Part shown: piece by piece, positions 1 through 64,000 of the stretch | Layout of the letters: each line of letters opens with the position of its first letter | How positions within the stretch are numbered: the stretch's first letter is position 1 | NCBI GenBank assembly: GCA_043814055.1 | Contig: JBDRKL010000006.1 | Coordinates: 1,679-65,678, forward strand | Direction of reading: 5' to 3' | DNA: 64,000 bases | Source of the DNA: an archaeon | Lineage (GTDB): Archaea > Undinarchaeota > Undinarchaeia > Undinarchaeales > JBDRKL01 | Position numbers and translations under genes: made by a program | The notes under the pieces: model-generated | Databases searched by the model: none | The model's input: the letters and a program-made list of their open reading frames with translations, nothing else | Told to the model about the DNA's origin: nothing

Positions 1-813
1 GACTGCGAAGGCGCAGAGTCATGCGAAGCCACGGAGGCTCCGTCCGTGTCCAGAGTTCCGCAGACTTTTTCATTCAACTTTGCGGCAAGCCAGACCTTTA
101 CAAGAACGATGAGTGCAGGCGACGAGGCAAGTTTTGAGTTCATAGACGAACAGCACATGATAACAGTTGACCAGGTAACGCGTGGCGGCGCAGCCCTGAC
201 AGTGCGCTCCAGCCCAATCGCGGTGTTCCTTGCGCCCTCTGAGTCAACTACAGTTGACATAAATTCTGATGGAACTGATGACCTCAGCATAACCCTGAAC
301 TCTGTCCAAGGGGATAAAGCAGAGCTTGCTTTCACTGGGCTATGGGCGATTTCAAGCGATGTTGGAGGTCCAACTGGATTTGCCTTGCTCGGGAATATGG
401 GCTTCAGGTCAGTGCTCTTTACAATGTTTGCCGCAGCGCTCTTGGCTTTTGCCTATTATAACCCAAATCTTCTCTCTTCCACAACTTCACTTAGGCCGAG
501 AGCGTTTGCACTATCTTCAGCGCCGAAGCCTGACCGCGTCAAGGTTACAAAGAGAATGAAAGACATGCTGCAGACTCTTGATCAAAAAGAGCGCGAGGTT
601 ATTGACTTCCTAATAGAGGTCAATGGTAAGACCACCCAGGCAAAGGTTCATCACAGCACTCACATCCCAAGGAGCACGCTTTCAAAAACCGTGTCGGCTC
701 TCCAATCAAAGGGAATACTAACAGTTGAAGGTGTTGGGAAAATAAACAAACTCGGGCTCAGCGAGTGGTTCCTTAGAGGTGAGCGTGAGGGGTCAGAAAC
801 CTCTTTTAATTAA
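1..813 (+). CDS. C-terminal part of a membrane-anchored surface protein with a cytoplasmic winged-HTH domain (5' end lies outside the window)
   Basis: Frame is open from base 1 (DCEGAESCE…). It then shows a beta module shared with ORFs 850 and 32230, GPTG plus a TM helix, and a MarR-like HTH (LDQKEREVIDFL…TTQAKVHHSTHIPRSTLSKTVSALQSKGIL). Confidence 0.7.
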   Translation, partial: DCEGAESCEATEAPSVSRVPQTFSFNFAASQTFTRTMSAGDEASFEFIDEQHMITVDQVTRGGAALTVRSSPIAVFLAPSESTTVDINSDGTDDLSITLNSVQGDKAELAFTGLWAISSDVGGPTGFALLGNMGFRSVLFTMFAAALLAFAYYNPNLLSSTTSLRPRAFALSSAPKPDRVKVTKRMKDMLQTLDQKEREVIDFLIEVNGKTTQAKVHHSTHIPRSTLSKTVSALQSKGILTVEGVGKINKLGLSEWFLRGEREGSETSFN

Positions 814-849
814 ATATAAATAGTATGGTATCGACTAATCTAACTGGAG

Positions 850-3800
850 ATGGCCCTAAATAAAGTATTATTCACAGCGACACTTCTGTGTATTTTGCTC
901 GCTTTCAACGGCGCGTTTGCGCTTGATAATCTGCCAGCGGCACATGCACAATTAGTAAATGTGACCACGAGTGGGGGTGATCTACAAGTTATTGAATCCA
1001 CAACTGAAGTTATTGGTTTTAATATATCCTCTTCTGCAAATGCAATTGGGAACATCACGCAGATTCAAATAAGCATAGACTACTCAAACAGCAAGGCATT
1101 TTACATCGTGGACGCTGCAACCATTCCGGCAAACTGGAACTACAACTCATTCGGCTCCTGGATTGAGTTTTACACCACAGCTGAAAATGGAATCACAAAT
1201 GGCTCATACAGAATTTTTTCAATAACAGCAACTGCACCTCTTGTTGATGCTGACACTGTTTTCACTTGGTGGAATGTGGAGGCTTGGGACAACAGAGGTG
1301 GTTACTCTGCAGGTTCTCCCTCAACGTCAATCACAGTTACCAACGATTCAACGCCTCCAACTACGGTTTTCAACTCAACCCACCCAACCCCGACAAACCA
1401 GAACAATTACTTGTACTACACCGGCAATTCAACTGACGCTGAAACTGCGATAAATAATGTGGAGTGCCGCATAAATGGGAGCGAATGGGATAGTGCGAGC
1501 CCAATTGACCCGTGGTGGTTTAATGAGACTTTTGAGGAGTGGTACACATATACCTACTCACAGGTTGTTGATGGTCTGCATCTGGTTGAGTGCCGCGCGC
1601 AGGACTACGCAGGCAACTGGGAAGAAGAGCCATACGTGAACACAACTGTGTTTGTTGACACCGTAAGTCCATTGCCAGGCATAACTGCGAATGATTACTT
1701 ACCGCTACATGAATCTATAATTAATCATACTAACCCTGTTGTTGCCCTGAACTACTCTGACCCCTCGCCAAGCTCTGGTATTGATGCAAACAGAGTAGTC
1801 GTGGAGCTGGTTGATCTTGACACTATGATTACCACCAACATAACTGAGAACTGCACAGCAAACCAGACCAGAGTGAACTGCACAACAGAGAATCTGGCTG
1901 ACGGCAGATACAATGTTCTGGCTGACCTGTTTGACAATGCAGGCAACTACTACCCGATGGTGTGGTCCTTTTCAGTTGACACGACAGAGCCAAACACAAC
2001 TTATCTAGACGTATATCCGGTTGAAAGCGTTTGTTCAGAAAGCTCCTGCAACGTAACTTTAGTTAGGGTCAACGCACTTGTTGAAGACGCAATCAGCCCA
2101 ATTGCAAACGCCCAGTACAAGGTGGAGTCTGAGGGCAGTGTACTTTTAGTTGACTGGACCGAGATGAATGCCGAAGACGATATCTTTGACCACACCGTGG
2201 AGGGCGCTAATGCTGAAATAGACACCGAGGGCTGGAATGACGGCATCTACACGGTTTACGTGCGCGGAAACGACAGCGTGGGGCATCTGGAAACAACCCC
2301 TGCTGCTGTGAATTTCACGCTTGATCAAACACCTCCCCAGCTCGTGGGGAGCTTCCTGGCATCAGAGTCAACAATTTCTCCGTTGAACAGTGAGGGGATA
2401 AAAGACACTACCAACTTCACGTTCACTGGTGTGGACAACATGAGCGAGAACCTCACTATGTTGCTTTTGGTACTAAATGGGACAGAAGATGAGGGGGGTA
2501 TATTTTACATAAACTACAGCATAGTGCCCAACAACACCGAGCATTACTTCATGTGGGATGGCGTAGTGTTCAGTCTTTTATACCTGGAAAGCGGACCAGT
2601 GGCTGGAGGTGGAGGCAGTAGCACAAGCGGCGTAAGCGAGCCGACCTCATTGTCGCCAGTTGTGGCTGACACAGGGGGAGGGCCAGAATTCAACTACTTC
2701 AACCTCTCAGACGGCACTTATGAAGTGTTGCTAATTGTTGAGGACGACTATTACAATGTCATTTACCCTTTCCCAACCCTAAACATCACAATCGACAACA
2801 CAGCTCCAGTATTCAATTCAGTTGCTCCAACTGATTCACACTCCGCAACCACTATAAATCTCACGCTTGAGATGAACGAGAACACAACCTGCAGGTACAA
2901 CAACACGCAGAACGAGAACTATTCAAATATGACTGACTTCGCCTACAGCAACGGAACGTACTTCACGCAGGAGCTCAATCTATCGCTTGGTTCCTACAGA
3001 TACTACTTCTACTGCATAGACAACGCTGGCAACAACAATACCACGTTAACCACGTTCACACTCACTCCGCCACCAGGTCCAACAGGTCCATCTGGAGGCG
3101 GTCCAACCGGCAGCGGCTTCAAGTCAACTTCTGAAATCTGCACAGACGGACTGGACAATGATGAAGACGGCCTTGTGGATTGCAAAGACCCAGACTGTTC
3201 TGAAAAAGACGTGTGCATTGAAGAGCCTGAACAAGAGAGGCAGCTAAGAGCTCCCCGCGCATCTTCTTTCAATTTTGATGCCAGCGAGTCAATAAATCGC
3301 AGAATGATATCAGGCGACACTGCTGACTTCTCTTTCCTGGGTGAGTCACATTCAATTTCAATCAACTCAATTACTGAAAACTCAGCCACACTCACTGTAC
3401 GCTCAAATCCAATCACAGTTTCCCTTGGACTTCAGGACGCAGAGTCAATTGACATAAACTCAGATGGCTCCGATGATCTTGAAATAACACTGAACTCCAT
3501 ATCAAGCGGCGAGGCAGACTTCACGTTCACCCGGCTCTGGTCCGCTGATGCAATAGGTCCAACTGGATTCTCAATATTCAATTACGTGCAGAACCCTACA
3601 ATTGCAGCATTGCTCGGCGCAATTGTGCTCGGTGCGCTTGTTGGCTATGGGTTCAAATCAGGTGCAATAAAGTTCACACCGCCAAAATCACTCAAGGTAA
3701 TTCCAAAGAACACAAAAACCCGCTATGTTGACTGGAAGAAAAACCGCGAAGTGACCCGATTTGAGTGCGACAAGGTGAGAACACGGCAGAAACAAATAAA

Positions 3801-4062
3801 ACTAGGGCAGGCAGCCCAGGCGCAAACTGAAAAGACCAGAATCACAGATGCTAATCGAATGGCAAAGGCACAGCAGGATGCATTCCTAAAAGCAGCAAAA
3901 GTGAACGAAACCTTTGCCAGGCGAATAGTGAAATCTGAAAAAATCAAAAACATCCAGACGCGAAAATTCAGCAAATCCCAGATAACCAAAGAAGAAAGGC
4001 AAATGGCAAAAATGCGGGATTTAATTGACCAGAAAAAAGCAGAAGGCAGAATTTATAACTAG
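850..4062 (+). CDS. Large secreted/surface glycoprotein with Ig-like repeats, a Cys/Asp motif, TM anchor and basic tail
   Basis: Signal peptide; repeated D-x-T-x-P Ig-like boundaries; many N-x-S/T sequons; CTDGLDNDEDGLVDCKDPDC; GPTG plus TM helix. Confidence 0.8.
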   Translation: MALNKVLFTATLLCILLAFNGAFALDNLPAAHAQLVNVTTSGGDLQVIESTTEVIGFNISSSANAIGNITQIQISIDYSNSKAFYIVDAATIPANWNYNSFGSWIEFYTTAENGITNGSYRIFSITATAPLVDADTVFTWWNVEAWDNRGGYSAGSPSTSITVTNDSTPPTTVFNSTHPTPTNQNNYLYYTGNSTDAETAINNVECRINGSEWDSASPIDPWWFNETFEEWYTYTYSQVVDGLHLVECRAQDYAGNWEEEPYVNTTVFVDTVSPLPGITANDYLPLHESIINHTNPVVALNYSDPSPSSGIDANRVVVELVDLDTMITTNITENCTANQTRVNCTTENLADGRYNVLADLFDNAGNYYPMVWSFSVDTTEPNTTYLDVYPVESVCSESSCNVTLVRVNALVEDAISPIANAQYKVESEGSVLLVDWTEMNAEDDIFDHTVEGANAEIDTEGWNDGIYTVYVRGNDSVGHLETTPAAVNFTLDQTPPQLVGSFLASESTISPLNSEGIKDTTNFTFTGVDNMSENLTMLLLVLNGTEDEGGIFYINYSIVPNNTEHYFMWDGVVFSLLYLESGPVAGGGGSSTSGVSEPTSLSPVVADTGGGPEFNYFNLSDGTYEVLLIVEDDYYNVIYPFPTLNITIDNTAPVFNSVAPTDSHSATTINLTLEMNENTTCRYNNTQNENYSNMTDFAYSNGTYFTQELNLSLGSYRYYFYCIDNAGNNNTTLTTFTLTPPPGPTGPSGGGPTGSGFKSTSEICTDGLDNDEDGLVDCKDPDCSEKDVCIEEPEQERQLRAPRASSFNFDASESINRRMISGDTADFSFLGESHSISINSITENSATLTVRSNPITVSLGLQDAESIDINSDGSDDLEITLNSISSGEADFTFTRLWSADAIGPTGFSIFNYVQNPTIAALLGAIVLGALVGYGFKSGAIKFTPPKSLKVIPKNTKTRYVDWKKNREVTRFECDKVRTRQKQIKLGQAAQAQTEKTRITDANRMAKAQQDAFLKAAKVNETFARRIVKSEKIKNIQTRKFSKSQITKEERQMAKMRDLIDQKKAEGRIYN

Positions 4063-4985
4063 TTCTTCTTGGCTAAAGTTGTCTTAGCAGGGAATTTCCT
4101 CTTTGCCAAAGTCTTCTTCTGGGTTGGTTTCTCGTCTCTCTGGTCTTCCTCGCCATCATCAAAGCTGAATTTGAGCTGCAAGTCTCTCAGGTCAACACGC
4201 TTGCCAGCGGTGAACTTGTCAAACGCATCCTTTGCCCTATCCTTAAATGTCTTGGTTGCCTCATCCTTGACCTTTTTCTCCTCGCTCTTCTTGGTCTCAA
4301 CTATCTTCTCTCTCAGGTTCTTTACCCTCTCCATATCCGGCGCGTGCTTCTTCTCCAGTTCCTTAAGCGCCTCAGTTTCCTTCATAACTTCCTCGTGCTT
4401 CTTGTCCGCCTCAGTTCTTGCGCCCTTCACTTTCTCATAGAGTTCAACCAGTTTGCTGTGTGTTTCCTCGGATTTCTTTGAAAACTCAATAACATTCGTG
4501 TGATGCTCTCGCGCGCTCTTGTCAACCTCCCTTATGCGCCTTCTCGCGTCCTCCACTTCCTTTATGCTTTTGTATTCAACCTCAAGCTTCTCAAGCTTGC
4601 CCCTGAGCTTTTTCTCCTCTTCATACGGAACTCCAGAGGTTTCAATATTCCACCTAAGGTCCTCAACCTGCTTCTTTATTTTTGAAAATATCTGCCCGCC
4701 GCCGCGATGGTCGTCTGGTTGCTTCTTTGCTGACTTTTGCCTGAGCACGGTAAGTTCCTTGTTCAGCTTGTCCCGCTCTGCCTTTTCCTTTTTGACGCGC
4801 TCGTTGTGCGAGTCTCGTTCATTCTTGAGCCGTTTTATCTGCTCATTTATGATTTTGACCTTCTCGTTCTTCGCATCCCGCTCCCTGCGCAGCTCGGTTA
4901 TTTTGATATTATGTTCCCTAATCGGCTCAAGTTTCTTGTAGATGAGCTCTTTTTCTTCACTTAGCTTTTCAATGTCAGTTGTCAT
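4059..4985 (-). CDS. Archaeal coiled-coil protein (COG1340-like)
   Basis: 308 aa K/E-rich heptad pattern; C-terminal 'AFDKFTAGKRVDLRDL' is typical of this family. Confidence 0.7.
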   Translation of the reverse strand: MTTDIEKLSEEKELIYKKLEPIREHNIKITELRRERDAKNEKVKIINEQIKRLKNERDSHNERVKKEKAERDKLNKELTVLRQKSAKKQPDDHRGGGQIFSKIKKQVEDLRWNIETSGVPYEEEKKLRGKLEKLEVEYKSIKEVEDARRRIREVDKSAREHHTNVIEFSKKSEETHSKLVELYEKVKGARTEADKKHEEVMKETEALKELEKKHAPDMERVKNLREKIVETKKSEEKKVKDEATKTFKDRAKDAFDKFTAGKRVDLRDLQLKFSFDDGEEDQRDEKPTQKKTLAKRKFPAKTTLAKKN

Positions 4986-4988
4986 TTC

Positions 4989-6104
4989 TTAGTCACAAAC
5001 CAGAAATTGGTCTATTTTTCCCTTTGCTTTTTCCCTATTTGCTTGGTGCTTATTGAGGAATTCATTAATATATTTTACTAAATCCTGTTTGCACTCTCCA
5101 CAGAGCAGCTCTCCGCTTTTGCACTTTCGCTTCCTTTCCTCCAGTTTCTTGTCGTCCTGTTCAAAAATGTAGTAAAAATACTTGAAAACCGTGCAGATGT
5201 CAGGCTCTCCGCCTTTCTTCTTCTGCTCCTCAACTGTGTCCCGACCGCCTGTAAATGTGCCTCCAATCTTCTTCTTAACAGCTTCAGGAGTGTCTGTTGC
5301 GTATATGCACGTTTCCTGCTCAGAGGAGCCCATCTTTGACGCGCCCCTGCCCAATCCTGGCAGGAACTTCGTGTGTATAGCGCACGGCTTTGGGTAGCCT
5401 AGCTTCTGCGCAACATCTCGCGTAACCCTAAAGTGCGGGTCCTGGTCAATGGCGTGCGGAATCAAGACTTTGGTCTCCTTCCCCTCCCTCTGGGTCGGCA
5501 GGAACGCAGGCACTGACTGCATCGCGGTGTAAAAAATCTCTCCGAGATTGTTTGAATTATCAAAGCCAAACACTGCTTTCGCAGTTGAAAAAGTGATGCG
5601 CTTAGCGGTTTCCATCGCTGTCTTGTACATTGTCTTCGCGTACTCAGTATCTAGGAATATGTCGGTCTTCTTCGGGTCAAAGCCGCAGGCGATTATGTCA
5701 AGAATGTTGTCCATTGCCCACTTGTGAGTGTCCTCAAACGTGAGGTTCTCCTTGAACATCACTTTCTCCTCGTCAGGAATCTGGAACAAAAGCGGGGCTT
5801 TGAACCCGTCCTGCAGGTGCTTTGTGAAAATCCACGGAACCAAGTGCCCGATGTGCACAGGTCCTGAAGGTGCTCTGCCTGTGTAGAGATAAACCTTCTT
5901 CCCTTTCTCGTAATCATTCATCCACAAATCCATGTCGCGGTGCGAGAAAAACAGGCCCCTGCGAAGGAACATGTGGTCTCCGCAGTGCTTCACAATACGT
6001 TTCCTTGTCACCTCATTCAGCGGCTGGGTGCCGAACTGCTTGATTAGCGCGGAGTAATCCACATCTCCGCTGACTTCCCACGGCGTAACGATAAAATCTG
6101 CCAT
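4989..6104 (-). CDS. trpS: Tryptophanyl-tRNA synthetase (archaeal/eukaryotic type)
   Basis: VTPWEV N-terminus, LYTGRAPS-HIGH, AIDQDPHFR, KMGSS. Confidence 0.97.
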   Translation of the reverse strand: MADFIVTPWEVSGDVDYSALIKQFGTQPLNEVTRKRIVKHCGDHMFLRRGLFFSHRDMDLWMNDYEKGKKVYLYTGRAPSGPVHIGHLVPWIFTKHLQDGFKAPLLFQIPDEEKVMFKENLTFEDTHKWAMDNILDIIACGFDPKKTDIFLDTEYAKTMYKTAMETAKRITFSTAKAVFGFDNSNNLGEIFYTAMQSVPAFLPTQREGKETKVLIPHAIDQDPHFRVTRDVAQKLGYPKPCAIHTKFLPGLGRGASKMGSSEQETCIYATDTPEAVKKKIGGTFTGGRDTVEEQKKKGGEPDICTVFKYFYYIFEQDDKKLEERKRKCKSGELLCGECKQDLVKYINEFLNKHQANREKAKGKIDQFLVCD

Positions 6105-6160
6105 ACGCGCGTATAGCGTCGGAATGTATTTAAAGATTTAGTTGGTGGTTGGGTGGTAGG

Positions 6161-7039
6161 TTACAATATCAGCACAGCTCCAACAATCATCAGCGCAATC
6201 GCCACAGCTTTCAAAATCAGCGTGTTCTTTCCAAGCTCCTCTTTCAGTACGCTCGGTCTGAAAACGCTCAAAAGAACAACGTACCCAAGAACAATCGCGG
6301 GCTGAACCTGGCTGAGCGACGCAATCAGGCTGGCCGGTCCGATTGAAAATGCGAACATTGTTAACATAAAACCAACCAGTCCAATGGACTCCGCGCCTGC
6401 CATTATGATTCCTGACCTTGGTGATGTCTTCATCAATTTTCTTAAAGGCTTGCGGTAGTAAGCAATCAGCGGCAGAACTGTCAAACCAGCCCCGAGGTTT
6501 ATCCAGAAGTATGCGCTCCACGGGTCTGAGAGGTCAATCGCGTGCTTTGTCAGCACTGTTATGCAGGCGAACCCTGCTGCTGCGATAAGCACTGGCAGAA
6601 CTCCCTTAGAAATCTTGACCAGCCCGCCGAGCCGCCTCACTGAAACCAGCATTGAGCCGATGATGAGCAATGCTATCCCAAGGTAAGTTAGGGCACTGAA
6701 CATTTCACCTAAGAAAATGTACCCCAACAGAACCACGAACAGCGCGCTCGTGTGATAAATCGTAATCATCCTGCTTACCTCGTCAATTGAGATTGCCTTG
6801 AACCAGAAAATAATCATCAGGACGTGCGCAAAACCCAGGTAGAGGAGAAGCGGAGCTTGCGGGCCGAATGAAATACTCCTAAAAAGCAGGAACAGCAATG
6901 CGAAAACTCCGCCCATACCGCCGTAGAAAATCGTGCGTATCGCAACGTTCTTATGGTAAACCTCAAAAACGTGCTTGTCCAGAATCTCAACCAGTGAATA
7001 AAGAAACAATGAAGCGATTACTAAAATTGCCCAGTTCAT
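6161..7039 (-). CDS. EamA/DMT family transporter
   Basis: About 10 TM helices in two repeats; 'LGYIFLGE' and 'LKEEL' DMT-type ends. Confidence 0.85.
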   Translation of the reverse strand: MNWAILVIASLFLYSLVEILDKHVFEVYHKNVAIRTIFYGGMGGVFALLFLLFRSISFGPQAPLLLYLGFAHVLMIIFWFKAISIDEVSRMITIYHTSALFVVLLGYIFLGEMFSALTYLGIALLIIGSMLVSVRRLGGLVKISKGVLPVLIAAAGFACITVLTKHAIDLSDPWSAYFWINLGAGLTVLPLIAYYRKPLRKLMKTSPRSGIIMAGAESIGLVGFMLTMFAFSIGPASLIASLSQVQPAIVLGYVVLLSVFRPSVLKEELGKNTLILKAVAIALMIVGAVLIL

Positions 7040-7962
7040 TTAAGCCTTTCCTTCAGCGCCGCACTAATCACAGGCAAAACAATAGTCGCATCAGCAACCA
7101 CGTCAACCATCTCGCTTGCCTCGCCGAACTTGCCCCAGGAAATTCCCTCGCTCAGCGAAGCTCCTGTGAGCCCGCCGTACTCCGGCCTGTCCGTGGTAAT
7201 TTGAACCCCATAGTCGTGCCCGCGGTCAACAAACTGCGCCGCCTGGATAATGTGATTCTTCGGAACTCCGCCGCCAATCAGGAACGCGCAGCTCTTCTTT
7301 GAGTCCTGCACGAGCTTAATCGGCTCGCCAATGTCTTTGAGCGCGCTGATGTTCAAATGGTTCTTCGGGCTCTCCTGGTTGTAAAAGTAAGTCATTACTC
7401 CCAAGCCGGAGTCAAAAAAGCCCGGACTGAAAACCGGAACCTTCATATCATAAGCAGCTCGGAACCAGGAGTTTTCATCATCAACGTTCTTCGCGAGGTG
7501 GCTTAAAAATTCCTGAATGCTAATCTCTTCTCTTGGAAGCGCGTCAAGCACAGGTCTTAACCAATCTTCAAGTTTTTCATAAGCATTCTGCGGCAGCGAG
7601 GAGTCAAACAAGCGGTTTGTCCCCTGCTTCCTCAGCTCAGCGTCATCCATTGTATCCACAATTTCGTGTTTCACATTCAATGCCTCAACAATATCATGCA
7701 CAACCATCGCGCCCGTAGTTACAATACAATTCAACCAACCATCTCTAATCATATCTGTAATAATTTGCCTCTGCCCGCCCGGAATCATGCACCCCGCAAG
7801 CCCGAAGAACGTAGTGCAATCCTTATCAGAAATCGCTTTCTCAAGAATATCAACAGCTTTCCCGACTCGCCCAGCTCCCATAACTCCAGCTTGAGTCAAT
7901 TCCTTGCAGAGCTCGTCAACGCTCATTCCTGGTTTTGTCTTGATTTGTTTTATTGGTTTCAT
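7036..7962 (-). CDS. dys: Deoxyhypusine synthase
   Basis: IVTTGA, IGGGVPKNH, QITTDRPEYGGLTGASLSEGISWGK, ADATIVLP. Start chosen at M8 of the listed ORF. Confidence 0.93.
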   Translation of the reverse strand: MKPIKQIKTKPGMSVDELCKELTQAGVMGAGRVGKAVDILEKAISDKDCTTFFGLAGCMIPGGQRQIITDMIRDGWLNCIVTTGAMVVHDIVEALNVKHEIVDTMDDAELRKQGTNRLFDSSLPQNAYEKLEDWLRPVLDALPREEISIQEFLSHLAKNVDDENSWFRAAYDMKVPVFSPGFFDSGLGVMTYFYNQESPKNHLNISALKDIGEPIKLVQDSKKSCAFLIGGGVPKNHIIQAAQFVDRGHDYGVQITTDRPEYGGLTGASLSEGISWGKFGEASEMVDVVADATIVLPVISAALKERLK

Positions 7963-8273
7963 GTGTAGTTTAGTGTATGGCATTTAGGACAAATAGGTTT
8001 TTTGTTTCCTACTGGACTCACTGAGTGCTCTCTGCAAACTGGACATTTAGTTGGATCCTTTTTAAATCTTCTGTGCCATTTCAGAAGTTTTTCATGATTA
8101 GCATGATTTGCTTCTACTTTCCGAATACATCCTCGGCAAATGTTAAAGGGTCTATTAAATTTGAATTTATATCCACACTTTTTACAGATGACAGATTTTT
8201 TCTTATTGGCCAGATTGAGCATTTCAAGTAAGAACTTAATCCAGTCCTTAAATCCTATTGCCAAATTTTCCAT
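7959..8273 (-). CDS. Small zinc-ribbon protein (4 CxxC pairs)
   Basis: CKKC, CRGC, CPVC, CPKC; AT-rich; overlaps both neighbours. Confidence 0.55.
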   Translation of the reverse strand: MENLAIGFKDWIKFLLEMLNLANKKKSVICKKCGYKFKFNRPFNICRGCIRKVEANHANHEKLLKWHRRFKKDPTKCPVCREHSVSPVGNKKPICPKCHTLNYT

Positions 8274-8826
8274 TTTTTATCTTCTCCACAAACCACTCAT
8301 GCACCCGTGCATCTCCTGCGAGTTCCGGGTGGAAGCTCAGTCCAACCACATTGCCTTGTTCCACACCTACAATCTTCTCCTCAAACTTACATATAACTTT
8401 GCACCCTGCGTAAACTTCCTCAACAAGTGGTGCTCGAATAAACACTCCATTAAATTTTTGATTGTCAAAATCAATCTCCGCCTCAAAGCTCTCCCTCTGC
8501 CTGCCGAACGCATTTCTATTCACCCTGCAATTCAAAAGCCCCATATGCTCCTGCCCGGTCTTTTCAGAGTCCCCAACCCCTTCCTTTGCAAGAACAATCA
8601 TTCCTGCGCAGGTTCCAAGTACAGGCTTTCCAGAATTCTTAACCAAATCCCACAGTCCAGTGCTCTGCATAAGCTTTGTAATCGTTGTACTCTCTCCGCC
8701 TGGGATAATAAACGCATCAACTTCCTCAGGCTTTCGCATCCAAAAAGCAGTATCAGGCCTGATTGAATTCACAACATCAATATGCTCTTCCACAGCTCCC
8801 TGCACTCCAATAACTCCAATTCTCAT
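8248..8826 (-). CDS. pdxT: Pyridoxal 5'-phosphate synthase glutaminase subunit
   Basis: GVQGAVEEH, IIPGGESTT, GTCAGMI, RNAFGRQRESFE, SFHPEL. Confidence 0.97.
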   Translation of the reverse strand: MRIGVIGVQGAVEEHIDVVNSIRPDTAFWMRKPEEVDAFIIPGGESTTITKLMQSTGLWDLVKNSGKPVLGTCAGMIVLAKEGVGDSEKTGQEHMGLLNCRVNRNAFGRQRESFEAEIDFDNQKFNGVFIRAPLVEEVYAGCKVICKFEEKIVGVEQGNVVGLSFHPELAGDARVHEWFVEKIKNGKFGNRI

Positions 8827-9473
8827 TTAAACTCCTTTAGCTTGTATTTTATATCGCTCAGGCTCCTTATAACGTGCTCGCCGTCCAGCCGGTTCTTCCT
8901 GTCAATCAGCAGCGCTTCAACTCCAACAGAAACCGCCGGGGTGTAATCGTGGCTCTCCATGTCCCCCACGTGCAGCAATTTTTCCGCAGGAATCTCCAAT
9001 TTCTCTAAAAACCTCTCATACGCTTCTGGAAAAACCTTGATGCTGTTGAAATGGCTCGGCGCTGAAACAATCTGGTCAAAGTATTTCTTAAGCCCAGCCC
9101 ACTTGAGCTTTATCTCTGCGAACTCAATGTCTGTATTAGTGAAAAGCGCCAGCTTGTAATCCTTCTTCAGCGCGTTAAGCACATCATCTGTCTCCGGGTA
9201 AACGTGCAGGTCCTCAAGCACTTCCTTCACGACCTCGCGCCAGTCCTGCTTCAACCCGAACCGCTCAAACCAGAACTCCTTCAAATACCAGCGCGTGTCC
9301 CTGCTCCCAATCTCGTCATAGTCCATCCAGCACGCTTTCTTCGCGTCATTGTATGAAATCTTGTGCGTCTCTGCGTAAATTCTTGGAACTACCTCGTGCC
9401 AAAGCTGGAGCTCAACGCTTCCAAGGTCTATCAGCGTGCCGTCAAGGTCAAAGCTTATCCATTCAATCCCCAT
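8823..9473 (-). CDS. HAD-superfamily hydrolase
   Basis: FDLDGTL motif I, FTN motif II, HVGD…HD motif IV. Confidence 0.9.
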   Translation of the reverse strand: MGIEWISFDLDGTLIDLGSVELQLWHEVVPRIYAETHKISYNDAKKACWMDYDEIGSRDTRWYLKEFWFERFGLKQDWREVVKEVLEDLHVYPETDDVLNALKKDYKLALFTNTDIEFAEIKLKWAGLKKYFDQIVSAPSHFNSIKVFPEAYERFLEKLEIPAEKLLHVGDMESHDYTPAVSVGVEALLIDRKNRLDGEHVIRSLSDIKYKLKEFK

Positions 9474-9510
9474 GGAATTATTTAAATAGCTTCCCGCCTA
9501 TTTTAAATCT

Positions 9511-10476
9511 ATGATTTCAAGTTTTTTTTATGACGGCAAGACAATGCACAAGGACATTCCTAGCTCCAAGTTTAAAAATTACCTTAGAAGGAAGAAAGGC
9601 GTGCTCTGGGTTGATTTGGAAATGCCAACGCCACAAGAGCTTAAAATCCTAAGTGATACTTTTAACTTTCACCCGCTCTCAATAGAGGACTGCTCAAAGT
9701 TCACAGAGATGCCGAAGGTGGACGAGTACGACGACTATATTCTTCTGGTATTCCACCGCGTCACATTTGATTTCAAGAAGGAAGAGCTCCAGACAAAGGA
9801 GATGGACATTTTCCTGGGCGATAACTTCTTAGTCACGGTGCACAACGAGGAATCCCAGAGCATAGAAAACATGAAGTCGCGTGTGACTACAAAGCCCCAG
9901 ACGCTCCTGCAGGGCCCGGACATAATCATGCACGGCATTATTGACTATTCAATTGACCGCTACATCCCTGTGCTTGACAAGTGGGACGAGGTCATAGAGG
10001 ACCTTGAGGAAAAAATCCTCAGGGGCGAGACCGAGGGAATAATGGAAGAAATAATGCACCTTCGCCGCCACCTCGTTGAGTTCAAGAAGAGCATAGGCCC
10101 GCAGAAAGAAGTAATCAACAAGCTCGCTCGCAGGGACTACCCCTACATATCAGAGCGGGGCAGTATGTACATGAAGGACGTGTACGACCACATACAGTCC
10201 AGTTACACCGAGCTTGAGTCCTACAGGGAAATGCTTGCCAACGCTTTTGAGGCATACCTCTCAGTGCTCTCAAACCGAATGAACACTGTAATTCACCGCC
10301 TGACCCTCATTGCAACTATTTTCATGCCTCTCACTTTCATAACAGGGCTTTACGGGATGAACTTTGTAAATATGCCAGAGCTCAGTTGGCAGTACGGCTA
10401 CTTCTTCTCGCTCGCCATAATGACAACAGTCGGTGTAGTAATGGTGCTGTACCTCAAGAAGAAAGAGTGGATGTGA
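9511..10476 (+). CDS. corA: CorA Mg2+/Co2+ transporter
   Basis: FHPLSIED, GLYGMNF signature, MPEL, two C-terminal TM helices. Confidence 0.95.
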   Translation: MISSFFYDGKTMHKDIPSSKFKNYLRRKKGVLWVDLEMPTPQELKILSDTFNFHPLSIEDCSKFTEMPKVDEYDDYILLVFHRVTFDFKKEELQTKEMDIFLGDNFLVTVHNEESQSIENMKSRVTTKPQTLLQGPDIIMHGIIDYSIDRYIPVLDKWDEVIEDLEEKILRGETEGIMEEIMHLRRHLVEFKKSIGPQKEVINKLARRDYPYISERGSMYMKDVYDHIQSSYTELESYREMLANAFEAYLSVLSNRMNTVIHRLTLIATIFMPLTFITGLYGMNFVNMPELSWQYGYFFSLAIMTTVGVVMVLYLKKKEWM

Positions 10477-10571
10477 GTTTTAGTAGGTAGTAAGTGGTGG
10501 TAGGTAATTAAGCATAATAAACTCAAATGAGTTGGCAAACTTTTAAATACGCTCATCCAGGCACTCTTCTC

Positions 10572-10850
10572 ATGGGCAGGAAACTATCCAACGAGGAATA
10601 CTCCAAACTGAAGAGAAATATTCTCAAGAAATTGTATGCGAACGAAGCGTTTCGCAAAGGTCATCTGCTGTTTGAACGGCTTCAGCATGGCATTCCACCG
10701 CACCTCTCTGGCTTTGTGAAGGGTGTTTTATCTGGCTTGCTGAACGAAGGGTTGGTGGTGCCCTATGGGAAGACAAAATATGGGGATGCGTACCAGTTAA
10801 ACATTCAAAAACTCCGCGAAATTGAAGAATATCTAAATTATCATAATTAG
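10572..10850 (+). CDS. Small winged-helix-like hypothetical protein
   Basis: TATA-like TTTTAAATA upstream; about 92 aa; followed by a wHTH gene. Confidence 0.6.
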   Translation: MGRKLSNEEYSKLKRNILKKLYANEAFRKGHLLFERLQHGIPPHLSGFVKGVLSGLLNEGLVVPYGKTKYGDAYQLNIQKLREIEEYLNYHN

Positions 10851-10885
10851 CCTATATCAGCTAAAAATAGAAATATATAAATACA

Positions 10886-11230
10886 ATGGAAATCACACAA
10901 AATGCAATGAGCAAGACAGTATTCCTCAGGGTATTTGGAGACACACCAATACTTCGCGTGCTGGACTTCCTCGTGGTGAACGAGGACTTTGACTACAGCA
11001 TGACTGACCTAGCAGAGCTCTCTTGCACGGGTTATGCTACGCTCAAATTGTTCTGGCCGCAGCTTGAGGCGAACAAAATAATAAAACAAACGCGCATTGT
11101 GGGGAAGGCAAAGATGTACAAGTTGAATTACTCAAATCCTGCTGTTTTGAAATTCCGGGAATTCTACTGGTCAATTACAAAACAGAAAGTAAATTCTGAG
11201 CCTGGCGTGAAACTCTTAGTGAAAAAATAA
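10886..11230 (+). CDS. Winged-HTH DNA-binding protein
   Basis: 'FGDTPILRVLDFL…DYSMTDLAELSCTGYATL…TRIVGKAKMYKLN', an archaeal wHTH pattern. Confidence 0.8.
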   Translation: MEITQNAMSKTVFLRVFGDTPILRVLDFLVVNEDFDYSMTDLAELSCTGYATLKLFWPQLEANKIIKQTRIVGKAKMYKLNYSNPAVLKFREFYWSITKQKVNSEPGVKLLVKK

Positions 11231-12133
11231 TTATCCTTTCCTGTCCTGCATTCTGAGCTCAAGCTTGTGTATTTCCTCGCCTTTCATTGCTTCGCCCAAC
11301 CCGCTTGAGAGATTTTTTAGCATTTCAGGATTATCATAATTGCTCGTTGCCTCAACTATTGCCTTCGCCATCTTCCTCGGGTTGTCCGCCTTGAAAATCC
11401 CAGAGCCCACAAAAATGCCGTCACACCCAAGCTGCATCATGAGCGACGCGTCCGCAGGAGTTGCAATTCCGCCTGCTGCGAAATTAACAACTGGCAAGCG
11501 CCCGAGTTTTCCTACTTGATTCACGAGCTCCACAGGAACTCTAAATTCTTTTGCCTTGTTCGCGAGGAACTCGTCGCACCCGAGCTCGTAGGACTCTCTA
11601 ATCTTCTTAATCTCAGCATTGATTATGCGAGTGTGCCTCACTGCCTCAACAACATTCCCTGTGCCTGGCTCGCCCTTTGTCCGAATCATCGCAGCGCCCT
11701 CGTTTATCCTGCGCAGGGCTTCTCCAAGATTCCTCGCTCCGCACACGAATGGCACTGTGAAATCCTTCTTTACAATGTGATTCATCTCATCCGCCGGCGT
11801 CAACACCTCGGACTCATCAACCATGTCAGCTCCGACTTCCTGTAGAATCTGTGCCTCAGCAAAATGCCCAATGCGGCACTTCGCCATAACTGGAATAGTA
11901 GTTGCTTCAATAATCTCCCTGACTTTCTCAGGGTCTGCCATCCGCGCCACGCCGCCCATTGCCCTGATGTCCGCTGGCACGCGCTCAAGCGCCATGACCG
12001 CGACAGAACCAGCTTTCTCAGCAATCTTGGCCTGCTCCACATTAACAACGTCCATAATCACGCCGCCCTTCTGCATCTTGGCGAATCCGCGCTTAAGCCG
12101 GTCAGAGCCGACTGTAATAGTAATGCTTGCCAT
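11231..12133 (-). CDS. pdxS: Pyridoxal 5'-phosphate synthase lyase subunit
   Basis: [49 protein letters not shown]. Confidence 0.98.
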
Positions 12134-12177
12134 TCCTGCTTCTCACTATGAATGGGGTATTTAATATCTTTTTTGCA

Positions 12178-12803
12178 TCATTGGTTCAGCCTGATTCTAA
12201 ACTTTTCCAGGGTTTCCCCAAAGAACGGGTTCTCAAAAATCAGGGGTTCAACAAGGCTGGGGTGCTCACTCTGTGTCTTTGCCATCCTCCTGAAGTTCGG
12301 CGTTGTGAAGTGCTCGTCTGCCATTTCACTTAGCTTCAATATAAAAAAGTGCAAAAGCGCCTGCGTAACTGCGGTTTTCCTGTCGTGCTCTTCTATTGTA
12401 GATTCAGTCAGGTTGAAGCCTGCCTCTCCCAAAAACCTCTTTGCCTTTTCAGTCTTTGTCCCGCCCTTCACTGGGATAAAAATCATGTTCTGCCCATCCA
12501 GCTCTGCGCCCGGCCCGAACATGGGGTGCAGACTTAAGATTTCAATGTCAAACCACTTTGCAAACTCAAGCGCATCTCTCAAGTGCGATTTGAGGGAGCA
12601 AATTTCAATCAGCAATGAGCCCTTTTTCATTTTGGGTGCGGTCTCCCTTATCACTTGGGCAGTGGCGCCAATCGGAACTGAAATTATAACCGCATCGCAA
12701 TCTTCGAGTTTTTTACCCACGCCAAAGCCACGCTGCTCCAAAAATCCTGCAATTAATCTGCCCATCCGCCCTCTGCCGCCGATAATCCCTACTACAGTGC
12801 CAT
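12178..12803 (-). CDS. tyrA: Prephenate dehydrogenase; its N-terminal Rossmann motif has no in-frame start (apparent -1 frameshift)
   Basis: VVGIIGGRGRMG (12795-12760) lies in frame upstream of the listed ATG 12765; SLHPMFGP; EEHD…QALLH. No ATG/GTG/TTG in that frame upstream of the motif. Confidence 0.85.
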
Positions 12804-13112
12804 TTGATACCGGCGCGTTTCGCGAGTCATATTCACTTCACCTCCTGTCTGTGGCTCTGTTATTTGTATCGACTCGCGATGCGAAAAGTTCACTTGTTCT
12901 TTTTTGCTGAGCCGTATCACTTCTCTTGCCACAGGTTCAAGCCCGTCCCATTTCCCAAGGACTTCACTCTCCCGTTCAGGGTCCTCAACCGCAGTCCTGC
13001 TATCCGCTTTGATGTTCCCTATGTCTCTCGCTACTTCAATCCTCTTCCAAATCAGCCTAATCAACTCCGCATCAATCAAGTCAATCTCCGAGCGCAGCTC
13101 TTTAATGCCCAT
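12792..13112 (-). CDS. aroQ: Chorismate mutase (AroQ type) with C-terminal extension
   Basis: LRSEIDLIDAELIRLIWKR…IGNIK…DPERE…IRLSKKEQ. Confidence 0.9.
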   Translation of the reverse strand: MGIKELRSEIDLIDAELIRLIWKRIEVARDIGNIKADSRTAVEDPERESEVLGKWDGLEPVAREVIRLSKKEQVNFSHRESIQITEPQTGGEVNMTRETRRYQMAL

Positions 13113-13440
13113 TCATATCCTCCATGACGATCTCCCCAACGAGGGTTAGTCCAACGCTTAACCCCTTGTTCCCTGCATCGCCGCAAACTATCAAGTTCAC
13201 ATCCCGAAGCGTCTGCAGTATCACCCTCACCGTGCTCTCCCCGAGGCACAGCTCTGCTGAAAGCCCCCTCAGCAGGGCAGACATTGTAATTTCATTTTCC
13301 AATTCTGCAACCTTCTTTAAAACTCGCTTTTGGTTTTTTGTCAGCCGCTTCCTGCTCAGCCTGAGCACAGCTTCCAAAAGCTCCTTCTGGCCCGCCCCTT
13401 CAGGCAGACCTCTCAGTATTGGCGCGGGGTCACCGCGCAT
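13102..13440 (-). CDS. Small winged-HTH protein, putative regulator in the chorismate mutase/tyrA operon
   Basis: LTKNQKRVL…ITMSALLRGLS…ESTVRVILQTLRDVNLI…LTLVGE, a wHTH pattern. Confidence 0.7.
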   Translation of the reverse strand: MRGDPAPILRGLPEGAGQKELLEAVLRLSRKRLTKNQKRVLKKVAELENEITMSALLRGLSAELCLGESTVRVILQTLRDVNLIVCGDAGNKGLSVGLTLVGEIVMEDMNGH

Positions 13441-13476
13441 TGAAATTGGCAGGCATCACCTTTCATATTTTTCACC

Positions 13477-13614
13477 TCAGTTTTTCCCATTTGCAACTAT
13501 CACTATCTTTCCCAGGATCCGCGTAACCCTGAGGTCGTGTTTTGGGACCTCTAGGCTGTCGACTACTTTTTTCACTTCTTTTTCCGTTGCCATTGGGCTC
13601 ATTACCACTATCAT
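13477..13614 (-). CDS. Unannotated 45-aa ORF resembling the N-terminal part of the ferredoxin-like/ACT regulatory domain of type I-beta DAHP synthase
   Basis: MIVVMSPMATEKEVKKVVDSLEVPKHDLRVTRILGKIVIVANGKN*; SD AGGTGA 6 nt upstream; resembles the MIVVLKPGSTEEDIRKVV… N-terminus of Thermotoga-type DAH7PS (from memory). Confidence 0.7.
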   Translation of the reverse strand: MIVVMSPMATEKEVKKVVDSLEVPKHDLRVTRILGKIVIVANGKN

Positions 13615-13620
13615 ATTCAT

Positions 13621-13698
13621 TCACCTGGTGGCAATAATCCTGTCTAGAACTCAGCAAGCAATGCAGTGAGAACCCGACAGAATTAGCCAGAACCAGGT
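13621..13698 (-). promoter_or_regulatory. Long RNA hairpin sequestering the SD of the 13614 ORF
   Basis: ACCUGGU/ACCAGGU, UGGC/GCCA, UAAU/AUUA, UCUGUC/GACAGG and CUCA/UGAG pairings; the 3' arm contains AGGU of the SD. Confidence 0.7.
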
Positions 13699-13705
13699 CC
13701 TCTAA

Positions 13706-13771
13706 TCAGTAAAAATAGCCAAAGCTAGATGTTTCAATTCCCTGTTCCTGTAGTGCAACAGCTTTGGTCAT
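13706..13771 (-). CDS. Phe/Tyr-rich leader peptide 2 (MTKAVALQEQGIETSSFGYFY)
   Basis: 21-codon ORF with TATA-like TTTATAAAA ~27 nt upstream; homologous to the leader at 20857-20919. Confidence 0.75.
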   Translation of the reverse strand: MTKAVALQEQGIETSSFGYFY

Positions 13772-13825
13772 TTTTCTTCTTTCACAGTGTATGTTCTTTT
13801 ATAAATAAGTTTTGGGCAAAAGACC

Positions 13826-14968
13826 CTAAAACACCCTGCCAAGGCTCTCAACCGCGTTCTCAAGCTCTTTCATTGGCCTTGAAAAGTTCATGCGCACATA
13901 GCTCTTCCATTCTTCCCCGAACTCCTCGCCCGGCACAACTGCCACGTTCGCCTCTTCCAAAGCTTTCTCTGTGAATGCGTCCCCGTCCATTCCAAGCCCG
14001 CTTACATCTGAGAACACATAGTATGCACCCTGCGGCATGAACGGCTTCAGCCCAAGCTTCTCAAGCTCCGGTACAATGTAGTCCCTTCGCTCCTCGTATC
14101 CATTCCTCATTTCCTCCACGCAGTCCTGTGGTCCCTTGAGCGCTGCGAGCGCTGCGTGCTGGCCCATTGAGGGTGCAGCTATGACCAAGTGTGTGTGCAG
14201 CTCTGTTATGGGCTTCATGAGTTCTTTCTCACATGTTACGTAACCCACGCGCCACCCAGTCATCGCGTACGTCTTTGAAAACCCGCTGAGCGTTACAGTC
14301 CTTTCCTGCATGCCATCGAACGAGCCAATGCTATGGTGCCTGTTCCCATCGTATAAGAGGTACTCATAAATTTCATCGCTGAGCACGAACAGGTCCTTGT
14401 CCATTGCAATGTCCGCAATCGCCTTGAGCTCGCCCTTGCCAAGCACGCGGCCGCTGGGGTTCTGCGGGCTGTTGAGCAGAATCGCCCTAGTTTTCCCAGT
14501 TACTGCGCCTTTCATAGCCTCTTCATTCAGCTTCAGCTCATCGCCCTCAAGCGGAACTTCTACTTTCTTTCCGTGCGCCATCTCAACGCTCGCCCTGTTC
14601 GTTGAGAAGCACGGGTTTATGAGAATGACTTCATCATCAGGATCAACCAGACCAAGCATGGTTGCAGAGAGCCCTTCCATTGCCCCAACTGTGATAATGA
14701 CTTCGCTCTCCGGGTCTGCCTCAATCTTGTTGTAGCTCTTCAGCTTTTCAGAAACCGCCTCGCGCAGTTCTTTGTAACCAATCATGGGCGCATACTGGTT
14801 GTGCCCTGCAACTATTGATTCAATCGCCGCTTTCTTTATGTGCTCAGGCGTGTCAAAGCCCGGGCTGCCCTGGGCCAGCATTATTGCCCCGCGTTTGTAC
14901 GCCTCAAGTGTCATGCTGCGTATTTTGCACGTCCCAACCCGCGTTGACCTTTCTGAATATTTCTTCAT
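13826..14968 (-). CDS. Class I/II PLP aminotransferase (probable aromatic/aspartate aminotransferase)
   Basis: LNSPQNPSG, LSDEIYE, SGFSKTYAMTGWRVGY; last gene of the aro operon. Confidence 0.92.
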   Translation of the reverse strand: MKKYSERSTRVGTCKIRSMTLEAYKRGAIMLAQGSPGFDTPEHIKKAAIESIVAGHNQYAPMIGYKELREAVSEKLKSYNKIEADPESEVIITVGAMEGLSATMLGLVDPDDEVILINPCFSTNRASVEMAHGKKVEVPLEGDELKLNEEAMKGAVTGKTRAILLNSPQNPSGRVLGKGELKAIADIAMDKDLFVLSDEIYEYLLYDGNRHHSIGSFDGMQERTVTLSGFSKTYAMTGWRVGYVTCEKELMKPITELHTHLVIAAPSMGQHAALAALKGPQDCVEEMRNGYEERRDYIVPELEKLGLKPFMPQGAYYVFSDVSGLGMDGDAFTEKALEEANVAVVPGEEFGEEWKSYVRMNFSRPMKELENAVESLGRVF

Positions 14969-15963
14969 TGCTCTCCCTTGTTTTTCCTACTTAATAAATG
15001 GTCCAAAATCACGATTGCAACCATGGCCTCTGCAACCGGGAGTATGCGCGGAACTATGCACGGGTCGTGCCTGCCCTTTACAGAAAGCTTTGCCGGCTTC
15101 ATTGTCCTCAAGTCAATCGTGTCCTGCTCCTTTGCTATAGATGATGTGGGCTTGACAGCTATTCTACAGACAATCGGCATGCCGTTTGAAATCCCGCCCA
15201 GAATGCCTCCTGCGTTGTTTGTCCTTGTTTTCAGCTCTCCATCCTCAACAACAATCGCATCATTGTTCTCAGAGCCGAGCATCTTCGCAGATTCAAACCC
15301 TGCGCCAATCTCAACGCCTTTCACAGCTGGAATGCTCATCAGTGCCTTTGCAAGCTCTGCGTCAAGCTTGCCGAACACTGGCTCGCCTAGGCCTGGCGGA
15401 ATCCCGGTTGCTGTAATCTCCACAATGCCGCCAACAGAATCCCCGTCCGCTTTTGTTTTTAGAATCTCATCTTCAATGCCTTCGTTCATCCCGTGGACTT
15501 CAATGATTCTTGTCGCTATTTCAATCCCCTCTTTCTCCAAGACCTGCTTTGCAACCGCGCCTGCCAAGACTCTCCCGACTGTTTCACGGCCTGAGGCCCT
15601 TCCACCCCCTGCCGGGATTTTTCCAAACTTCTGGAACTGCGCCATGTCCGCGTGCCCCGGCCGCGGCTTATTCATTATTTCGGAGTAGTCCTCTGGGCGT
15701 GCGTCCACGTTCCTGACCTGCAGTTTGATGGCTCCAGTGGCCTTGCCGTTCTCTATGCCTGAAACAACCTCAAGCTTGTCTGGCTCTTTCCTTGCAGAGC
15801 TCAGTTCGCTGTGCCCTGGCCTCCTGCGGCTTAGTTCCTCCTGGATTCCGTCAAGCGAAATTTCAGTGCCTGCAGGAACCCCTTCAATCACGCAGCCCAC
15901 TGCATCTCCGTGGGACTCGCCATGTGTGGTTACTTTGAAGCTCTTTCCTATTGTGTCGCTCAT
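14965..15963 (-). CDS. aroC: Chorismate synthase
   Basis: GESHG, RPGHAD, RASGRET, KPTSSI, GRHDPCIVPR. Confidence 0.98.
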   Translation of the reverse strand: MSDTIGKSFKVTTHGESHGDAVGCVIEGVPAGTEISLDGIQEELSRRRPGHSELSSARKEPDKLEVVSGIENGKATGAIKLQVRNVDARPEDYSEIMNKPRPGHADMAQFQKFGKIPAGGGRASGRETVGRVLAGAVAKQVLEKEGIEIATRIIEVHGMNEGIEDEILKTKADGDSVGGIVEITATGIPPGLGEPVFGKLDAELAKALMSIPAVKGVEIGAGFESAKMLGSENNDAIVVEDGELKTRTNNAGGILGGISNGMPIVCRIAVKPTSSIAKEQDTIDLRTMKPAKLSVKGRHDPCIVPRILPVAEAMVAIVILDHLLSRKNKGEQ

Positions 15964-17096
15964 CCTTCCACCTCCATATTCGCCCCAAGGCTCTGCATAA
16001 CCTCAACAAAATTTGGGAACGACACAGAGAGCATCTCCGCATCCGAAATCTTGGTTTCACCCTCTGCAATCAGCCCTGCAACCGCGAGCGCCATTACAAT
16101 CCGATGGTCCTTGTGGCCGTCCACAGCCGTGCCGCTGAGTGAGCTCTTCCCAACTATGAGCCCGTCTGGCTTTTCTTCAACCTCCACTCCCATCTTCCCG
16201 AGCTCAGAGGCCATGGCAGCTATCCTGTCGCATTCCTTCTCGCGGCAATGCCCTGCGCCGCTGATTTCTATTCCTTGTTTAACGCCGAGCACTGAAACTA
16301 TGGGGAGCAGGTCTGGGTTATCATTCAGGTTGATTTGTCTTGGCTTTTCCCTGAGTATACCCAGAATCCGCTTGTCCCCCTGCACATCGTTGGTCTCAAG
16401 ATTTGCAATCTCTACTTTTGAACCAGTGAGCTCAGCTGCAGCCAGCAGATTCGCAGCAGCTGAGAAATCTCCTGGCACTTTGAAATCCGTTGCTTTTGGA
16501 ATCTGGCCTCCTTTTATCTTGAACATATTCCCCTCTTTTTCAATCCCAATCCCAACCCGTTTCAAATGCCCCAAGGTCATCTCCAGGTATGGCCTCGACC
16601 TGAGATTTCTCACAACGATTTCTGTATCAGTCTCCAACAGCGGGCATGCCATCAAAAGCGCGGAAACGAACTGTGAGCTCGTCCCTTCAATCTCAGCCCT
16701 GCCTGTTTTCTTAATCTCTTCGCACGCATCGAGCAGCGGCTGTATCGGCCTCTTCTGGATTGATTCATCGCCCTGCATCTCCATTCCCAGGCCAAGCAGG
16801 GAATTCAATGCTGAAAACAGCCTGAGAGTGGTGCCTGAGTTCATCACATCCACGGGCCCTATGTTCTTTATCAGGTTCCCTGCAACTCCTTTTATTTCAC
16901 TGCCAACCACTTCAGCCCCAATCGCCTTGCATGCATCGATGGTTGCGCTTGTGTCATCGCAAATCAGCATATTCTCAATTCTTGAAACCCCGTCCGCGAG
17001 ACTTGCCAGTAGCAAAGCGCGGTGCGTATGGCTCTTAGAGCCCGGCACTTCTGCTTGGCCTTCAAGCCTTTCAGTTTTTTTCACCAAGAGCTTCAT
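15960..17096 (-). CDS. aroA: EPSP synthase (compact, 378 aa)
   Basis: PGSKSHTHR, NSGTTLR, SSQFVSALLMA, REKECDRI, DHRIVMA. Confidence 0.95.
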   Translation of the reverse strand: MKLLVKKTERLEGQAEVPGSKSHTHRALLLASLADGVSRIENMLICDDTSATIDACKAIGAEVVGSEIKGVAGNLIKNIGPVDVMNSGTTLRLFSALNSLLGLGMEMQGDESIQKRPIQPLLDACEEIKKTGRAEIEGTSSQFVSALLMACPLLETDTEIVVRNLRSRPYLEMTLGHLKRVGIGIEKEGNMFKIKGGQIPKATDFKVPGDFSAAANLLAAAELTGSKVEIANLETNDVQGDKRILGILREKPRQINLNDNPDLLPIVSVLGVKQGIEISGAGHCREKECDRIAAMASELGKMGVEVEEKPDGLIVGKSSLSGTAVDGHKDHRIVMALAVAGLIAEGETKISDAEMLSVSFPNFVEVMQSLGANMEVEG

Positions 17097-17910
17097 TTAA
17101 TGCCTCCCTCATCACTTCAACCGGCGCATCTTTGCCTGTGAATATCCTGAACTGTTCCGCACCCTGGTGCACGAGCATCCCGCGGCCTTCAACAATCTTG
17201 CACCCTGCTTTCCCGGCCTCCTTTAGCAGCAAAGTCTTCCTTGGCGTGTACACTATGTCGTTCACAACCAGGCCGGGGTGCATATCCACGGCTTTCACAA
17301 GAGTTTTATCCTCCTGCGTGCCCTTCATCCCAACTGATGTTGTGTTTATGAGGATGTCCACGTTTCTTATTTTAGAACCCAAATTGCTCAAATCGCCCGC
17401 GGCAACCTCCAGCCCAGTCTCTTCATTCACATCCCGCGCAAGGGCCTCGGCTTTTTCAGGCGTCCTGTTCGCAATCTCCAAAGCCTCAGCGCCGCTCAAC
17501 GCAAGTGTGAAAGCAATGGCCCTTGCTGCCCCGCCCGCGCCCAGAATCAAGGCGCTCTTCCCGGAAACTTCAACGCCTGCCTCTTCCAGCGCATTCACGC
17601 ACCCAATGCCGTCAGTGTTGTGGCCAACCAGCTTGTTTTCTTTCCTTTGCACAGTGTTGACTGCTCCAATCAGCTCGGCCTCTTTTGACAATCCGTCCAT
17701 CAGCGGCAGGATGCTCTGCTTGTGCGGTATTGTTATGCTCGCTCCGCTTATCTCGCCGCTGCGAATCCTCTCAATGAACTTCTTGAGCTCTTCGGGCTTG
17801 ACGCGAATCTTCTCGTAAGTGTGCTCCAGTCCAAGCTCCCTTAGGGCCGCATTGTGCATCGCGGGGCTCAGCGAGTGCTCCACAGGGTCCCCAATCACGC
17901 AGAGTTTCAT
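17071..17910 (-). CDS. aroE: Shikimate dehydrogenase
   Basis: HSLSPAMHN, TIPHK, GAVNT, NTDG, GAGGAAR, GMLVHQG. Confidence 0.97.
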   Translation of the reverse strand: MKLCVIGDPVEHSLSPAMHNAALRELGLEHTYEKIRVKPEELKKFIERIRSGEISGASITIPHKQSILPLMDGLSKEAELIGAVNTVQRKENKLVGHNTDGIGCVNALEEAGVEVSGKSALILGAGGAARAIAFTLALSGAEALEIANRTPEKAEALARDVNEETGLEVAAGDLSNLGSKIRNVDILINTTSVGMKGTQEDKTLVKAVDMHPGLVVNDIVYTPRKTLLLKEAGKAGCKIVEGRGMLVHQGAEQFRIFTGKDAPVEVMREALNEALGEKN

Positions 17911-18989
17911 CTCAGCCCAGCCTCCTTGTATATATTGACCATGCTTTCAAGCGGAAGCTGCCCCGGCGCGATGTTTCCTGCGTAGGTCAGGTAAGAGCCA
18001 AGGAGCGGCGCTGCAACCCTTGTGTGCCTGCCAAGTTCGCCCATTCCAACCACAATCAGGTCTTTCCTTTCCTGGGCGAGCTTAAGAAGCCTTTCAGCAT
18101 CCTCAAGAGTGTTCACTTTGCACGCAATTTTCTTCAAATCCCCGCCCTCTGGGATTTTAATTTCCTCCGGCGTCTTCTCGAAGTCGTGCATGGACACTAT
18201 GACCTTGCAGCCGTTGAGCCTGGCCTTCTTGACGATCCTTTCCTTGTTTTCATCTTCAGCGTCAACGTCCACTAGGTCGCACCCCGCTTCAATCGCCCTA
18301 ATTATATTCTCCGGGTTCTCCCGGTCAGTTGCAATCACAGGAAGCCCGCTCATCTGGACCAGCTGGAGTATCTGCGGGTTCTCAATCAGGTCGAGCCGCA
18401 GCTCAACCATGCCCGCGCCTTTCTCCAAGGCTGACTCTATTTGTTTTTCCGGGTTCTCCCCTGCAATGCACGCGCATATTCTGACACTTGGAAGTTTTAT
18501 TAGCGACACCACTTTCTGTGCAACTTCTTCAATGCTAAGCCCATCAGTTTCAATCGTGAAGTCCGCGTTCCTGTAGAACGGCATTCTGCCCTCTGAGTGC
18601 TTTCTCAGCTCCTCCTCTGGATTCAGCTTGTTCAGCAGCGGCCTGTCCTTCTTGCCTTTCAGCCTCTCATGCAAAGTCTCCACTGAGGCCTTCAGATTTA
18701 CAACCAAGCCATTGCGCCTCAGGCGCCTCATGTTTACAAACCTCAGGACAGCACCGCCCCCTGTTGCAATCACGTGATTGTCGAGCTTAGCTACCTCTGC
18801 AACAACGCTTTCCTCAAGCTCCCTGAACTTTCCCTGGCCGTGCTTTTCAAATATTTCATTTATGCCCATCCCCGCTTTCTGCACAACGAGCTCGTCCGTG
18901 TCCACAAATTCCATTCCAAGCGCTTCCGCTACATCTTCCCCAACTGCGCTTTTCCCAGAGCCCATCGGGCCTGTTAGAACGAGGTTCAT
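17907..18989 (-). CDS. aroK-aroD: Fusion of bacterial-type shikimate kinase (AroK) and type I 3-dehydroquinate dehydratase (AroD)
   Basis: N-terminal GPMGSGKS P-loop, DTD, ATGGG, RPLL; C-terminal VELRLD, SMHDFEKTP, KIA, MGELG…R, APGQ. Confidence 0.92.
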   Translation of the reverse strand: MNLVLTGPMGSGKSAVGEDVAEALGMEFVDTDELVVQKAGMGINEIFEKHGQGKFRELEESVVAEVAKLDNHVIATGGGAVLRFVNMRRLRRNGLVVNLKASVETLHERLKGKKDRPLLNKLNPEEELRKHSEGRMPFYRNADFTIETDGLSIEEVAQKVVSLIKLPSVRICACIAGENPEKQIESALEKGAGMVELRLDLIENPQILQLVQMSGLPVIATDRENPENIIRAIEAGCDLVDVDAEDENKERIVKKARLNGCKVIVSMHDFEKTPEEIKIPEGGDLKKIACKVNTLEDAERLLKLAQERKDLIVVGMGELGRHTRVAAPLLGSYLTYAGNIAPGQLPLESMVNIYKEAGLR

Positions 18990-19951
18990 AAATATCTCAC
19001 CTCAACTTCTCCGATTGACTTTGGGACCACAACCCTGATTTTTTCGCCTTGTTTCTTCTTGTCAACTTTCATGGCTTCCCTCAGCTCTTCATCAGTGAAC
19101 TCTGTTTCAGTGGGCAAGCCGATTCTCTCCAGCAAGTTTCGTATTCTTTCAACTTCGACTCCACTCAGCTCAGCCGCTTTTACAAGGCCCATTGCAACCG
19201 CCTCACCGTGCGGAATTGTGCAGTTGCTCAATTTCTCTATGGCGTGCCCGAAAGTATGCCCCAAATTGAGCTTCATCCGCTCGCCTCTCTGCTCAAGCTC
19301 ATCCTGCTCAACAATTCTTGCTTTCACTTTAACGCAGCGAGCCACAATCTCCTCCTGAAGCGTTTCATCCTTCTCCATAATCTGGTCAAGCTCCAGCTCA
19401 ATCAGCTCAAACAGCCCGGCATCCCCTACAATCGCGGTCTTCACAACCTCTGCAAGCCCATTCTGCATCTCCTTCTCCGGCAATGTCTTTAGGAGCGAAA
19501 CATCGCTCACAACGAGCTTCGGCTGCTTGAACGCCCCAACCAGATTCTTGCCCTGCAGCAAATTCACTCCCACTTTCCCGCCGATTGAACTGTCGACCTG
19601 TGCGAGCAGTGTCGTTGGCACCTGAATGAGCGGAACTCCGCGCATGAAACTTGCTGCGGCCATGCCTGTGGTGTCTCCAACCACCCCGCCACCCAATGCA
19701 ATTAAGGCAGTGCCCCTGTTCGCGCCTAGCTCCACGAGTTCCTCGCACAATTTCTTCACAGTTTCCAGGCTCTTCGCCATCTCAGAATCACCAATCTCCA
19801 AAATCGGGCACTTCAGGAATGAGCCGTGCAGCTTTCTCACAGTTGGGTTTGTAATGCACACAGCATTCTCCTGCTCAACCCGCCCAAGCAATCCAGTTCC
19901 CACTAGAACTGTGTGCTTCCTTTTCCCCAGGTCCACTGTAATCTTTCTCAT
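18986..19951 (-). CDS. aroB: 3-dehydroquinate synthase (bacterial type)
   Basis: [46 protein letters not shown]. Confidence 0.97.
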
Positions 19952-20820
19952 AGCGCTCTCCCAACTGCTTCTGCAACTTTCCTCGCCGAGTGCATCATGC
20001 GCTCAAACTCCTCTGGCAGCAGTGCCTGCGGCCCGTCGCACAGCGCCTTCTCAGGCTCTGTGTGCACTTCAACAATGAGGCCGTCCGCCCCGGCGGCAAT
20101 CGCCGCCATGCACATAGGCACTATGAGCTCTTTCTTCCCGGTTGCATGGCTCGGGTCAACTATCACCGGCAAATGGCTGAGCTTTTTCAGCACAGGCACA
20201 GCGCTCAAGTCAAGCGTGTTCCTCGTTTCAGTCTCAAAAGTCCGTATCCCGCGCTCGCAGAGAATCACGTTTTCATTCCCCTCTGCCATTATGTACTCGG
20301 CAGAGAGCAGCAGTTCCTTCACTGTTGCGTTGAACCCACGCTTTAGCAGGACTGGTTTCCCTGCCTTGCCCACGGCTGTGAGCAGGTCGAAGTTCTGCAT
20401 GTTCCTGCACCCAATCTGCAGGACGTCAGCGCGCCTTGCAACAATGCCCACGTTCTCCGTTGTCATGACCTCTGTGACTATGGGGAGCCCAGTCTCTTTC
20501 TTTGCCTCCTGCAGTATTTTCAAGCCAGCTTCGCCGAGCCCCTGGAAGCTGTAGCACGAAGTGCGGGGCTTGAACGCGCCACCGCGCAGCATCACTGCAC
20601 CAGCCCTCTTGACGGCTCGCGCAGTTCCGAGTGTTTGATTCCTGTTCTCGACTGCGCACGGCCCTGCTACCACTACGACGCGCTCTTCTCCAACCCTAAC
20701 GCCTTCCACGTCCACAACCGTGTTTTCTTCTTTAAACTCCCGACTAACTAGTTTGAACTGTTGCGTTTCATTCACAACTCGCTCAACATGGGATAATTTT
20801 TCTATACTCTCTTTTGTCAT
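19948..20820 (-). CDS. aroF: DAHP synthase type I-beta lacking most of its N-terminal regulatory domain
   Basis: [43 protein letters not shown]. Start at ATG 20820 behind SD GGTGA. Confidence 0.95.
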
Positions 20821-20849
20821 TTGAATCACCATAAGTAGAGGGTTCAAAT
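20819..20849 (-). promoter_or_regulatory. Hairpin sequestering the aroF SD and start codon
   Basis: AUUUGAACC…GGUGAUUCAAAU; begins 7 nt after the leader stop. Confidence 0.6.
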
Positions 20850-20856
20850 CCCCTGA

Positions 20857-20919
20857 TTAAAACCCATAGCCAAAGCTAGAGCTTTCTTCTTCAGTTCCAG
20901 TTAGTTTTGCTTTGGTCAT
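20857..20919 (-). CDS. Phe/Tyr-rich leader peptide 1 (MTKAKLTGTEEESSSFGYGF)
   Basis: 20-codon ORF with AGGAGGTGA (20922-20930) and TATATAAAA (20943-20951) upstream; homologous to 13706-13771. Confidence 0.75.
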   Translation of the reverse strand: MTKAKLTGTEEESSSFGYGF

Positions 20920-20944
20920 TTTCACCTCCTATGTGTCCTCCATT

Positions 20945-21739
20945 TTATATATCCTTTCTGAGCAAAAGACCCTGCCTGCACGCGTTTTTCATATCTGCAG
21001 TGAACTTTGCAATTTCGGACAGAGCTTTTTCTTCGTCTGGAATATGCTTCTCGTAAATTCGCCCAATCGCGCTTCCCACAATCGCGCCGTCCGCCCCTGC
21101 TGCGACAACTTCACGCGCATGTTCCGGTTTTGAGATTCCAAATCCTGCCATGAGTGGCAGGTCTGTGCGCGCGCGAATCCTTTTTATGAGCTCAACTGTA
21201 GACTCTGCAACTTTGTCACGAGTTCCTGTAACACCCATCACTGTAACTAGATAGATAAAGCCACTTGCATTTTCAATTGTTTTTTTAAGCCGCTCCCCTT
21301 TCGTGTTCTGCGTTGCGAACAATATCACGTGAAGCCCATGTTTCTGCCCCAGGGCAATCAAATTCCCTGCTTCTTCAAGCGGCAGGTTCGGCACTATGAT
21401 GCCCTGCGCGCCCGCGCTCTTTATGCTTTTGATAAAGTTTTCTTCTCCTGCATGATGTACCACATTGTAATATGTGGTGATAATAACCGGCACTTTGATT
21501 CCAGCGCTTCTCACCTTCCGTATACCCTCAATGCACTTTGACGGAGTCGTCCCAGCATCAAGCGCCCGCTTGCAAGCGTCCTGGAAAACCGGGCCATCGC
21601 TAGTCGGATCTGAGAACGGAATTCCAAACTCTATCAAATCGGCTCCGTTCTCAACGAGCGTTTTTATCTGCGCAAGCGAGAACTCCTCAGAAGGGTATCC
21701 ATAGTACACATGCGCCATGAGCGCGCCTTTATGTATCAT
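20945..21739 (-). CDS. trpA: Tryptophan synthase alpha chain
   Basis: [42 protein letters not shown]. Confidence 0.97.
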
Positions 21740-22883
21740 CGTAATCCCTCACTATGTCCAGGTCCTTGTCGCCTCTTCCTGAAAGGCAGACCACAACCAA
21801 ATCTTCTTTCTCAAATTTCTCTTTCAGGACTTGTGCAATTGCGTGCGAGCTCTCTATCGCTGGCAATATGCCTTCCAGCCTGCACAACTTCCTAAACGCT
21901 TTAACTGCCTCTGCATCAGTCACTGCCTCAACCCTGCACCTTCCAGTCTTTGCGTAATGGGCAAGCTGCGGCCCAATTCCCGGGTAGTCCAAGCCAGGTG
22001 CTATGGAATGCGCGTCCTTTATCATCCCTTCTTTGCTCTGCAAGAACTTTGACTTCATTCCATGCAGAACCCCGTCTTCCCCGGCGCGCATGACCGCGCC
22101 GTGCTCTCCGCTTTCAATGCCTTTGCCCCCTGCCTCGCACGCAACAAACTCCACGTTGTCTTTTTCAAACGGATAGAACAAGCCCATTGCATTGCTGCCC
22201 CCGCCTGCGCACGCGAAGAGGCGGGTTGGCAGCCTGCCCTCTTTTTCCAAAATCTGCGCCCTCGCCTCTTTTCCTATCACAGACTGGAAATCCCGCACCA
22301 TCATAGGATATGGGTGCGGGCCAACCACTGTCCCGATAAGATAGTGCGTGTATTCTGAACTTGCCGCATAATCGCGCAGCGCCTCGTTTATCGCGTCTTT
22401 CAAGGTTCGCGACCCTGCATCAACTGGAACCACTTTTGCGCCGAGCAGCTCCATTCTGTGCACGTTCATGCTCTGCCGCTCCACATCCTTGCTACCCATG
22501 TAAACATCGCACTCCATTCCAAAGAACGCTGCAGCTGTTGCAGTCGCAACCCCGTGCTGCCCTGCCCCGGTCTCAGCTATGAGCCTGGTCTTCCCCATTT
22601 TCTTTGCAAGAAGCCCCTGCGCCATCACATTGTTTATCTTATGTGCTCCGGTGTGGTTCAGGTCCTCGCGCTTCAGGTACACTTTGCATCCAACCTCCTC
22701 ACTCAGCGCTTTTGCGTGATAGAGCGGCGAGGGTCTGCCAACGTATTCCTTCAGGCAGAGCTCAAGCTCTTGCTTGAATTCCCTGCTCGTTGAGTGCTTC
22801 AGGTAAGCCTGCTCCAGCTCTTTCATGACTGGTATGAGAAGTTCGCTCACATACTGCCCGCCGTATTCCCCATACCTAGCCAT
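21729..22883 (-). CDS. trpB: Tryptophan synthase beta chain (TrpB1)
   Basis: [45 protein letters not shown]. Confidence 0.98.
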
Positions 22884-23628
22884 TGGACCCACCCTTAAGT
22901 TCGCGTATTTTCCCGCCGATATCCTTCGCAGTCCAAAGCGCAGTTCCAACAAGTATGCCACTCACCCCTGCTTTTTTTACAAGCTCCACATCCCGCCGGG
23001 ATTTTATCCCGCTCTCGCTTACCACTGGCTGTTTGACATCATCAAACGCGCTGAGTATTTTTTCAGTCTGCGTTACGTCAACACTCAAGGTCTGCAGATC
23101 CCTGTTATTTATTCCCAGGACATCTGCCCCAGTTCCAAGTGCTTTTTTAAACTCAGCTTCATCGTAGCTCTCAAGAAGCACTTCTAGGTCATTCTTGTGC
23201 GCAGTGTCAATAAGCGAACCCAAGTCAAGCCCAAGCCGCTCGGCAACCTTCACAACCAGAAGAATTGCATCTGCTCCAAATCTCTTTGCAGCCTTTATCT
23301 GCTCTTCACAGATCACAAAATCCTTGAAAAGCACGGGCAGCCCTGCTTTCTTCGCAGCTGAAACATTCTCAAGCTTTCCCTTGAATATCTGTGGTTCAAC
23401 CACAACCGAAATCGCGTCAGCCCCACTTTGCCTGAACAAGTGCGCGGTTTTCTCCACGTTAATGTTCTTAAACGAGTACTCCTCTGCAGGCGAGGCATGC
23501 TTTATCTCCGCAATCAGGCTAAAGCCCTGCGACTCAAGTTTTTCCTTCAATGAAACTTTTCCTGCTCCATAGTAGCCGCTCCCCACATTCTCCCTGGCTT
23601 TTTCAATAAATTCATCAAGTATGTCCAT
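22876..23628 (-). CDS. trpC: Indole-3-glycerol phosphate synthase
   Basis: [28 protein letters not shown]. Confidence 0.96.
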
Positions 23629-24610
23629 CTGCCTCAAACCTCCTGAGCAAGTTGAGCTTTTCAAGGGCCTTGCCGCTGTCTATGGAGTTCTCTGCAAGCC
23701 CAACTCCTTCTTTTATTGTCTCCGCTCTCCCCCCAACATAAATCGTAGTAGCTGCGTTCAAAACCACAATGTCGCGCTCCGGCCCTTTTGCGCCTTTCAG
23801 AATTCTCAAAATAGTTTCTGCACTTGATTCAGACTCCTGGATGTCCTTATTTTTAAAACCCAACTCGCCAGCATCCAAAAAGTACGTTTCAATTTGCCCG
23901 TTCTTCAGCTCAGAAACTTTTGTCTTTCCAAGCCCGAGCTCGTCCATGCCCTCTGAGTGCACCACGAGCGCGTGCCTTGTTCCAAGCCCTCTCAAAACCT
24001 CTGCAAGCGTTTCAGTAAGCCCAGGGTCAAACACCCCGAGCACCTGTGCCCCAGCGTTGGCTGGATTCGTCAAGGGCCCAAGCAAGTTGAATACTGTGCG
24101 AATGCCAAGCTCTTTCCTGACCGGCAGGGCATGCTTCATCGCAGGGTGAAAATTCGGCGCAAACATAAACCCGATTCCAATTTGCTCTATGCAACGCTCA
24201 ACCTGCTGTGGTTCCAAATCCAGATTAACCCCAAGCTCTTCAAGCACGTCCGCGCTCCCGCACTTTGAAGTAACAGACAGATTCCCGTGCTTTGCAATTT
24301 TAACCCCTGCCCCAGCTGCCACAAAAGCCGCGGCAGTGCTTACATTGAAAGTCTTTTTAGAATCCCCGCCTGTGCCGCAAGTGTCGACTAGAGTCCCTTT
24401 TGGATTTATGTGCTCGCAGAACTTCCTCATCACTTTTGCAAATGCTATGATTTCCATAGTTGTCTCTCCTTTAACCCTCAAAGCAGTGAGCAGCGCTGCA
24501 ATTTGAGCAGGGGTTGCAGTTCCGTTCATTATTTCTTTCATAGCGCCCTCTGCCAATTCCGAAGACAGCTCTTTCCTTTCTACAACCAACTTAATCGCTT
24601 CTCTAATCAT
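23615..24610 (-). CDS. trpD: Anthranilate phosphoribosyltransferase
   Basis: DTCGTGGD, NVST, KHGN, GSADVLE, RTVFNLLGPLTNP. Confidence 0.97.
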   Translation of the reverse strand: MIREAIKLVVERKELSSELAEGAMKEIMNGTATPAQIAALLTALRVKGETTMEIIAFAKVMRKFCEHINPKGTLVDTCGTGGDSKKTFNVSTAAAFVAAGAGVKIAKHGNLSVTSKCGSADVLEELGVNLDLEPQQVERCIEQIGIGFMFAPNFHPAMKHALPVRKELGIRTVFNLLGPLTNPANAGAQVLGVFDPGLTETLAEVLRGLGTRHALVVHSEGMDELGLGKTKVSELKNGQIETYFLDAGELGFKNKDIQESESSAETILRILKGAKGPERDIVVLNAATTIYVGGRAETIKEGVGLAENSIDSGKALEKLNLLRRFEADGHT

Positions 24611-25181
24611 TGCAGGCCTCCACAAAATTCTTAACAATCTCCATTCCTTCTTCAGTCCCGATGGACTCGGGGTGAAACTGCACACCGTAAATCGGAAGCT
24701 TTCGGTGCTGGACTGCGAAGACTTCTTTCTCTTTTGTCCTTGCAGTTATCTTCAACTCTTTTGGAAAATTCTCCTCTGAAGCAATAAGGGAATGGTACCT
24801 CATGACCTCAAGTGGGTTTTTGACACCTTTGAAAATTCCCCTTCTATCATGTTCAATCACGCTTTCCTTTCCGTGCATCACTTCTTTGGAAAGAACTATT
24901 TTTCCTCCAAAAGCATGCACTATGCCCTGATGCCCCAGGCAAACCCCGAGTATCGGTTTTTTGATTTTCTTTATCACATCTCCGCATACCCCGAAGTCTC
25001 TCGGGTTCTCCACGCTCCCGGGTCCAGGTGATATCACAATACCTGTTGGGTTGAGTTCTTCAATCTCGCTCAGCGAAACCTTATCGTTCCTATACACAAC
25101 TGGCTCTGCCCCACACTCTCCCAGGTACTGCACCAGGTTGTACACGAATGAATCATAATTGTCCAAAACCAGGATTTTCAT
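24603..25181 (-). CDS. trpG: Anthranilate synthase component II
   Basis: DNYDSFVYNL, SPGPG, GVCLGHQ, RYHSL, QFHPES. Confidence 0.97.
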   Translation of the reverse strand: MKILVLDNYDSFVYNLVQYLGECGAEPVVYRNDKVSLSEIEELNPTGIVISPGPGSVENPRDFGVCGDVIKKIKKPILGVCLGHQGIVHAFGGKIVLSKEVMHGKESVIEHDRRGIFKGVKNPLEVMRYHSLIASEENFPKELKITARTKEKEVFAVQHRKLPIYGVQFHPESIGTEEGMEIVKNFVEACND

Positions 25182-26491
25182 TGCAGCGCCTCCACCAATG
25201 CATCCGCCTTGTGCCTGCACTCCTCGTGCTCTTGTTCAGGGTCTGAATCCATCACAATGCCCGCACCTGCCTGAATCCTGTAAACATTATCCTGAATTAT
25301 CGCAGTCCGTATGGCAATCGCAAAATCCATATTCCCGTTCGCAGAGAAATAGCCAACACACCCTCCGTACGGCCCGCGCTTGGTGTTTTCAAGCTCATCA
25401 ATAATCTCCATGGCCCGCACCTTTGGGGCTCCTGTCAAAGTCCCAGCAGGGAAAGTTGCTTTGAACCCATCGAACACGTCTTTGCCCTTCCTCAGTTCTC
25501 CTGTGACTCTTGAAACAATATGCTGCACATGGCTGTACTTCTCAACATTTTTGTACTCCGGCACTTCAACTGTTCCGAATTTTGCAACTTTCCCAATGTC
25601 ATTCCTGCCCAAATCAACAAGCATAATGTGCTCTGCGTTCTCCTTTGGGTCTGCAAGCAGTTCCTTCGCGAGCTTTGCATCTTCCTCTTCAGTTTTGCCC
25701 CGCGGTCTTGTGCCTGCAATTGGGTTCGTCTCAATCTTGTTCTCTGACACCCTTACCAAGGACTCCGGGCTCGCCCCTACAATCTTTGTGTCAAAGTCCA
25801 GATAGAACATGTAGTTCGACGGGTTTATCGAGCGCAAGCGCGCATAGAAAACCAGCGGGTCTAGCTCTGACTCAACATCAAACCGCTGCGATAAAACCAC
25901 CTGGAATATCTCACCCTGCCTCAGCCTTTCCTTTGCAATACCCACGTTCTGCTCAAACTGCTCTTTTGTGCTGTTCGATTTGATGCTCCCAACCTTTGCC
26001 CCGTTCTCTACTAGAACCTCTTTGCCCAAAACTTTCTCAACTTCCTCCGCCCTGTACTTCCCAAAGCTAAAGTAGTACGCGCAGTTCGCAAACCTGTCAA
26101 TCACAACTCCTTCCTTGTAAAGCCCGAATTTCATATCAGGCAGGTTCAAATCGTCTTTGCAATTGTCGGGAATTTCTTCAATATACCGTATAGCATCATA
26201 CCCAACATACCCAACCAATCCGCCCGCGTACGGCAGCTTTGACTCGCAGCGGTTAGCATTTGAAATTTCTTTCAGAAACTCAAATGGATTTTCAATGTTC
26301 TGCTCCTTTCCATTGACGCGCGCCACGCCATTCTTAATCTCAATCAAAAGCTCGGGGTCAAATCCCAAAAAGGAGTAGCGGTTCAATCGGAACTTGCCGG
26401 GCGTCGCGCTCTCCAACAGGAAGCAATTTTTATATTCAGTTCTGAGGGCTGCTATGCAGTGCAGCGGGTCTCTTTGCTGAAGCTTCGCCAT
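25178..26491 (-). CDS. trpE: Anthranilate synthase component I
   Basis: FLLES, GEIFQVVLS, PIAGTRPR, EHIMLVDLGRND, PAGTLTGAPK, QAGAGIV. Confidence 0.97.
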   Translation of the reverse strand: MAKLQQRDPLHCIAALRTEYKNCFLLESATPGKFRLNRYSFLGFDPELLIEIKNGVARVNGKEQNIENPFEFLKEISNANRCESKLPYAGGLVGYVGYDAIRYIEEIPDNCKDDLNLPDMKFGLYKEGVVIDRFANCAYYFSFGKYRAEEVEKVLGKEVLVENGAKVGSIKSNSTKEQFEQNVGIAKERLRQGEIFQVVLSQRFDVESELDPLVFYARLRSINPSNYMFYLDFDTKIVGASPESLVRVSENKIETNPIAGTRPRGKTEEEDAKLAKELLADPKENAEHIMLVDLGRNDIGKVAKFGTVEVPEYKNVEKYSHVQHIVSRVTGELRKGKDVFDGFKATFPAGTLTGAPKVRAMEIIDELENTKRGPYGGCVGYFSANGNMDFAIAIRTAIIQDNVYRIQAGAGIVMDSDPEQEHEECRHKADALVEALQ

Positions 26492-26534
26492 TGGAATGGC
26501 ATCGCCTTATGTTCCATTTTAATCTCAAACTTAG

Positions 26535-26577
26535 TGTACAATGTACTATATATGACTTTGTAGTTCAGAAGTGTACA
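26535..26577 (-). promoter_or_regulatory. trpE promoter flanked by TRP boxes (TrpY operators)
   Basis: TGTACA at 26535-26540 and 26572-26577, TGTACT at 26542-26547, TATATA at 26547-26552. TGTACA is the TrpY TRP box described in Methanothermobacter. Confidence 0.8.
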
Positions 26578-27078
26578 TTAATAGATGGTTACGCCCTTAA
26601 CTCCCTTTGATTTCCTCAATTTCTGTATAAGCGAGCTCGGCACTTGCCTTTCACAAATCACAAGCAAGCGCGCGTCCTCTGCAAACTCAGGGTCATCGCT
26701 CACCGCCTGCCGTATGCTTATCCCCGCATCAGCTATAATCTTTGAAACTCCTGCAAGTATCCCTGTGCCTGAAGCATCATCCGGAACAATCTCAACCACG
26801 CTCCAGCCCATCTTCTCTGCAACATCCTTGAAATAAGCTGCAGGGTGCAGGTTTTCAAAAACCTTTTTGAGCTCGGCGGTCTTTTCAATGGTCTGCACAG
26901 ATGCATTGACCACGCGACGGTCAACTCCAAGAGCTCGTGCAATCCTGAGCGCAGGTATCTCAATATTCTCGCAATAAACTTTCCCTTTCTTTACGCTGAG
27001 GCCGTATTGAAGCATCAGAGCCGCGACTTTCTCCTGCGCGGGGAATTCCTTAAAATGCTCCTTTAGTGCAGACCACAT
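26578..27078 (-). CDS. trpY: TrpY-like tryptophan-responsive regulator (HTH plus ACT, COG2150)
   Basis: MW start, FPAQEKVA, IARALGVDRRVV, ACT domain GILAGVSKIIADAGISIRQAVSDDPE; adjacent to trpE and TRP boxes. Confidence 0.88.
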   Translation of the reverse strand: MWSALKEHFKEFPAQEKVAALMLQYGLSVKKGKVYCENIEIPALRIARALGVDRRVVNASVQTIEKTAELKKVFENLHPAAYFKDVAEKMGWSVVEIVPDDASGTGILAGVSKIIADAGISIRQAVSDDPEFAEDARLLVICERQVPSSLIQKLRKSKGVKGVTIY

Positions 27079-27113
27079 AAGTGTGCATTGGTGTTACCTT
27101 TATAAAACTCTTT

Positions 27114-28370
27114 CTAAATAAAACTCCAAACCAAAACAATAAGCAGCGCAACAGGCGCAATATACTTTATCACAACCTCAAACGCCTTGCGCATCTTAAT
27201 TCCTGCCTCTTTGCTCAGCTTCTCAGCTCCGTACACATAACTCAAGCTCATACACGTGAAGAAACCAATCAGCGGCAGCATCACAGTTCCTGCAAAGTGG
27301 TTGAACATTTCAAATGCCTCCATTGAAAGCGCGCTCGGCACCCCAATCGCAAAGAGTATTACAGATACAATGCCAACCATTTTTCCCCTCGTCATATTCC
27401 ACTTCTCTCCAATGCTTGCCACGAAAGTTTCAACTCCTGAAATCACTGAAGTAATCCCTGCGAAGAACAGGAGCAGAAAAAACGCGAGCGCGAAGTAAGT
27501 TCCATAAGCCATCTGGCTGAACACGTGCGGCAGGGAAATGAACGCGAGCCCCGGGCCCTCTGCAGGTGCAATGCCGAACGCGAACACAATCGGGAATATA
27601 ATCAAGCACGCAAGCAAGCTGATGCTGAAATCACCAAGGGAGACAATCACGGAATCGCGTGCAATATTCTCCTTCCTGTTCAAGTAGCTTCCATAGGTCA
27701 TCAAAATACCCAAGCTCAAGCCGAGTGAAAAGAATATCTGACCGAGCGCAACAAGTATGATGTGGCCGTTTATCACTGCGTTGCTTGGGTCAAGGAAAGT
27801 TGCCAGCCCTGCAAACGCTCCTGGCAATGTTAAAGATCTTGCAACCAATATGAGCATCAGAACCACGAGCATTGGAATCAAAATCTTCGCGCTCCTCTCA
27901 ATCCCTTTTCGCACTCCGTGGTACACAATCACGCCTGCGAAGACAAGAACAGCCACCTGAAATATCAAAACACTTGGAGTTGCGGTGAAATTGCTGAACG
28001 CAGAGCTTGGGTCGCTCACGCCTCCAAACAAATAAATCGTAAAATATCTCAACACCCACGCAACAACGATTATGTAAAACGAAAGAACTGCCATTGAATT
28101 GATAATTATCACATACCCAAGCTTCTTTGACTTGCCCCTGAGTGTTTCAAAAGCTGTGATTGGGCTCTTCCCTGTTCTCCTGCCAAAGCTGAGCTCCATA
28201 ATCATAAGCGGAACTCCGATGAGGAAAAGCGCGATTATGTAAACAAAAAGAAATCCAGCCCCGTTCTCTCCAAGGAGATACGGAAATCTCCAAATATTGC
28301 CAATTCCGACCGCCCCCCCTATAGCTGCAAAAATAAATCCCCAGTGCGTCTTCCAGGTCTCCTTAATCAT
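27114..28370 (-). CDS. Sodium:neurotransmitter symporter (NSS) family amino acid transporter
   Basis: GGAVGIGNIWRFPY, GQIFFSLGL, GPGLAF. Confidence 0.93.
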   Translation of the reverse strand: MIKETWKTHWGFIFAAIGGAVGIGNIWRFPYLLGENGAGFLFVYIIALFLIGVPLMIMELSFGRRTGKSPITAFETLRGKSKKLGYVIIINSMAVLSFYIIVVAWVLRYFTIYLFGGVSDPSSAFSNFTATPSVLIFQVAVLVFAGVIVYHGVRKGIERSAKILIPMLVVLMLILVARSLTLPGAFAGLATFLDPSNAVINGHIILVALGQIFFSLGLSLGILMTYGSYLNRKENIARDSVIVSLGDFSISLLACLIIFPIVFAFGIAPAEGPGLAFISLPHVFSQMAYGTYFALAFFLLLFFAGITSVISGVETFVASIGEKWNMTRGKMVGIVSVILFAIGVPSALSMEAFEMFNHFAGTVMLPLIGFFTCMSLSYVYGAEKLSKEAGIKMRKAFEVVIKYIAPVALLIVLVWSFI

Positions 28371-28372
28371 TT

Positions 28373-28831
28373 TTAGTACGGATTCTCCTCGTACCTAAGC
28401 TCAAGGGACTCGCCATATTGCACTGCGTATTCGCCTGGCTCCTTAAAGTTCAAGCCGCCATTTGTGTAAAATACCCAAATGTGCGTTTCGTTGTTCGTCG
28501 CGCTGTACCCCTGCGCAGAAACGCTCCTAATCTCAAGAGTTCCAATGTCTGTAATCTTTTGGTCAACCACTGCAATCTTGTTGAACGCGTCCTCTGCTGT
28601 CTGCCCATCAGTTAGGTTTACAATCTCAGTCACAACCTCATAGTCGCTGAAGCTTACTGAAGCTCTTACTTGAATGCCTGCATCTTCCTGCGGCTCGGCA
28701 GTTTCCCCTGTCAAGTACGGAATAATATAAGCGAGACCGCTCACTACCAGTATTATAACGAGAATCAAGCCACACATTCCCCCTGGCTTCTTCAGTTTCT
28801 TGAATTTTCTTGATTTGCCTTTTTTTGTCAT
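28373..28831 (-). CDS. Membrane-anchored DUF4430-like protein
   Basis: N-terminal TM; 'WVFYTNG…GEYAVQYGESLELRY' ending. Confidence 0.65.
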   Translation of the reverse strand: MTKKGKSRKFKKLKKPGGMCGLILVIILVVSGLAYIIPYLTGETAEPQEDAGIQVRASVSFSDYEVVTEIVNLTDGQTAEDAFNKIAVVDQKITDIGTLEIRSVSAQGYSATNNETHIWVFYTNGGLNFKEPGEYAVQYGESLELRYEENPY

Positions 28832-28834
28832 TAT

Positions 28835-29368
28835 TTATGGTTTAACCCTCTTTGCTTGATAATAAGTCAAATCGCCCTCAGCATCAACCACTGCAATCCA
28901 CACAATCTTTTTAACGCTGTGCCCGAGCCTGATAAGTCTTGAAAGCTCAGTCATTGTGAGCTTGTAATTCTCAGGCACGCAGTGCACCATGTAAGGCGAG
29001 TGCGCTTCGCCTGGCGCGTCCCCGCGCTTGTAAACCCTGAAGTCTGACCCAAATTTAAATCCTGTCTTGACTAAGTAGCCGCGCTCCCTCAAGTCACTGT
29101 ACGCCACATACTTTGTGAAAATATTCTTGTCGCTCTTCTTGCCGAGTTCAAGCAGCTCCTCAAACTTGATTTTCTTTTTTCCTTCCTTCACGTTCAGCCT
29201 GCTCTTCTCGCTCAGGTATATTGCCTCAATGAGCGACATCTGCAACTGCCCGCCCTTCAGCATCTGCCCGTAGAATCCCCGCTGGTAAATGCTATTGGCT
29301 TCGCTCTCCTTCTCAACGAGCACGTTCTGGCCTATAATCTTGCCTTTTGCAATAATTTTTCTTGGCAT
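28835..29368 (-). CDS. endA: tRNA-splicing endonuclease (single ~177-aa subunit, homotetramer size)
   Basis: LQMSLIEAIYL, YSDLRERGYLVKTGFKFGSDFRVY, H, HSVKK, VDAEGDLTYY. Confidence 0.95.
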   Translation of the reverse strand: MPRKIIAKGKIIGQNVLVEKESEANSIYQRGFYGQMLKGGQLQMSLIEAIYLSEKSRLNVKEGKKKIKFEELLELGKKSDKNIFTKYVAYSDLRERGYLVKTGFKFGSDFRVYKRGDAPGEAHSPYMVHCVPENYKLTMTELSRLIRLGHSVKKIVWIAVVDAEGDLTYYQAKRVKP

Positions 29369-29402
29369 AACACAGAATGATAGAAAGAGTGGCTAATAAA
29401 CC

Positions 29403-30203
29403 TTACTCCTTGTTGTTATTTCCGCCGTTGTTCCCGTTCAGCCCGCCATAGCGCAGATAATCATTAAGCTTGTATACTGGACTTTCTGTGTATTCCTCTC
29501 CTAGGAAATGCGCCGCAAGCTTCTTGTAGGCTCTTGACGATGCTGAGTTCGGCTTGTAAGTCACAACAGGCTTCCTGTAGTATTGGCTCCTCCTAACGTT
29601 CTCGTCAAAAGGTATCTTTGCGATGATTGGATAATTTCTAAGTATTCCTGTAATTGCGCTGTCCTTGAGCTCGTGCCTGGCGCCCGTGACCCTGGTGACT
29701 ACAATGCCAAGGACTTTTTTCTTGTATTTCTCAGCAATCTTCACTGCCTTGAGCGCATCAACCAGCGCGGGCAGTTCAGGATTAGTAACAAGCAAAACCT
29801 CGTCAGCTGCTTCAACTGACTTGCGCACATTGCCCCAGAGCCCTGCTGCGCAGTCAAGTAAAACAATATCGTGCGACTCTGCGAGAGGCGCGAGGGCTTC
29901 TCTAAAGTCAGCGAGAGTCCTGTCCCCTGCATCAGCAAGCGAAATTCCTGCCTGAATTACGTCAAGCCCGCTACTGTGCTTGCACACCGCGTCCTCAACG
30001 CTCACCTCGCCCCTGAGTATGCTGTGTATGTTGGTCGGCCTCGGCGGGAAGCCGAGCTGGAGCGCAACATTTGGGGTGCTTAAATTAGTGTCAACTACAA
30101 CCACGTTAGCGTTCGCGTTTCTCAGAGCTACGCCAAGATTAACTGCAGTCGTGGTTTTCCCAACGCCCCCCTTCCCTGAAAGTATTGCAACGTATCGTGT
30201 AAT
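29403..30203 (-). CDS. minD: MinD/ParA family ATPase with a probable ATT start codon
   Basis: In-frame ITRYVAILSGKGGVGKTT upstream of the listed ORF; in-frame TGA directly before ATT 30203; SD GGTGA 5 nt upstream; LLDCAAG, VTNPELPALVDA. Confidence 0.9.
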   Translation of the reverse strand: MTRYVAILSGKGGVGKTTTAVNLGVALRNANANVVVVDTNLSTPNVALQLGFPPRPTNIHSILRGEVSVEDAVCKHSSGLDVIQAGISLADAGDRTLADFREALAPLAESHDIVLLDCAAGLWGNVRKSVEAADEVLLVTNPELPALVDALKAVKIAEKYKKKVLGIVVTRVTGARHELKDSAITGILRNYPIIAKIPFDENVRRSQYYRKPVVTYKPNSASSRAYKKLAAHFLGEEYTESPVYKLNDYLRYGGLNGNNGGNNNKE

Positions 30204-30266
30204 TCAAATCACCTGAATTAATAAGACCTACAGTACTTGTACTAAGTATATAAATTTAATGGGTTT

Positions 30267-32162
30267 CTAAACTCCGCTTACAACGCCGTTGACATAGTCG
30301 TCCCCGGTCTTTGCTGCAGATTTCTGCTCAGGCTCAGCCGCGGTTCCAAGCTGGTTCTGTATCTGCTGTGCCTCTGCAATATTCTTTGTAAAAACTGCCT
30401 TCATTGTGCCAAGATTTCCAACAACCCTATCCGCGTCCTTCGGGGTCCACTTGCGCTCCATCGGAGCTGCTGAAATTGTTTTTATCTTGCCGAGGTCAAA
30501 CAGCTTTTTCTTTCCTGCTGGCGCCACTGGAGCTCCTGCGTTCGGTGTTGCCGCTGTGTCTTCCCCTTTGTTCTCCCCAAGCTGTTTCTGCTGGTAGAAG
30601 TAGTACCCTGCAAGTGCCATTACGAGCAGCATTCCGATTGCTGCACTGCCTGTTCCAAGCGTCAGGTATCCGCTGAGTCCGCTGCCCTCACTGTCTCCGC
30701 CTTCGTCCTCGCCAGTTATGAAGAACCTGTAGGTGACATATTCGTCATCATCGTCGCTCTTTATGTGAATGTCAACAGTGAAGTTGCCAACCGGGGTGTT
30801 GTTGAGCTGGCCGCTAATTTCAATGGTCTTCGCGCTCTCCGGCCCGACAGTTATGCTTCCTGGCTGGAGGTTTACGATGTCCAGTCCATCTGAAATCAGG
30901 AGGTATGTGTTCTCCTTGCTGTCCATGTTGTTTATGACAAGCGTTGCGGTGAAGTTGCCATTCTGCGTTGCGTTGAGCTGGCTTTTGCTGGTGCTCACTA
31001 TGAGCCCGCCGCCCTCTTCAACCTCAAGCATGGTGCTCCTGCTCGTGTCCTTCTCAAGGTCCACGCTGGCCTTGAAATATATTTCGTACTTGCCTGCCTG
31101 CCTTTCTATAGGGGTGTCAGCAGCTGAGATGTAGAACCTTGCGGTGCGCGTCTCGCCATCCGCGAAGTATATGCTCTGGTCGTCCAGCTTCTCGCCGTCT
31201 ATGTACAGCTCTACTCTGACATTGTCGCCGGTGTAGCTGTCAAGATTTCTGAATGTGATTGGTGCGCTCACAAGGACAGTGCCCCTGTAGTCTGACTTTA
31301 TTGTGGTCGGGCTAACTCTTGGAGTATCTATCTCAATGTCAAGGCGGTTTCCCCGTTCTGTGAGGTCAAGTCTTGAGTCGTCCTCGGCATAGGCGTCGTC
31401 GCTCTCTGCGCTTATCCTAATGCTGTAGGTTGTGGTATCCTCATTCTCTGGGACATCCACGTAAAGCGTTATTGTCTCGCGCTCGCCAGCATTGATTGTA
31501 ACCTTGTCATCCTCAAGGTCAAACCAGTCCTCTATGTCCTCCCTGACGTCAAGCTCTATATCATAAGTGTCCTTCCTTGTTCCGTAATTCCTGATTGTGA
31601 TTTCATACTCGCCGTTCTCGCCGGCCTCAAGGCGCAGAACGCCCGGGCTCATCTGCACGCCAACGATGTACTCTGCATCTGTGTCCTCGTCTCCAGTATC
31701 GTTCTCGTCCCCGCCATCGTCCGTCTCGTTATCGTTATCATCACAGCCGCCGTCGCCTGCAAGCTGAACATTGAAAGTGGTTGTTGCCTCTGCGCTACCG
31801 CCATCCGGCCTGGTCACAGATGCTGTGAGTGTGTATGCTCCAAGCTCGTTGTAGTAGTATCCGCCGCCGACTTCGGTGTAGAAGTATCCGCTCTTTGCCT
31901 TGTTCGCCTGGACAAGGTCAAAAATCGCGCCTTCTATGTATATGGCAACCATGTCGTTGGTTCCTGTGCCGTTCTCGGTCACGAAACCCGTGACATGAAC
32001 TGCCTGGTCAGTGTATCCGCAGCTGTCAACGTAAATTGTTGAGGTTGCGTTGAGCAGAGTTATGCTTGGGTTTGTAACAGTCGTGCTGTTATCTGCATAG
32101 CCAGCTCCAGTAAACAGTAAAAAAATCAAAACGCCAATTGTCGCTGCAAGGTTTAGTTTCAT
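30267..32162 (-). CDS. Secreted/surface protein with Ig-like (CARDB/NEW3-like) domains and a C-terminal TM
   Basis: Signal peptide from M69 of the listed ORF; 'ITIRNYGTRKDTYDI' Ig-like repeats; TG plus TM helix. Confidence 0.75.
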   Translation of the reverse strand: MKLNLAATIGVLIFLLFTGAGYADNSTTVTNPSITLLNATSTIYVDSCGYTDQAVHVTGFVTENGTGTNDMVAIYIEGAIFDLVQANKAKSGYFYTEVGGGYYYNELGAYTLTASVTRPDGGSAEATTTFNVQLAGDGGCDDNDNETDDGGDENDTGDEDTDAEYIVGVQMSPGVLRLEAGENGEYEITIRNYGTRKDTYDIELDVREDIEDWFDLEDDKVTINAGERETITLYVDVPENEDTTTYSIRISAESDDAYAEDDSRLDLTERGNRLDIEIDTPRVSPTTIKSDYRGTVLVSAPITFRNLDSYTGDNVRVELYIDGEKLDDQSIYFADGETRTARFYISAADTPIERQAGKYEIYFKASVDLEKDTSRSTMLEVEEGGGLIVSTSKSQLNATQNGNFTATLVINNMDSKENTYLLISDGLDIVNLQPGSITVGPESAKTIEISGQLNNTPVGNFTVDIHIKSDDDDEYVTYRFFITGEDEGGDSEGSGLSGYLTLGTGSAAIGMLLVMALAGYYFYQQKQLGENKGEDTAATPNAGAPVAPAGKKKLFDLGKIKTISAAPMERKWTPKDADRVVGNLGTMKAVFTKNIAEAQQIQNQLGTAAEPEQKSAAKTGDDYVNGVVSGV

Positions 32163-32229
32163 AGTAATTCTTCTGCCTTTTAAGTGTGGAAGCAAGTATT
32201 TAAACTTTTCGTCACTTTCCAGTGGTAAA

Positions 32230-35200
32230 TTAGGCAGAGCCGTCCTTTCCTGCCTTTTTCTTAGTGTCAGCATTCTTTTTGAGCTCTTCCCTCTCAATTT
32301 CCTTGAGTACGTCATCCTCAATTGCTTTCTTCTTTTCCTTCTCCTCTTTCTTTCCCTTCTTCCCATTCCTCTTTTTATTGAGGTTGTGCCTTGCGCTCAT
32401 CAGCATTACTATGCCGAAGAGCATGAACAAGCCCATCCAGGTGGTTGACTTTATCTGGTTTAAGAGTAGCAGTACAGTCGGTCCGCCGGTCTCGTCGTCC
32501 CAGAGCTTGGTAACCTTGAACTGAGCCACGCCGTCCTCTATGCTGTTTAGTGTTATCTCAAGGTCGTCCACTCCATCGTGATCTATGTCCACGGTTGTGG
32601 TTTCAAGGCGCTCAATTGAAATTCTTTCAACCTCGCCTCTTATCCTGAGTATTGCCGAGTAGTGCTTCACGTCCTCAACGCCCAGAAGTTCCTCTACGCC
32701 CTTGAATTCAAAGGTGTACTCGTCGCCCTTCACTGTGTCAATTATAAGCTCGTTGTTCTCGCTGAAGTCCAGTCCAAACTCGCTGGAGTCCCTTGTGACA
32801 ACTTCCTCAACTGGCTCTTCCTCTTCCTGGCAGGACATTGCGTCCATGCAATCTGAGTCTGCACAGTCAACGTCGCCATCGTAATCATTATCCTCGCCAT
32901 CACTGCAGATTTCAACAAGCGCGGCTGGTGATGCTGACATTGGTGGCCCGCGGCCGCCATATCCCCCGCCCCCGCCGTAGTATGGCTCAGGTGGCGCAGG
33001 TGGTGCTGGAGGCGCAGTAACAGTGTAAATTCCGGTTGCAGTTGTTGCAGTGCCATAATTATCAAGCACGTAAACCGTGTATGAAATATCTCCAATAGTG
33101 TCGTTCTCTGTGTTGTGCACTGCTTCATATGCGGTTCCGCCGGCAGGCATTATCGCGGTGTAGTTCACGCTGCCAATTTCAACATAAATGTTGCTGACTC
33201 CAATGTCGTCGGTTGCAGTCACGGCAAACATTATGAGATTGCCCTGAGTTACAGGGTTTGGCTCAACAGTTACCCCGTTTATCACAGGCGGGGTGTTGTC
33301 CGCAACAACTGTGTAGCTGCCTGCAAGTGGCGCTGCATTATTGCCTGCATTGTCGCTCGCGTATGCGGTGTAATTGAAAGTTCCAATCGCGCTTGTGTCT
33401 GCGCCATTATAACAGTACATATCCTGGGTTCCTGCGTAAAGCGCTGCAGTGTAATTCACGCCTGCAAGCTCAATGAACACCGCGTTCACCGCAGTGTCAT
33501 CAGTGACGTTCGCGCAGATTATGAGCTGGTTGTTCTGCCCAATTATATCGTAGTTCTCGTCAACTGAGTTTATCACAGGTACTTCAGCCCAGTCAGCGAT
33601 TACAATTTCAGGCGGTGCAGTGTAAGTCCTGCCGCCGTATATGATTGTTCCGCTGTATAGTATGCCATTCCTGATGTCCGCGTTGAGCACAATCATATCG
33701 CTGAGCTCGGTGTTCTCTATGCGTGAGTTGGTCACGTCGCAGTTCGTCAGGTTTGAGCTGATTATGGTTGAGATTGTTGCGTTTGTGTTTATCAGGTTTG
33801 ACGGATCAACGTATGAGTCAACAATGTACGCGTCCGTGAGTGTTGAGTCAAGCACTGTTGAGCGGAGCAGTATGCTGTTCACTATTGTTGACCTCTCGGC
33901 TCTTGAAGCGTTTGCTGAGCTGATGTCAAAGCTGGTGTCTGTGAGGTTTGAGCACTCGTAGACGTAGCTGTTTATCAGCTGGCCGTCGGTCACGTTCGCG
34001 TCCGTGTAGTAGTAAGAGTCAACAAAGGTCCTGAGCACCCAGTTGCATCCTGCCGGAGCCAGGGTTACAGTGACGTTCTGGGATGAAAGGTTCCACTGGG
34101 TCTCGTCATCCGTGACGTTGAGTGTTATTGTGTAAGTGCCCTCGCTGGTGTAGGTGTGCGTTGGGTTGCTGCCAGTTGCAACAGTGCCATCGCCGAAGTC
34201 CCAGGCGTAGCCTGTTATTGCTCCACCGTCCGGGTCGTAGCTCGTTGAGCCGTCAAATACTATCACGTTCGTAGTGTCCGGATTAAGCGGCTGGTAAGTG
34301 AACTGCGCTATTGGAGGCACTGCGCTCGGGGAGAGCACTACAAAAGTGGTGCTCTCAGTGTTGTTAACATTTCCGTAAGTGTCAAATGCAGAGTATGTGA
34401 TGCTGTACACGCCATATTCATTCGGTATGGTGTAGCTTGTGCTGTATGTATCGCCGCCAGCGTTTGTGAGTGTCAGCATTTCTGAACTGCCGTTAGGGAT
34501 TGTTACAAGCGCATACACGCTGTTTATCCCTGATGCATCGGTCGCGTCTGCTGAAATTGTTATCACATCTGACACGTTGTACATACTGCCTGCAGCAGGA
34601 ATCAGATTGAACACAAGCGGCGCAGTGGTGTCTATATCAGTTACTGTGTAGTCGCTGGAGTAAATTGCCACGTTTCCACTGGTGTCATTTGCATATATAA
34701 TATAATCAACAGTTCCAACTGAGCTTGTGTTTGCGCTTGTTGATTCATAGGTGTTGCCTGACACGTGTGTCATTGTGTAGTTCTGTCCATTAGCCTCAAG
34801 CGTTACAGTGTCTACTGCAACATTGTCCGTAACGTCCGCGCTTATCAACTGTGGAGCGTTCTGCACGATTGGGTCAAACCTCTCAATGACATTGCTGATT
34901 ACTGGATTTTCTGTGTCTGCTTGCGCGATAACTGTGTAGTCGCCGTTTATTGGTGCTGCATCATTTGCTGAACCATCATTTGCATAGATGGTGTAGTCAA
35001 AAGTTCCAAGCGTGCTGGTGTTTGCTGCTGTGTACTCGTATGAGTTCCCGCCAGTGCTGGTCATTGTGTGGTTCTGTCCTGCGAGTTCAATCTGCACGGT
35101 GTTCACTGCTACATTGTCTGCCACGTCTGCTGTAATTGTGATTATTGCATCTTGTTCTACCGGGTCAGGGATGCTCTGCACATTGCTGATTACTGGATTT

Positions 35201-37200
35201 TCTGTGTCTGCTTGCGCGATAACTGTGTAGTCGCTGCCGTCTATCCCGGCGTTGTCTGAAGTGTCGTATGCTGTAATCAGGTAGTTAAATGTGCCGAGCT
35301 GAGTTGTGTCTGCTGCGGTGTATTCGTATGTGTCGCCGCTGACGTGGGTCATGACCCCACTTCCGCTGGTCATTTCAATTTCGACCCTGTCAATGCCGAC
35401 ATTGTCAGTAACTTCTGCTGTAATTGTAATAACGCGGTTCTGCACAACTGGGTCTGGGCTGTCGGTTACATCCACGAATACTGGGGCTTCAGTGTCCTCA
35501 ACTGCAATAACAGTGTAGTCTCCATCAACCGGTGTTGCATCGTTGCCTGAAGCATCGCTTGCGTATATGGTGTAATCAAAGTTTCCAAGTACGCTAGTGT
35601 CAGCGTCATTGTAAACATAAATGGTTGTGTCAGCAACCTGCGCCATCGCATACTGAATTCCATCCAGTTCAACCAAAACTGCGTCAACCGCAACATTGTC
35701 TGTGACATTTGCGATTATCTGGTTGCCCTCGTTCTGCTCAACCGGGTCTGGCGCGTCAAGGACATTTGCAATTACCGGAGCCTCAGTATCTTCCTCGCCT
35801 GGTGCAATAACTGTGTAATCTCCATTAACCGGAGTTGCGTCGTTGCCTGATTCATCCTCTGCATAAACAGTATAGTCAAATGTTCCAAGCTCGCTGGTGT
35901 CAGCGCTGGTGTAAACAAATTCATTTCCAGTGCTATGCGCCATTGGATACTTGGTCTTGTCAAACTTAATCATAACATTGTCAAGCTGTTCATTATCAGT
36001 AACAGCAGCTGTAATAGTGATAACCTCGTTCTGCTCAACCGGATCGGGCTCATCGCTTACAGTTGAAATAACAGGGGCCTCGGTGTCATCATCTTCTGTT
36101 GAACCGCCCTCAGCAAGCGTCAGAACAAAAAGTGTAACCATATTGTCATTCCTGTTGCCGTTCTCGTCAACCGTCTTTACTCCAAAAGTGTAATCAGTGC
36201 TTGGCTGAAGGTTTGTAATATTATATTCCGCGCCGTCAACTGAAGTGAAGTAAATGCCGTTTTTGTATAGGCGCGCGTGGTCAAAGTCATTGTCATTTGG
36301 ATTATTCCAGGACAAAACTGCCCAGGTTGCGCCAACTGATTCTGCTACAAGGTTCGTGACCTTTGCAGGCGGGGTAGTGTCCTCTTCTGTTTCGTTGGTG
36401 TCATTATCTCCACCATTTCCATCATCATCTCCACCATTGCCATCGTTCTGTGGGTTGACCTCAATCGTAACTGTGCCGCCGTTTGTCTTGCCGCCGCAGG
36501 CTGCCTGCTGCCAGTAATATATAATGCCACCAATGTATGATTCATACGCAACCGTGCAGAGCTTCACGTCGTGCTCGCCTGGTGCAAGATTCCTAAAAGT
36601 ATAAGTGTTTGAATCTGTGGTGCTGTGGCTGTTCGGTCCTTCCATTCCATATACTTCGCTGGAATCATCAAGCCTCCAAAAAGTGTAGAAACCATCGGTG
36701 TAGTCGCCCTGAAGATTACTCTTTACCCTGCCGCTTGCGTAAACCGTGGTTCCGTAAGGTTCACTCTCAACTGGGCTTAGAATCGTGAACTCGTAGCCTG
36801 GGAGTATTGTATTTGGTGCATTTTCTCCTGCACTTGTTTCAGTAAATCCACACTCCTCAAGAGTGTAGCCACGTAGCACGCACTGCCGTGCTTCCTCGTA
36901 ATTATCTATAACATCCTTAATATTATCCGCTGCAGCCTCATTTGCGTCGTGCCTGTCGTCCTGGGATTTTTCTATAGCGTTGCGCATATCATCTTGTGAT
37001 CTCTGAATAGCATCTGCCCTTGCGTCCTGCGCATCCTCTATGGCAGAGCCCTGCCTGGTTATGTCAGTTGACCTGAATGGGCTAAAGTCTGTCGCGCTTG
37101 AACCAGCGCGGGAAATAGTTCTCACAGGCGCTGCATAAGCAGCCTGCGACATTAGCAATAGAGCTATAAAAACTATGCTTATAATTTTTTTATTTGTCAT
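32230..37200 (-). CDS. Giant surface protein: FN3, ~97-aa Ig-like tandem repeats, PKD domain, shared C-terminal module plus TM
   Basis: DTEAPVI…PDPVEQN repeats; PKD 'FDGSTSYDPDG…YAWDFGDG'; CSDGEDNDYDGDVDCADSDC; GPT plus TM. Confidence 0.85.
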   Translation of the reverse strand: MTNKKIISIVFIALLLMSQAAYAAPVRTISRAGSSATDFSPFRSTDITRQGSAIEDAQDARADAIQRSQDDMRNAIEKSQDDRHDANEAAADNIKDVIDNYEEARQCVLRGYTLEECGFTETSAGENAPNTILPGYEFTILSPVESEPYGTTVYASGRVKSNLQGDYTDGFYTFWRLDDSSEVYGMEGPNSHSTTDSNTYTFRNLAPGEHDVKLCTVAYESYIGGIIYYWQQAACGGKTNGGTVTIEVNPQNDGNGGDDDGNGGDNDTNETEEDTTPPAKVTNLVAESVGATWAVLSWNNPNDNDFDHARLYKNGIYFTSVDGAEYNITNLQPSTDYTFGVKTVDENGNRNDNMVTLFVLTLAEGGSTEDDDTEAPVISTVSDEPDPVEQNEVITITAAVTDNEQLDNVMIKFDKTKYPMAHSTGNEFVYTSADTSELGTFDYTVYAEDESGNDATPVNGDYTVIAPGEEDTEAPVIANVLDAPDPVEQNEGNQIIANVTDNVAVDAVLVELDGIQYAMAQVADTTIYVYNDADTSVLGNFDYTIYASDASGNDATPVDGDYTVIAVEDTEAPVFVDVTDSPDPVVQNRVITITAEVTDNVGIDRVEIEMTSGSGVMTHVSGDTYEYTAADTTQLGTFNYLITAYDTSDNAGIDGSDYTVIAQADTENPVISNVQSIPDPVEQDAIITITADVADNVAVNTVQIELAGQNHTMTSTGGNSYEYTAANTSTLGTFDYTIYANDGSANDAAPINGDYTVIAQADTENPVISNVIERFDPIVQNAPQLISADVTDNVAVDTVTLEANGQNYTMTHVSGNTYESTSANTSSVGTVDYIIYANDTSGNVAIYSSDYTVTDIDTTAPLVFNLIPAAGSMYNVSDVITISADATDASGINSVYALVTIPNGSSEMLTLTNAGGDTYSTSYTIPNEYGVYSITYSAFDTYGNVNNTESTTFVVLSPSAVPPIAQFTYQPLNPDTTNVIVFDGSTSYDPDGGAITGYAWDFGDGTVATGSNPTHTYTSEGTYTITLNVTDDETQWNLSSQNVTVTLAPAGCNWVLRTFVDSYYYTDANVTDGQLINSYVYECSNLTDTSFDISSANASRAERSTIVNSILLRSTVLDSTLTDAYIVDSYVDPSNLINTNATISTIISSNLTNCDVTNSRIENTELSDMIVLNADIRNGILYSGTIIYGGRTYTAPPEIVIADWAEVPVINSVDENYDIIGQNNQLIICANVTDDTAVNAVFIELAGVNYTAALYAGTQDMYCYNGADTSAIGTFNYTAYASDNAGNNAAPLAGSYTVVADNTPPVINGVTVEPNPVTQGNLIMFAVTATDDIGVSNIYVEIGSVNYTAIMPAGGTAYEAVHNTENDTIGDISYTVYVLDNYGTATTATGIYTVTAPPAPPAPPEPYYGGGGGYGGRGPPMSASPAALVEICSDGEDNDYDGDVDCADSDCMDAMSCQEEEEPVEEVVTRDSSEFGLDFSENNELIIDTVKGDEYTFEFKGVEELLGVEDVKHYSAILRIRGEVERISIERLETTTVDIDHDGVDDLEITLNSIEDGVAQFKVTKLWDDETGGPTVLLLLNQIKSTTWMGLFMLFGIVMLMSARHNLNKKRNGKKGKKEEKEKKKAIEDDVLKEIEREELKKNADTKKKAGKDGSA
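34889..35234. repeat. 55-bp perfect direct repeat (34889-34943 and 35180-35234) inside the Ig-repeat array
   Basis: acattgctgattactggattttctgtgtctgcttgcgcgataactgtgtagtcgc occurs twice, period 291 nt (97 codons). Confidence 0.9.
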
Positions 37201-37369
37201 TTCAACCATCACTACGTAAGTTTTTGGCCTCTCCCAAGACCCAATTTGGTGGCATTTATAGTGTGATAATTAGTATATAAACTTTGTTGTTACTTCTCAG
37301 TGGTGATTTCTAAACATGCCTGCTTTGTGGACATATACATTTAAATATATTGGGGGACACTCCTTACCC

Positions 37370-37924
37370 ATGGCAATAAAACAGCCCTGTGCCACAATCT
37401 CGGCAAGTTATCTTCTAAAAGAATTCAAATGTTTCCAGTGCAAAAAACCAATCAAAGTTCCTAAAACCCGGCTTGGCGCTCTCCACTGTCTATACTGCAA
37501 TAAGAAGTACCGCATCCTGCCTGTGCTTCTTTTCAGGTTAGGGCGAACCTCTTTCAAGTGCCCTAAGTGCGGCACATCTCATCAATTTGCGCCTGATAAA
37601 TTAACCGCTATTTTCCAGGCTGGAAAACCTTTTCCTTGTGACTCGTGCAAGACTCCTTACATCCTGAGGCCCTTAGTTCGTATAAAACCAGGGCAAACAA
37701 CCTTTGCGTGTACGAACAAAAACTGCAAGCAAAAGGTCATCACGGTTCCAGTTTCTTTGCACTACCCAATTGTGATGTGCAATGGATGTCGCACAGCCCA
37801 TGAGCTGCTTGTCATGAAACCGGGCAACAGGGCTAAAAAGAAAAAGGTAGCGGAGCTGTCAAAGGGCGAGCCGGACAAAGTGGAGCGACAAATTATGGAC
37901 GACCTATTTGATGAAGATTTTTGA
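37370..37924 (+). CDS. Multi-zinc-ribbon protein
   Basis: CFQC, CLYC, CPKC, CDSC, CTNKNC, CNGC; TTTAAATA TATA-like box upstream of ATG 37370. Confidence 0.7.
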   Translation: MAIKQPCATISASYLLKEFKCFQCKKPIKVPKTRLGALHCLYCNKKYRILPVLLFRLGRTSFKCPKCGTSHQFAPDKLTAIFQAGKPFPCDSCKTPYILRPLVRIKPGQTTFACTNKNCKQKVITVPVSLHYPIVMCNGCRTAHELLVMKPGNRAKKKKVAELSKGEPDKVERQIMDDLFDEDF

Positions 37925-37948
37925 AGATAGTAAGAATTAAATCAGAAT

Positions 37949-37986
37949 TTCTTAGACTATAGCTAGATTATTCTTAGACTATAGCT
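37949..37986. repeat. 16-bp direct repeat (2 copies, period 22)
   Basis: ttcttagactatagct at 37949-37964 and 37971-37986, between convergent genes. Confidence 0.85.
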
Positions 37987-38083
37987 CAGTTCACATACAA
38001 ATATGCAAACGGTATTCTCTATTATTACTATCTCAAAGCTACACGCTAACTGGTATAATTCTCATACCTAAAAGGTAGCCTTT

Positions 38084-38656
38084 TTACTTATGATTCTGGA
38101 AACAGTCTCTGCAGTAAACCGGCTTGTTGCCTGATGGCTTGAACGGTACCTGGCACGATTTTCCGCACTCAGCGCATGTTGCGTCGTGCATTTCTCGTGG
38201 GCCTTGGCTGTATCCGCCGCCTCCGCCGCCGCTTCTATATCCGCCGCCTCCGCCGCCGCTTCTATATCCGCCGCCGCCTCCGCCGCTTCTATATCCGCCG
38301 CCGCCTCCGCCGCTTCTATATCCGCCGCTGCTTCCGCCGCCGCTTCTATATCCGCCGCTGCTTCCGCCGCCGCTCCTTCTTGGTGGCTTGCGCTTCTGGT
38401 AGCAGTCTCTGCAGTAAACCGGCTTTGTCTCATCCGGCTTGAAAGGGACTTCGCATTCTGCCCCACAGTCTGCGCAAACAGCTTTGTGCATGTCACGACC
38501 AGAGTCGTCTGTTGACGGTTTAGCTTTTTTAGTCTGCTCTACTTCTTCAGACTCTTCAGTTTCGTCTTCAGTCTGCTCTACTTCTTCGGAAGTTGTTTCT
38601 TCCTCATCTTTTATCTCATCCTGGGATTCATCCTCAGGCTTATTGTCTTCATCCAT
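38084..38656 (-). CDS. Tandem CxxC-x17-CxxC zinc-ribbon protein with acidic N-terminus and Gly/Tyr/Arg low-complexity linker
   Basis: MHKAVCADCGAECEVPFKP…PVYCRDC occurs twice; (RSGGGGGGY)n linker. Confidence 0.9.
   Translation of the reverse strand: MDEDNKPEDESQDEIKDEEETTSEEVEQTEDETEESEEVEQTKKAKPSTDDSGRDMHKAVCADCGAECEVPFKPDETKPVYCRDCYQKRKPPRRSGGGSSGGYRSGGGSSGGYRSGGGGGGYRSGGGGGGYRSGGGGGGYRSGGGGGGYSQGPREMHDATCAECGKSCQVPFKPSGNKPVYCRDCFQNHK
38211..38374. repeat. Coding tandem repeat of 27-30 nt (RSGGG[GG/SS]GGY), about 6 units
   Basis: Repeated …cttctatatccgccgc… units. Confidence 0.9.
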
Positions 38657-38820
38657 TATTTTTTTCACCTATTTTTTTTACTACACACAAAATCTCTTTC
38701 TATCGTTTAATACTTCGGTGTATCCATTCCGATGCTTGGCTGGGTATTTAATGGTTTTGATTTCAAAAGTAAGGGTGGTAGGTTAGCTGGGCTCACTGTT
38801 GGGGTGGAGGGTTAAGCCAA

Positions 38821-40086
38821 TTATGCTCCCAATGAAACATTATATTCACTCTCTGAAATCGCCTCTCCCACTTCACTGAATTCTTTTCTTGTTTTTTCAA
38901 GCTTGATTTCATCCACTCCAAATCTCTTCTCGTCTTCGCTTATTTTTCCCCTCAGCTCAGAAATCTCTGCCTCTAATTCCTTCTTGCGCTTGGAATACTC
39001 TGAATTCACCAAGTCATTTTTCTTGGCTTTTCTCTGCCCATCACGTTCAGCATGCTGTTTTATAAGAGCATCCAAATTATCCTTCAACCCGTGTTCTATG
39101 GAGATCAGCGCTTTTTCCTTCTCCTTGTCATCCAGCTGTATAGTTCCTTTTTCCAAAGCATCTTTTAATTTTTTAAGAAGTTCGTTCAGGTGCGGCCCCT
39201 CGTGAATTATTTCTCTTGAGTTTGCGATGCAGAGTTCAATATAGTCCATCAATTCTTTTTTCTCAAGCCCCTCCACAGACCTCTTGTATTTTCTAAGCGG
39301 TCTGGTTAATTGACCAATAATGTGGAGTACATTGCGCCCGATGTCCTCTTGTTTGGTCTGAATCTCCATTAGCCCTTTCTCAAGTCCCTCATATGTTACC
39401 TTCTCTTTAGAGGTATAGAGCGCTTGAAGCGCGTCCTCTTTCTTTTTCACGGCGACTTTAAGTTTTTCAATGTTCTTCTGGCGCAATGGTAGATTTGTAT
39501 CCAGTGGGACCATGGCATTTCTCAACTCACCATATCTAGAAAGCATCTCCAGCACTTCCTCATTCTTTTTAATCCCCTCGTTAGCCCCTTTTATCTTGTC
39601 AAGAAATTCATTTGATGCCAGGGACAGGTTTTGGAGGTTATTGCGCAACTCTTCAACTTCCTTGCTGAACCCAAACTTGACAAAGCGGAGGTATGTCTTC
39701 TCCAGTTTGTGTATGGTGTTTATGCAGCTGATAAATCTCCTGCTGGCCTCCACGCAGTCCTCGTAGTTATTCAGACTAAGGTCAAATATGAGGTCTATGT
39801 TGTGCGTAATTCCCTCCACATAGGACTTTTTGCTGTTCTTGAGTGTCTGGGCGAGCGGCTTGTGCATCGCTGGGTCAGGTTGAACAGCATTAACTTTGTC
39901 CGCCTCCTCCTTCAACCTTTCGCCCGTCTCTTTTATTCTATCATAAATTGACCCAAGCTCTGCTAACAGTTCTTCTCTAACCTTTTTATTTTCCTCATTC
40001 AAAAATTCAGTCAGTTCGGCTATGGTGAAAGTTTTGCTCTCCTGCCTCACTGTTTTTTCCTTGCCAAATCTTGAAAAGAATCTCAT
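38821..40086 (-). CDS. Coiled-coil hypothetical protein
   Basis: 421 aa, K/E-rich, 'LTRPLRKYKR' central motif. Confidence 0.7.
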   Translation of the reverse strand: MRFFSRFGKEKTVRQESKTFTIAELTEFLNEENKKVREELLAELGSIYDRIKETGERLKEEADKVNAVQPDPAMHKPLAQTLKNSKKSYVEGITHNIDLIFDLSLNNYEDCVEASRRFISCINTIHKLEKTYLRFVKFGFSKEVEELRNNLQNLSLASNEFLDKIKGANEGIKKNEEVLEMLSRYGELRNAMVPLDTNLPLRQKNIEKLKVAVKKKEDALQALYTSKEKVTYEGLEKGLMEIQTKQEDIGRNVLHIIGQLTRPLRKYKRSVEGLEKKELMDYIELCIANSREIIHEGPHLNELLKKLKDALEKGTIQLDDKEKEKALISIEHGLKDNLDALIKQHAERDGQRKAKKNDLVNSEYSKRKKELEAEISELRGKISEDEKRFGVDEIKLEKTRKEFSEVGEAISESEYNVSLGA

Positions 40087-40300
40087 TTTACTTATGTGTG
40101 CACTGTGGTTGAATTACAATGCGGTGGACGAGCCCCTTAATCGAAAAGGGGCGCATTAGTTACAAGAGTGGTTTAGGTTGAGGCTTTATTTATAAGTTGA
40201 GGCAGTAGTTTAGCGGGGCTGTGGTGTCGCTCTATGTTCCAGAGTACAGGGGTTACAAGGCACAGCAAAACTTAAATACTGCGTAGTACATTTGCAATAC

Positions 40301-40537
40301 ATGGAAAATGAAACTATTCAAGTACGCATGAATGGAACTCTTGTGAAGAAGATAGATGTTTGCGTAAAGCACGGTTTGTTTGACAACCGTTCAGAAGTTG
40401 TCAGGGATGCTGTGAGGCAAATGTTTTCTCCAGAGCTAAAGCCGGAAGTTCTTGCTGAATGCATGAAAATCTCTGAGGGAATGAGAAAAGGCAAGAAGAT
40501 GTCTTTGGAAGATTTAGAGAAAGAGTTATTGGAATGA
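40301..40537 (+). CDS. Ribbon-helix-helix antitoxin
   Basis: TIQVRM…NRSEVVRDAVR; overlaps the relE start (ATGA). Confidence 0.85.
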   Translation: MENETIQVRMNGTLVKKIDVCVKHGLFDNRSEVVRDAVRQMFSPELKPEVLAECMKISEGMRKGKKMSLEDLEKELLE

Positions 40538-40806
40538 GCTATTCTATTTCTTTGTCTGACAAGGCGACCAAGCAATTAAAAAAGCTGAACAAGGCTGTTG
40601 TCCGAAGAATCATAGACAAACTAAAAACACTATCCAGCGAGCCTTATTCAAAAACTCTACCGCTACAGGACTCTGAGTTCAGGCGGCTCAGAATCGGTGA
40701 CTGGAGGATAATTCTTGACATAGCCGACGATTTGAAAGAAGTTTTTGTGGTCCTTGTCGGCAAGCGGGAGAATATTTATGAAGAGCTGGAGCAGAGTGGT
40801 GGTTAA
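40534..40806 (+). CDS. relE: RelE/ParE family toxin
   Basis: YSISLSDKATKQLKKL…RRLRIGDWRII…VGKRENIY. Confidence 0.92.
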   Translation: MSYSISLSDKATKQLKKLNKAVVRRIIDKLKTLSSEPYSKTLPLQDSEFRRLRIGDWRIILDIADDLKEVFVVLVGKRENIYEELEQSGG

Positions 40807-40975
40807 CAAATGCGTGGTAAGGATGATTTTTTAAAAAGACAAAAGAAGATTTTAGAAACTGAGGAGTTTATGGGCTTAGATGATGTTTAAGAAAACATTT
40901 ATTAACATTGAGTGAGATACTTCACCTCTAACATATGGGGCTATGGTGTAACCCTTCTTTGAAAAATTGCAGATA

Positions 40976-42031
40976 TTAAAGAGAACCTGCAGCACCATCG
41001 GCTTTAGGTGCCATTGCTTTTTTGTAATTCTCCTGAAGCTCATATGATAACGTCTGAACCTTATCTTTGGTAATCGCAGAAATCAGCAGGACTTTCTCTT
41101 TCTTTGTCTTGAAAAAAGACAGGATTGCGTCCTGCTGCTCTTGTGACAAAAGGTCAGTTTTGTTGATGACAATCATGCTTGAAACCTTTAAAAGGTCATT
41201 GCTAAACTGCGCCATTTCCTTCTCTAATACCCCTTTTTGCGCCCATAGGTGCTGGGTCAGTTTTTTCCCAGCCAGCTCAAGCACGTCCTCCTCCGGGTAC
41301 AACACATAAACAATCAGCTGGCACCTTTGAAGGTGCTGGAGGAATTGAATCCCAAGACCCTTGCCGAGCGACGCGTCCTCAATCAGGCCAGGGATGTCCG
41401 CTATGACCAGATTGCCCTTCTTGTCATCGGTTTCCATGACCCCCAGGTTTGGTGATAATGTAGTGAAAGGGTAATTCGCAATCTTTGGCTTAGCCTTGGT
41501 CAGGACAGAAAGCAGGGTGCTTTTTCCAGCGTTCGGCAGGCCTGCCAGCCCGATTTGGGCCAAAACCTTGAGTTTCAGCTGCACGCTGATGGGCTTTGTC
41601 TTTTCCCCCTCAGTTGACTCTTTCGGATAGACATTAGTAGATGATCTGAAACACCAATTGCCCGTGCCTCCTTTGCCGCCGCGCGCGAGACAGAACCTCA
41701 TGCCAGGCTTGTCCAAATCCACGATAAGCCTGCCTGTGTCTGCGTTGTAAATCATTGTCCCGACAGGAATCTGGAGCGTTGTGTCCTCTGTCCTCTTGGC
41801 GTAGGCCCTCCCATTTTTGCCATTCGCACCATTTTTCGCAACTATGAGATGTCTGCCAAATAAGTCACTCAGGGTGTTCAGGTTGGTTGTGGTTTCAACA
41901 TAGATGGAGCCGCCTTGACCGCCGTTCCCGCCGTCAGGCCCGCATTTAGGGCGGTTCTTTTCCCTGCGGAAGCCGACCTGGCCATCTCCGCCATTACCTG
42001 CTTTTACAACAAAACTTGCCTCATCTATCAT
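40976..42031 (-). CDS. obgE: Bacterial-type Obg/CgtA GTPase
   Basis: Gly-rich Obg fold (KAGNGGDG…RREK…GPDGGNGGQGG), GLPNAGKS, ANYPFTT, DIPG, NKTD. Confidence 0.95.
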   Translation of the reverse strand: MIDEASFVVKAGNGGDGQVGFRREKNRPKCGPDGGNGGQGGSIYVETTTNLNTLSDLFGRHLIVAKNGANGKNGRAYAKRTEDTTLQIPVGTMIYNADTGRLIVDLDKPGMRFCLARGGKGGTGNWCFRSSTNVYPKESTEGEKTKPISVQLKLKVLAQIGLAGLPNAGKSTLLSVLTKAKPKIANYPFTTLSPNLGVMETDDKKGNLVIADIPGLIEDASLGKGLGIQFLQHLQRCQLIVYVLYPEEDVLELAGKKLTQHLWAQKGVLEKEMAQFSNDLLKVSSMIVINKTDLLSQEQQDAILSFFKTKKEKVLLISAITKDKVQTLSYELQENYKKAMAPKADGAAGSL

Positions 42032-42105
42032 ATTATGATTCCACTTAAACGATGCGGGGTGTAGTATTTAATCTTATCTGGCAGTGTCCGGCCTTAATTG
42101 AGGCT

Positions 42106-43206
42106 CTAGTAATCAACTTCTCTCGTCCTGTATTTTCTTATTTCTCTTCCTTGTTTTGCAGTGTCCTTCCATTTGGTTTTCTCTGCCCGTCTGACCATAT
42201 TCTTTTGTTTAATTGCGAGAACTTCAACTTCCTGTTTCAGTTTCAAATAATGTGCATATCGGCGGGGGTCAAGCTTTCCGGTATCAAGCGCTTCCTTGAC
42301 TGCACAGTCCGGTGCATTTTCATGGTTGCAGTCTGTGAATTTACACTGTTGGATAATCTCCTCAACATCTCTAAACATCTCACTAATACCCTCGCCTTTG
42401 GACCATAGTTGCATTTCCCTCACTCCAGGATTGTCTATAATCATCCCGCCTTTTGGCATCATAAACAGCTCACGATAGGCTGTAATGTGCCTTCCGTGAC
42501 CGTCGGTTTCCCTAACTTCTCCCACTTCCTGTCGGTCTACTCCGAGAAGCTGATTAAGAATCGTTGACTTGCCCACGCCTGATGACCCGAGAATAGCTAT
42601 GGTTTTCCCCTCTTCTAAATATTGGTCAAGCGCATCCAATCCTTGATTTAGTTTCGCGCTCAAGATATGCACTGGAGCATTTTGAGCTATCTTTTTCACT
42701 TCCTCACCTCTTTCCTCTGGGTTATCACAAAGGTCAGATTTATTCAATATTACAACTGGTTTTGACTTGCTCTCTGATACCAAAGTAAGATATCTTTCAA
42801 TTCTTTGGATGTTGAACTCATTATCAAGGCCTGCAACAATCCAAACCATATCCACATTTGCGACTAGGATTTGTTCTTCTGTAGTTACCCCAGCAACTTT
42901 TCTGGAGAATTTGTTCCGCCTTGGAAGAACTGTTTTAATGGTTCCTTCCTCGTTCGCAACCCCTTTCTTAATCGCTACCCAGTCGCCAACAACCGGATAA
43001 GCCCCTTTCTCAGTGGCATCAAATCTGAATTTCCCTGAAACTTTAACTTCGGTTTCCCCTGTTTCAGTGAGTGCAATGTAACCCTTTCGCTGGACTTTAA
43101 TTATGCGCCCTGGCACAAGTCCGTTCAGTTGGTATGGACTAAAGCTCTCTTCAAAGAATGAATCCCAGCCAATTTTTTTAAGGTCTATTTTAGCGGTGGT
43201 CATCAT
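42106..43206 (-). CDS. rsgA: Ribosome small subunit-dependent GTPase A (circularly permuted)
   Basis: VVGDWV, ANVD, NKSD, GSSGVGKST, GRH, DNPG, CKFTDCNHENAPDC zinc finger. Confidence 0.95.
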   Translation of the reverse strand: MMTTAKIDLKKIGWDSFFEESFSPYQLNGLVPGRIIKVQRKGYIALTETGETEVKVSGKFRFDATEKGAYPVVGDWVAIKKGVANEEGTIKTVLPRRNKFSRKVAGVTTEEQILVANVDMVWIVAGLDNEFNIQRIERYLTLVSESKSKPVVILNKSDLCDNPEERGEEVKKIAQNAPVHILSAKLNQGLDALDQYLEEGKTIAILGSSGVGKSTILNQLLGVDRQEVGEVRETDGHGRHITAYRELFMMPKGGMIIDNPGVREMQLWSKGEGISEMFRDVEEIIQQCKFTDCNHENAPDCAVKEALDTGKLDPRRYAHYLKLKQEVEVLAIKQKNMVRRAEKTKWKDTAKQGREIRKYRTREVDY

Positions 43207-43334
43207 GTTTCACCATTCTTTTTTTCATAACAATAATTAATGAGTTCTACTACTTCAATTCTTCTCCTCTGCCCCTCCGATGTATTTGGGTTACGAGGTA
43301 GGACTCATTTTTTGAATATTGGCTTAGGGCTACA

Positions 43335-44384
43335 CTATACCCAGCCCTTTCTCCTGAAATACATAAACATTGAGATGCCTATCATAGATACCAATACCCA
43401 CAATAGCGGGTAAGACCACTTCCAATGAAGCTCCGGCATGAAATCAAAGTTCATCCCGTACATCCCAGCCACAAATGTCAGCGGTATAAATATGGATGCG
43501 AATATGGTAAGCACTTTCATCACTTCATTCATCTTGTTGCTTATTGTTGAGAGGTAAAAATCAAGCAGTCCAGAAACCATGTCCCTGTATGACTCAATAG
43601 TGTCTATGACTTGTATGGTGTGCTCGTAGAGATCCCTGAGATAGGCCTCAGTTGATTTCTTCACAAGCTTTGATTCTGCGCGCTGAAGATTGCTTATCAC
43701 TTCCCTGAGCGGCCAGACAGACTTGCGGAGCTCTATGAGCTCGCGCTTCATGCTGTATACGTTGTTTAAAACCTCGCTTGTTGGGTTGTCAAGTATGTTC
43801 TGCTCCAGCGATTCTATTTTGTCCCCCACCTTCTCAAGCAGAATAAAGTAATTGTCCACGATGGCGTCCATCAGGGCGTAGGCGAGGTAATCGCTGCCCA
43901 TCTTTCTTATGCGTCCTTTTCCGCTTCGTATCCTCTGCCTAACAGGGTCAAACACATCGCCCTCGTGCTCCTGGAATGAAATAACAAAATTCTTGCCAAG
44001 CACGATGCTCACTTGCTCATTGCTAATCTCGTGTTTTTTCTCGTCAAATTGGAGCATCTTCAGAGCCATGAAAATGTAGGAGTCAAAGTCCTCAAACTTG
44101 GGCCTCTGGTGCGTGTTTGCGATATCCTCAAGAACTAGCGGATGCACATCAAAATGTTTGCCAAGTTTTTCAAGAATTTCCACGTTGTGAACGCCTGTAA
44201 CATTCATCCACGTTACAGTTGGCTTTTTCTTGAACGGGAAGCAGTCCTCTACTTTACTGGCGGGTTTCTCCTCAAGATTTGTTTCTTTGTAATCAATTAT
44301 GTCTATCTTGACTTCAGCTTCCTTCTCTTTCCCAACATACACAACTGACCCTGGGGACATCCCAGGCTTTTTAGTTTTTGCCAT
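43335..44384 (-). CDS. corA: Second CorA Mg2+/Co2+ transporter
   Basis: HPLVLED, QRPK, AGMYGMNF, MPEL; start MAKTKKPG at 44384. Confidence 0.95.
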   Translation of the reverse strand: MAKTKKPGMSPGSVVYVGKEKEAEVKIDIIDYKETNLEEKPASKVEDCFPFKKKPTVTWMNVTGVHNVEILEKLGKHFDVHPLVLEDIANTHQRPKFEDFDSYIFMALKMLQFDEKKHEISNEQVSIVLGKNFVISFQEHEGDVFDPVRQRIRSGKGRIRKMGSDYLAYALMDAIVDNYFILLEKVGDKIESLEQNILDNPTSEVLNNVYSMKRELIELRKSVWPLREVISNLQRAESKLVKKSTEAYLRDLYEHTIQVIDTIESYRDMVSGLLDFYLSTISNKMNEVMKVLTIFASIFIPLTFVAGMYGMNFDFMPELHWKWSYPLLWVLVSMIGISMFMYFRRKGWV

Positions 44385-44711
44385 CTCCAAGCTTGGTACT
44401 CTGAGTTGGTTTATAAAAGTATGTTTGCCTGCTTTACAAAAGTTTATTACGCCGGCAAACTCCGGCGGCACGTTTGGCTGCATTCGCTCACTTTGTTCGC
44501 GAAACAGCCATATTTAGATTTTTGAAAACCTTTATTAATCTTGGATTAGATACTTCATTCTTACAATTGGTTACTGAATGTCCCACAGCCCGCCGTCAAA
44601 TAAATAACGGGGCTATGGTGCAACCTACCTTCTCTGCGGTGGTACACAACGCGAATTTTGCAAAGATATTTAATCAGATATTCTCCAACGTTTATTTTCT
44701 CACTAGAACAG

Positions 44712-45335
44712 TTATACACAATCGCAATACTTGCTAGCGCCTAGGTCTGTATGAAAAACTGTGCCAGTTGGGCATTCACATGTAGCAACTATGTATATGC
44801 CTACGACTGTAGGGTTATCAATACTCGCTGGTTTGCTGGGATCATTCAACTCGCCGCATCTTGCATTTGTCACGCAGGCATCTGGTTGCACATGATTGTT
44901 ATTATTGTCAGCAGCAGAATTCACAGGCAGATAGTATGTTCTGCACGCAGACCTCCCGCTAACATCCTTTACACAGACTTGGAAATTGCCGCCTGTTCCT
45001 GTTGGTGTGCCCTTCAATACACCATCAATGCCAAGAATAAGTCCCATTGGTGGAAATCCAACCCCTGAGCCGAGATAGAAAGTATAGGGGCCATTATTTC
45101 CTTGAGGGTCCAGAGAAGAAATCATATCATGAGAAAAATCAAGGCTGTATGGAACGCCTATAGTTGCTGGATAATCATTAAGTTTCCAAACTAAATCACC
45201 ACCAATGTGAGGAAGCTTGATGAATCCTGCCTGCGATCCTATCACTATACCAAATATAACTACAATAAGTATCCCAGGAATCCATGGGCTTTTTATAAGG
45301 CTTGGTTTTGATTTTGCTGGTTGTGTTTTTGCCAT
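44712..45335 (-). CDS. Membrane-anchored protein with a putative Ig domain and Cys-rich C-terminus
   Basis: N-terminal TM; 'GPYTF…GFPPMGLILGIDGVLKGTPT…FQVCVKD' He_PIG-like; C-terminal cysteines. Confidence 0.75.
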   Translation of the reverse strand: MAKTQPAKSKPSLIKSPWIPGILIVVIFGIVIGSQAGFIKLPHIGGDLVWKLNDYPATIGVPYSLDFSHDMISSLDPQGNNGPYTFYLGSGVGFPPMGLILGIDGVLKGTPTGTGGNFQVCVKDVSGRSACRTYYLPVNSAADNNNNHVQPDACVTNARCGELNDPSKPASIDNPTVVGIYIVATCECPTGTVFHTDLGASKYCDCV

Positions 45336-45668
45336 CTATAAGCTTGGTAATTTCTGTTGGTTTATAAAACTATGCTCAAAGTAAAATTAGGCTTAAGGAT
45401 AGTCGTATGACTTCTTCACAGACGTTTCTTTCTGCACTCCAAACATTTATTAATCTCGGATTAGATTACTCTCTGTTAACATTGGGGCTATGGTAAAACA
45501 CAGACCTTCCAATTGGTTACTGTGTTAACCACAGCCACTGTTAAATAATTGGGGCTATGGTGTAACCTTCTAAGCCAGGGTAGTGGGGTTTAAGGGTAGG
45601 GCTCACCACGCGATTTTGGCAAAATTTGAACTTTAACTTCGGTCAGAATGGTGGCTAGGAACTTAATA

Positions 45669-46703
45669 CTACATTAATCCAAATATGAACCCTGCTGTTG
45701 TTGAAAATACAATCACAAGTCCGATATACACAAGCGTTTGTTTATTGCCAAGTATTTTTCTTATTACGAGCATGTTCGGCAGGCTGAGGCTTGGACCGGC
45801 CAGTAACAAGGCTAGTGCAGGGCCTTTGCCCATCCCCAGTTTCATCAATTCTCCGATGATTGGAACTTCAGTTAGCGTAGCGAAGTACATGAGAGCTCCG
45901 AAGATTGAAGCGACAAAATTAGATGTTAGACTGTTACCTCCAAGGTATGCTTGGACTATCTCTTGGGGGAGCAGAACCTGTATCATGCCAGCTATGAACA
46001 CGCCAATTAATAGATAGGGCACTATCAGTTTTGTAATGCTCCAAGTTTCCTTTAACCAGTTGAGGTTATCCTGCTTAGTGAATTTTAATTTTAGTAAAAT
46101 CAATAGGAAAATAAGCAGCATACTAAAGCCCATTAATTTCAAAGTAAAACCGATTTGAAGCCCGTTAACAATCAATATTCCTACAAGGAGTGCAAAAAAT
46201 GACAAAACTGTAGTTTTTGATTTCTCGTGCCCCACAGGGGCAGAGAACACATCCCCTTTATTTTTTGTTTTTCTTTGGAACAAAAAGTGCATTATCAGTC
46301 CGATTACAATCGACAGTGAGATGGCAGCAACAGCCCTCGCAACCCCTAACTCAAAACCAAGTACATTTGCAGTGTAGATTATAGCGAGCAGGTTAATCGC
46401 AGGACCTGAGAAAAGAAACGTTATCGCAGGGCCTAGGCCTGCCCCCCTTTCTTTTATGCCCGCGAATAAGGGAAGGATTGTACAGGAGCAGACCGCAAGT
46501 ATTGCCCCGGAAACTGCAGCAACAGAGTAGGAAACGTGCTTTTTGGCATTAGGTCCAAGATACTTGAGAACAGATTCTTTTTTTAGGAAAACTGCAATTG
46601 CCCCTGCTATGAAAAATGCAGGGATGAGGCAGGTTATGACGTGGGCTGACAGGTATTCAGTTAGAGCAGTAGTTCCGGCAAAAACCAGCTCAGTTAGAAT
46701 CAC
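45669..46703 (-). CDS. ArsP-like permease (DUF318)
   Basis: CLIPAFFIAGAI, AVCSCTILPLF, GPAINLLA, YFATLTEVP, GPSLSLP. Confidence 0.88.
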   Translation of the reverse strand: MILTELVFAGTTALTEYLSAHVITCLIPAFFIAGAIAVFLKKESVLKYLGPNAKKHVSYSVAAVSGAILAVCSCTILPLFAGIKERGAGLGPAITFLFSGPAINLLAIIYTANVLGFELGVARAVAAISLSIVIGLIMHFLFQRKTKNKGDVFSAPVGHEKSKTTVLSFFALLVGILIVNGLQIGFTLKLMGFSMLLIFLLILLKLKFTKQDNLNWLKETWSITKLIVPYLLIGVFIAGMIQVLLPQEIVQAYLGGNSLTSNFVASIFGALMYFATLTEVPIIGELMKLGMGKGPALALLLAGPSLSLPNMLVIRKILGNKQTLVYIGLVIVFSTTAGFIFGLM

Positions 46704-46927
46704 TTAATCCACCCCTTTATTTCATCCACTGTAGGAATTCTGCCCTGTGCCTTTACTTCACCATCAATAACAATCGCAGGAGTCATCGTGACTCTTTCTA
46801 TTATTTTTGTGATGTCTGTGACCTTTTCTATCTCAACATTAACATCCAGTTCGCTTGCCGCCTGCTTGGCGTTTTCTTCGAGCTGTTTGCATTTGGTGCA
46901 GCCCGACCCAAGTATTTCTATTTTCAT
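46700..46927 (-). CDS. Small redox-active thioredoxin-like protein (MTH895/ArsE-like)
   Basis: MKIEILGSGCTKC…TPAIVIDGEVKAQGRIP. Confidence 0.9.
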   Translation of the reverse strand: MKIEILGSGCTKCKQLEENAKQAASELDVNVEIEKVTDITKIIERVTMTPAIVIDGEVKAQGRIPTVDEIKGWIK

Positions 46928-46941
46928 TTTTTATACTCCAT

Positions 46942-47652
46942 TTATATGTTTATTAATAGGGTATAGTAAACCCCTACGAAAATGAACACGACTGAGACTA
47001 TTCTCCGCATCCACTTGTCAAAAACCTGAACTTTGTCCATTATAACAGCGAGTTTCGAGACGCTGTACGTAAGCACGAACGAAACTATAATAACAGGCAG
47101 GCCAGTTCCAAGGGCAAATAATATAGGGATTAGCACACCATCACCTGTCGCCAGCGCGAGCGGTATGAGCATCCCAAAGAACAGCACTGCGCTGAACGGA
47201 CAGAACGCCATAGCAAAAATTACCCCGAGCAGGAAGCACCCCAGTAGCCCCTTGCTGAACAATTTCTCCTTCAGCAGATTGATACTCTCACTTCCTCTGA
47301 GGTTAGGGAGTTTAATCAAACCAGTCATTAGCACGCCTATAAGAATTAAGAAAGGTCCAAGTGCAGCTTCTCCATAGCGCTGGAGAAACAATGATACAGA
47401 CTGGGAACTTAGTCCTGCCCATACTATAAGTGACGCGATAGAGACATACGTAAGTGCCCTTCCAGTTGTATAAACCACTCCGGCGAGAAGAGTCCATCTT
47501 TTCTCACCAAGACGCTTGGATATGGCTGCTATCGCGGTGATATTCGTCGCCATTGGACAGGGACTTAGCGCAGTCATTAGTCCTATGAAAAAAGCCGCTA
47601 TTATGGCGATTTCGCTTGTACCCATTGCTTCCATGAAAGTCATTAATGTCAT
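46942..47652 (-). CDS. ArsG-like (DsbD/CcdA-fold) membrane protein
   Basis: SPCPMATN and AFCPFSA Cys motifs in TM helices. Confidence 0.8.
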   Translation of the reverse strand: MTLMTFMEAMGTSEIAIIAAFFIGLMTALSPCPMATNITAIAAISKRLGEKRWTLLAGVVYTTGRALTYVSIASLIVWAGLSSQSVSLFLQRYGEAALGPFLILIGVLMTGLIKLPNLRGSESINLLKEKLFSKGLLGCFLLGVIFAMAFCPFSAVLFFGMLIPLALATGDGVLIPILFALGTGLPVIIVSFVLTYSVSKLAVIMDKVQVFDKWMRRIVSVVFIFVGVYYTLLINI

Positions 47653-48149
47653 TCTAATTCACCTGCCAATTTTTGTTCAATTACACTCTTGAGATAGTTC
47701 ATGTAATCTGCCTTGTCGTTTATCTTATACCAGACGTTGGTGTTCTGCTCGGCATGAAAACCGTTCTCGTCATAGACACCAATCCATAATGAAGAGCCTG
47801 TTGCGCCGTACTTTTCTGCAAGCGCCGCATTCTCCGAAAGCTGGACGTTTACATGTCCGAATACTACTTTACCTGATTTCACCTCGTCGGCAAAGTACGT
47901 GTTGACAGTCTCTTCGGCGTATGCCCCAACAGTAATGCAGGAATAACATTGACGCGTCCCGTGGAAATGATATACTTCGATTTTTTCTACATTAGATGGG
48001 GGCAATTGGATTTTGGCTGTTTCTCCAGCAGTATCATTAACGCCAACATCAGAATCCGTTTTACCGTCGCCCACGCAACCAGAGCTAATCACTATTACTA
48101 CAAGTAAAACAAGAAGCACACCAAGCGGCTTAGCACTCATTTTTGTCAC
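47649..48149 (-). CDS. ArsF-like thioredoxin-fold lipoprotein
   Basis: Lipobox SSGC; YHFHGTRQCYSC. Confidence 0.75.
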   Translation of the reverse strand: MTKMSAKPLGVLLVLLVVIVISSGCVGDGKTDSDVGVNDTAGETAKIQLPPSNVEKIEVYHFHGTRQCYSCITVGAYAEETVNTYFADEVKSGKVVFGHVNVQLSENAALAEKYGATGSSLWIGVYDENGFHAEQNTNVWYKINDKADYMNYLKSVIEQKLAGELE

Positions 48150-48438
48150 TTCTCCTGCAAAGGCCTTTTACAGTTTTGCGCTTCGTGTAGCCAAGTGCCT
48201 TGAGTACATTGCAAACCCTAAAGTCGTTTATCTTGTAAAGTATTTTCTTGCCGTCTCTCCGTGATTCGAGGATGCCACAGTTCTCTAATTTTCCCAAGTG
48301 GATGGAAACTGTTGATTGTTTCCTCCTTGTGTGTGGGATTATTTCGCAGACACACTTTTCGCCGTCTAGGAGAAACTCGACGATTTTCAGCCTTGTTTCA
48401 TCTGCAAGGGCCTTTAGGATTTTGAGAGATTCCTTCAT
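48130..48438 (-). CDS. arsR: ArsR/SmtB transcriptional repressor
   Basis: KALADETRLKI, EKCVCEI, QSTVSIHL. Confidence 0.93.
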   Translation of the reverse strand: MKESLKILKALADETRLKIVEFLLDGEKCVCEIIPHTRRKQSTVSIHLGKLENCGILESRRDGKKILYKINDFRVCNVLKALGYTKRKTVKGLCRRSDKNEC

Positions 48439-48766
48439 AAAACATATTGACAAGTATCAATATATAAAGTTTTTCTAGCCCACTTCCCCTCCTCCAAACC
48501 TTTATTAATCTCTAACTAGATTACATGTATCTGCACTGTGTAACCCGGGAGCAAAGGTTTAAATACAATGAATGCGCTTTTCTCGAAACCGGTAAGCTAA
48601 GGTGCAAAAACATAAATTGGGGCTATGGTGTAAACCACGTCTAATGGTACTGTACACCACGCGAATTTTGCCAAGAATTGGACTGTAGCTCGGTTCACTT
48701 ACTGGCTTAGGGACTTAAGATTTTAGGTGAAAAACATTATAAAGAACCTTGTTTTAATTTTATCAT

Positions 48767-49261
48767 ATGAAAATACTTGTTTTCTTACACGGAACATCGA
48801 TTATGCATAAAAATGCCGAAGGACATAATCCAGAAGAGATAGCCAAACAAGTAATAGAGGGCGAGGAATCGGTTACAGATTATAGCTCATACATCCCGGT
48901 TGGAAACGCTGTTGAAAAACTTAAAACTTGGGAAACTCAAGGGGCAAAAATTTTGTATTTTAGTTCTCATAAAAAGTTCGAAGATGTTGAACAAGATAAA
49001 GCTGTTCTAAAAAGGCAGGGGTTCCCCAAAGGTTTGGTATATTATCGTAAAAATGATGAAGAATATCATACTGTTGTGGAGCGAATAAAACCAGATATAC
49101 TAGTAGAGGATGATGCCAAGTCCATTGGTGGGGATATGATTTCACCAACATTAAATCCAAAACTTGGAATAAAAATAATTGTTGTTAAAGAATTTGCTGG
49201 GATCGACAACCTTCCTGACGAGATTTCTGTTTTATCAAAAAATCATTCCCAAGCGACTTAG
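48767..49261 (+). CDS. HAD-like hypothetical protein
   Basis: KILVFLHGT…ILYFSS…ILVEDD degenerate HAD layout; AT-rich; own TATA (TTATAAA) upstream. Confidence 0.65.
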   Translation: MKILVFLHGTSIMHKNAEGHNPEEIAKQVIEGEESVTDYSSYIPVGNAVEKLKTWETQGAKILYFSSHKKFEDVEQDKAVLKRQGFPKGLVYYRKNDEEYHTVVERIKPDILVEDDAKSIGGDMISPTLNPKLGIKIIVVKEFAGIDNLPDEISVLSKNHSQAT

Positions 49262-49307
49262 GGGCAGTCCTACAGCTGACGCGCGGACTTTTCTTTCTCT
49301 CGTTTAC

Positions 49308-49350
49308 AAACCTTTATTAATCTCGAATTAGATTACTCTCTGCTAACATC
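49308..49350 (+). promoter_or_regulatory. tRNA-Trp promoter (BRE/TATA)
   Basis: AAACC-TTTATTAA roughly 30-40 nt upstream of the tRNA; the block is repeated four more times upstream. Confidence 0.8.
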
Positions 49351-49619
49351 GGGGCTATGGTGTAACCTGGGAGCATAAGTGGCTCCAGTCAGCCGAGAAA
49401 TCGGCTGGCGCTTTGTGCTGCATTCGGCTTCGCCGAAACAGCACGGCTCGCACGAACCCGCAACAGCGGGTTGTGCAACACGCTTCGCGTGTTTGCACGC
49501 TCGCGCGTGCTCGCTTGGGCGCCAAGATTGGAGCTTTGACCCTTCGGGGGATGATAAAGTACAAAGCTCACAGTGGTAGAAACCACTAGGCCAGGGTTCA
49601 AATCCCTGTGGCCCCACCA
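49351..49619 (+). tRNA. tRNA-Trp(CCA) with a 193-nt intron at 37/38 (49389-49581); 3' CCA encoded
   Basis: Acceptor GGGGCTA/TGGCCCC; anticodon arm AGTGG-CT-CCA-G|A-CCACT; T arm CAGGG-TTCAAAT-CCCTG; ACCA end. Confidence 0.95.
49528..49555 (+). ncRNA. Intronic box C'/D' guide for Cm34 of tRNA-Trp
   Basis: TGGAGC is complementary to GCUCCA; D' TTGA at 49536-49539 places the +5 nt opposite C34; CCC-TTCG-GGG; C' GGGATGA. Confidence 0.7.
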
Positions 49620-49642
49620 CAACCTTTTTTAAAAAAAGGTTG
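49620..49642 (+). terminator. Palindromic oligo-T terminator after tRNA-Trp
   Basis: CAACCTTTTTT-A-AAAAAAGGTTG. Confidence 0.65.
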
Positions 49643-49697
49643 ATCAAAAATCAGGGGCGTTCACTCACTTCGTTCATGAAGCCCCACTCTTATTCAT

Positions 49698-52358
49698 ATG
49701 GATCATAAAAAAATCGAAGCCAAATGGCAGAAAGCCTGGGCTGAGAAAAAGGCCTTCCAAGTAAAAGAAGACCCCAAAAAAGAAAAATTCTATGTTCTTG
49801 AGATGTTTTCCTATCCCAGCGGCAAGGCGCACATGGGTCACGTTCGCAATTACTCAATCGGCGACGCATACGCCCGCTACAAGCGAATGAGCGGCTTCAA
49901 CGTGCTTTACCCAATGGGGTTTGACGCTTTCGGCCTCCCTGCAGAAAACGCAGCCATCCAGAACAAGACGCATCCCAAAACCTGGACCGAGCAGAGTATG
50001 GCGGACATGACCAAGCAGTTCAAAGCGCTTGGATTAAGCTATGACTGGGACCGCTCAGTTGTAACTTGCTACCCTGAATACTACAAGTGGAACCAACTCA
50101 TTTTCCTCAAAATGCTTGAGCGCGGTCTCGCATACCGCAAAGCTTCGCCTATAAATTGGTGCCCGAAGTGCAACACGGTCCTGGCAAATGAGCAAGTTGA
50201 AAATGGCAAGTGCTGGCGCTGCAAGGCAGCAGTTGAGCTGAAAAATCTTGAGCAGTGGCTGCTCAAAATCACAGATTACGCTGACGAACTTTTGGAATCA
50301 ATCGACGGGCTTGAATGGCCTGAGCAGGTTAAGACAATGCAGAGGAACTGGATTGGCAAAAGTTCAGGAACTGTGTTCAAGTTCAAAGTGAAGGACGTTG
50401 ACTTAACGCTTGAGACCTACACAACCAGACCGGACACAATGTTCGGCATAACTTTCCTTGTCCTCCCGCCGGAAAGTCCGCATATTGAAACGCTTGTGAA
50501 GGACACAAAGCACGAGGAAGAAGTGATGGAGTTCGTGAAGAAAGCTGTGAAAGTCTCTGCAATGGACCGCACAGACGAGACAAAACCAAAGAACGGCGTG
50601 TACACAGGAAGGAATTTCATAGACCCAATTTCAAAAGAAGAATATCCGATTTACGTTACTGACTATGTCATAGCTGACTATGGAACCGGAGTTGTAATTG
50701 GAGTTCCGGCGCACGACCAGCGTGATTTTGAATTTGCAAAGAAGTATGACATCCCAATTAAAGTGGTTATAACGCCTGAAAACCACGTGCTAGAAGCTGA
50801 TAAAATGACTCGGGCATTCATTGAAGAGGGCGTTTTGGTCAACTCAGGCGAGTTCGACGGCTGGAACAACCGCGAGGCAATGGATGCAATTTCAGAATGG
50901 GCCACAAAGCAGGGCTTTGCATACAAGTCAACGCAGTACAAACTCCGCGACTGGCTCATTTCAAGGCAGAGATACTGGGGAACCCCAATTCCAATCATAT
51001 ACTGCGACAAGTGCGGCGCAGTTCCTGTGCCTGAAAAGGATTTGCCAGTGAAGCTTCCTGAGGATGTTAAATTCACAGGCAAAGGAAATCCAATGCTCAC
51101 TTCAGACGCATTCGTGAACACAACCTGTCCAAAATGCAAAGGCAAGGCAAAGCGCGAAACCGATACTATGGACACGTTCATTGACAGCACGTGGTATTTC
51201 TACCGCTACTGCAGTCCTAAATTTGACAAAGGACCTTTTGACCCCAAGGCAGTTGAATACTGGCTCCCTGTTGACCAATACATCGGCGGAATTGAGCACG
51301 CAGTGATGCATTTGCTCTACGCGCGCTTCTGGACCAAAGCTTTGCGCGATTTGGGCTTCTGCAAAATTGACGAGCCTTTCAAGCGCCTGCTGTGCCAGGG
51401 AATGGTAATAAAAGACGGGGCAAAGATGAGCAAGAGCTTTGGTAACACAGTTGACCCGAATGAAATAATTGAGAAATACGGCGCGGACACTGCGCGCTGT
51501 TTTATCCTCTTCGCCGCTCTGCCTGAGAAGGAATTAGACTGGAGCGACCAGGGAGTTTTTGCAGTGCACAAATTCCTTTCCAAAGTCCACACGCTCTTTG
51601 AAACCGCAGAGTTCAAGAGCGGCAAAATCAACGTGAAGAAACTGCGCAGCAAGGACTTGTATGTGCTCTCCAGGGTGCATTCAACTGTGAAAAAGGTCAC
51701 AGAATGCATGGAATCCTTCCAAATGAACATAGCGCTTACAAGCGTGCTCAGTTTGGTCAATGACATCACTAAGTACAGCAAAGATTCGAATAAAGAAGTG
51801 ATGTACGAAGCACTCACAAACACCGCGCTGATGCTTTCCCCATTCGCGCCGCACCTTGCAGAAGAAATGTGGGCAAAGCTTGGTGAAAAAGATTTAGTTT
51901 CACTTGCAAAGTGGCCAAAGCCGAACAAGGATTACTTGGATGAGGTGATGGAGCTCGGCGAGCGCGTTGTGCAGGACACGTTCTCAGATGTGCGTGAAGT
52001 AATTAAGCTTATTGAGAAAGACCCTGCGATAATCACATTATTCATCGCACCGGAGTGGAAGTATGAAGTTTACAAAGGCGTTAAAGCTGGGAAAGAAATC
52101 AAGGACTTTATGGCTGATGCAAAGCTTAAGCCGTTCGGGAAAGAAATCGTTGGATATGTGCAGAAGCTTTTGAAAAAGAAGCACGAGCTCGCTGAGAAAA
52201 CGCTAAGCAGGGCGCAAGAACTGCAGTTCTTTGAAGAGTCAAAAGCCCAGCTTGAGGAAGAATTGAAATGCACAGTTCAAGTTGTGAAGGCTGAGGATTC
52301 AGATGAGCCAAAAGCAAAGAGCGCAGATGTAATGAAACCAGGAGTGTTTGTTGAGTGA
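49698..52358 (+). CDS. leuS: Leucyl-tRNA synthetase (bacterial-type core)
   Basis: MFSYPSG-HMGH, GFDAFGLPAENAAI, TTRPDT editing motif, VPAHDQRD, DWLISRQRYWG, KMSKS. Confidence 0.97.
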   Translation: MDHKKIEAKWQKAWAEKKAFQVKEDPKKEKFYVLEMFSYPSGKAHMGHVRNYSIGDAYARYKRMSGFNVLYPMGFDAFGLPAENAAIQNKTHPKTWTEQSMADMTKQFKALGLSYDWDRSVVTCYPEYYKWNQLIFLKMLERGLAYRKASPINWCPKCNTVLANEQVENGKCWRCKAAVELKNLEQWLLKITDYADELLESIDGLEWPEQVKTMQRNWIGKSSGTVFKFKVKDVDLTLETYTTRPDTMFGITFLVLPPESPHIETLVKDTKHEEEVMEFVKKAVKVSAMDRTDETKPKNGVYTGRNFIDPISKEEYPIYVTDYVIADYGTGVVIGVPAHDQRDFEFAKKYDIPIKVVITPENHVLEADKMTRAFIEEGVLVNSGEFDGWNNREAMDAISEWATKQGFAYKSTQYKLRDWLISRQRYWGTPIPIIYCDKCGAVPVPEKDLPVKLPEDVKFTGKGNPMLTSDAFVNTTCPKCKGKAKRETDTMDTFIDSTWYFYRYCSPKFDKGPFDPKAVEYWLPVDQYIGGIEHAVMHLLYARFWTKALRDLGFCKIDEPFKRLLCQGMVIKDGAKMSKSFGNTVDPNEIIEKYGADTARCFILFAALPEKELDWSDQGVFAVHKFLSKVHTLFETAEFKSGKINVKKLRSKDLYVLSRVHSTVKKVTECMESFQMNIALTSVLSLVNDITKYSKDSNKEVMYEALTNTALMLSPFAPHLAEEMWAKLGEKDLVSLAKWPKPNKDYLDEVMELGERVVQDTFSDVREVIKLIEKDPAIITLFIAPEWKYEVYKGVKAGKEIKDFMADAKLKPFGKEIVGYVQKLLKKKHELAEKTLSRAQELQFFEESKAQLEEELKCTVQVVKAEDSDEPKAKSADVMKPGVFVE

Positions 52359-52359
52359 T

Positions 52360-53955
52360 TCAGTACATCGATCCAATATTATCATAGAATCCACCCATCA
52401 AATACAAGAACACAAGCACTGCAATTATCACCGCAATTCCGCAAATCGCCAATGTCTTCTCCAACGGCTGCTTGTTCTTGTACTGCTCCCACACGAAGTA
52501 TCCTGCTGCGCCGATTGCAGTTGCGATTAGAATTCCAATTGTCAGCCCGCTGCTGTTTGTGGTCTCAGTTATTATGTAAAACAGGAAGAATGATAGTATT
52601 GTCGCCACAAAGCTAAGCACAACTCTCCACGCGTTTTTCGTGCTGAAAATTAATGCTCCAATGCCAATGTAGAATAGTGTAAATAAAGCCAGTGGAAATC
52701 CGTTATATCCTCCAAGCGCGTAGATTCCAAAGTTCAGCACTCCGGCGCCGGCAACAACCCACTTAATCCACTCTTTCTTGAACTGCTTAACCTTCACTTT
52801 TGAATTAAGTATAAACCAAAGCCCTGCGAGCATTCCAACAATTATGAGTGAAGGCACAATGTATTGAACATAATCTCCTAGGGTCTTTGCGTTAGGCGCC
52901 ATTGAGCTCTTATAACTTGTTTTCACGAACACAGAGTCTTCATCTAAATCCGCTAAGTCTCCGTCATATGTGAGCCATGTAGCATACTTTTGAGTGCTCA
53001 AATCATACTTATCTCTGTGCTGCCAGTTGTCAATCTTGGTCATCTTCTCAATTTCCATCACGCCGCTTTCGTCCTTCACAGCGTCCTTTGAGAAAACGTA
53101 AACATTCACATTGCTGTCGCCCTCGTTGATGCTTGACATTTTCATCGGGTAGAACGCATCCTCGGGCTGGAATGTAATCTCAAGCGGGGTTGCAGTGCCT
53201 TTCTGGAGTTTGAGTATTGCAGTTACAACTTCAACATCCGCGCCTTTGCAGTCATCCTTTGTTTTCATCTCTGTCTTTATCAGGTCTATCTCATAATTGC
53301 TGCTGTCCCCGTCATAATACGCATAATTCTGGTTAAAATCAACATACCTCAGCGCTCTTGCGCACTTGTCATCCCTGCCTTCCACATACTGCCCGTAATA
53401 CTTGTTCTCCATGTCAATCCGGTTCGCCACGAAGTACACGTTTCCCATATCTACATAGTGCTCAAACACCGGAAGCGCGCTCTGCGGGACATTGTAATTG
53501 TAAGCGTTTAGCCAGTCAACTAGATCTTGTGCATCAGTTGCCTTGAGCATTTGAATATCATAAACTCCGATTTCCTGGACTTCAACAAGGGTTACGCCAC
53601 TCATAGATGATGCACCTATCATGTCTGTTTCAAGAATTCCTCTATTATATTTCGGATACTCCCTAAACAGCTCAGAAACCTCGTAGAAAATCTGCAAGTC
53701 GCCTTCTTCCACTATCGGCTTTGTGCTTGAGGGAATCGGGATAATCCACGCCATATCAAGCAATTCATCAGTCTGAACCTTTGTGGAAACAATCAAGCGT
53801 TCCTCTGCGCCGTCCCAGAATATGACTGCTTTCTGCTCGGGCAGGTACACGTGAGTGTCGTGGTTCGGCGGGTTCCAAATCATGCCTCCGTCTGCAAAAG
53901 CAGCCGGAGCCAGCAGTAAAAGTGTCAAAACTATTGGAATAAATGATTTGTTCAT
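52360..53955 (-). CDS. DUF2330-like secreted domain with a multi-TM C-terminus
   Basis: Signal peptide, ADGG, EQKAVIFWDG…AWIIPIPS, LVDWLNAYNY, YPMKMSS; about 6 C-terminal TM helices. Confidence 0.75.
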   Translation of the reverse strand: MNKSFIPIVLTLLLLAPAAFADGGMIWNPPNHDTHVYLPEQKAVIFWDGAEERLIVSTKVQTDELLDMAWIIPIPSSTKPIVEEGDLQIFYEVSELFREYPKYNRGILETDMIGASSMSGVTLVEVQEIGVYDIQMLKATDAQDLVDWLNAYNYNVPQSALPVFEHYVDMGNVYFVANRIDMENKYYGQYVEGRDDKCARALRYVDFNQNYAYYDGDSSNYEIDLIKTEMKTKDDCKGADVEVVTAILKLQKGTATPLEITFQPEDAFYPMKMSSINEGDSNVNVYVFSKDAVKDESGVMEIEKMTKIDNWQHRDKYDLSTQKYATWLTYDGDLADLDEDSVFVKTSYKSSMAPNAKTLGDYVQYIVPSLIIVGMLAGLWFILNSKVKVKQFKKEWIKWVVAGAGVLNFGIYALGGYNGFPLALFTLFYIGIGALIFSTKNAWRVVLSFVATILSFFLFYIITETTNSSGLTIGILIATAIGAAGYFVWEQYKNKQPLEKTLAICGIAVIIAVLVFLYLMGGFYDNIGSMY

Positions 53956-53957
53956 TA

Positions 53958-54800
53958 TTATTCAACGCCTTGGATGAGGCGTTCAAGTTCCATTGCATTC
54001 CACAGGTGCACGATTGCTATGATTTTTGGAGTCCTTCCGAGCTTGAGCGTGAGCTTCCGGTATTCCTGAAGTATCTTGCGCGCCATGTGCCGCTCTCTGT
54101 AATAGTCAACTCTGCGGATGATGTACGCTATTTTCAATTCGTCCTTGAGCCCCTTGCTGAGTGGCATTTTCTCAAAAATTGGGATCATGAACCTGTTCAC
54201 GAACCTGTCCCAGCGCGTTCCCATCTTGCAGACTCTGCACGTGCTCACGTTGTGCTTGTATGGGTTCGTGGTGTGTATCGCGTGGTGGTGCATTATGCGC
54301 TCTATGAAATAGTACGGGTAGTGGAATATATCAGAGAGTTTCCAGAGTATGTCCGGCAGCTCCTTGCTTATTATCACGTGCCTGGTTTTATTGATGTGCT
54401 CTGCCCTGAACTCTTTTTCAATATACCTCTCAACCTCTTCAAGCGGCATATCCATTGCAATCAGTTCAGCCCCAACATCCTTCGCAGCTTTCATCACGTG
54501 GATTTCCCTGCCTTCTGTCTCAATCACTTCAAGCTCCTCGTGCTCTATCTCGCCCTCAAGGAACTTGTCAACAAGATTGTGGTCTACCCTGCGCTCCTCC
54601 TTCTGTATTGCCTTGAACAATCTCTTCTTGAGGTCTGGTATTCCAATCTTCCCTGAGCTGTAATCAGTGAGTATTCTTTGGAATAGGTCGTCCGGCAGCT
54701 CCAAAAAGACCGCGTCCGGCTTTTCCTTCCTGATTTGATGCGCCTCAAACACCGCATGCGCAGTGTCATAAACGCCCTCTGCTATGATTCTTATGCTCAT
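53958..54800 (-). CDS. TraB/PrgY-like hypothetical protein
   Basis: KPDAVFLEL, LIAMD, RERHMARKI, IIAIVHLWN layout. Confidence 0.55.
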   Translation of the reverse strand: MSIRIIAEGVYDTAHAVFEAHQIRKEKPDAVFLELPDDLFQRILTDYSSGKIGIPDLKKRLFKAIQKEERRVDHNLVDKFLEGEIEHEELEVIETEGREIHVMKAAKDVGAELIAMDMPLEEVERYIEKEFRAEHINKTRHVIISKELPDILWKLSDIFHYPYYFIERIMHHHAIHTTNPYKHNVSTCRVCKMGTRWDRFVNRFMIPIFEKMPLSKGLKDELKIAYIIRRVDYYRERHMARKILQEYRKLTLKLGRTPKIIAIVHLWNAMELERLIQGVE

Positions 54801-57800
54801 TGATACCTCCTGTGGTAATAGCTCCTGTACTGCTGCCTCACTTTATTCGCGTAATCTGGATGCTGCTTGTAGTAGTCTGCCCACTGTTTCTTAATCTGCT
54901 CTTCCTTGTTCAGAACCTTGCTTGCTCTTGGTCCAGTCGCAGGCGGTCTGCCTGTTCCAGCTCTTGGTCGTGTTGACATTGAGCTCGGCGGTATGTGAGT
55001 TGGAGTAAACCTCGGCTTTGGCGACAGTTTTTCAGGCTGTTCAACAAGCATCTCCAGCCCTATCTTCTTGAAGCCGTCCACAAGCCACGGCACCTTGTAA
55101 GCTGGGAGCCATCCCTCCCTCAGTGCGAGCACGAGCACTCCAAATACTAAAACGCTTATGATTACTATTGCAAGAGGGAGCATTGCGCTGCCACTCTTCT
55201 TTGTACTATCCTTTATCAGGGATTCTATGCCCTCTATTATGTCATCTGCATCAGTCAAGTATGAATTTGCAGTGCTTATCCAATCCTCGCCGCCAGAAGT
55301 GTCTCCTGCTGCGAACGCAACCTCTGCCGAGAGTATGGCATCCTCTGCATCTGCAAGCAAGCTTTGAGCAGCAGTAACGTTTGATCCAACCTTCTTCGCT
55401 ATCTTGCTGCCCGGCCCTGCCTCTGCTAGGAGGTTTTCCAGCAGCCTTGTGAGCCTGTCGTGCTTGTCCCACGCATCTTTAATTAAGTCTCCTGTGTTGT
55501 CAACAACCTTGTAGCTCACCTCAACTTCAACTTCATTGAGCTCAACATCATTTAGGTAGAATGTGAACAGTATGCTGTCAGTGTATTCTCCAAGGTCATC
55601 TGGCGCAGTCAATGCAACAGTAATTGAGTCCGCTTCTTCCAGATCAAGTTCATCAGCGTCAAAGTCAAATACTGTGGCAGTTGTTGAGGCTTCAACAGCC
55701 ACCCCTTCAGTATCTCCACTGCTCATGTCAAGTGCAAATGTTTTTTCAACTATTGACCCGGCTGAGATTGAATTAAGATTCCAGGCACTCGGGGTTACAG
55801 TCCCTTCCAGTGCACCGCCTGTTATGACGTATTTCACTGGGATTGCATAGTCCGCCATGTAGTCTCCCCTGAGTAGTATGTTTCCTTCATAATCCCCTGA
55901 GGATGCTGTTGGCAGAATATCAATGTCAAGGTCAATTTCTATTAAAGAATCAGCAGGTATTTCATCATCTTCATAGTCCACTTCAAGACTGGTGCCCAGC
56001 GCAGTATCCTTGAGCGCCCTGAAGTTTGTGATGTCCTGGTCTTCGTTCGGGTTTGTTATTGTGATTGTTTCTGTGCCTGTATCGCCCCTCTCAAATGAGC
56101 CAAGGTCAATGGTGTCTGGGTCAACAGTTACTGTAATTACAGTTTTTTCACCCACCTCAAATGCGATTACAGCGTTTGCATATATTTTCGGGTCATCCTG
56201 CGAAACAGCGGTAGCATTTATTATGAATGTGCCATTCCTGGTTAGGTTAAGCTCTGCAAAGTAGTATTCTTCAGTTTCGTTATACTCCATCTCGCCGCTG
56301 GGCGGCGTATAGTTCTCCGGGAACATAATGTTAAACTCAACAGAGGGATTGCTTATGTTAACGACTTCGGCGTAAAGCTCTGCTACTTCCCCTACAAAAT
56401 ATTCATCGTCATCCGAATCAAGATAAACCCTTTCTCCAGTGTCAACGGGTTCATACCCGTATTCAAAATGAACCCCTCCTCCATATGGCGGGTACACAAC
56501 AATGGCTTCTATGGCAAAGTCGCACTCGTCGCCTTCGCAGGGCAGGTCATCCAGCAACGCGTAATATTTCTTCGGCGCGTATCTCGCGAGTCCGATGATG
56601 TCACCTGATTTTGAAAGCTTGCAGCCATCTATCTCGTAAATCTGTGCAATTATCAAACCCTCACTGTCTTCTATATCAATTGATGTCTGTACGTTCAGCA
56701 TAAGTGAAGAGCCATAGAAATTAACATCAACCGCAATCTCGCCAACATCTGTCTCTACAGGCTTGTTCTGGAAGTTGAACTCATAAGTGCCCTCTTCTTC
56801 AAACATGTCCTCGTCATACTCAAAGGCGTATGTTCCACTACTGCATTCATCCACGTAAACCAAGTCATCATCCATGCAGTCACCAACTTCTTCGGCTCCT
56901 CTCCAAACAAGGCAGGGGAAATAGGGCTGAGTCACGTTAAACGCGTACATTGGCGCGTCCACGCTTCCTATACGTGGGAGTATCTGCTGAGGTGAAGTCA
57001 GTTTCGGCATAAACGGCGTGTAAATATAAAGCTCCTGTTCCTCAGACACTTTCCAGCCGTCGTCATCCTCAATCGTGAGCGTTATCTTGTGTTTTCCAAG
57101 GCTCAAGCTGTCCTTCTTGAAGCTAGTGGCAAGCCCATTGTAAAGCTGACCATCCACGCTTGATACCCATTTGTAATATTGAATCTCGCCGTCAGAATCG
57201 GTCGCGTTTACATAGAAAGTTATGTTGACCTCCTCTTCCGATGGGTTAGGCGTTATTCGCATTTCATTGATGACCGGGTAGTTGACTTGTTTTTTTATCT
57301 CAAGCACGGTCTGGTTGGCAGGGTAGGACAAAGCTCCTAGGTTGTCTTCCGCCTGCACTTTTATTATGTGGTCCCCTACTTCAAGCAGGCCGTCTTCTAT
57401 GTACAGGTCATCTGTTGTTATAGTTTCCTTTGGCCCGTGGTAAATTACACCGTGGAGGTTTGAGGTCCATTTATACTTTGCAACGCTTCCATCATAATCA
57501 GTAGCTTTTGCCTCAAACGTTACCTCTTCACCTTGGTATGCAGAGTCTGGAGTGACTGAGAATTTCCATACTTCTGGCAGGTCAGTCAGGATTATTCCAA
57601 CTAGGTCATCGTACTCTTCCTTTGTTTCGTCTTTGGCATCGTAAACAGTGAGGGTGATTGTGTGATCGTTCGTGCTGAGGTCACCAATGTCTCCTTGCTT
57701 GGTTATGTTCATTTTAGGCCCATCATAGAGCACACCGTCAATGTCAGACTCCCACTTGAACATCAGTTCATCATCATCCGCGTCAGTCGCAGTGCAGTTG

Positions 57801-59182
57801 AACTCCATATCTGAATCAACGTAAGCCGGGTTCGGAGTTATGCTAATATCATGTATTACTGGAGCGGTGTGCGGGGTCTCCTCTTGCAGGAAAACAAAAG
57901 TGTACGCAGTGTTCCAGTTAATCCCCACAACATCGTCACGTCCATTCCCATTCACATCACCCGCGTCAACTTTCCAGATTTCATAAGGTGAGTTAAGTTG
58001 GGCTGTTCCAAGTGAGACTGGCATATAATACAATGTGACTGAGCTTGACGGGTTCACGGTCTGATGCGCTACAGCAATGTCATCTCTGCCATCATCATTG
58101 AAATCTCCAACCGCAACGTCTGTCGGTGTTGGAATGTCTGTAATTATGTGCCGGTATGTCGGGCTATTCTCAAAGCCATTGCCTTTGTTATATAATATGT
58201 AAACTTTCCCTGCCTGGTCATTGAACACGATGTCATTCTTTCCATCTGGGGTTCCGTCGTGGCTGATGTCTCCTATGCCAAGGCCAATGTGCAGGGCTCG
58301 GTTTGGTTCAATAGGCGCTGCAATGTTTGCTGGGATTTGGACTATCACATCCGGCTGGGTTTCAAATCCGTCATTCGTCGCCCCGTAGCTCCTCTGGAAG
58401 AACACGTTTATGAAAATCTGCCCAGTTGGACTGTTGCCCGCATTGTAGCACAGAATTGCAACTGCAATGTCCTCGCTCCCTGGCATTGACCCTATATTAC
58501 CAAGCTCGCCGATTTCAATGTCCGTTATCTCGCAGTCCGCCTCATTCTGGCCTGGTACGCTCACGTCCATCTGCTCATCGTGCGCGCTGGTTCCTGAGCC
58601 ATAGTCCGAGGTTCCATCCCTGTCATATACTCTTATCCTTGGCACTCCTCCTGTGTAAGTCAGTCCCAGGATTATCTCCTCATCAAGATTTCCTGTTTCA
58701 TACAGGTATAGCACGTCAGCAACGTCAACAGTTGTGACTTCATACCCATAAGGCAAAACATTAGTGGCTACTTGAGTCCAGGAATTCATTGGCGCGTTAA
58801 ATGAGTATATGTCACCTACTGTGTAAGGTGAGCTCTTAGACCATTGCGCAAAAACAACCTCATTGCCTGCCTGTCCCTCGTGCACATTCCCCACTCCTGT
58901 TTCCGTACCAAATCTATAACTGCTGCTCTCTCCTAGCTTTAGCCCAATCTGGTTGCTAGAGTAGCCCTTGCTGACAATTCCATAATACCCGCCATCTTTA
59001 TAATATGATGTAACATCTCCTACACCGTCGTTGCTTACGTCATCTGCCCTAATAGCCTCGCCCTTATATTGCCCAGGCCATTGATAATCCGCCGAATTAG
59101 ATGCAAACGGAAACGCCCCTGCGCTCGCGGCAAAAATAGCCAATATAACCAGCGCGATTGCAATAATTGCGTATTTCCTCAT
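54797..59182 (-). CDS. Large surface protein with FG-GAP/VCBS repeats, PKD-like repeats and a C-terminal TM
   Basis: GDFNDDGRDDIAV, GDVNGNGRDDVV; 'KWxSxxDG…L…G.H.ITL' three times; TM plus Pro/Arg tail. Confidence 0.85.
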   Translation of the reverse strand: MRKYAIIAIALVILAIFAASAGAFPFASNSADYQWPGQYKGEAIRADDVSNDGVGDVTSYYKDGGYYGIVSKGYSSNQIGLKLGESSSYRFGTETGVGNVHEGQAGNEVVFAQWSKSSPYTVGDIYSFNAPMNSWTQVATNVLPYGYEVTTVDVADVLYLYETGNLDEEIILGLTYTGGVPRIRVYDRDGTSDYGSGTSAHDEQMDVSVPGQNEADCEITDIEIGELGNIGSMPGSEDIAVAILCYNAGNSPTGQIFINVFFQRSYGATNDGFETQPDVIVQIPANIAAPIEPNRALHIGLGIGDISHDGTPDGKNDIVFNDQAGKVYILYNKGNGFENSPTYRHIITDIPTPTDVAVGDFNDDGRDDIAVAHQTVNPSSSVTLYYMPVSLGTAQLNSPYEIWKVDAGDVNGNGRDDVVGINWNTAYTFVFLQEETPHTAPVIHDISITPNPAYVDSDMEFNCTATDADDDELMFKWESDIDGVLYDGPKMNITKQGDIGDLSTNDHTITLTVYDAKDETKEEYDDLVGIILTDLPEVWKFSVTPDSAYQGEEVTFEAKATDYDGSVAKYKWTSNLHGVIYHGPKETITTDDLYIEDGLLEVGDHIIKVQAEDNLGALSYPANQTVLEIKKQVNYPVINEMRITPNPSEEEVNITFYVNATDSDGEIQYYKWVSSVDGQLYNGLATSFKKDSLSLGKHKITLTIEDDDGWKVSEEQELYIYTPFMPKLTSPQQILPRIGSVDAPMYAFNVTQPYFPCLVWRGAEEVGDCMDDDLVYVDECSSGTYAFEYDEDMFEEEGTYEFNFQNKPVETDVGEIAVDVNFYGSSLMLNVQTSIDIEDSEGLIIAQIYEIDGCKLSKSGDIIGLARYAPKKYYALLDDLPCEGDECDFAIEAIVVYPPYGGGVHFEYGYEPVDTGERVYLDSDDDEYFVGEVAELYAEVVNISNPSVEFNIMFPENYTPPSGEMEYNETEEYYFAELNLTRNGTFIINATAVSQDDPKIYANAVIAFEVGEKTVITVTVDPDTIDLGSFERGDTGTETITITNPNEDQDITNFRALKDTALGTSLEVDYEDDEIPADSLIEIDLDIDILPTASSGDYEGNILLRGDYMADYAIPVKYVITGGALEGTVTPSAWNLNSISAGSIVEKTFALDMSSGDTEGVAVEASTTATVFDFDADELDLEEADSITVALTAPDDLGEYTDSILFTFYLNDVELNEVEVEVSYKVVDNTGDLIKDAWDKHDRLTRLLENLLAEAGPGSKIAKKVGSNVTAAQSLLADAEDAILSAEVAFAAGDTSGGEDWISTANSYLTDADDIIEGIESLIKDSTKKSGSAMLPLAIVIISVLVFGVLVLALREGWLPAYKVPWLVDGFKKIGLEMLVEQPEKLSPKPRFTPTHIPPSSMSTRPRAGTGRPPATGPRASKVLNKEEQIKKQWADYYKQHPDYANKVRQQYRSYYHRRYQ

Positions 59183-62013
59183 TTATTCTCCATTATTTTC
59201 TTAAGAGCCGCCTTGAGGTCCTTAACCGGCTTGTCCGCTATGGCTCTTGCTGTATCTCCACTGGTTCTAGCGTTAGGATTGAGCATATTTAAAGTTTCCT
59301 TCGCGTTGATTCTCGCAGATTTTCCAACCACGAGAGCGGACTTGTCTGGAGAGCTAATCAGCACTGCAGCGTCCGGGTTTTTCCCAGTGATTGCGTTCGC
59401 AACTTTCATTCCCTCGCCAAAGTCTGAGAATTCTTTCGCAACAACCCGCGCAGAGCCAACCTTAACCGCAGAGCCCATCAACTCTTCTGCTTCTTTCTCC
59501 TCAAGCTCTCTGAGCGCTTTCTTCTCTGCTTTCCACTCTGTGAATATCAGCTCGGAAATCTTTGTCAAATCGCTCAGCGCTGAAACCCTTGCGCAGAACT
59601 CCTTCTCAGACGCGCCCCTGCGCTTCTTCGCGTCCATAATCTCTTTCAAAAACCTCTCAAGCGTGTTCGGCAGTTGAGCTTCCTGAACAGTCAGGACCTT
59701 TGCAGCTGTGTTCAGGTCTGAACTTTTAATATTAGCTTTGGCAAATTTCAAAATAACATTCTCGCATTTCTTCGCAAGCCCTTCCTCCTGCTTTCCTCTC
59801 TCCTCCAGGTGCGCTTTCCCAGCCACAAAGACCAATCTCACCACGCCGTCCTGTATCTTCTCAGTTTTGAGCAATTTGATTCCCTCAGCATCAGCAGTGC
59901 AGTCCAAGTGAGTTCCACCGCAGGCCTGCACGTCCCAGTTATCAATTTTCATAACCCGGATTTCTTTGCCCGGAACTGCCCCGCCTTGGTAGAGTGTAAA
60001 ACCATACTCCTGCTCTGCCTTTGTGCGGTCAATGAAATCTTTTGAAATCTTCAGCTTGCCTTTAACTGCTTTGTTCGCAAGCTCCTCAATCTTCTGCTTC
60101 TGCTCTTCAGTGAGCGCTTCGTAATGAGTAATATCCAGTCTGCCCTTGTCCAAATCAATCTGCGACCCTGCCTGCCAAACGTGCTTGCCCAAAACCTGCC
60201 GCGCTGCTCCGCCAATTATGTGCGCTGCAGTGTGGTTCTTCGCGAGCTTCATCCGCCTGTCCCAGTCAATCTCAGCCTCAACTTCCTGCCCTTCCTTGAG
60301 CGAGCCCTTAACTGTATGTATTATTATATTGCCCTGCTTCTGAACATCTGTAACTTCAAACCCGCCCAACTTGCCCAAATCGCACAACTGCCCCCCTCCT
60401 TCTGGGTAGAACGCGGACTTGTCCAGCACAACTTTATCCTTGATAACTTTCAAAACGCGCGCCTTAAAGCTCTTCTTTTTCCAGTCCTTGTAATAAATCT
60501 TCTCAGTATCAGCAATCCCTTTCAGGTCGTATCCCTCTTTCTTCTCTGCGTTCCGCTCAACTTCAGGATGCCGCGCCGCGACCTTGGAGTAGAAATCATC
60601 AGGAATCTCAATGCTCTTGTCCGCCTCTTTCAGCAGTTCAGGGGTGACTCCCTGCGAGTCGTAGAGCTCAAGCAGCTCGTTCTCACTCACCTTTTTCCCT
60701 TTCATCTTCTCAACAATCCGCCTTGACTTGTCCCGCGTGCTCTGGTACTTCTTCTTTTCAACTTCAAGAATCTTCTGCACGTCATCCAGATTTTCCTCAA
60801 GCTCTGGGAAAACTCCTTTCATTTCGCGCGCGTGCTCAGCGCAAATATCCGAAAGCTCAACATCCCAGCCATAAGTGTCAATGAATCCAAGCGCCCTGCG
60901 CAGAATTACCCGCAAATTATAACACCCGCCGACATTTGAAGGCAAAGCCCCGTCGTTAATCGCAAAGAGCAGAGTCCTCGTGTGGTCAGCGATTGAGTAC
61001 AAGCCTGAGAGCGGCAGTATAGCTTCTTTCAAATCTTTCACGCTCATGCCCACGTTCTTCGCAACTTTCTTCCAGCTCTTCTCAATATCCCCCTTCTCCA
61101 TGTCCAAAAGTCCGGAGTGCGGGATGAACCTCTGAATCAAGTCCGAATCTTTTTTAACTCCAGTCAGCTTGACGAGCTTTTTAATAACAGCCGGGAAGTT
61201 CGCGTCGTAGCTCGTGTCACAGCCCTGCGAAATCCACGCGCACCTCTCGTGCCCCATTCCCATGTCAAGCACTTTCAAATTCAATTCCTTAATCCCCTTA
61301 TCAGTAACCGCAGAGGTCATGTAAACCTGATTCCCGACCTCAAGTCCGCGAGCGTAGAACTCCATGCACGGCCCGAGGTTGCCCCCGCCGCCCCACTGGT
61401 CCTCGTGAAACTTTATCTCGTGCAGCGGCATTCCCATTCCTTTCTCAAGCCACTGGATTATGTGCGACAGGTAAGCGTTGACATCAAATTTCTCCGGCGG
61501 AACAAACGCGTGCTGTCCAATCATAACAAAAGAAGTGTGATGCCTTCCTGTAATTCCAACATTGTCAATATCATTGAAACGCACGCAGGCCTGCGGAACA
61601 ACCAGCGGGTTCGCCGGCGGCTCAACAGCGCCTGAGACCACGTGCGGCTGAAAATCATAAATTGAAGCGTTCGTCCAGTAAGTGTCGTCTCTCCAGCGCG
61701 CAACAACTGGGTAGCGCTTGATTGGCGTGTAGCCGAGCTTCTCAAACAATGAGCTGAATTCGCGCCAGACTCCAACAAAATCAAGCTTCTTCCTGGTCGG
61801 CGGGTCGCCTATGAACCTGTAGCCTCCAGAGCAGTCCGGCTCCCCGCAAATTTCACTATCCTCAAGAGTCCAGAAGTATTTCCCGCAGGACTTGCAGCAC
61901 ACCCTGTGGAAGCCTTTTGCTTTGAGCGTGTCCACTGCGTAGTAATCATCGGGCTTTTTGTCAGTCTTCTTTTTCAATTCGCCCTTGAGCTGCTTGAGGT
62001 TCATAAAAGGCAT
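59179..62013 (-). CDS. alaS: Alanyl-tRNA synthetase (archaeal type)
   Basis: N-terminal CKSC…CG zinc motif, RYPVVARWRDD…ASIYDFQP, DHTR, FYPEGGGQ, NHTAAH, QACGGTH. Confidence 0.97.
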   Translation of the reverse strand: MPFMNLKQLKGELKKKTDKKPDDYYAVDTLKAKGFHRVCCKSCGKYFWTLEDSEICGEPDCSGGYRFIGDPPTRKKLDFVGVWREFSSLFEKLGYTPIKRYPVVARWRDDTYWTNASIYDFQPHVVSGAVEPPANPLVVPQACVRFNDIDNVGITGRHHTSFVMIGQHAFVPPEKFDVNAYLSHIIQWLEKGMGMPLHEIKFHEDQWGGGGNLGPCMEFYARGLEVGNQVYMTSAVTDKGIKELNLKVLDMGMGHERCAWISQGCDTSYDANFPAVIKKLVKLTGVKKDSDLIQRFIPHSGLLDMEKGDIEKSWKKVAKNVGMSVKDLKEAILPLSGLYSIADHTRTLLFAINDGALPSNVGGCYNLRVILRRALGFIDTYGWDVELSDICAEHAREMKGVFPELEENLDDVQKILEVEKKKYQSTRDKSRRIVEKMKGKKVSENELLELYDSQGVTPELLKEADKSIEIPDDFYSKVAARHPEVERNAEKKEGYDLKGIADTEKIYYKDWKKKSFKARVLKVIKDKVVLDKSAFYPEGGGQLCDLGKLGGFEVTDVQKQGNIIIHTVKGSLKEGQEVEAEIDWDRRMKLAKNHTAAHIIGGAARQVLGKHVWQAGSQIDLDKGRLDITHYEALTEEQKQKIEELANKAVKGKLKISKDFIDRTKAEQEYGFTLYQGGAVPGKEIRVMKIDNWDVQACGGTHLDCTADAEGIKLLKTEKIQDGVVRLVFVAGKAHLEERGKQEEGLAKKCENVILKFAKANIKSSDLNTAAKVLTVQEAQLPNTLERFLKEIMDAKKRRGASEKEFCARVSALSDLTKISELIFTEWKAEKKALRELEEKEAEELMGSAVKVGSARVVAKEFSDFGEGMKVANAITGKNPDAAVLISSPDKSALVVGKSARINAKETLNMLNPNARTSGDTARAIADKPVKDLKAALKKIMENK

Positions 62014-62040
62014 AGGGCATGGGTATTAATATAATTTATA

Positions 62041-62406
62041 TTAAGCAGATGTTTTCACTTCAATAAGCTTATTTAAAATTTCAACTGCTGCAATGGATTT
62101 TTCAGCATTTAGCTTACCTAGAATTTTGCACACCCTCTTCTTATTGATAGTGAATAACTTATACGGTTTTATCCTGCTTTCAAATTTTAGAAATCCATTC
62201 TCCATATCCGTGTTCTCTATGTATACGCTGTTCTTATCATCTTTCAGGTTGCTGGTTATTGCACAGCACAGAATGTCTTCATTGCTCCTGTTAAATGCAT
62301 TGTTTGAAATGACAAGCGCGGGCCTTTTCTTTTCCACTGAAAGGTCTGTGAACTGAAATGGCACTAGCAGGATGGTTCTTTGCTTAATATTTGTTCCAGC
62401 GTTCAT
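62041..62406 (-). CDS. mazF: PemK/MazF toxin
   Basis: LVPFQFTDL…KKRPALVISN…CCAITS. Confidence 0.9.
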   Translation of the reverse strand: MNAGTNIKQRTILLVPFQFTDLSVEKKRPALVISNNAFNRSNEDILCCAITSNLKDDKNSVYIENTDMENGFLKFESRIKPYKLFTINKKRVCKILGKLNAEKSIAAVEILNKLIEVKTSA

Positions 62407-62644
62407 CGTATTTATTATCCCACACCTTTTTCAGAGACTCCTCAGAAAGCGCGCTTATCTCATAGCTCTCTGCGCTAATATTCAATTTTTCAAGTATGTC
62501 GTCTGTGCTTTGTATTATGAGCTTGTCATTCGCCGCGATTAAAACGAGCTTCGCTCCGGTCTTGAAGTGCAGTTCTTCCCGCATATGCTGTGGTATGCAT
62601 ATCTGCCCCTTCTCGCTGATTGTTACGGTTTTTATTTCTGCCAT
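62384..62644 (-). CDS. AbrB/MazE-like antitoxin
   Basis: TISEKGQICIPQHMREEL; C-terminal LSEESLKKVWDN…W. Confidence 0.88.
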   Translation of the reverse strand: MAEIKTVTISEKGQICIPQHMREELHFKTGAKLVLIAANDKLIIQSTDDILEKLNISAESYEISALSEESLKKVWDNKYDERWNKY

Positions 62645-62804
62645 ATTCTTATTTGTAAGAATATTTTTACTACTATATAAATTCATTGTTTTTTTATATT
62701 ATCCCTTTCTTTTTGAAAACAACAAAGCAGCCCAGTGCAAGAGCCCCGATTAAAACAGCAGCTGCCGCGCTTGTGTCGGGTGAGCTTATATTTGTTTTTC
62801 AGCC

Positions 62805-62960
62805 TCAATTTACAGCCAGATCTTTCTCGCATTCGCTATTCTCTTCAACCTTTTCAATCCTGTAATCCAATATGTCCTCATTCCTGCCAATCCTGCTGGA
62901 GATAATCTCCTCCAGCTCTTCCAGCGTTTTCGCCTCCACCTTGAGCATTACCAAACCCAT
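62805..62960 (-). CDS. 51-aa ORF resembling a Lrp/AsnC ligand-binding domain fragment
   Basis: MGLVMLKVEAKTLEELEEIISSRIGRNEDILDYRIEKV…; TTATAA upstream; below the ORF-track cut-off. Confidence 0.45.
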   Translation of the reverse strand: MGLVMLKVEAKTLEELEEIISSRIGRNEDILDYRIEKVEENSECEKDLAVN

Positions 62961-63103
62961 GCTTAATTTGCTCGTGAATTTGCCTTATAAGCTTTCTTTA
63001 ACTCTAGCGGGTTAATCCTGTGGTAAAAACCAGCACTTTTTCGCAGCTAACTCGCGGCAGTTAAAAAAAACATTTAAATAGGGCAGTTTGCATTTCTTCT
63101 GCT

Positions 63104-64000
63104 ATGAAAAATAATTCGTTTCTAGTATACGCGACTCTTCTAATGCTTGTTATATTCTCTGCCGGCTGTGTCCAGGAATCCAGCCAGGCTGATACCGGGA
63201 TTCAGCCCGAGCCTGAAAGCCAACTCCCTGCAGCTGAGCCCGCACCCAGTGCAGATGCTGAGTCAACTGAACTTGAGGACGCTCCAAGCGAGCCTGCACC
63301 TCTAGCTGAATCTGGCCCGTGGTGCGAGCAGACTGAATTAACTGTTGGCGGCCCGGTCTCAGTCACATTTTTTGACATCTCCCAGGTTGATTATGCAATA
63401 GACGACACGTTCACGCAGGTCTACACGAAATCCCCATTCACAACCGTGCTCTCTTTTGAAGTCGCGCCTGAGAAGGAAATAAAAGACCTGAAAATTAACA
63501 TCAAGCTCACCAAGGATAAAACTGAGCTTTCATCGCTCGGCGAGACCAGTGCAAAGGATTACAAGAGCTGGCCTGTTGAGCAGCTGGGCTACTCTGAATG
63601 GAAAGACCAGTCAGCTACGGATGTCGGAAAGCACCTGCTTGAGGCGAGAATTACATTCACCGAAGGCGGCGAGCAGCATGTCCTGTGCCCGCGCCGCTCC
63701 TTCACTGTGATAAAGCCCGAGGGGCTATCAAGGATTCAGTACGATACATTGCAGATTACCCCGCTCACCTCTCTTACGACCGAGCCTCCCTTCTCCGGGA
63801 CATACTCGCATATTTTTACTGAACTCTTACAATTCAAGCGTAATCAAACTCTCCTGCCATTTATGCACGGGTATTTCTTCTTCAACGAGAACCCTGATGA
63901 GCGGTTTTATTTCAAGTATGATGAGTACTGCGACCCGCCCGTATGCTCTCCGGAACTGGATGAATTGGAGCTTTGCCTTCCGCCCGTATGCTTTATGACC
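63104..64000 (+). CDS. Lipoprotein, runs off the window end
   Basis: MKNNSFLVYATLLMLVIFSAGC lipobox, Pro/Glu/Ala linker; TTTAAATA upstream. Confidence 0.7.
   Translation, partial: MKNNSFLVYATLLMLVIFSAGCVQESSQADTGIQPEPESQLPAAEPAPSADAESTELEDAPSEPAPLAESGPWCEQTELTVGGPVSVTFFDISQVDYAIDDTFTQVYTKSPFTTVLSFEVAPEKEIKDLKINIKLTKDKTELSSLGETSAKDYKSWPVEQLGYSEWKDQSATDVGKHLLEARITFTEGGEQHVLCPRRSFTVIKPEGLSRIQYDTLQITPLTSLTTEPPFSGTYSHIFTELLQFKRNQTLLPFMHGYFFFNENPDERFYFKYDEYCDPPVCSPELDELELCLPPVCFMT

What the first reader, a model, noticed from the sequence alone, without database searches (positions are those of the whole stretch)
13614..20951. Paired Phe/Tyr-rich leader peptides with SD-sequestering hairpins: candidate aromatic-amino-acid attenuation system in an archaeon
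Seen: two short ORFs missed by the track, MTKAKLTGTEEESSSFGYGF* (20857-20919, before aroF) and MTKAVALQEQGIETSSFGYFY* (13706-13771, before the ACT-fragment/HTH/chorismate mutase/tyrA unit). They share MTKA and SSFGY, and all their aromatic codons sit in the last five codons. Each has a TATA-like box upstream. In both, a hairpin starts exactly 7 nt after the stop (spacers tcagggg and ttagagg) and pairs with the downstream SD: AUUUGAACC/GGUGAUUCAAAU for aroF, and ACCUGGU/ACCAGGU closing an ~80-nt stem for the other. Both also have a competing hairpin over the leader stop: GGGUUU-U-AAUC/GAUU-U-GAACCC and GAUUAG-AGGAC/GUUCU-GG-CUAAUU. Known: bacterial pheL/trpL leaders and cat/erm translational attenuators use ribosome stalling to switch alternative hairpins, and such amino acid leaders are barely characterised in archaea. 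Inference: ribosome position on the Phe/Tyr codons sets the translation, and possibly coupled transcription, of the shikimate and Tyr/Phe genes. Which conformer is ON cannot be decided by eye.
Basis: partly seen in the sequence, partly recalled or inferred. Interest (0 to 1): 0.9.

Follow-up and report, generated by a model that had tools for sequence, protein, structure and literature searches.

The report
Aromatic leader peptides in small archaea
Two tiny genes ending in phenylalanine and tyrosine codons sit in front of this archaeon's aromatic amino-acid operons, belong to a family found upstream of the same enzyme gene in many other small archaea, and most likely let the ribosome itself sense Phe/Tyr supply, a control mode so far described for bacteria.

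Summary
Both short ORFs are real, on the minus strand at 20919-20857 and 13771-13706. They sit at the heads of the DAHP-synthase/shikimate operon and of a chorismate-mutase/TyrA unit. Their TATA boxes lie 28 and 30 nt before the ATG, the spacing of leaderless genes in this genome.

They are not isolated. In two other archaeal phyla, aromatic-tailed short ORFs occupy the same place upstream of DAHP synthase: 17 of 47 short ORFs there against 7 of 272 elsewhere in the same loci (p 7e-11). They share a C-terminal S-F-x-Y-x-F core. Two homologous pairs show purifying selection on the peptide (3 synonymous, 0 non-synonymous changed codons; and synonymous sites saturated with pN 0.14).

Most members have a stable helix abutting the stop codon (mean z -2.1, 19 segments). 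For leader 2 this helix buries the downstream ribosome-binding site. A modelled ribosome on the last codons lowers the opening cost from 7.9 to 4-1.9 kcal/mol. Leader 1 shows no such switch.

Best reading: ribosome-mediated Phe/Tyr attenuation in Archaea, closest to the mycobacterial leaderless cysteine sensor ORFs. There are no expression data. My five literature searches listed no archaeal precedent.

The parts
20962..20973 (-). Conserved block A just 5' of the leader-1 TATA box, inside the end of trpA. Candidate transcription-factor site.
   Evidence: 12 nt identical in both modules. There are 4 exact copies of the 11-mer in the genome, and only these two lie next to a TATA box.
20943..20951 (-). 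TATA-like box of leader 1. It overlaps the trpA stop codon.
   Evidence: Centre is 28 nt before the ATG, and the genome-wide peak is 24-29 nt.
20922..20929 (-). Perfect 8-nt Shine-Dalgarno match before leader 1. It would serve read-through transcripts coming from the trp operon.
   Evidence: Read. SD motifs peak 5-10 nt before starts in this genome.
20857..20919 (-). Leader ORF 1: 20 codons plus stop, with 3 of the last 5 codons Phe/Tyr.
   Evidence: It aligns with the family.
20840..20865 (-). Small hairpin spanning the last two sense codons and the stop of leader 1.
   Evidence: In the MFE. Not significant against shuffles.
20819..20849 (-). Weak alternative hairpin pairing with the DAHP synthase SD (20830-20825) and start (20820).
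   Evidence: Forms only with a masked footprint. Opening cost is 2.5-3.6 kcal/mol throughout.
19948..20820 (-). DAHP synthase, which lacks the N-terminal ferredoxin-like domain. It is the first gene of the shikimate operon that runs on to the aminotransferase at 14968-13826.
   Evidence: PF00793, E 3e-82. The other operon genes were named by eye and not tested.
13816..13827 (-). Conserved block A just 5' of the leader-2 TATA box.
13797..13805 (-). TATA-like box of leader 2.
   Evidence: Centre is 30 nt before the ATG.
13706..13771 (-). Leader ORF 2: 21 codons plus stop, with 4 of the last 5 codons Phe/Tyr.
13623..13698 (-). Long helix starting 7 nt after the leader-2 stop. Its 3' arm covers the SD (13626-13621) of the next ORF.
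   Evidence: MFE and centroid (z -3.28). Opening cost of SD plus AUG is 7.9 kcal/mol free, 5.3-3.9 with the A site on codons 17-21, and 1.9 at the stop.
13477..13614 (-). 45-codon ORF encoding the first half of a DAHP-synthase ferredoxin-like domain. It is the first cistron after leader 2, and an alternative ATG lies at 13620.
   Evidence: PF18152, E 2.7e-5, 24.3 bits, below the cut-off of 27. Its N-terminus resembles that of full-length FL-DAHPS genes in L119 and others.
12178..13440 (-). Rest of the leader-2 unit: weak winged-helix ORF (13440-13102), chorismate mutase (13112-12792) and prephenate dehydrogenase (12765-12178).
   Evidence: The helix-turn-helix hits are below threshold.

Best explanation
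The two ORFs are translated leader peptides. They belong to a previously unannotated family of short ORFs with Phe/Tyr(/Trp)-rich C-terminal tails that head DAHP-synthase (shikimate) operons in small-genome archaea.

How it most likely works:
1. Each promoter places the transcription start within a few nucleotides of the leader ATG, so the first ribosome loads on a leaderless or near-leaderless mRNA. This step is inferred from TATA geometry.
2. When charged Phe- or Tyr-tRNA is scarce, the ribosome dwells on the aromatic codons, which lie within the last five codons. This step is inferred by analogy.
3. Its footprint then covers or melts the helix that begins next to the stop codon.
4. In the leader-2 unit, that helix and the leader's own aromatic codons bury the SD and start of the next cistron. 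Stalling therefore exposes the ribosome-binding site and turns on translation of the chorismate-mutase/TyrA unit. With ample Phe/Tyr the ribosome terminates, leaves, the helix re-forms and the unit is off. This step is modelled, not measured.
5. For leader 1 the output step is unresolved. Only 34 nt separate its stop from the DAHP synthase start, and no energetic switch is predicted. Coupling or reinitiation, or control mainly at the shared promoter element (block A), are the options.

The two leaders together would form a small ribosome-directed Phe/Tyr regulon next to a TrpY-controlled trp operon.
For: Position and promoter geometry. Both ORFs sit at operon heads with TATA centres 28 and 30 nt before the ATG. 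The genome-wide peak is 24-29 nt, and 38 of 13140 short ORFs share this geometry. Leader 1 also has a perfect 8-nt SD.

Paralog conservation. Three perfect blocks of 15, 14 and 12 nt sit in otherwise about 60%-identical modules, a pattern seen in 7 of 100000 shuffles. The indel between the two ORFs is exactly one codon.

Family.
- In the phylum of G037, 56 of 215 genomes have DAHPS. In the phylum of G255, 49 of 401 do.
- Over 80 fetched loci, 17 of 47 short ORFs in the free sequence up to 450 nt upstream on the same strand have at least 5 of their last 8 residues aromatic. Elsewhere the figure is 7 of 272 (Fisher odds ratio 21, p 7e-11).
- 17 of the 30 loci with at least 80 nt of free upstream sequence have one.
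- 4 of the 7 control hits are same-strand ORFs one gene further upstream.
- In ten whole cluster stretches, 6 of the 7 aromatic-tailed ORFs among 134 intergenic short ORFs are the one just before DAHPS.
- The order trpB-trpA-leader-DAHPS recurs in L246, L247 and L252, as in the window.

Peptide alignment. 19 members give the consensus S-F-x-Y-x-F with an invariant Phe. The window's leaders are 64, 50 and 30% identical to leader 2, L223 and L206.

Coding selection.
- L196/L197: the ORF has 4 nt changes in 3 codons, all synonymous. The 70 nt upstream are identical, and the 333 aligned columns downstream carry 38 mismatches and 6 gap columns.
- L255/L261: of 32 codons, 11 are identical, 11 synonymous and 10 non-synonymous, with pS saturated and pN 0.143.

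Stop-abutting helix. The z-score of the 83 nt from the stop codon averages -2.09 over 19 segments, and 13 are at or below -1.89. The helix begins 0-10 nt from the first base of the stop.

Leader-2 switch. Shown.

Mechanistic precedent. Leaderless polycysteine ORFs in mycobacteria (10.1101/834739; abstract and discussion read).
Against: - No RNA or ribosome data exist for this organism (one search listed no run).
- No close relative of this genome is held, so the two window leaders themselves cannot be tested for conservation. The nearest DAHPS is at most 64% identical, and no other genome of its order or phylum has the gene.
- Leader 1 shows no predicted switch and no significant structure.
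- The conserved blocks of the two leaders are identical at the nucleotide level, third codon positions included. This also fits RNA- or DNA-level constraint.
- The thresholds for 'aromatic tail' and the target zone were set after the pattern was seen.
- Some counted loci are near-duplicates (L196/L197, L259/L260).
- The other pairs give no clear dN/dS signal (L269/L273: pS 0.22, pN 0.33).
- Three of the 19 family segments also lack significant structure after the stop (L259 +0.52, L262 +0.87, L267 -0.12).
- No prephenate dehydratase was found in the genome, which is 82% complete, so Phe synthesis itself is unconfirmed.
- Folding was done at 37 C with bacterial-style footprints, and the growth temperature is unknown.
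Confidence: 0.62

Rival explanations
1. The conserved blocks are DNA operators of a duplicated promoter module. Block A upstream of TATA, plus the inverted repeat formed by the start-codon block and the Phe-Gly-Tyr block, would be bound by a transcription factor such as the winged-helix ORF at 13440-13102. The ORFs would be incidental to regulation.
For: - Block A lies directly 5' of both TATA boxes, where archaeal activators such as Tar bind. Tar's gene also lies inside an aro operon (PMC6737238, passages read).
- The blocks are identical at the nucleotide level, synonymous positions included.
- The start/tail hairpin alone is no more stable than shuffles (z -1.0 and -1.56).
- The neighbouring trp operon is evidently factor-controlled, since a TrpY-family gene precedes it.
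Against: - The family in other phyla keeps the peptide tail while the nucleotides change. There are synonymous-only or synonymous-saturated pairs, and the ORFs are enriched at the same position.
- The spacing between the two half-sites differs by 3 bp (39 against 42), which turns the helical face by about 100 degrees but keeps the reading frame.
- The half-sites lie inside the transcribed region, about 40 bp apart, which is unusual for one dimeric operator.
- A factor acting at block A is compatible with the leader model rather than exclusive of it.
Confidence: 0.12
2. The ORFs are sensors, but the output is premature transcription termination (archaeal oligo-U signals or factor-dependent polarity after ribosome release) and not unmasking of a ribosome-binding site.
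For: - 12 of 17 family members have a run of at least 5 T within 100 nt after the leader stop.
- Several members have spacers of 96-130 nt, in which the stop-abutting helix does not reach the downstream SD.
- Leader 2 itself ends in a run of five U, and the leader ORFs end just before long untranslated stretches.
Against: - In the window neither spacer contains a run of 5 or more T after the stop.
- The terminator scan found nothing at either leader.
- Leader 1's spacer is only 34 nt.
- I computed no background rate of T runs for AT-rich intergenic DNA.
- In leader 2 the helix demonstrably overlaps the SD.
Confidence: 0.2
3. The short ORFs encode functional micropeptides that act in trans, with conserved N- and C-terminal motifs. 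Their place before aromatic operons would reflect co-expression, not sensing.
For: - Peptide-level selection.
- A conserved core motif.
- Trans-acting roles are known for a bacterial leader peptide (peTrpL, PMC7298713, seen only in search listings).
Against: - Apart from the aromatic tail, the sequences are very divergent (mean column identity 30%), which is the pattern of regulatory leaders.
- The constant features are aromatic codon density next to the stop and a helix abutting the stop. Neither has an obvious meaning for a free peptide.
Confidence: 0.08
4. Chance ORFs in duplicated intergenic DNA, with no function.
For: - About 1.5% of short ATG ORFs in this genome (154 of 10255) have at least 3 aromatic residues in the last six.
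- Only two copies exist, and there are no close relatives.
Against: - Block conservation.
- Promoter geometry.
- Recurrence in other phyla at p 7e-11.
- Coding selection.
Confidence: 0.03

Closest known systems
Mycobacterial polycysteine leaderless short ORFs, the 'Cys ribulon' (Canestrari et al., 10.1101/834739; abstract and discussion read)
   Same: - A leaderless short ORF is the first cistron of a biosynthetic operon.
- It carries a cluster of codons for the pathway's end product.
[quoted passage not shown]
- Several operons of one pathway each have their own sensor ORF.
   Different: - The domain is Archaea, with TATA/BRE promoters.
- It would sense Phe/Tyr, and Trp in some family members, instead of Cys.
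- The regulatory codons sit in the last five codons, directly against a helix abutting the stop.
- Nothing is experimentally shown here.
- Leader 1 lacks the duplex.
Enterobacterial pheL and trpL leader-peptide transcription attenuators (recalled; pheL paper PMC3082878 seen only as a search listing)
   Same: A short leader ORF rich in the regulatory amino acid's codons lies ahead of the biosynthetic genes, and ribosome position selects between RNA conformers.
   Different: - No hairpin-plus-U-run terminator lies between leader and first gene in the window.
- No 1:2/2:3/3:4 architecture is evident.
- Archaeal RNA polymerase terminates differently.
- The output is probably translational.
ermC and cat translational attenuation (as summarised in the discussion of 10.1101/834739)
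   Same: A ribosome stalled in a leader ORF opens a hairpin that hides the SD of the downstream gene.
   Different: There the stall is caused by an antibiotic and the nascent peptide. Here it would be caused by a shortage of charged tRNA.
Tar (TK0271) and TrpY, the known archaeal regulators of aromatic amino-acid operons (PMC6737238, passages read)
   Same: - The targets are the same: aro, tyr-phe and trp operons.
- The window has a TrpY-family gene before trpE.
- A shared element (block A) lies just upstream of both leader TATA boxes, the position where Tar binds.
   Different: - These are DNA-binding proteins acting on initiation, not ribosome sensors.
- The block-A sequence is unrelated to the published Tar palindrome.
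- The winged-helix ORF in the window matched no family at threshold.

Membership tests
Leaderless sensor-ORF translational attenuators (mycobacterial Cys ribulon type) | The short ORF begins at or within a few nt of the transcription start and is the first cistron of the operon. | tested here: inconclusive
   TATA centres lie 28 and 30 nt before the ATGs, matching the genome-wide leaderless peak. No transcription-start data exist.
Leaderless sensor-ORF translational attenuators (mycobacterial Cys ribulon type) | A cluster of codons for the end product of the controlled pathway. | tested here: met
   3 of 5 and 4 of 5 last codons are Phe/Tyr. The family tails have at least 5 of 8 aromatic residues.
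Leaderless sensor-ORF translational attenuators (mycobacterial Cys ribulon type) | An RNA duplex sequesters the downstream ribosome-binding site and is disrupted by a ribosome on the regulatory codons. | tested here: inconclusive
   Met in silico for leader 2 (7.9 to 3.9-1.9 kcal/mol; z -3.28). Not met for leader 1 (2.5-3.6 kcal/mol throughout).
Leaderless sensor-ORF translational attenuators (mycobacterial Cys ribulon type) | Several operons of the same pathway each carry a sensor ORF. | tested here: met
   Two copies in the genome, at the shikimate operon and at the CM/TyrA unit, and nowhere else.
Leaderless sensor-ORF translational attenuators (mycobacterial Cys ribulon type) | Downstream expression responds to limitation of the amino acid and depends on the regulatory codons. 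| not testable with these tools
   Needs reporter or proteomic experiments.
Classical leader-peptide transcription attenuators (trpL/pheL/hisL type) | An intrinsic terminator (GC-rich hairpin followed by a U run) lies between the leader and the first structural gene. | tested here: not met
   No terminator-like site at either leader, and no run of 5 or more T after either stop. Many family members elsewhere do have T runs (12 of 17).
Classical leader-peptide transcription attenuators (trpL/pheL/hisL type) | Mutually exclusive antiterminator and terminator pairings chosen by ribosome position. | tested here: inconclusive
   Leader 1 has two overlapping weak hairpins. Leader 2's alternative hairpin never appeared in an MFE or centroid.
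Known structured RNA regulators (T-box, riboswitches, Rfam leader motifs) | A match to a curated covariance model. | tested here: not met
   No relevant Rfam hit in window 10000-28000 at E up to 1, nor in 17 family loci at E up to 0.1 (only a 5S rRNA).
Tar/TrpY-type transcription-factor control | A shared operator next to BRE/TATA of the co-regulated promoters, and a cognate regulator gene. | tested here: inconclusive
   Block A is shared and adjoins both TATA boxes. The candidate winged-helix ORF has only sub-threshold hits. TrpY_fam (197 bits, cut-off 180) is present but sits at the trp operon.

The most novel reading that the evidence does not exclude
Ribosome-mediated amino-acid attenuation exists in Archaea and is widespread. 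A family of leaderless or near-leaderless sensor ORFs with Phe/Tyr/Trp-rich tails and a helix abutting the stop would control shikimate-pathway operons across at least three phyla of small-genome archaea. This genome would carry two members forming a Phe/Tyr 'ribulon' beside a TrpY-controlled trp operon. The family may combine translational unmasking with archaeal oligo-U termination, and in about a third of members the leader's own start region pairs with its aromatic codons, which could limit sensing to the first ribosome.
Probability: 0.5. Interest if true: 0.88.

Novelty: new variant of a known kind. Interest (0 to 1): 0.82.

Why it matters
According to the Tar paper passages read, control of amino-acid biosynthesis in Archaea is known almost only through a few DNA-binding regulators (TrpY, Tar). 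The same paper notes that many archaea with aro, tyr-phe and trp operons lack both.

Leader-peptide attenuation is a textbook bacterial mechanism. It depends on coupling between ribosome and RNA. My five literature searches listed no archaeal case. The Haloferax ribosome-profiling paper only records that upstream short ORFs exist and are uncharacterised in Archaea.

A conserved, easily recognised family of aromatic sensor ORFs would have several uses:
- It would give archaeal translation-coupled regulation a concrete, testable model.
- It would supply annotation targets that gene callers miss.
- It would offer parts for amino-acid-responsive switches in archaeal hosts.
- It would bear on whether such control is ancient or moved with the operon, since this genome is the only one of its phylum held here that has the pathway.

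Tried and rejected
- **Close relatives.** The 12 other genomes of the order and the 16 other genomes of the phylum have neither the motif nor a true DAHP synthase. Metagenome and genome-collection scans gave only hits of at most 64% identity, mostly bacterial. I used distant archaeal holders of the gene instead.
- **Other archaeal FL-DAHPS genes.** Five of the six archaeal loci (L004, L098, L099, L103, L107) abut an upstream gene and have no leader.
- **L051.** Its aromatic ORF lies in what looks like a bacterial T-box leader and was dropped.
- **Firmicutes loci.** L072, L078, L086 and L095 have Tyr/Phe-rich ORFs about 275 nt upstream. I did not follow them up.
- **SSFGY-like regex.** A regular-expression scan over L004-L177 found nothing convincing.
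- **Rfam.** Nothing relevant.
- **Sequencing runs.** None was listed and no RNA holder was listed.
- **Start/tail hairpin.** Folded alone it is not significant. Across the family the start/tail duplex is significant in only some members: z at or below -2.6 in 7 of 18, mean -1.37 (L197, L260 and L206 left out).
- **Leader-1 SD switch.** Rejected on energy.
- **Other copies of block A.** The two further exact copies lie in coding sequence without a TATA box.
- **Fusion of the 45-codon ORF with the winged-helix ORF.** Two in-frame stops lie between them.
- **Other leader-like ORFs in this genome.** None of the other 36 TATA-associated short ORFs shows an amino-acid run.
- **Unused tools.** Structure and complex prediction and the large protein searches were not used. 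The peptides are too short, and genomic context could not be fetched from those collections.
- **Rows left out.** omitted L197 and L260 (near-duplicates of L196 and L259) and added L223 and L206, which fall below the 5-of-8 threshold. One search omitted L260 and L274.
- **Paper supplements.** These are closed. Fig. S7 and the tables of PMC6737238 and the supplementary tables of 10.1101/834739 might bear on the distribution of regulators and of sensor ORFs.

Full report
**What is in the window.** All genes of the region lie on the minus strand. Reading 5' to 3', the order is as follows.
- A TrpY-family regulator (27078-26578; NCBIfam TrpY_fam, 197 bits against a cut-off of 180).
- The trp genes, ending with trpA (21739-20945).
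- Leader ORF 1 (20919-20857).
- A DAHP synthase without an N-terminal regulatory domain (20820-19948, PF00793).
- Five further ORFs that I read by eye as shikimate-pathway genes (not tested).
- A class I/II aminotransferase (14968-13826).
- Leader ORF 2 (13771-13706).
- A 45-codon ORF that matches the first half of the DAHP-synthase ferredoxin-like domain (PF18152, E 2.7e-5, just under the cut-off).
- A weak winged-helix ORF, a chorismate mutase and a prephenate dehydrogenase.

**Are the ORFs more than chance?** About 1.5% of short ATG ORFs in this genome (154 of 10255) have three or more aromatic residues in the last six. Three further observations argue against chance.
- The motif pair occurs only at these two sites in the 0.98-Mb genome, which is 82% complete.
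- Promoter geometry fits. TATA-like boxes peak 24-29 nt before start codons genome-wide, the signature of leaderless mRNAs. The two leaders have boxes centred at 28 and 30 nt. Only 38 of 13140 short ATG ORFs have such a box. Leader 1 also has a perfect 8-nt SD, useful if trp transcripts read through.
- The two modules align from upstream of the TATA box to the stop with 76 of 122 identical columns. The identity is concentrated in three perfect runs of 15, 14 and 12 nt, a clustering reached by 7 of 100000 shuffles.

The first two are reverse complements of each other. The length difference between the ORFs is exactly one codon.

**Relatives.** The genome is the only member of its family held. 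None of the other 16 genomes of its phylum has a DAHP synthase. The best hits in the metagenome and genome collections are at most 64% identical and mostly bacterial. Conservation in close relatives cannot be tested.

I therefore asked whether distant archaea with the same enzyme have anything similar. One locus (L119, whose record title names a Woesearchaeota archaeon) has an aromatic-rich ORF ending 71-73 nt before its DAHPS. Five other archaeal loci have no free upstream sequence.

I then surveyed two phyla. In the phylum of G037, 56 of 215 genomes have the gene. In the phylum of G255, the genome that holds L119, 49 of 401 sampled genomes have it. I examined 50 and 30 loci respectively.

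**A family.** Most of these DAHPS genes abut the preceding gene. Where there is free sequence upstream, a short ORF with a strongly aromatic tail is usually there.
- Over all 80 loci, 17 of 47 short ORFs in the free sequence up to 450 nt upstream on the same strand have at least 5 of their last 8 residues Phe, Tyr or Trp. This involves 17 of the 30 loci with at least 80 nt of free upstream sequence.
- Elsewhere in the same loci the figure is 7 of 272 (Fisher odds ratio 21, p 7e-11).
- Four of the seven 'control' hits are on the DAHPS strand one gene further upstream and are probably leaders at the true operon head.
- In ten longer cluster stretches, 6 of the 7 aromatic-tailed ORFs among 134 intergenic short ORFs are the one directly before DAHPS.
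- Mononucleotide shuffles of three upstream gaps never reached the observed tail (0 of 500 each).
- In three genomes the order is trpB, trpA, leader, DAHPS, as in the window.

The 19 aligned peptides share only the initiator Met and one invariant Phe, inside a C-terminal consensus S-F-x-Y-x-F. The window's leader 1 is 64% identical to leader 2, 50% to L223 and 30% to L206. L223 even uses the same four codons for Ser-Phe-Gly-Tyr.

Caveats apply. The thresholds and the zone were chosen after I had seen the pattern. Two pairs are near-duplicates. Kin are not independent.

**Are they translated?** Two homologous pairs speak to this.
- L196 and L197 are two species of one genus and encode identical 26-residue peptides. 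The ORFs differ at 4 nucleotides in 3 codons, all synonymous. The 70 nt upstream are identical, and the 333 aligned columns downstream have 38 mismatches and 6 gap columns. Nei-Gojobori gives pS 0.159 and pN 0.017.
- L255 and L261 align over 32 codons: 11 identical, 11 synonymous and 10 non-synonymous, with synonymous sites saturated and pN 0.143. The ORF is 66% identical, against 37% upstream and 52% downstream.
- The other pairs are too divergent or uninformative. L259/L260 differ by one non-synonymous change, and L269/L273 show no excess of synonymous change.

This is the pattern of translated ORFs whose residues, or codons, matter.

**A common structural feature.** I folded the 83 nt that begin at the stop codon, by coordinate reference. 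The result is a mean z of -2.09 over 19 segments, with 13 at or below -1.89. The helix begins 0-10 nt from the first base of the stop. A ribosome on the last codons must therefore melt or block this helix.
- Leader 2 is a typical member (z -3.28).
- Leader 1 is an exception (z +0.57 from the stop; -0.40 and -0.74 when its last codons are included).
- 12 of 17 members have a run of five or more T within 100 nt of the stop. I computed no background for this. The window's two leaders have none.
- Pairing between the start region and the aromatic tail is significant in 7 of 18 members, including leader 2 (z -4.28). It is marginal in leader 1 (z -1.58). The mean is -1.37. It is recurrent but not universal.

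**Mechanism in the window.** I forced a 28-31-nt footprint unpaired at each leader codon and computed the cost of opening the downstream SD and start codon.
- **Leader 2.** The free RNA costs 7.9 kcal/mol, because the long helix covers the SD and the leader's own aromatic codons pair with the start region of the next ORF. With the A site on codons 17-21 the cost falls to 5.3-3.9, and at the stop to 1.9. Stalling on the Phe/Tyr codons would therefore expose the ribosome-binding site.
- **Leader 1.** The cost is 2.5-3.6 kcal/mol whatever the ribosome position. The SD-pairing hairpin appears only when the competing stop-spanning hairpin is masked, and even then raises the cost by under 1 kcal/mol. 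I therefore do not accept the proposed SD switch for leader 1. With only 34 nt to the DAHPS start, coupling or reinitiation, or control at block A, remain possible.

No bacterial-type terminator is predicted at either leader.

**Other layers.** Block A adjoins both TATA boxes and nowhere else adjoins one. This is the position of the Tar operator in Thermococcus, whose regulator gene also lies inside an aro operon (PMC6737238, passages read). A transcription factor, perhaps the sub-threshold winged-helix ORF of the leader-2 unit, may thus act as well. This does not compete with the leader model. As an alternative to it, the operator-only reading is disfavoured by the family data.

The 45-codon ferredoxin-like-domain fragment behind leader 2 resembles the start of full-length DAHPS genes elsewhere. 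The DAHPS behind leader 1 lacks that domain. Together these suggest that promoter, leader and gene start were duplicated and then diverged (inference).

**Comparison with what is known.** The closest system is the mycobacterial polycysteine leaderless short ORFs. There, stalled ribosomes block a duplex that hides the next gene's ribosome-binding site, and several operons share the design (10.1101/834739, abstract and discussion read). ermC and cat attenuation is the same logic with a different stall signal. The classical trpL/pheL attenuators share the sensor but not the terminator output.

Rfam holds no matching family. Five full-text searches listed no archaeal amino-acid-sensing leader peptide. 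I read only listings and abstracts of most hits, and subscription journals are not covered, so I cannot say it is not in print. The Haloferax ribosome-profiling paper mentions uORFs as uncharacterised in Archaea (passages read).

**Verdict.** The finding opens onto a family that appears unannotated. It is a new variant of a known kind: ribosome-mediated attenuation, here in Archaea with leaderless-type promoters. No expression or functional data exist. Confidence in the sensor function is about 0.6.

Noticed in passing
window 27078-26492 (minus strand): A TrpY-family regulator gene (197 bits, cut-off 180) lies directly upstream of trpE, in the same direction. The 86-nt gap before trpE holds a TATA-like box flanked by two to three copies of a palindromic hexamer that I recall as the TRP box of Methanothermobacter. 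The trp operon thus seems factor-controlled, while the aro and tyr units carry leaders.
   Followed up: partly
window 20962-20973 and 13816-13827: A block conserved just 5' of both leader TATA boxes, partly palindromic in the leader-2 copy. It is a candidate operator for a shared transcription factor.
   Followed up: partly
window 13620-13102: A 45-47-codon fragment of the DAHP-synthase ferredoxin-like domain is followed by two in-frame stops and then a winged-helix-like ORF in the same frame. A strong SD precedes an out-of-frame ATG at 13466. This may be a decayed or frameshifted gene, or an assembly error.
   Followed up: partly
window about 12850-12760: The chorismate mutase ORF ends in a stretch preceded by a strong SD. 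The prephenate dehydrogenase Rossmann motif continues in another frame. This looks like a one-base frameshift at the start of tyrA. Both enzymes are short, with only partial Pfam matches.
   Followed up: no
whole genome G000: No prephenate dehydratase (PF00800) was found in a genome that is 82% complete. This is the only genome of its phylum held here that has a DAHP synthase, so the aromatic cluster may have been acquired horizontally.
   Followed up: partly
L072, L078, L086, L095 (metagenome contigs): Tyr/Phe-rich short ORFs lie about 275 nt upstream of DAHP synthase in contigs that look bacterial (gut metagenomes). These are probably bacterial leader peptides of the same logic.
   Followed up: no
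L186, L187, L190, L193 (positions about 1-1005, DAHPS strand): Aromatic-tailed short ORFs lie one gene upstream of DAHPS and were counted as controls. They are probably leaders at operon heads where another gene precedes DAHPS.
   Followed up: no
L259/L260 and L262; L269, L273, L274: Two sub-groups have alignable spacers after the leader. The helix arms differ in sequence but stay complementary. They are good material for a covariance model.
   Followed up: no
L269:2794-2909: A 5S rRNA gene lies on the opposite strand next to the DAHPS leader locus (Rfam, 70.6 bits).
   Followed up: no
L196/L197, about 140-230 nt after the leader stop: A second small ORF of about 29 codons, with a strong SD, lies between the leader and DAHPS and is conserved between the two species.
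   Followed up: no

Follow-up and report, generated by a model that had tools for sequence, protein, structure and literature searches.

Copies of the tRNA-Trp promoter and 5' end flank small gene-bearing units upstream of an archaeal tRNA-Trp gene

In the archaeal genome characterized here, the tRNA-Trp gene is preceded by an array in which copies of its own promoter and 5' end are separated by small groups of genes, and every one of these cores and promoter blocks lies upstream of the tRNA and on its strand. The array occupies 40.2-49.35 kb of the 64,000-nt stretch of DNA that was analysed (the window). We tentatively favour, at slightly under an even chance, a model in which this region is an islet produced by serial site-specific insertion of small, non-autonomous DNA units at the start of the tRNA-Trp gene, with the promoter and 5' end renewed and the recombinase acting in trans. 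Such stacking of gene packets, each renewing the tRNA promoter and 5' end, would be a rare way of adding genes. The junctions (J0 to J5), cargo units and tRNA gene are located as follows (window coordinates):

40172-40227, plus strand: J0, the most decayed core copy (GGGGCTGTGGTGT), with a TATA-like CTTTATTTATAA in front
40292-40806, plus strand: unit encoding an RHH antitoxin and a ParE/RelE-type toxin
40893-40953, plus strand: J1, promoter/leader copy (30/43) and tRNA nt 1-17, without a Y arm
40976-44483, minus strand: unit encoding a bacterial-type Obg (GTP1_OBG), RsgA and CorA
44441-44670, plus strand: J2, miniature element, promoter copy (44526, 31/43), 46-nt small unit, tRNA nt 1-18 (44609) and Y arm
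44712-45335, minus strand: unit encoding a 207-aa Ig-like (He_PIG) protein, secreted or membrane-anchored
45441-45550, plus strand: J3a, the best promoter/leader copy (39/43) and tRNA nt 1-11, followed by a 56-nt "empty" unit
45551-45660, plus strand: J3b, tRNA nt 1-18 fused to a copy of approximately tRNA nt 43-55 (CTAAGCCAGGGT), then a Y arm
45669-48453, minus strand: unit encoding ArsR, an ArsF-family protein, DsbD_2, thioredoxin and an ArsP permease, all genes on the minus strand
48496-48618, plus strand: J4a, promoter/leader copy (30/43), copy of tRNA nt 9-29 (48537-48557) and a 61-nt "empty" unit
48619-48722, plus strand: J4b, tRNA nt 1-15 followed by the conserved Y arm on the right-hand side (..GTACACCACGCGAATTTTGCCAAG..)
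48767-49261, plus strand: unit encoding a 164-aa protein, adjoining the tRNA, with a weak LNS2/HAD-like match (E 0.004, below cut-off)
49308-49350, plus strand: J5, the working tRNA-Trp promoter (BRE/TATA-like, AAACCTTTATTAA) with its leader, brought by the last unit according to the model
49351-49619, plus strand: tRNA-Trp(CCA), the live gene, with CCA encoded and a 193-nt intron after position 37 (about 49388-49580)

The tRNA-Trp gene is missed by ARAGORN at default settings (no genes reported); when introns are allowed, the program predicts tRNA-Trp(CCA) with a 193-nt intron at position 37. Orthologues in related genomes have introns of 56-61 nt. The 18-mer GGGGCTATGGTGTAACCT occurs five times in the window when up to three mismatches are allowed (40937, 44609, 45551, 48619 and 49351, all on the plus strand), compared to an expectation of 0.03, and none of 100 shuffles reached five matches. 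Across the 14 contigs of the 0.98-Mb genome, the first 12 nt of tRNA-Trp occur exactly five times, every copy being at the tRNA-Trp locus; with no more than one mismatch there are eight matches, seven at the locus (including degenerate copies at 40215 and 45484) and one on contig C3. A one-mismatch 12-mer match such as that of J0 is expected by chance approximately 0.02 times per 10 kb of one strand. The copy of nt 9-29 in J4a matches the tRNA at 17/21 positions (counted by eye). A sequence-only reading of this DNA had reported recurrent copies of the tRNA-Trp 5' end, and these searches bear it out at each of the positions that it named. Its placement of the identity break in the D-loop/D-arm is also correct: identity ends at nt 6 in J0 (with 12 of the first 13 positions matching), nt 17 in J1, nt 18 in J2b (with one mismatch at nt 13), nt 11 in J3a, nt 18 in J3b, nt 15 in J4b and approximately nt 29-30 in J4a. 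This spread of end points (nt 11, 15, 17, 18 and ~29-30) is not predicted by a single precise crossover alone.

The promoter block is similarly restricted. In ungapped comparisons with 49308-49350, the copies at 45441, 44526, 48496 and 40893 are identical at 39, 31, 30 and 30 of 43 positions, respectively. Apart from these copies and the reference, a single site in the whole genome, an unrelated one on contig C13 (28/43), has at least 27/43 identities. The block precedes tRNA-Trp in three relatives (G002, G006 and G010) and was not found before the other 39 predicted tRNA genes of the genome. This distribution supports the derivation of the array copies, which had already been recognized in the sequence-only reading (including the 39/43 copy), from the tRNA-Trp gene's own promoter, which is native to the order and conserved in other families. 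At J0, promoter similarity to 49308-49350 is 10/43, which is not significant, and J0 may represent the original promoter and 5' end.

The junctions, which are non-coding regions of 90-330 nt, are more complex than a promoter and core: the array has eight cores bounding seven units, none with a recombinase, and two of these units are the "empty" segments of 56-61 nt. The proposal that each cassette supplies a promoter and 5' end thus stands with respect to the origin of the copies and falls short with respect to junction structure and the empty units. The latter are too small for movement as circles and are more likely to be scars. The empty unit of J3a (CAATTGGTTACTG..CCACAGCC..AAATAA) recurs at 44563-44608. 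Within J2, a G+C-rich miniature element (44441-44525) is bounded by two copies of TTTATTA (a TTTATTA duplication), and G010 has a similar miniature element at the corresponding TATA position. Some junctions resemble mini-tRNAs that have lost an internal segment. Specifically, the copy of approximately nt 43-55 in J3b has 11/12 identity (a score reached by 18 of 2000 shuffles), such that J3b reads as an internally deleted mini-tRNA-Trp. In J4a, nt 1-8 of the tRNA copy are deleted and the remainder is spelled AACCCGGGAGCA, as in the tRNA-Trp of other families (the CCCGGGAGCA spelling is found in G001, G005 and G008); this suggests that the J4a DNA came from another organism.

Beyond the core, J2b, J3b, J4b and a junction in G006 (a genome from another family) share the Y arm. 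No shuffle of 1000 reached the score of the J4b arm against the other three; among all six pairs, five had scores reached by 0-1 of 1000 shuffles and the sixth by 17 of 1000. J3b and J4b align over approximately 80-100 nt, and a site on contig C4 shares 87% identity with the distal part of the J4b arm (48680-48717). The Y arm is absent from J0, J1 and J3a, so the units are not all of one family.

In the mechanism that we favour, an incoming unit would bring an attachment region in which a copy of a tRNA-Trp promoter and leader is accompanied by a core, corresponding to the tRNA's first 11-18 nt, and by arm Y, which may itself be what is left of a mini tRNA-Trp gene. On the side distant from the tRNA, recombination within the core would join the old promoter and core of the chromosome to the Y arm of the unit; on the other side, it would place the unit's promoter, leader and core before the rest of the tRNA, leaving the gene intact and expressed. 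Repeated rounds would push older units upstream along with their disused promoter and core copies, which would decay there. It is plausible that the newest unit is next to the tRNA, as the unit adjoining it has the lowest G+C of the array (0.36-0.37, compared to 0.467 for the contig) and the most decayed copy is the farthest away. Because the units (0.06-3.7 kb) encode no recombinase, we infer that they were moved in trans by an enzyme that may belong to a virus, plasmid or partner cell, or be encoded in the 18% of the genome that is not assembled.

Comparison of this locus among relatives identified both occupied and empty sites. G006 carries a two-unit version of the array, in the order promoter, leader, core (16 nt) and Y arm, a single S-layer-like gene, then promoter, leader and tRNA; a further promoter copy is located in front of a radical-SAM gene. 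It has 3.3 kb of DNA directly 5' of the tRNA that is missing from G002 and G010, two members of the same genus in which the flanks are conserved. These findings support the insertion of gene-bearing DNA immediately 5' of the tRNA gene. Compared with the native leader of G010 over 44 nt (counted by eye), the far leader of G006 is ~84% identical and the other, proximal leader is the more diverged copy (~73%), a pattern that fits "old copy far, new copy near" only modestly. Scans with a core and Y-arm pattern and profile extended the array no further than the G006 population: none of 17 matches in the genome contigs was real, the one real match of 17 in the metagenome contigs belonged to that population, and among 17 genomes of the phylum the profile had full-length matches only to its own four training sequences. 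Neither a free circular form nor a variant within a population was observed.

Because the genome is a metagenome-assembled draft (14 contigs, 82% complete), and repeat arrays can mislead assemblers, it might be argued that assembly or binning merged or linked reads of different strains or organisms through a tRNA sequence that they have in common. We consider this scarcely credible. The repeats are short (11-60 nt, far below read length) and diverged (70-90% identical), the contig is 90 kb long and has normal flanks (tRNA-Trp followed by LeuRS, the same order as in relatives) and, for G006, a separately assembled metagenome contig has the same structure and is 99.94% identical over 12.1 kb.

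The cargo is as listed in the sequence-only reading, down to the weak HAD-like gene. Nine of the 12 cargo genes are opposite in strand to the repeated promoter, and several have TATA-like promoters of their own. Non-coding DNA, summed as gaps between the ORFs taken as genes, is confined to the junctions and short intra-operon gaps (~1.5 of 9.3 kb). An Obg domain was found in 3/61 genomes, and CorA is 44-49% identical to its best matches in relatives. The Obg of this genome is 70% identical to those of G002 and G010 and is thus conserved comparably to LeuRS (64-65%); all three genomes have a zf_Tbcl_2 gene in its vicinity (within 2.3-5.6 kb). The Obg unit may therefore be old, resident chromosomal DNA and not a fresh cassette, a qualification to the proposed integration of small cassettes, which otherwise finds partial support in the inserted DNA 5' of the tRNA and the shared arms.

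The same Obg neighbourhood fits a reading in which duplication, gene conversion and rearrangement around tRNA-Trp made the copies locally, with the intervening genes being residents and not acquired. J2 and J3 also fit such an origin, as they are paralogous blocks of about 300 nt that include a shared gene start: over its promoter, 5' UTR and first codons (45325-45374), the He_PIG gene has 86% identity to the CorA gene (44374-44423). We nonetheless regard a wholly local origin as highly improbable. No close counterparts were found in relatives for RsgA (0/5 genomes), the 164-aa protein (no match in any of 60 relatives searched) or ArsP (only 24-28% identical relatives, in 3/5 genomes); the site of the G006 insertion is unoccupied in both of its congeners; and the foreign-type tRNA spelling of J4a and the uneven G+C of the units also speak against local copying.

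As previously noted, the array contains no recombinase, and none was detected elsewhere in the assembled genome (82% complete), whether tyrosine recombinase, serine recombinase, Cas1 or Xer-type enzyme. Searches of this assembly with PF00589, PF16795, PF00239 and PF01867 gave no match above cut-off: the best PF00589 match (E 0.014, 14.4 bits) is below cut-off and lies in a membrane-protein gene on contig C4, and PF16795 had no match at E≤1. These results bear on two further explanations. The first is that the units are remnants of once-autonomous integrative elements, pTN3-like or of another integrase family, which were serially integrated and then trimmed by deletion to cargo and att sites. 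This is a lesser but real possibility. Accretion followed by decay, the CIME route known from islands of bacteria, is the documented origin of tandem arrays at tRNA genes (PMC5704250; preprint 10.1101/2020.12.28.424599), and there are archaeal elements that target the 5' half and supply a promoter (PMC8371274). Deletion is fast in small genomes, and the 56-61-nt empty units, like inserts of 60-250 nt at 13 other tRNA genes, resemble deletion scars. Furthermore, G007, a genome of the same order, has a 432-aa tyrosine-recombinase-like ORF adjoining tRNA-Gly. Against decay from complete elements, the window contains no integrase fragment at E≤1 and the array has no spare non-coding DNA, all units end cleanly at shared arms, the single-gene unit of G006 has the same arms, and PF00589 has matches in 0/7 genomes of families f1, f3 and f5.

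The second explanation dispenses with a dedicated recombinase: foreign DNA, circular or linear, that carried the tRNA-Trp promoter and 5' end, or a decayed copy, would have been integrated by host homologous recombination through 45-65 nt of homology, with the homologous segment duplicated each time. This would account for a repeated segment that is long (promoter, leader and core, 55-65 nt) and similar throughout, beyond the short core, for the varied identity end points, for junctions that resemble whole, internally deleted tRNA copies and for the lack of a match to four recombinase families in the two array-carrying assemblies. It is unlikely, as homologous recombination is inefficient over 45-65 nt at 70-90% identity, and as this explanation does not account for the conserved Y arm in two families, the intact gene always being nearest LeuRS and the strict polarity at 14 tRNA genes.

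Several known systems resemble the insertion model in part. A transposon or MITE with target-site duplication was rejected, as such a duplication is made from host sequence and has a fixed length, whereas the duplicated segment here is 11 to ~65 nt and its copies differ by 10-30%. IMEX elements (such as CTX phage at dif) lack their own recombinase, stack in tandem at one site and regenerate that site, using host XerC/D and dif; here, no Xer-type enzyme was found and the site is the start of a tRNA gene. A close precedent is that of the pTN3-like (SSV-type, "suicidal") integrases of Thermococcales, which attach within the 5' part of a tRNA gene and whose integration rebuilds an intact tRNA beside the element that is expressed from an element-borne promoter (PMC8371274). 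Targeting of the 5' tRNA half is thus already known, and regeneration of the 5' end is not the departure from known elements that it had been taken for. Those elements are ~10-20 kb, carry their own integrase, which is divided between the two junctions as int(N) and int(C), and supply the integrase promoter. In contrast, the units here are 0.06-3.7 kb with no integrase or fragment detected, split SSV-type or otherwise, the repeat is 11-18 nt (once ~29 nt) and so shorter than the 5' half, and the promoter supplied would be a copy of the tRNA's own (junction blocks 30-39/43 identical to the live promoter).

CIMEs and tandem accretions, such as those of the Streptococcus ICESt1/3 family, are likewise integrase-free, att-flanked DNA stacked at a tRNA gene, with the newest element adjoining the intact gene end and mobilization that would require the recombinase of another element (PMC5704250). 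The array shares with them attL/attR-like cores kept around DNA that lacks integration genes. CIMEs are bacterial, located at the 3' end of the target gene and derived from ICEs or IMEs that have decayed, in most cases with a functional element alongside; here, it is the 5' end and promoter that are renewed, with no functional partner. The tRNA-anchored tycheposons of Prochlorococcus also comprise cargo elements at a few tRNA genes, with newcomers pushing older elements inward and partial tRNAs scattered through the island. They encode their own tyrosine (or serine) recombinase and often replication genes, and use of a tRNA 5' end with promoter renewal is not reported in the available part of the preprint (10.1101/2020.12.28.424599). 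In Caldiarchaeum subterraneum, a 1.8-kb element at tRNA-Thr(GGU) has a mobile insert that separates a tRNA 5' fragment from the intact gene downstream, and its authors connect events of this kind with the disruption of tRNA genes and the gain of introns; an array, promoter copies and cargo genes are not described in the abstract (PMC3293823).

The array had been called integron-like, which holds as an analogy only, since every defining integron feature that was tested failed. As in integrons, archaeal integrons and CALINs (preprint 10.1101/2022.02.06.479319), it consists of short, mostly single-operon, functionally unrelated units, one of them a toxin-antitoxin pair, with recurrent sequences resembling recombination sites between them, and CALINs similarly have no integrase in the array. 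An integron was rejected for three reasons. First, an integron has the tyrosine recombinase IntI beside the array or at least in the genome, but the 82%-complete assembly has no IntI match above cut-off, nor an attI, and the repeats come from a tRNA gene and its promoter. Second, attC sites are imperfect palindromes of 60-140 nt that form a hairpin at every cassette boundary, and there are no attC-like hairpins here: single-strand DNA folds of five junctions gave z-scores of -1.66 to +0.49, with 17 to 138 of 200 shuffles folding equally well or better. Third, integron cassettes are promoterless and read from a common promoter at the attI end, whereas most of the cargo here is antisense to the repeated promoter.

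Copies of tRNA ends are also found at other tRNA genes of the genome. Of 40 predicted genes, seven have their 5' 14-mer copied upstream (six without one Ala/Ile neighbour pair) and nine have their 3' 14-mer copied downstream (eight without a match inside a coding region 10.5 kb away). Copies on the wrong side number one (the Ala/Ile pair) and zero, respectively, and reversed 14-mers were absent from all four classes. Genes lie between the copies at tRNA-Trp only. A broader reading, which is speculative and rather doubtful, is that this is a gene-capture system without a resident integrase, in which the attachment site is a promoter-bearing mini-tRNA gene and insertion at tRNA ends is carried out by an enzyme of unknown kind or by that of a partner organism; tRNA-Trp would be its cargo platform, and the 60-250-nt inserts at the 13 other tRNA genes would be its scars. 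Some of these scar modules recur inside tRNA introns, and on this basis the process would feed the origin of archaeal tRNA introns.

The genome carrying this locus is a draft assembly of 979,685 bp in 14 contigs (82% complete). Because the GTDB species genomes of its order (n=13) and phylum (n=17) are all 0.6-1.1 Mb in size, it is a small-genome, DPANN-like archaeon. The array lies upstream of a tRNA-Trp(CCA) gene with an intron of 193 nt after position 37, identified using ARAGORN with introns allowed. This gene was missed both by ARAGORN at default settings, which predicted zero tRNA genes in the window, and by Rfam, which in window positions 39500-50000 reported no family apart from a sub-threshold isrK match within the tRNA-Trp intron. 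The LeuRS gene directly follows tRNA-Trp both here and in family f3 of the relatives. The tRNA-Trp intron of relatives is 56-61 nt in length (families f3 and f5) or absent, and those of relatives G001 and G005 are 215-229 nt. The last ~55 nt of the intron in the window are the counterpart of the relatives' whole intron, and its first ~135 nt consist of G+C-rich modules with further copies in the genome, including near other tRNA genes.

Features of the array and the adjoining tRNA gene (window coordinates)
40893: copy of the promoter/leader block, 30/43 nt identical
44526: copy of the promoter/leader block, 31/43
44563-44608: relative of the unit at 45495-45550
45441: copy of the promoter/leader block, 39/43
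45495-45550: unit of 56 nt
48496: copy of the promoter/leader block, 30/43
48537-48557: copy of tRNA nt 9-29, 17/21 matching (counted from the sequence)
48559-48618: unit of 61 nt
49308-49350: promoter/leader block of the live gene
49351-49619, plus strand: tRNA-Trp(CCA) gene
49388-49580: tRNA-Trp intron

When up to 3 mismatches were allowed, the 18-mer that starts tRNA-Trp had 5 matches in the window, all on the plus strand, against 0.03 expected; 0 of 100 shuffled sequences reached 5. The exact 12-mer has five copies genome-wide, all of them in this locus, and with one mismatch (which adds 40215 and 45484) 7 of 8 genome matches are found here. Identity of the copies to tRNA-Trp stops after nt 11, 15, 17 or 18. 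Elsewhere in the genome, with the reference itself excluded, a score of 27/43 for the promoter/leader block was reached by one site only, which is unrelated (28/43). The repeated block is tRNA-Trp's own promoter: it precedes none of the 39 other predicted tRNA genes of this genome, and AAAAC(C/A)TTTATTAA with a similar leader precedes tRNA-Trp in G002, G006 and G010, relatives of family f3. These results confirm the recurring tRNA-Trp 5' ends and promoter copies described in the sequence-only reading, and its list of cargo (identified here as RHH and ParE/RelE; Obg, RsgA and CorA; an Ig-like protein; ArsR to ArsP; a 164-aa protein) stands as it was. An artefactual origin of the repeats is extremely improbable. 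Homologous recombination, which would act through the 45-65 nt of promoter and 5' homology, is a quite unlikely source of the array.

Eight copies of the tRNA-Trp start (the core), at junctions J0, J1, J2b, J3a, J3b, J4a and J4b and in the live gene, delimit seven units, two of which are tiny. At J2b, J3b and J4b the core runs on into a common right-hand arm, ..GTACAC(C/A)ACGCGAATTTTGC.. (the Y arm), and J3b and J4b are alignable across ~80-100 nt. To their left, J2 and J3 share a paralogous stretch of ~300 nt. As this paralogy takes in the promoter, 5' UTR and first codons of the opposite-strand CorA and Ig-like genes (86%, 50 nt), the left arm looks like a two-way promoter module. For the array as a whole, duplication within the locus is a very unlikely explanation. 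The tRNA piece at J4a is spelled AACCCGGGAGCA, as in G001, G005 and G008, and the genome's own tRNA-Trp reads AACCTGGGAGCA. At J3b, tRNA nt 1-18 are fused to a copy of about nt 43-55 (11/12; 18 of 2000 shuffles reach this score), so that this junction looks like an internally deleted tRNA-Trp. The tRNA 3'-end likeness of the small unit after J3a is weak (89 of 2000 shuffles), and that of the Y arm was not significant at J2b, J4b or the corresponding arm in G006. Because this likeness is significant for J3b only, the idea of a mini-tRNA is put forward tentatively. The junctions were also considered as structured DNA or RNA, and this was rejected, as shuffled sequences folded at least as well as each of them.

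A G+C-rich miniature element starting CGCCSGCAAAMTCSGGCGGC is present at window positions 44441-44525 and at 9870-9955 of L017, an excerpted region of G010. It lies within the TATA box of a tRNA-Trp promoter copy and is flanked by two TTTATTA sequences; its presence in both genomes suggests that it may target TATA boxes with target-site duplication. Over 38 nt, the outer part of the J4b Y arm (48680-48717) shares 87% identity with an intergenic sequence on another contig (C4:131467-131504, minus strand), at which Rfam reported nothing. That sequence opens with nt 1-13 of tRNA-Phe (the genuine gene is 8.6 kb off on the other strand) and may be a remnant junction left by a related element at a different tRNA.

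Among 41 genomes, including this one, several tRNA-Trp starts were found here only. Within the 13-genome order and the 17-genome phylum, a true second copy is limited to this genome and G006, which belongs to another family; extra matches in G001, G005 and G008 were rejected as chance or as lying on another contig and strand. The additional start in G006 is 1.6 kb upstream of its tRNA-Trp, in the order promoter-leader-GGGGATATGGCGTAAC, Y-related arm, S-layer-like gene (minus strand), promoter-leader-tRNA. This arm resembles those of J2b and J4b with scores reached by 0-1 of 1000 shuffles. G006 carries two more promoter/leader copies, one preceding a B12-radical-SAM gene. In its congeners G002 and G010 the flanks are kept and the intervening 3.3 kb is absent, so that an occupied site can be compared with an empty one. 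The far leader of G006 is ~84% identical to the native leader of G010, versus ~73% for the near leader (44 nt, by eye), which would fit only modestly with a unit that brings a new promoter. Metagenome contig L050 represents the G006 population (99.94% over 12,143 nt) and has an identical structure; therefore, no variation was seen.

Scanning for the pattern core + 15-45 nt + CACMACG gave 17 matches in genome contigs, all due to chance and mostly bacterial, and 17 in metagenome contigs, of which one (L050) is real. The core 15-mer had 25 matches in viral contigs, none with the promoter block or Y arm. Following BLAST of J4 (171 nt) against the 17 phylum genomes, the only matches besides the locus were the tRNA-Trp start of G002 and the 38-nt match on C4, and full-length matches to a sequence-only profile of four core+Y junctions were, in the same genomes, limited to the four training sequences. 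Relatives use the 3' side of tRNA-Trp as well: in G008 (L019, about 9290-9400) ~40 nt of 3' end and trailer are repeated ~40 nt downstream, and in G010 (L017, 10130-11140) an insert of ~1 kb separates tRNA-Trp from LeuRS and contains a T-arm/acceptor 3'-end copy and a candidate repeat-protein gene (read by eye).

We consider serial site-specific insertion at the tRNA-Trp 5' end, by non-autonomous units using an enzyme supplied in trans, to be a good possibility, if somewhat short of probable. The attachment region of an incoming unit would be promoter-leader-core-Y. A crossover in the core would then join old promoter, core and Y at the far end of the unit, and new promoter, core and the remaining tRNA at its near end. 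What the sequences show directly is the repeats, their polarity, the common arms, one occupied and one empty site, and an assembled portion of the genome (82%) without a recombinase match; the crossover, the arrival of the units in small pieces, their order of arrival and the helper enzyme are inferences.

The array had been described as lacking a recombinase. This was borne out, and genome-wide searches with PF00589 (tyrosine recombinases), PF16795, PF00239 and PF01867 likewise gave nothing above cut-off in the assembled sequence (82% complete), with control genomes matching as expected. Two candidates were rejected: the best PF00589 match (E 0.014, contig C4) is within a membrane-protein gene beside tRNA-Phe, and a 421-aa ORF beside J0 (38821-40086), weighed as a possible hidden recombinase, lacks any Pfam or NCBIfam match and reads as a coiled-coil protein. 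When ORFs are taken as genes, non-coding DNA makes up about 1.5 of the 9.3 kb of the array and is confined to junctions and short intra-operon gaps, so there is no room for a decayed integrase. Integrase-less relics that accrete in tandem at tRNA genes (CIMEs) are described as textbook for bacteria (PMC5704250); that ordinary integrase-bearing elements decayed in situ to give the present array is rather unlikely. PF00589 matches were obtained for 7 of the 17 phylum genomes and for none of the 7 in families f1, f3 and f5; these seven, all 75-86% complete, include both array carriers. The 10 phylum genomes without a match include the 98%-complete G001, and several families of the phylum may lack a XerA-type enzyme.

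The cargo is of mixed relatedness. The 164-aa protein has no counterpart in 60 relatives and RsgA none in 5; ArsP has counterparts in 3 of 5 relatives that are only 24-28% identical, and CorA is 44-49% identical to its best matches in relatives. The G+C content of the units is 0.36-0.53, with the minimum adjoining the tRNA. The Obg N-terminal domain was found in 3 of 61 related genomes and, among 14 controls, in the 10 bacteria only; therefore, this is a bacterial-type gene. Obg is 70% identical to that of G002 and G010 (LeuRS: 64-65%). In both relatives (L110 on contig C1 of G002, 7738-9078; L111 on contig C6 of G010, 7233-8584), Obg comes directly after tRNA-Leu(GAG), with a small insert and a decayed 3'-end copy of that tRNA in between, and a zf_Tbcl_2 gene is ~5 kb from Obg, compared with 2.3 kb here. 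Because Obg is conserved like LeuRS and has a zf_Tbcl_2 gene nearby in G002 and G010, its unit may be old, and might even consist of resident DNA enclosed by att sites. This possibility counts against every unit being a fresh cassette. Overall, the cassette interpretation is partly supported. The gene beside the array (38084-38668, minus strand) contains six tandem copies of a 27-nt repeat (38181-38372), encoding a Gly-rich stretch flanked by two treble-clef zinc fingers (zf_Tbcl_2).

Integrons are present in Archaea (preprint 10.1101/2022.02.06.479319), but the locus differs from them in every integron feature that could be tested, and the description integron-like serves as an analogy only. 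The premise that a tRNA 5' end is never used was too strong, since pTN3-like integrases target the 5' half and rebuild the tRNA under an element promoter, a use called unique among archaeal integrases in PMC8371274. Tycheposons are described as tRNA-anchored islands with scattered partial tRNAs (preprint 10.1101/2020.12.28.424599). What appears to be new is the combination of a tRNA's own promoter renewed each time, very small single-operon units, no integrase or remnant, and a lineage with no detectable tyrosine recombinase. A limited literature search found no description, for DPANN-like archaea, of arrays at a tRNA 5' end that regenerate the promoter. Few routes of gene gain are known for very small archaeal genomes of this kind, and here metal/arsenic-related, surface-protein, toxin-antitoxin and bacterial-type GTPase genes form a compact stack at one tRNA with no recombinase seen. 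If the units move as small non-autonomous cassettes, they would be an archaeal counterpart of integrons or Xer-dependent elements built on a tRNA promoter, and would point to a recombinase that possibly comes from a virus or host cell.

Copies of tRNA ends are not confined to tRNA-Trp. The first and last 14 nt of 40 predicted tRNA genes were searched for within 12 kb on the same strand, with 1 mismatch allowed. Upstream 5' copies were found for 7 of the 40 (6 without an Ala/Ile neighbour pair sharing one start) and downstream 3' copies for 9 (8 without one inside a coding region 10.5 kb away, a tRNA-Asp 14-mer in a 743-aa ORF taken as chance). Wrong-side copies numbered 1 (the Ala/Ile pair) and 0, and reversed 14-mers 0 in four classes. 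Thirteen tRNA genes besides Trp have strictly polar, same-strand copies of their own ends 60-250 nt off, enclosing G+C-rich hairpin modules; tRNA-Glu(UUC) has two inserts in tandem, and one contig end has three 90-nt repeats, each with the tRNA-Met 3' end.

Sites of tRNA-end copies, and introns sharing modules with tRNA-flanking inserts (contig:coordinates)
C1:6737-7012: tRNA-end copy
C3:23733-24017: tRNA-end copy
C9:11346-11539: tRNA-end copy
C9:50698-50949: tRNA-end copy
C10:28922-29169: tRNA-end copy
C10:117204-117551: tRNA-end copy
C10:135070-135414: tRNA-end copy
C12:18318-18570: tRNA-end copy
C12:37659-37868: tRNA-end copy
C12:132988-133180: tRNA-end copy
C12:152935-153209: tRNA-end copy
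C4:126284-126389: tRNA-Gly intron
C9:50736-50807: tRNA-Val intron

Flanks and introns from about 22 tRNA genes belong to a single similarity network: the opening 44 nt of the tRNA-Met intron (C12:152975-153083), for instance, share 95% identity with the 44 nt immediately following tRNA-Ile (C10:83441-83484), and about half of the genomic matches of the intron and insert modules are <300 nt from a tRNA gene. Comparable 3' inserts that include a copy of a tRNA end are present in G002 (tRNA-Leu), G010 and G008 (both tRNA-Trp). Based on these inserts and the end copies here, tRNA ends are insertion sites throughout the order, and gene-carrying inserts are found at tRNA-Trp alone. In Caldiarchaeum, an intact tRNA gene is preceded by a 5' fragment of itself, with a recombinase-bearing insert between, and this has been tied to intron gain (PMC3293823). 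The modules common to introns and inserts fit the proposed seeding of tRNA introns by integrating elements, and polar end copies at 14 of 40 tRNA genes, with intron-shared modules, provide material for this long-standing proposal of element disruption and intron seeding. A tRNA-end-directed capture system with no resident integrase, which also seeds tRNA introns, is a doubtful prospect. At about 8-10 tRNA genes of this genome (e.g. C8:32558, C8:36238, C10:138406, C12:34923 and C13:17377), a conserved motif, GTGTCAACT..GC(W)AGAAGTT or ..GCAGTT, abuts the mature 5' end; it forms a short hairpin, is preceded by G+C-rich hairpins, and may represent either a leader structure or the end of an element.

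What the first reader, a model, noticed from the sequence alone, without database searches (positions are those of the whole stretch)
44374..45374. Two unrelated cargo genes share the same promoter and first codons
Seen: corA (start 44384) and the Ig-domain gene (start 45335) share a 50-bp block, 43/50 identical (44374-44423 vs 45325-45374). It covers a TTTTATAAA TATA box, the short leader and ATG GCA AAA AC (both proteins begin MAKT). In each case it lies divergently, ~70-100 bp from the duplicated tRNA promoter. Inference: the cassette scaffold includes a built-in expression module into which different ORFs are captured, which points to a gene-capture mechanism rather than random insertion.
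Basis: partly seen in the sequence, partly recalled or inferred. Interest (0 to 1): 0.72.

Follow-up and report, generated by a model that had tools for sequence, protein, structure and literature searches.

The report
Cargo gene borrowed its neighbour's promoter
In a tiny archaeal genome, two unrelated neighbouring genes begin with near-identical copies of one 50-base promoter-and-start block, most likely because a single insertion placed an incoming gene behind a magnesium-transporter gene's old promoter and brought the transporter a replacement copy, not because a reusable expression module exists.

Summary
The block is real: 43/50 identical, with no third copy in the genome (next best 30/50) or in 16 related genomes. 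It spans a TATA box, a predicted near-leaderless start and codons 1-4 of corA and an Ig-domain membrane-protein gene. It is the left end of a duplicated, mosaic junction of about 300 bp, which also holds a tRNA-Trp promoter copy, a hairpin insert and a tRNA 5' fragment. Only 2 of 5 junctions carry it, and a comparable array in another family lacks it, so one fusion event explains it; a built-in module is not supported. Most likely corA is the resident gene and the Ig gene was joined in frame to corA's old start at a shared ATGGCAAAA-type microhomology, while the incoming DNA restored corA's promoter. The reverse direction remains open (about 0.25). The same footprint (gene start duplicated around cargo) occurs at two other loci here; the scan had noted this kind of footprint on other DNA of this genome, but not this block. 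No integrase was found in the 82%-complete genome. Verdict: a neat, single promoter capture, a variant of known gene-end-replacement insertions; moderate interest.

The parts
44374..44423 (-). Block copy in front of corA: TATA box TTTATAAA (44410-44417), spacer, ATG at 44384 and codons 1-4; under the best explanation the replacement (incoming) copy
45325..45374 (-). Block copy in front of the Ig-domain gene: TATA box (45361-45368), ATG at 45335, codons 1-4; under the best explanation corA's old promoter and start
   Evidence: role inferred
43335..44384 (-). corA, magnesium/cobalt transporter, 349 aa, intact; N-terminal tail about 5 residues shorter than most homologues; GC3 0.57 (65th percentile of 621 genes, host-like)
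44712..45335 (-). Ig-domain protein gene, 207 aa, with a basic N-terminus, one hydrophobic stretch and a Cys-rich tail; 95 homologues, those named being from Patescibacteria and archaea; GC3 0.32 (2nd percentile, foreign-like)
44433..44517 (.). Partial copy of the tRNA promoter TATA region (44433-44449) followed by a two-hairpin repeat (about 44451-44517) also found near several tRNA genes of the genome
44524..44666 (+). Junction J1: tRNA-Trp promoter copy (44524-44557), remnant of a hairpin insert shared with J2 (44560-44608), tRNA 5' fragment (44609-44625), downstream motif (44645-44666)
45421..45625 (+). Junction J2: 77-nt copy (86%) of the tRNA-Trp upstream region and first 11 nt (45421-45494), hairpin insert (45495-45528) with an inverted copy of the tRNA start, second tRNA 5' fragment (45551-45567), downstream motif (45604-45625)
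40891..40958 (+). Junction J0: tRNA promoter copy and 5' fragment; no block
48492..48720 (+). Junction J3: tRNA promoter copy, degenerate and intact 5' fragments (48619), downstream motif (48655); no block
49286..49619 (+). The intact, intron-containing tRNA-Trp gene (49351-49619) with its promoter (junction J4); no block
   Evidence: (aragorn with introns)
40976..43206 (-). Other cargo left of corA: ObgE-family GTPase and RsgA-like GTPase; own upstream regions, no block
45669..48453 (-). ArsR regulator, ArsF-family, DsbD_2, thioredoxin-like and ArsP_1 permease genes; no block
48767..49261 (+). 164-aa cargo gene next to the tRNA; own TATA, no block

Best explanation
The two 50-base copies share one ancestor, and they likely record a single insertion in which incoming DNA carrying the Ig gene was joined in frame to corA's old promoter and first codons while the same DNA likely supplied corA with a second, diverged copy of that promoter and start. 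Steps. (1, shown) The block and the junction next to it (tRNA promoter copy, hairpin insert, tRNA 5' fragment, motif) stand twice, on both sides of the Ig gene body. (2, inferred) The two junctions are alleles from two related lineages: J2 the recipient's, J1 the donor's, in which the Ig gene was the next cassette beside corA. (3, inferred) The donor piece was anchored by homologous recombination in corA and joined at its other end at a short microhomology, because both genes began ATGGCAAAA (one-sided, homology-facilitated recombination; a single crossover of a circularised piece would leave the same footprint). (4, inferred) Because the mRNA is nearly leaderless, promoter and start codon are one unit, so capturing this promoter brings the first codons along; this is why both proteins begin MAKT. 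(5, inferred) Both copies are still used, since the mismatches avoid the TATA box and the codons.
For: Only two copies exist in the genome. Among 1,594,384 pairs of start regions, with the 24 windows of an unrelated hairpin family removed, this is the best pair of unrelated genes; the next is 35/50. J1 and J2 alone share a 67-nt, 78% identical hairpin-insert segment. The same footprint occurs at C7:36215 (DUF357 start, 59 nt at 95%, around a nucleotidyltransferase-HEPN pair) and C13:31817 (AMMECR1 promoter and start, 99 nt at 86%, the upstream copy fused in frame to a copy of the end of a SecD/SecF-domain gene); in both, the downstream copy starts the full-length conserved gene, which here is corA. 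corA has host-like GC3 and the Ig gene does not (65th vs 2nd percentile). The only TTATAAACCAAY in G002 lies in front of its CorA homologue, which also has a short tail (MEKPTKNP). Native Ig-family genes can start with the same letters: 3 of 28 homologue starts share 8-9 leading nt with corA, and L052 matches our Ig gene in register over 22 nt except codon 4. A 3-10 bp microhomology is typical of such joints (PMC3240628, passages).
Against: No close relative exists to show the state before the event: no same-family genome, nearest proteins 67% (CorA) and about 54% (Ig), so the order of events is not shown. 0 of 119 near CorA homologues begin MAKT and only 3 of 119 have a tail as short, whereas 10 of 95 Ig homologues begin MAK; this fits the reverse direction equally or better. 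The G002 and G006 CorA proteins do not group with ours in the best tree, although a common clade is not rejected (p-AU 0.21). G006's corA promoter lacks CCAAC, and TTATAAACCAAY occurs 10 times in 16 other genomes against 5 control hits, so the G002 match may be chance. The Ig codon-usage score is unremarkable (25th percentile). J1 is a mosaic (it shares a 10-nt trait with J0), so more than one exchange touched it. Homology-facilitated illegitimate recombination usually deletes about as much as it inserts, which is not evident here.
Confidence: 0.5

Rival explanations
1. Same single event, reverse direction: the block is the Ig gene's own promoter and start; the Ig cassette end was duplicated, and the left copy was fused by deletion to corA near its codon 7-10, replacing corA's longer N-terminal tail.
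For: MAK starts: 10 of 95 Ig homologues vs 1 of 119 near CorA homologues; MAKT 2 vs 0. 79 of 119 near CorA homologues are 5 residues longer. Ig homologues occur as tandem paralogues with duplicated start regions (L036, L043, L044). A search with CorA residues 1-45 found no other protein.
Against: It needs a duplication plus a replacement, and no Ig remnant was found elsewhere in the genome. No block-like sequence lies upstream of 39 Ig homologue starts read (40 of 59 loci given, one without an ATG), and none in 132 loci scanned (best non-self 31/50); all are distant. MAK starts are commoner among distant CorAs (7 of 150). GC3 marks the Ig gene as the newcomer.
Confidence: 0.25
2. One reading: the block is a standing part of a cassette scaffold, and a dedicated, integrase-independent process repeatedly fuses different ORFs behind it.
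For: Both copies sit at the same place relative to a tRNA-promoter copy. The array of tRNA-Trp 5' repeats, with the same downstream motif, recurs in G006 of another family. Ig homologues elsewhere often lie near tRNA genes or tRNA-end fragments.
Against: Only two ORFs, which one fusion explains. The block is absent from 3 of 5 junctions, from 11 other genes tested, from the G006 array, from 16 relatives and from viral contigs (exact pattern).
Confidence: 0.12
3. The two-hairpin repeat at 44451-44517 drove the event: a small element of this genome that duplicates gene ends carried the Ig gene along and regenerated corA's start.
For: Hairpin inserts flanked by duplicated gene or tRNA ends are common here, and one lies 27 nt from the corA copy.
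Against: The sequence duplicated around this hairpin is the tRNA promoter's TATA region (15/17), not the block. The other hairpin-type duplications span 89-145 nt and carry no genes. J2 has no such element beside its block.
Confidence: 0.08
4. Convergence: a generic TATA box plus a common MAK start.
For: TTTATAAA occurs 98 times in the genome and MAK is the second commonest start (32 of 1811 candidate starts). The 12-mer TTATAAACCAAY precedes an ORF in 6 of its 10 occurrences in relatives.
Against: 43/50 against a background that ends at 30/50 genome-wide and 35/50 among aligned starts of unrelated genes; a shared 10-nt spacer run; shared flanking junction sequence.
Confidence: 0.03

Closest known systems
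Homology-facilitated illegitimate recombination (HFIR) and single-crossover integration of recircularised DNA (PMC3240628, passages read)
   Same: One homologous end and one short-microhomology joint insert foreign genes without an integrase; the single-crossover route leaves a partial duplication of the target gene.
   Different: Described in bacteria; HFIR usually deletes a similar length. Here the process is inferred from anatomy in an uncultured archaeon, and the joint puts the cargo in frame under the target's promoter.
dusA-associated genomic islands (PMC4482086, passages read)
   Same: Insertion into the 5' end of a gene, with a replacement 5' end and promoter supplied by the incoming DNA and the old 5' end left behind.
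   Different: Those islands encode a dedicated integrase. Here none was found, the insert is under 1 kb, and the old start drives the cargo gene.
tRNA-targeted genomic islands and their tandem arrays (Islander, PMC4383910, passages read)
   Same: The surrounding array is marked by displaced tRNA fragments; 5' fragments are the rare class (159 of 3919 islands).
   Different: Islander tandems have an integrase per member and cross over at anticodon or T-arm subsites. Here the fragments are the first 11-17 nt plus promoter, and no member encodes an integrase.
Mobile-ORF gene hybrids of fungal mitochondria (PMC3630166, passages read)
   Same: [quoted passage not shown]
   Different: Those are 3' ends and the ORF is a homing endonuclease. 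Here it is a 5' end and the ORF is an Ig-domain protein.
Integron cassette arrays (10.1101/2023.11.21.568050, start of abstract in the listing)
   Same: An array of unrelated cargo genes separated by repeated sites.
   Different: Integron cassettes are generally promoterless and rely on one platform promoter. Here cargo genes have their own promoters, most face away from the tRNA promoter copies, and no tyrosine recombinase was found.

Membership tests
   2 of 5 junctions; 11 other genes at most 25/50; G006 array best 30/50
   No third copy in 17 genomes, 132 loci or viral contigs, but no close relative was available and metagenome contigs were not scanned with the block itself
Generic archaeal promoter | Similar block before many unrelated genes | tested here: not met
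   Two copies only; next best 30/50. Only the TATA core recurs
HFIR / one-sided recombination product | 3-10 bp microhomology at the illegitimate joint | tested here: inconclusive
   11 nt shared at the start; native Ig starts share 8-9 nt with corA in 3 of 28 loci; the true donor is not available
HFIR / one-sided recombination product | Homologous anchor on the other side (donor tract running into corA) | tested here: inconclusive
   GC3 along corA 0.48-0.64 in six bins, no clear step; needs sister strains
HFIR / one-sided recombination product | DNA uptake and recombinase dependence | not testable with these tools
   One partial PF02481 (DprA-type) hit, 65 of 212 positions, just over cut-off; RadA and uptake genes were not searched
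dusA-type or tRNA-targeted integrase islands | Replacement 5' end supplied, old end displaced | tested here: met
   Duplicated promoter and start around the Ig gene; duplicated tRNA promoter and 5' end
dusA-type or tRNA-targeted integrase islands | Integrase gene inside the insert | tested here: not met
   No recombinase family among the cargo proteins; no PF00589 or PF00239 match in G000 (genome 82% complete)
Integron | IntI tyrosine recombinase | tested here: not met
   No PF00589 match in G000 or G006, 7 of 17 phylum genomes have one; both genomes about 81-82% complete
Integron | attC hairpin sites between cassettes | tested here: inconclusive
   Junction folds are not better than shuffles except the two-hairpin repeat (z -2.4) and the J2 hairpin (z -1.6); no attC model was run
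Integron | Promoterless cassettes read from one platform promoter | tested here: not met
   corA, the Ig gene, arsR and the 164-aa gene each have a TATA-like box upstream; most cargo is on the strand opposite the tRNA promoter copies
Mobile-ORF gene hybrids | Inserted ORF is a homing endonuclease | tested here: not met
   Only a weak Ig-domain hit, no NCBIfam hit
Casposon / IS200-IS605 HUH elements | Cas1 or Y1 transposase in the genome | tested here: not met
   0 of 5 genomes for PF01867 and PF01797; genomes incomplete

The most novel reading that the evidence does not exclude
This small-genome archaeal lineage gains genes by an integrase-free route that targets gene starts (tRNA 5' ends and start codons), always brings a replacement start, and routinely uses the displaced promoter and start codon to switch on the incoming gene in frame. 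The corA/Ig block would be the first caught case of a general promoter-donation step, and close relatives would show other ORFs behind the same block.
Probability: 0.15. Interest if true: 0.72.

Novelty: new variant of a known kind. Interest (0 to 1): 0.38.

Why it matters
Horizontally acquired genes need a host promoter. This locus shows a plausible shortcut in an archaeon with near-leaderless mRNAs: a joint made at two similar start codons expresses the newcomer at once, and the resident gene loses nothing. With two more such footprints in the same genome and a recurring tRNA-Trp array in another family, it points to gene gain without a detectable integrase. As a single, undirected event it is a good example rather than a new system.

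Tried and rejected
Sequencing runs: none was listed for 40800-50000, so no reads were laid; strain variants, expression and start sites could not be examined. Rfam: nothing above gathering scores in 40000-50000. ARAGORN without intron search missed the tRNA; with introns it found tRNA-Trp. DNA search of 40 relatives with 44300-45700 gave only short matches at E 2e-4 or weaker, none to the block. My first reading (block native to the Ig gene) was demoted. The quick tree's sister group for our CorA (P0108) was not stable in the second tree (44 rows: 41 of the 120 proteins plus three from relatives). The motif pattern required at least one spacer base and so could not match the G006 copy found; it is no evidence of absence. 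Two G006 start windows were off by one base; I rely instead. A 9-nt and an 8-nt further match between the corA and Ig starts was not tested and is not used. An assembly artefact was considered and judged unlikely because the copies differ at 14% of sites within one 90-kb contig; no reads were available to confirm. Nine paper searches listed no description of this arrangement in archaea; I saw listings and abstract starts only, except for passages of five papers, and no supplements.

Full report
Observation. The two stretches match at 43 of 50 positions without gaps. On the minus strand the block reads upstream flank, TATA box, 20-nt spacer, ATG and eight more coding bases. The window lies on contig C6 of a 979,685-base, 82%-complete genome with no same-family relative among 40 searched. 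It looks archaeal by its promoters and tRNA introns; the phylum holds 17 genomes. Genome-wide the next-best ungapped match is 28/50 and 30/50 for the two copies. Among 1,594,384 pairs of ATG-aligned start regions (1787 windows, after removing 24 that belong to an unrelated hairpin family), only a pair of paralogues scores higher, and the next unrelated pair scores 35. The hairpin family itself reaches 45/50 between different genes, so shared start regions are not unique in this genome, but that family is a different sequence. The mismatches avoid the TATA run and the codons.

The promoter. The first T of TTTATAAA is 33 nt before the ATG, inside the genome's peak of 30-35 nt (70 of 179 distances). 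With the box centred at -27/-28 as measured in haloarchaea (PMC2151090, passages), transcription would start 1-4 nt before the ATG. This is a prediction. It explains why a captured promoter would come with the first codons.

Context. An intron-containing tRNA-Trp lies at 49351-49619. Four upstream junctions repeat its promoter and first 11-17 nt: J0 (40891), J1 (44524), J2 (45437) and J3 (48492). Between them lie obgE, an rsgA-like gene and corA; the Ig gene; a five-gene ArsR/ArsP cluster; and a 164-aa gene. Three junctions continue into a shared motif found nowhere else in the genome apart from one 4-mismatch hit. G006, of another family, has the same tRNA-Trp/leuS neighbourhood with repeated promoter copies, one 5' fragment and the same motif, but other cargo; G002 and G010 have no 5' fragment. 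No tyrosine or serine recombinase, Cas1 or Y1 transposase was found in G000.

Is the block a scaffold part? It is at J1 and J2 only. Eleven other genes in and beside the array score at most 25/50 even with shifting. A 23-base pattern with up to 3 mismatches finds only the two copies in 17 genomes, and the exact pattern finds nothing in viral contigs. All 132 loci then held give at best 31/50 outside the self matches, and the G006, G002 and G010 tRNA-Trp regions give 30, 31 and 28. J1 and J2 also share a 67-nt segment at 78% derived from a hairpin insert; J3 matches only its last 19 nt. So block plus junction, about 300 bp and patchy, is a direct repeat around the Ig gene body. Two ORFs behind one block need one fusion. 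Close relatives, where a third ORF might appear, were not available.

The same footprint elsewhere. A scan of 1811 candidate starts for a copy within 3 kb upstream gave 21 rows, nine of which I opened. Four are short duplications around 89-145-nt inserts; three are paralogues or the hairpin family; two carry genes. At C7:36215 a 59-nt copy of a DUF357 start stands 1108 nt upstream, around a nucleotidyltransferase and a HEPN gene. At C13:31817 a 99-nt copy (86%) of the AMMECR1 promoter and first codons stands 1573 nt upstream and is fused in frame to a 103-nt copy of the end of the neighbouring SecD/SecF-domain gene, giving a 49-aa chimera. In both, the downstream copy starts the full-length conserved gene. 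Here the downstream copy starts corA.

Direction. For corA as resident: the analogy above; GC3 at the 65th percentile for corA and the 2nd for the Ig gene among 621 genes; and G002, whose only TTATAAACCAAY lies 17 nt before a CorA homologue beginning MEKPTKNP. Against: that homologue has an internal stop and does not group with ours in the best tree, though a clade is not rejected (p-AU 0.21); its congener G006 has a different sequence after the TATA box; the 12-mer occurs 10 times in 16 other genomes against 5 control hits; in G000, 1 of the 52 other TTATAAA sites with a nearby ATG continues CCAA. For the Ig gene as owner: 10 of 95 homologues begin MAK and 2 MAKT, against 1 and 0 of 119 near CorAs; 79 of 119 near CorAs are five residues longer and 3 are as short; among 150 distant CorA representatives 7 begin MAK. 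The two lines can be reconciled: if both genes began ATGGCAAAA, that is the microhomology for an in-frame joint. Three of 28 Ig homologue starts (some loci are duplicates) share 8-9 leading bases with corA, and L052 matches our Ig gene over 22 nt except codon 4. One one-sided recombination event then yields the whole arrangement, while the reverse order needs a duplication and a replacement. I put 0.5 on corA as resident and 0.25 on the reverse.

Comparison with what is known. The footprint works like HFIR or single-crossover integration (PMC3240628, passages), dusA islands that replace a gene's 5' end and promoter (PMC4482086, passages) and mitochondrial mobile-ORF hybrids (PMC3630166, passages). 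It fails membership of the integrase- and endonuclease-based classes because no such enzyme was found, with the caveat of an incomplete genome. The tRNA array resembles Islander tandems, where 5' fragments are rare (159 of 3919; PMC4383910, passages), but lacks integrases. It is not an integron by the tests run. Nine searches of the held library listed no report of this arrangement in archaea; supplements and subscription papers were not seen. The scan had no look-alike of this stretch but had noted start and tRNA-end duplications elsewhere in this genome and the array itself.

Verdict. Observation confirmed; interpretation partly supported. It is a single in-frame promoter capture within a duplicated junction, a new variant of gene-end-replacement insertion. 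Interest 0.38. The bolder reading, routine promoter donation by an integrase-free gene-gain route, has about 0.15 probability and would deserve about 0.72.

Noticed in passing
window 40891-49619; L026:12492-15702 (G006): The tRNA-Trp 5'-anchored cargo array recurs in G006 of another family with different cargo (B12 radical SAM, S-layer-like) and the same motif after the 5' fragment; in G006 the motif pairs with the fragment as a hairpin, though not better than shuffles.
   Followed up: partly
G000, about 14 tRNA genes on C1, C3, C9, C10, C12: Short copies of tRNA 5' ends 88-189 nt upstream or 3' ends 176-331 nt downstream, around palindromic inserts.
   Followed up: partly
window 45485-45541; G000 C10:117060-117110 and C10:18620-18750: A hairpin insert is flanked by an inverted copy of the adjoining tRNA end at tRNA-Trp, tRNA-Ser and tRNA-Cys, extending the stem.
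   Followed up: partly
G000, e.g. C2:2941, C4:45001, C11:9215, C12:97318: A hairpin TTCAAAGC...CTTTGAAA with a Shine-Dalgarno-like loop ends on the ATG of at least 17 unrelated genes; 0 exact matches in four relatives. The scan had noted this family.
   Followed up: partly
L149:322-2567 (G000 C13:29600-31900): Accordion between a SecD/SecF-domain gene and AMMECR1: three copies of the former's end, two of the latter's promoter and start, two GNAT paralogues and a 49-aa chimeric ORF.
   Followed up: yes
L148:1601-3133 (G000 C7:35100-36630): The DUF357 gene has both its start (59 nt) and its end (87 nt, 82%) duplicated; a nucleotidyltransferase-HEPN pair lies between the two starts.
   Followed up: partly
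G000 C6:71555-76835 (outside the window): Six tandem regulator-like paralogues at about 40% protein identity with near-identical 5' ends (232 nt at 95%), suggesting gene conversion; next to a PrgI-like gene at C6:67605 (labels recalled, not from a call).
   Followed up: no
window 40976-43206: Bacterial-type ObgE (above NCBIfam cut-off) and an RsgA-like GTPase are cargo in this archaeal array.
   Followed up: no
L022, L023, L059-L061: Ig-family genes in other archaea are preceded by what look like reverse-strand tRNA 3'-end fragments and flanked by short repeats.
   Followed up: no
window 48680-48717; G000 C4:131467-131504: The sequence after the J3 motif has an 87% copy on C4 between two transporter-like genes, with no tRNA-Trp fragment seen there.
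   Followed up: partly
L026:10870-10915 (G006): Two back-to-back TTATAAACCAAY sites form an inverted repeat between two divergent genes, a likely bidirectional promoter.
   Followed up: no
L098 / L139 (G002 C9:14500-15540): The G002 corA homologue has one internal TGA; it and the G006 homologue sit between a small ribosomal-protein-like gene and a Nop5/fibrillarin-like pair (labels recalled), where G000 has no corA.
   Followed up: partly
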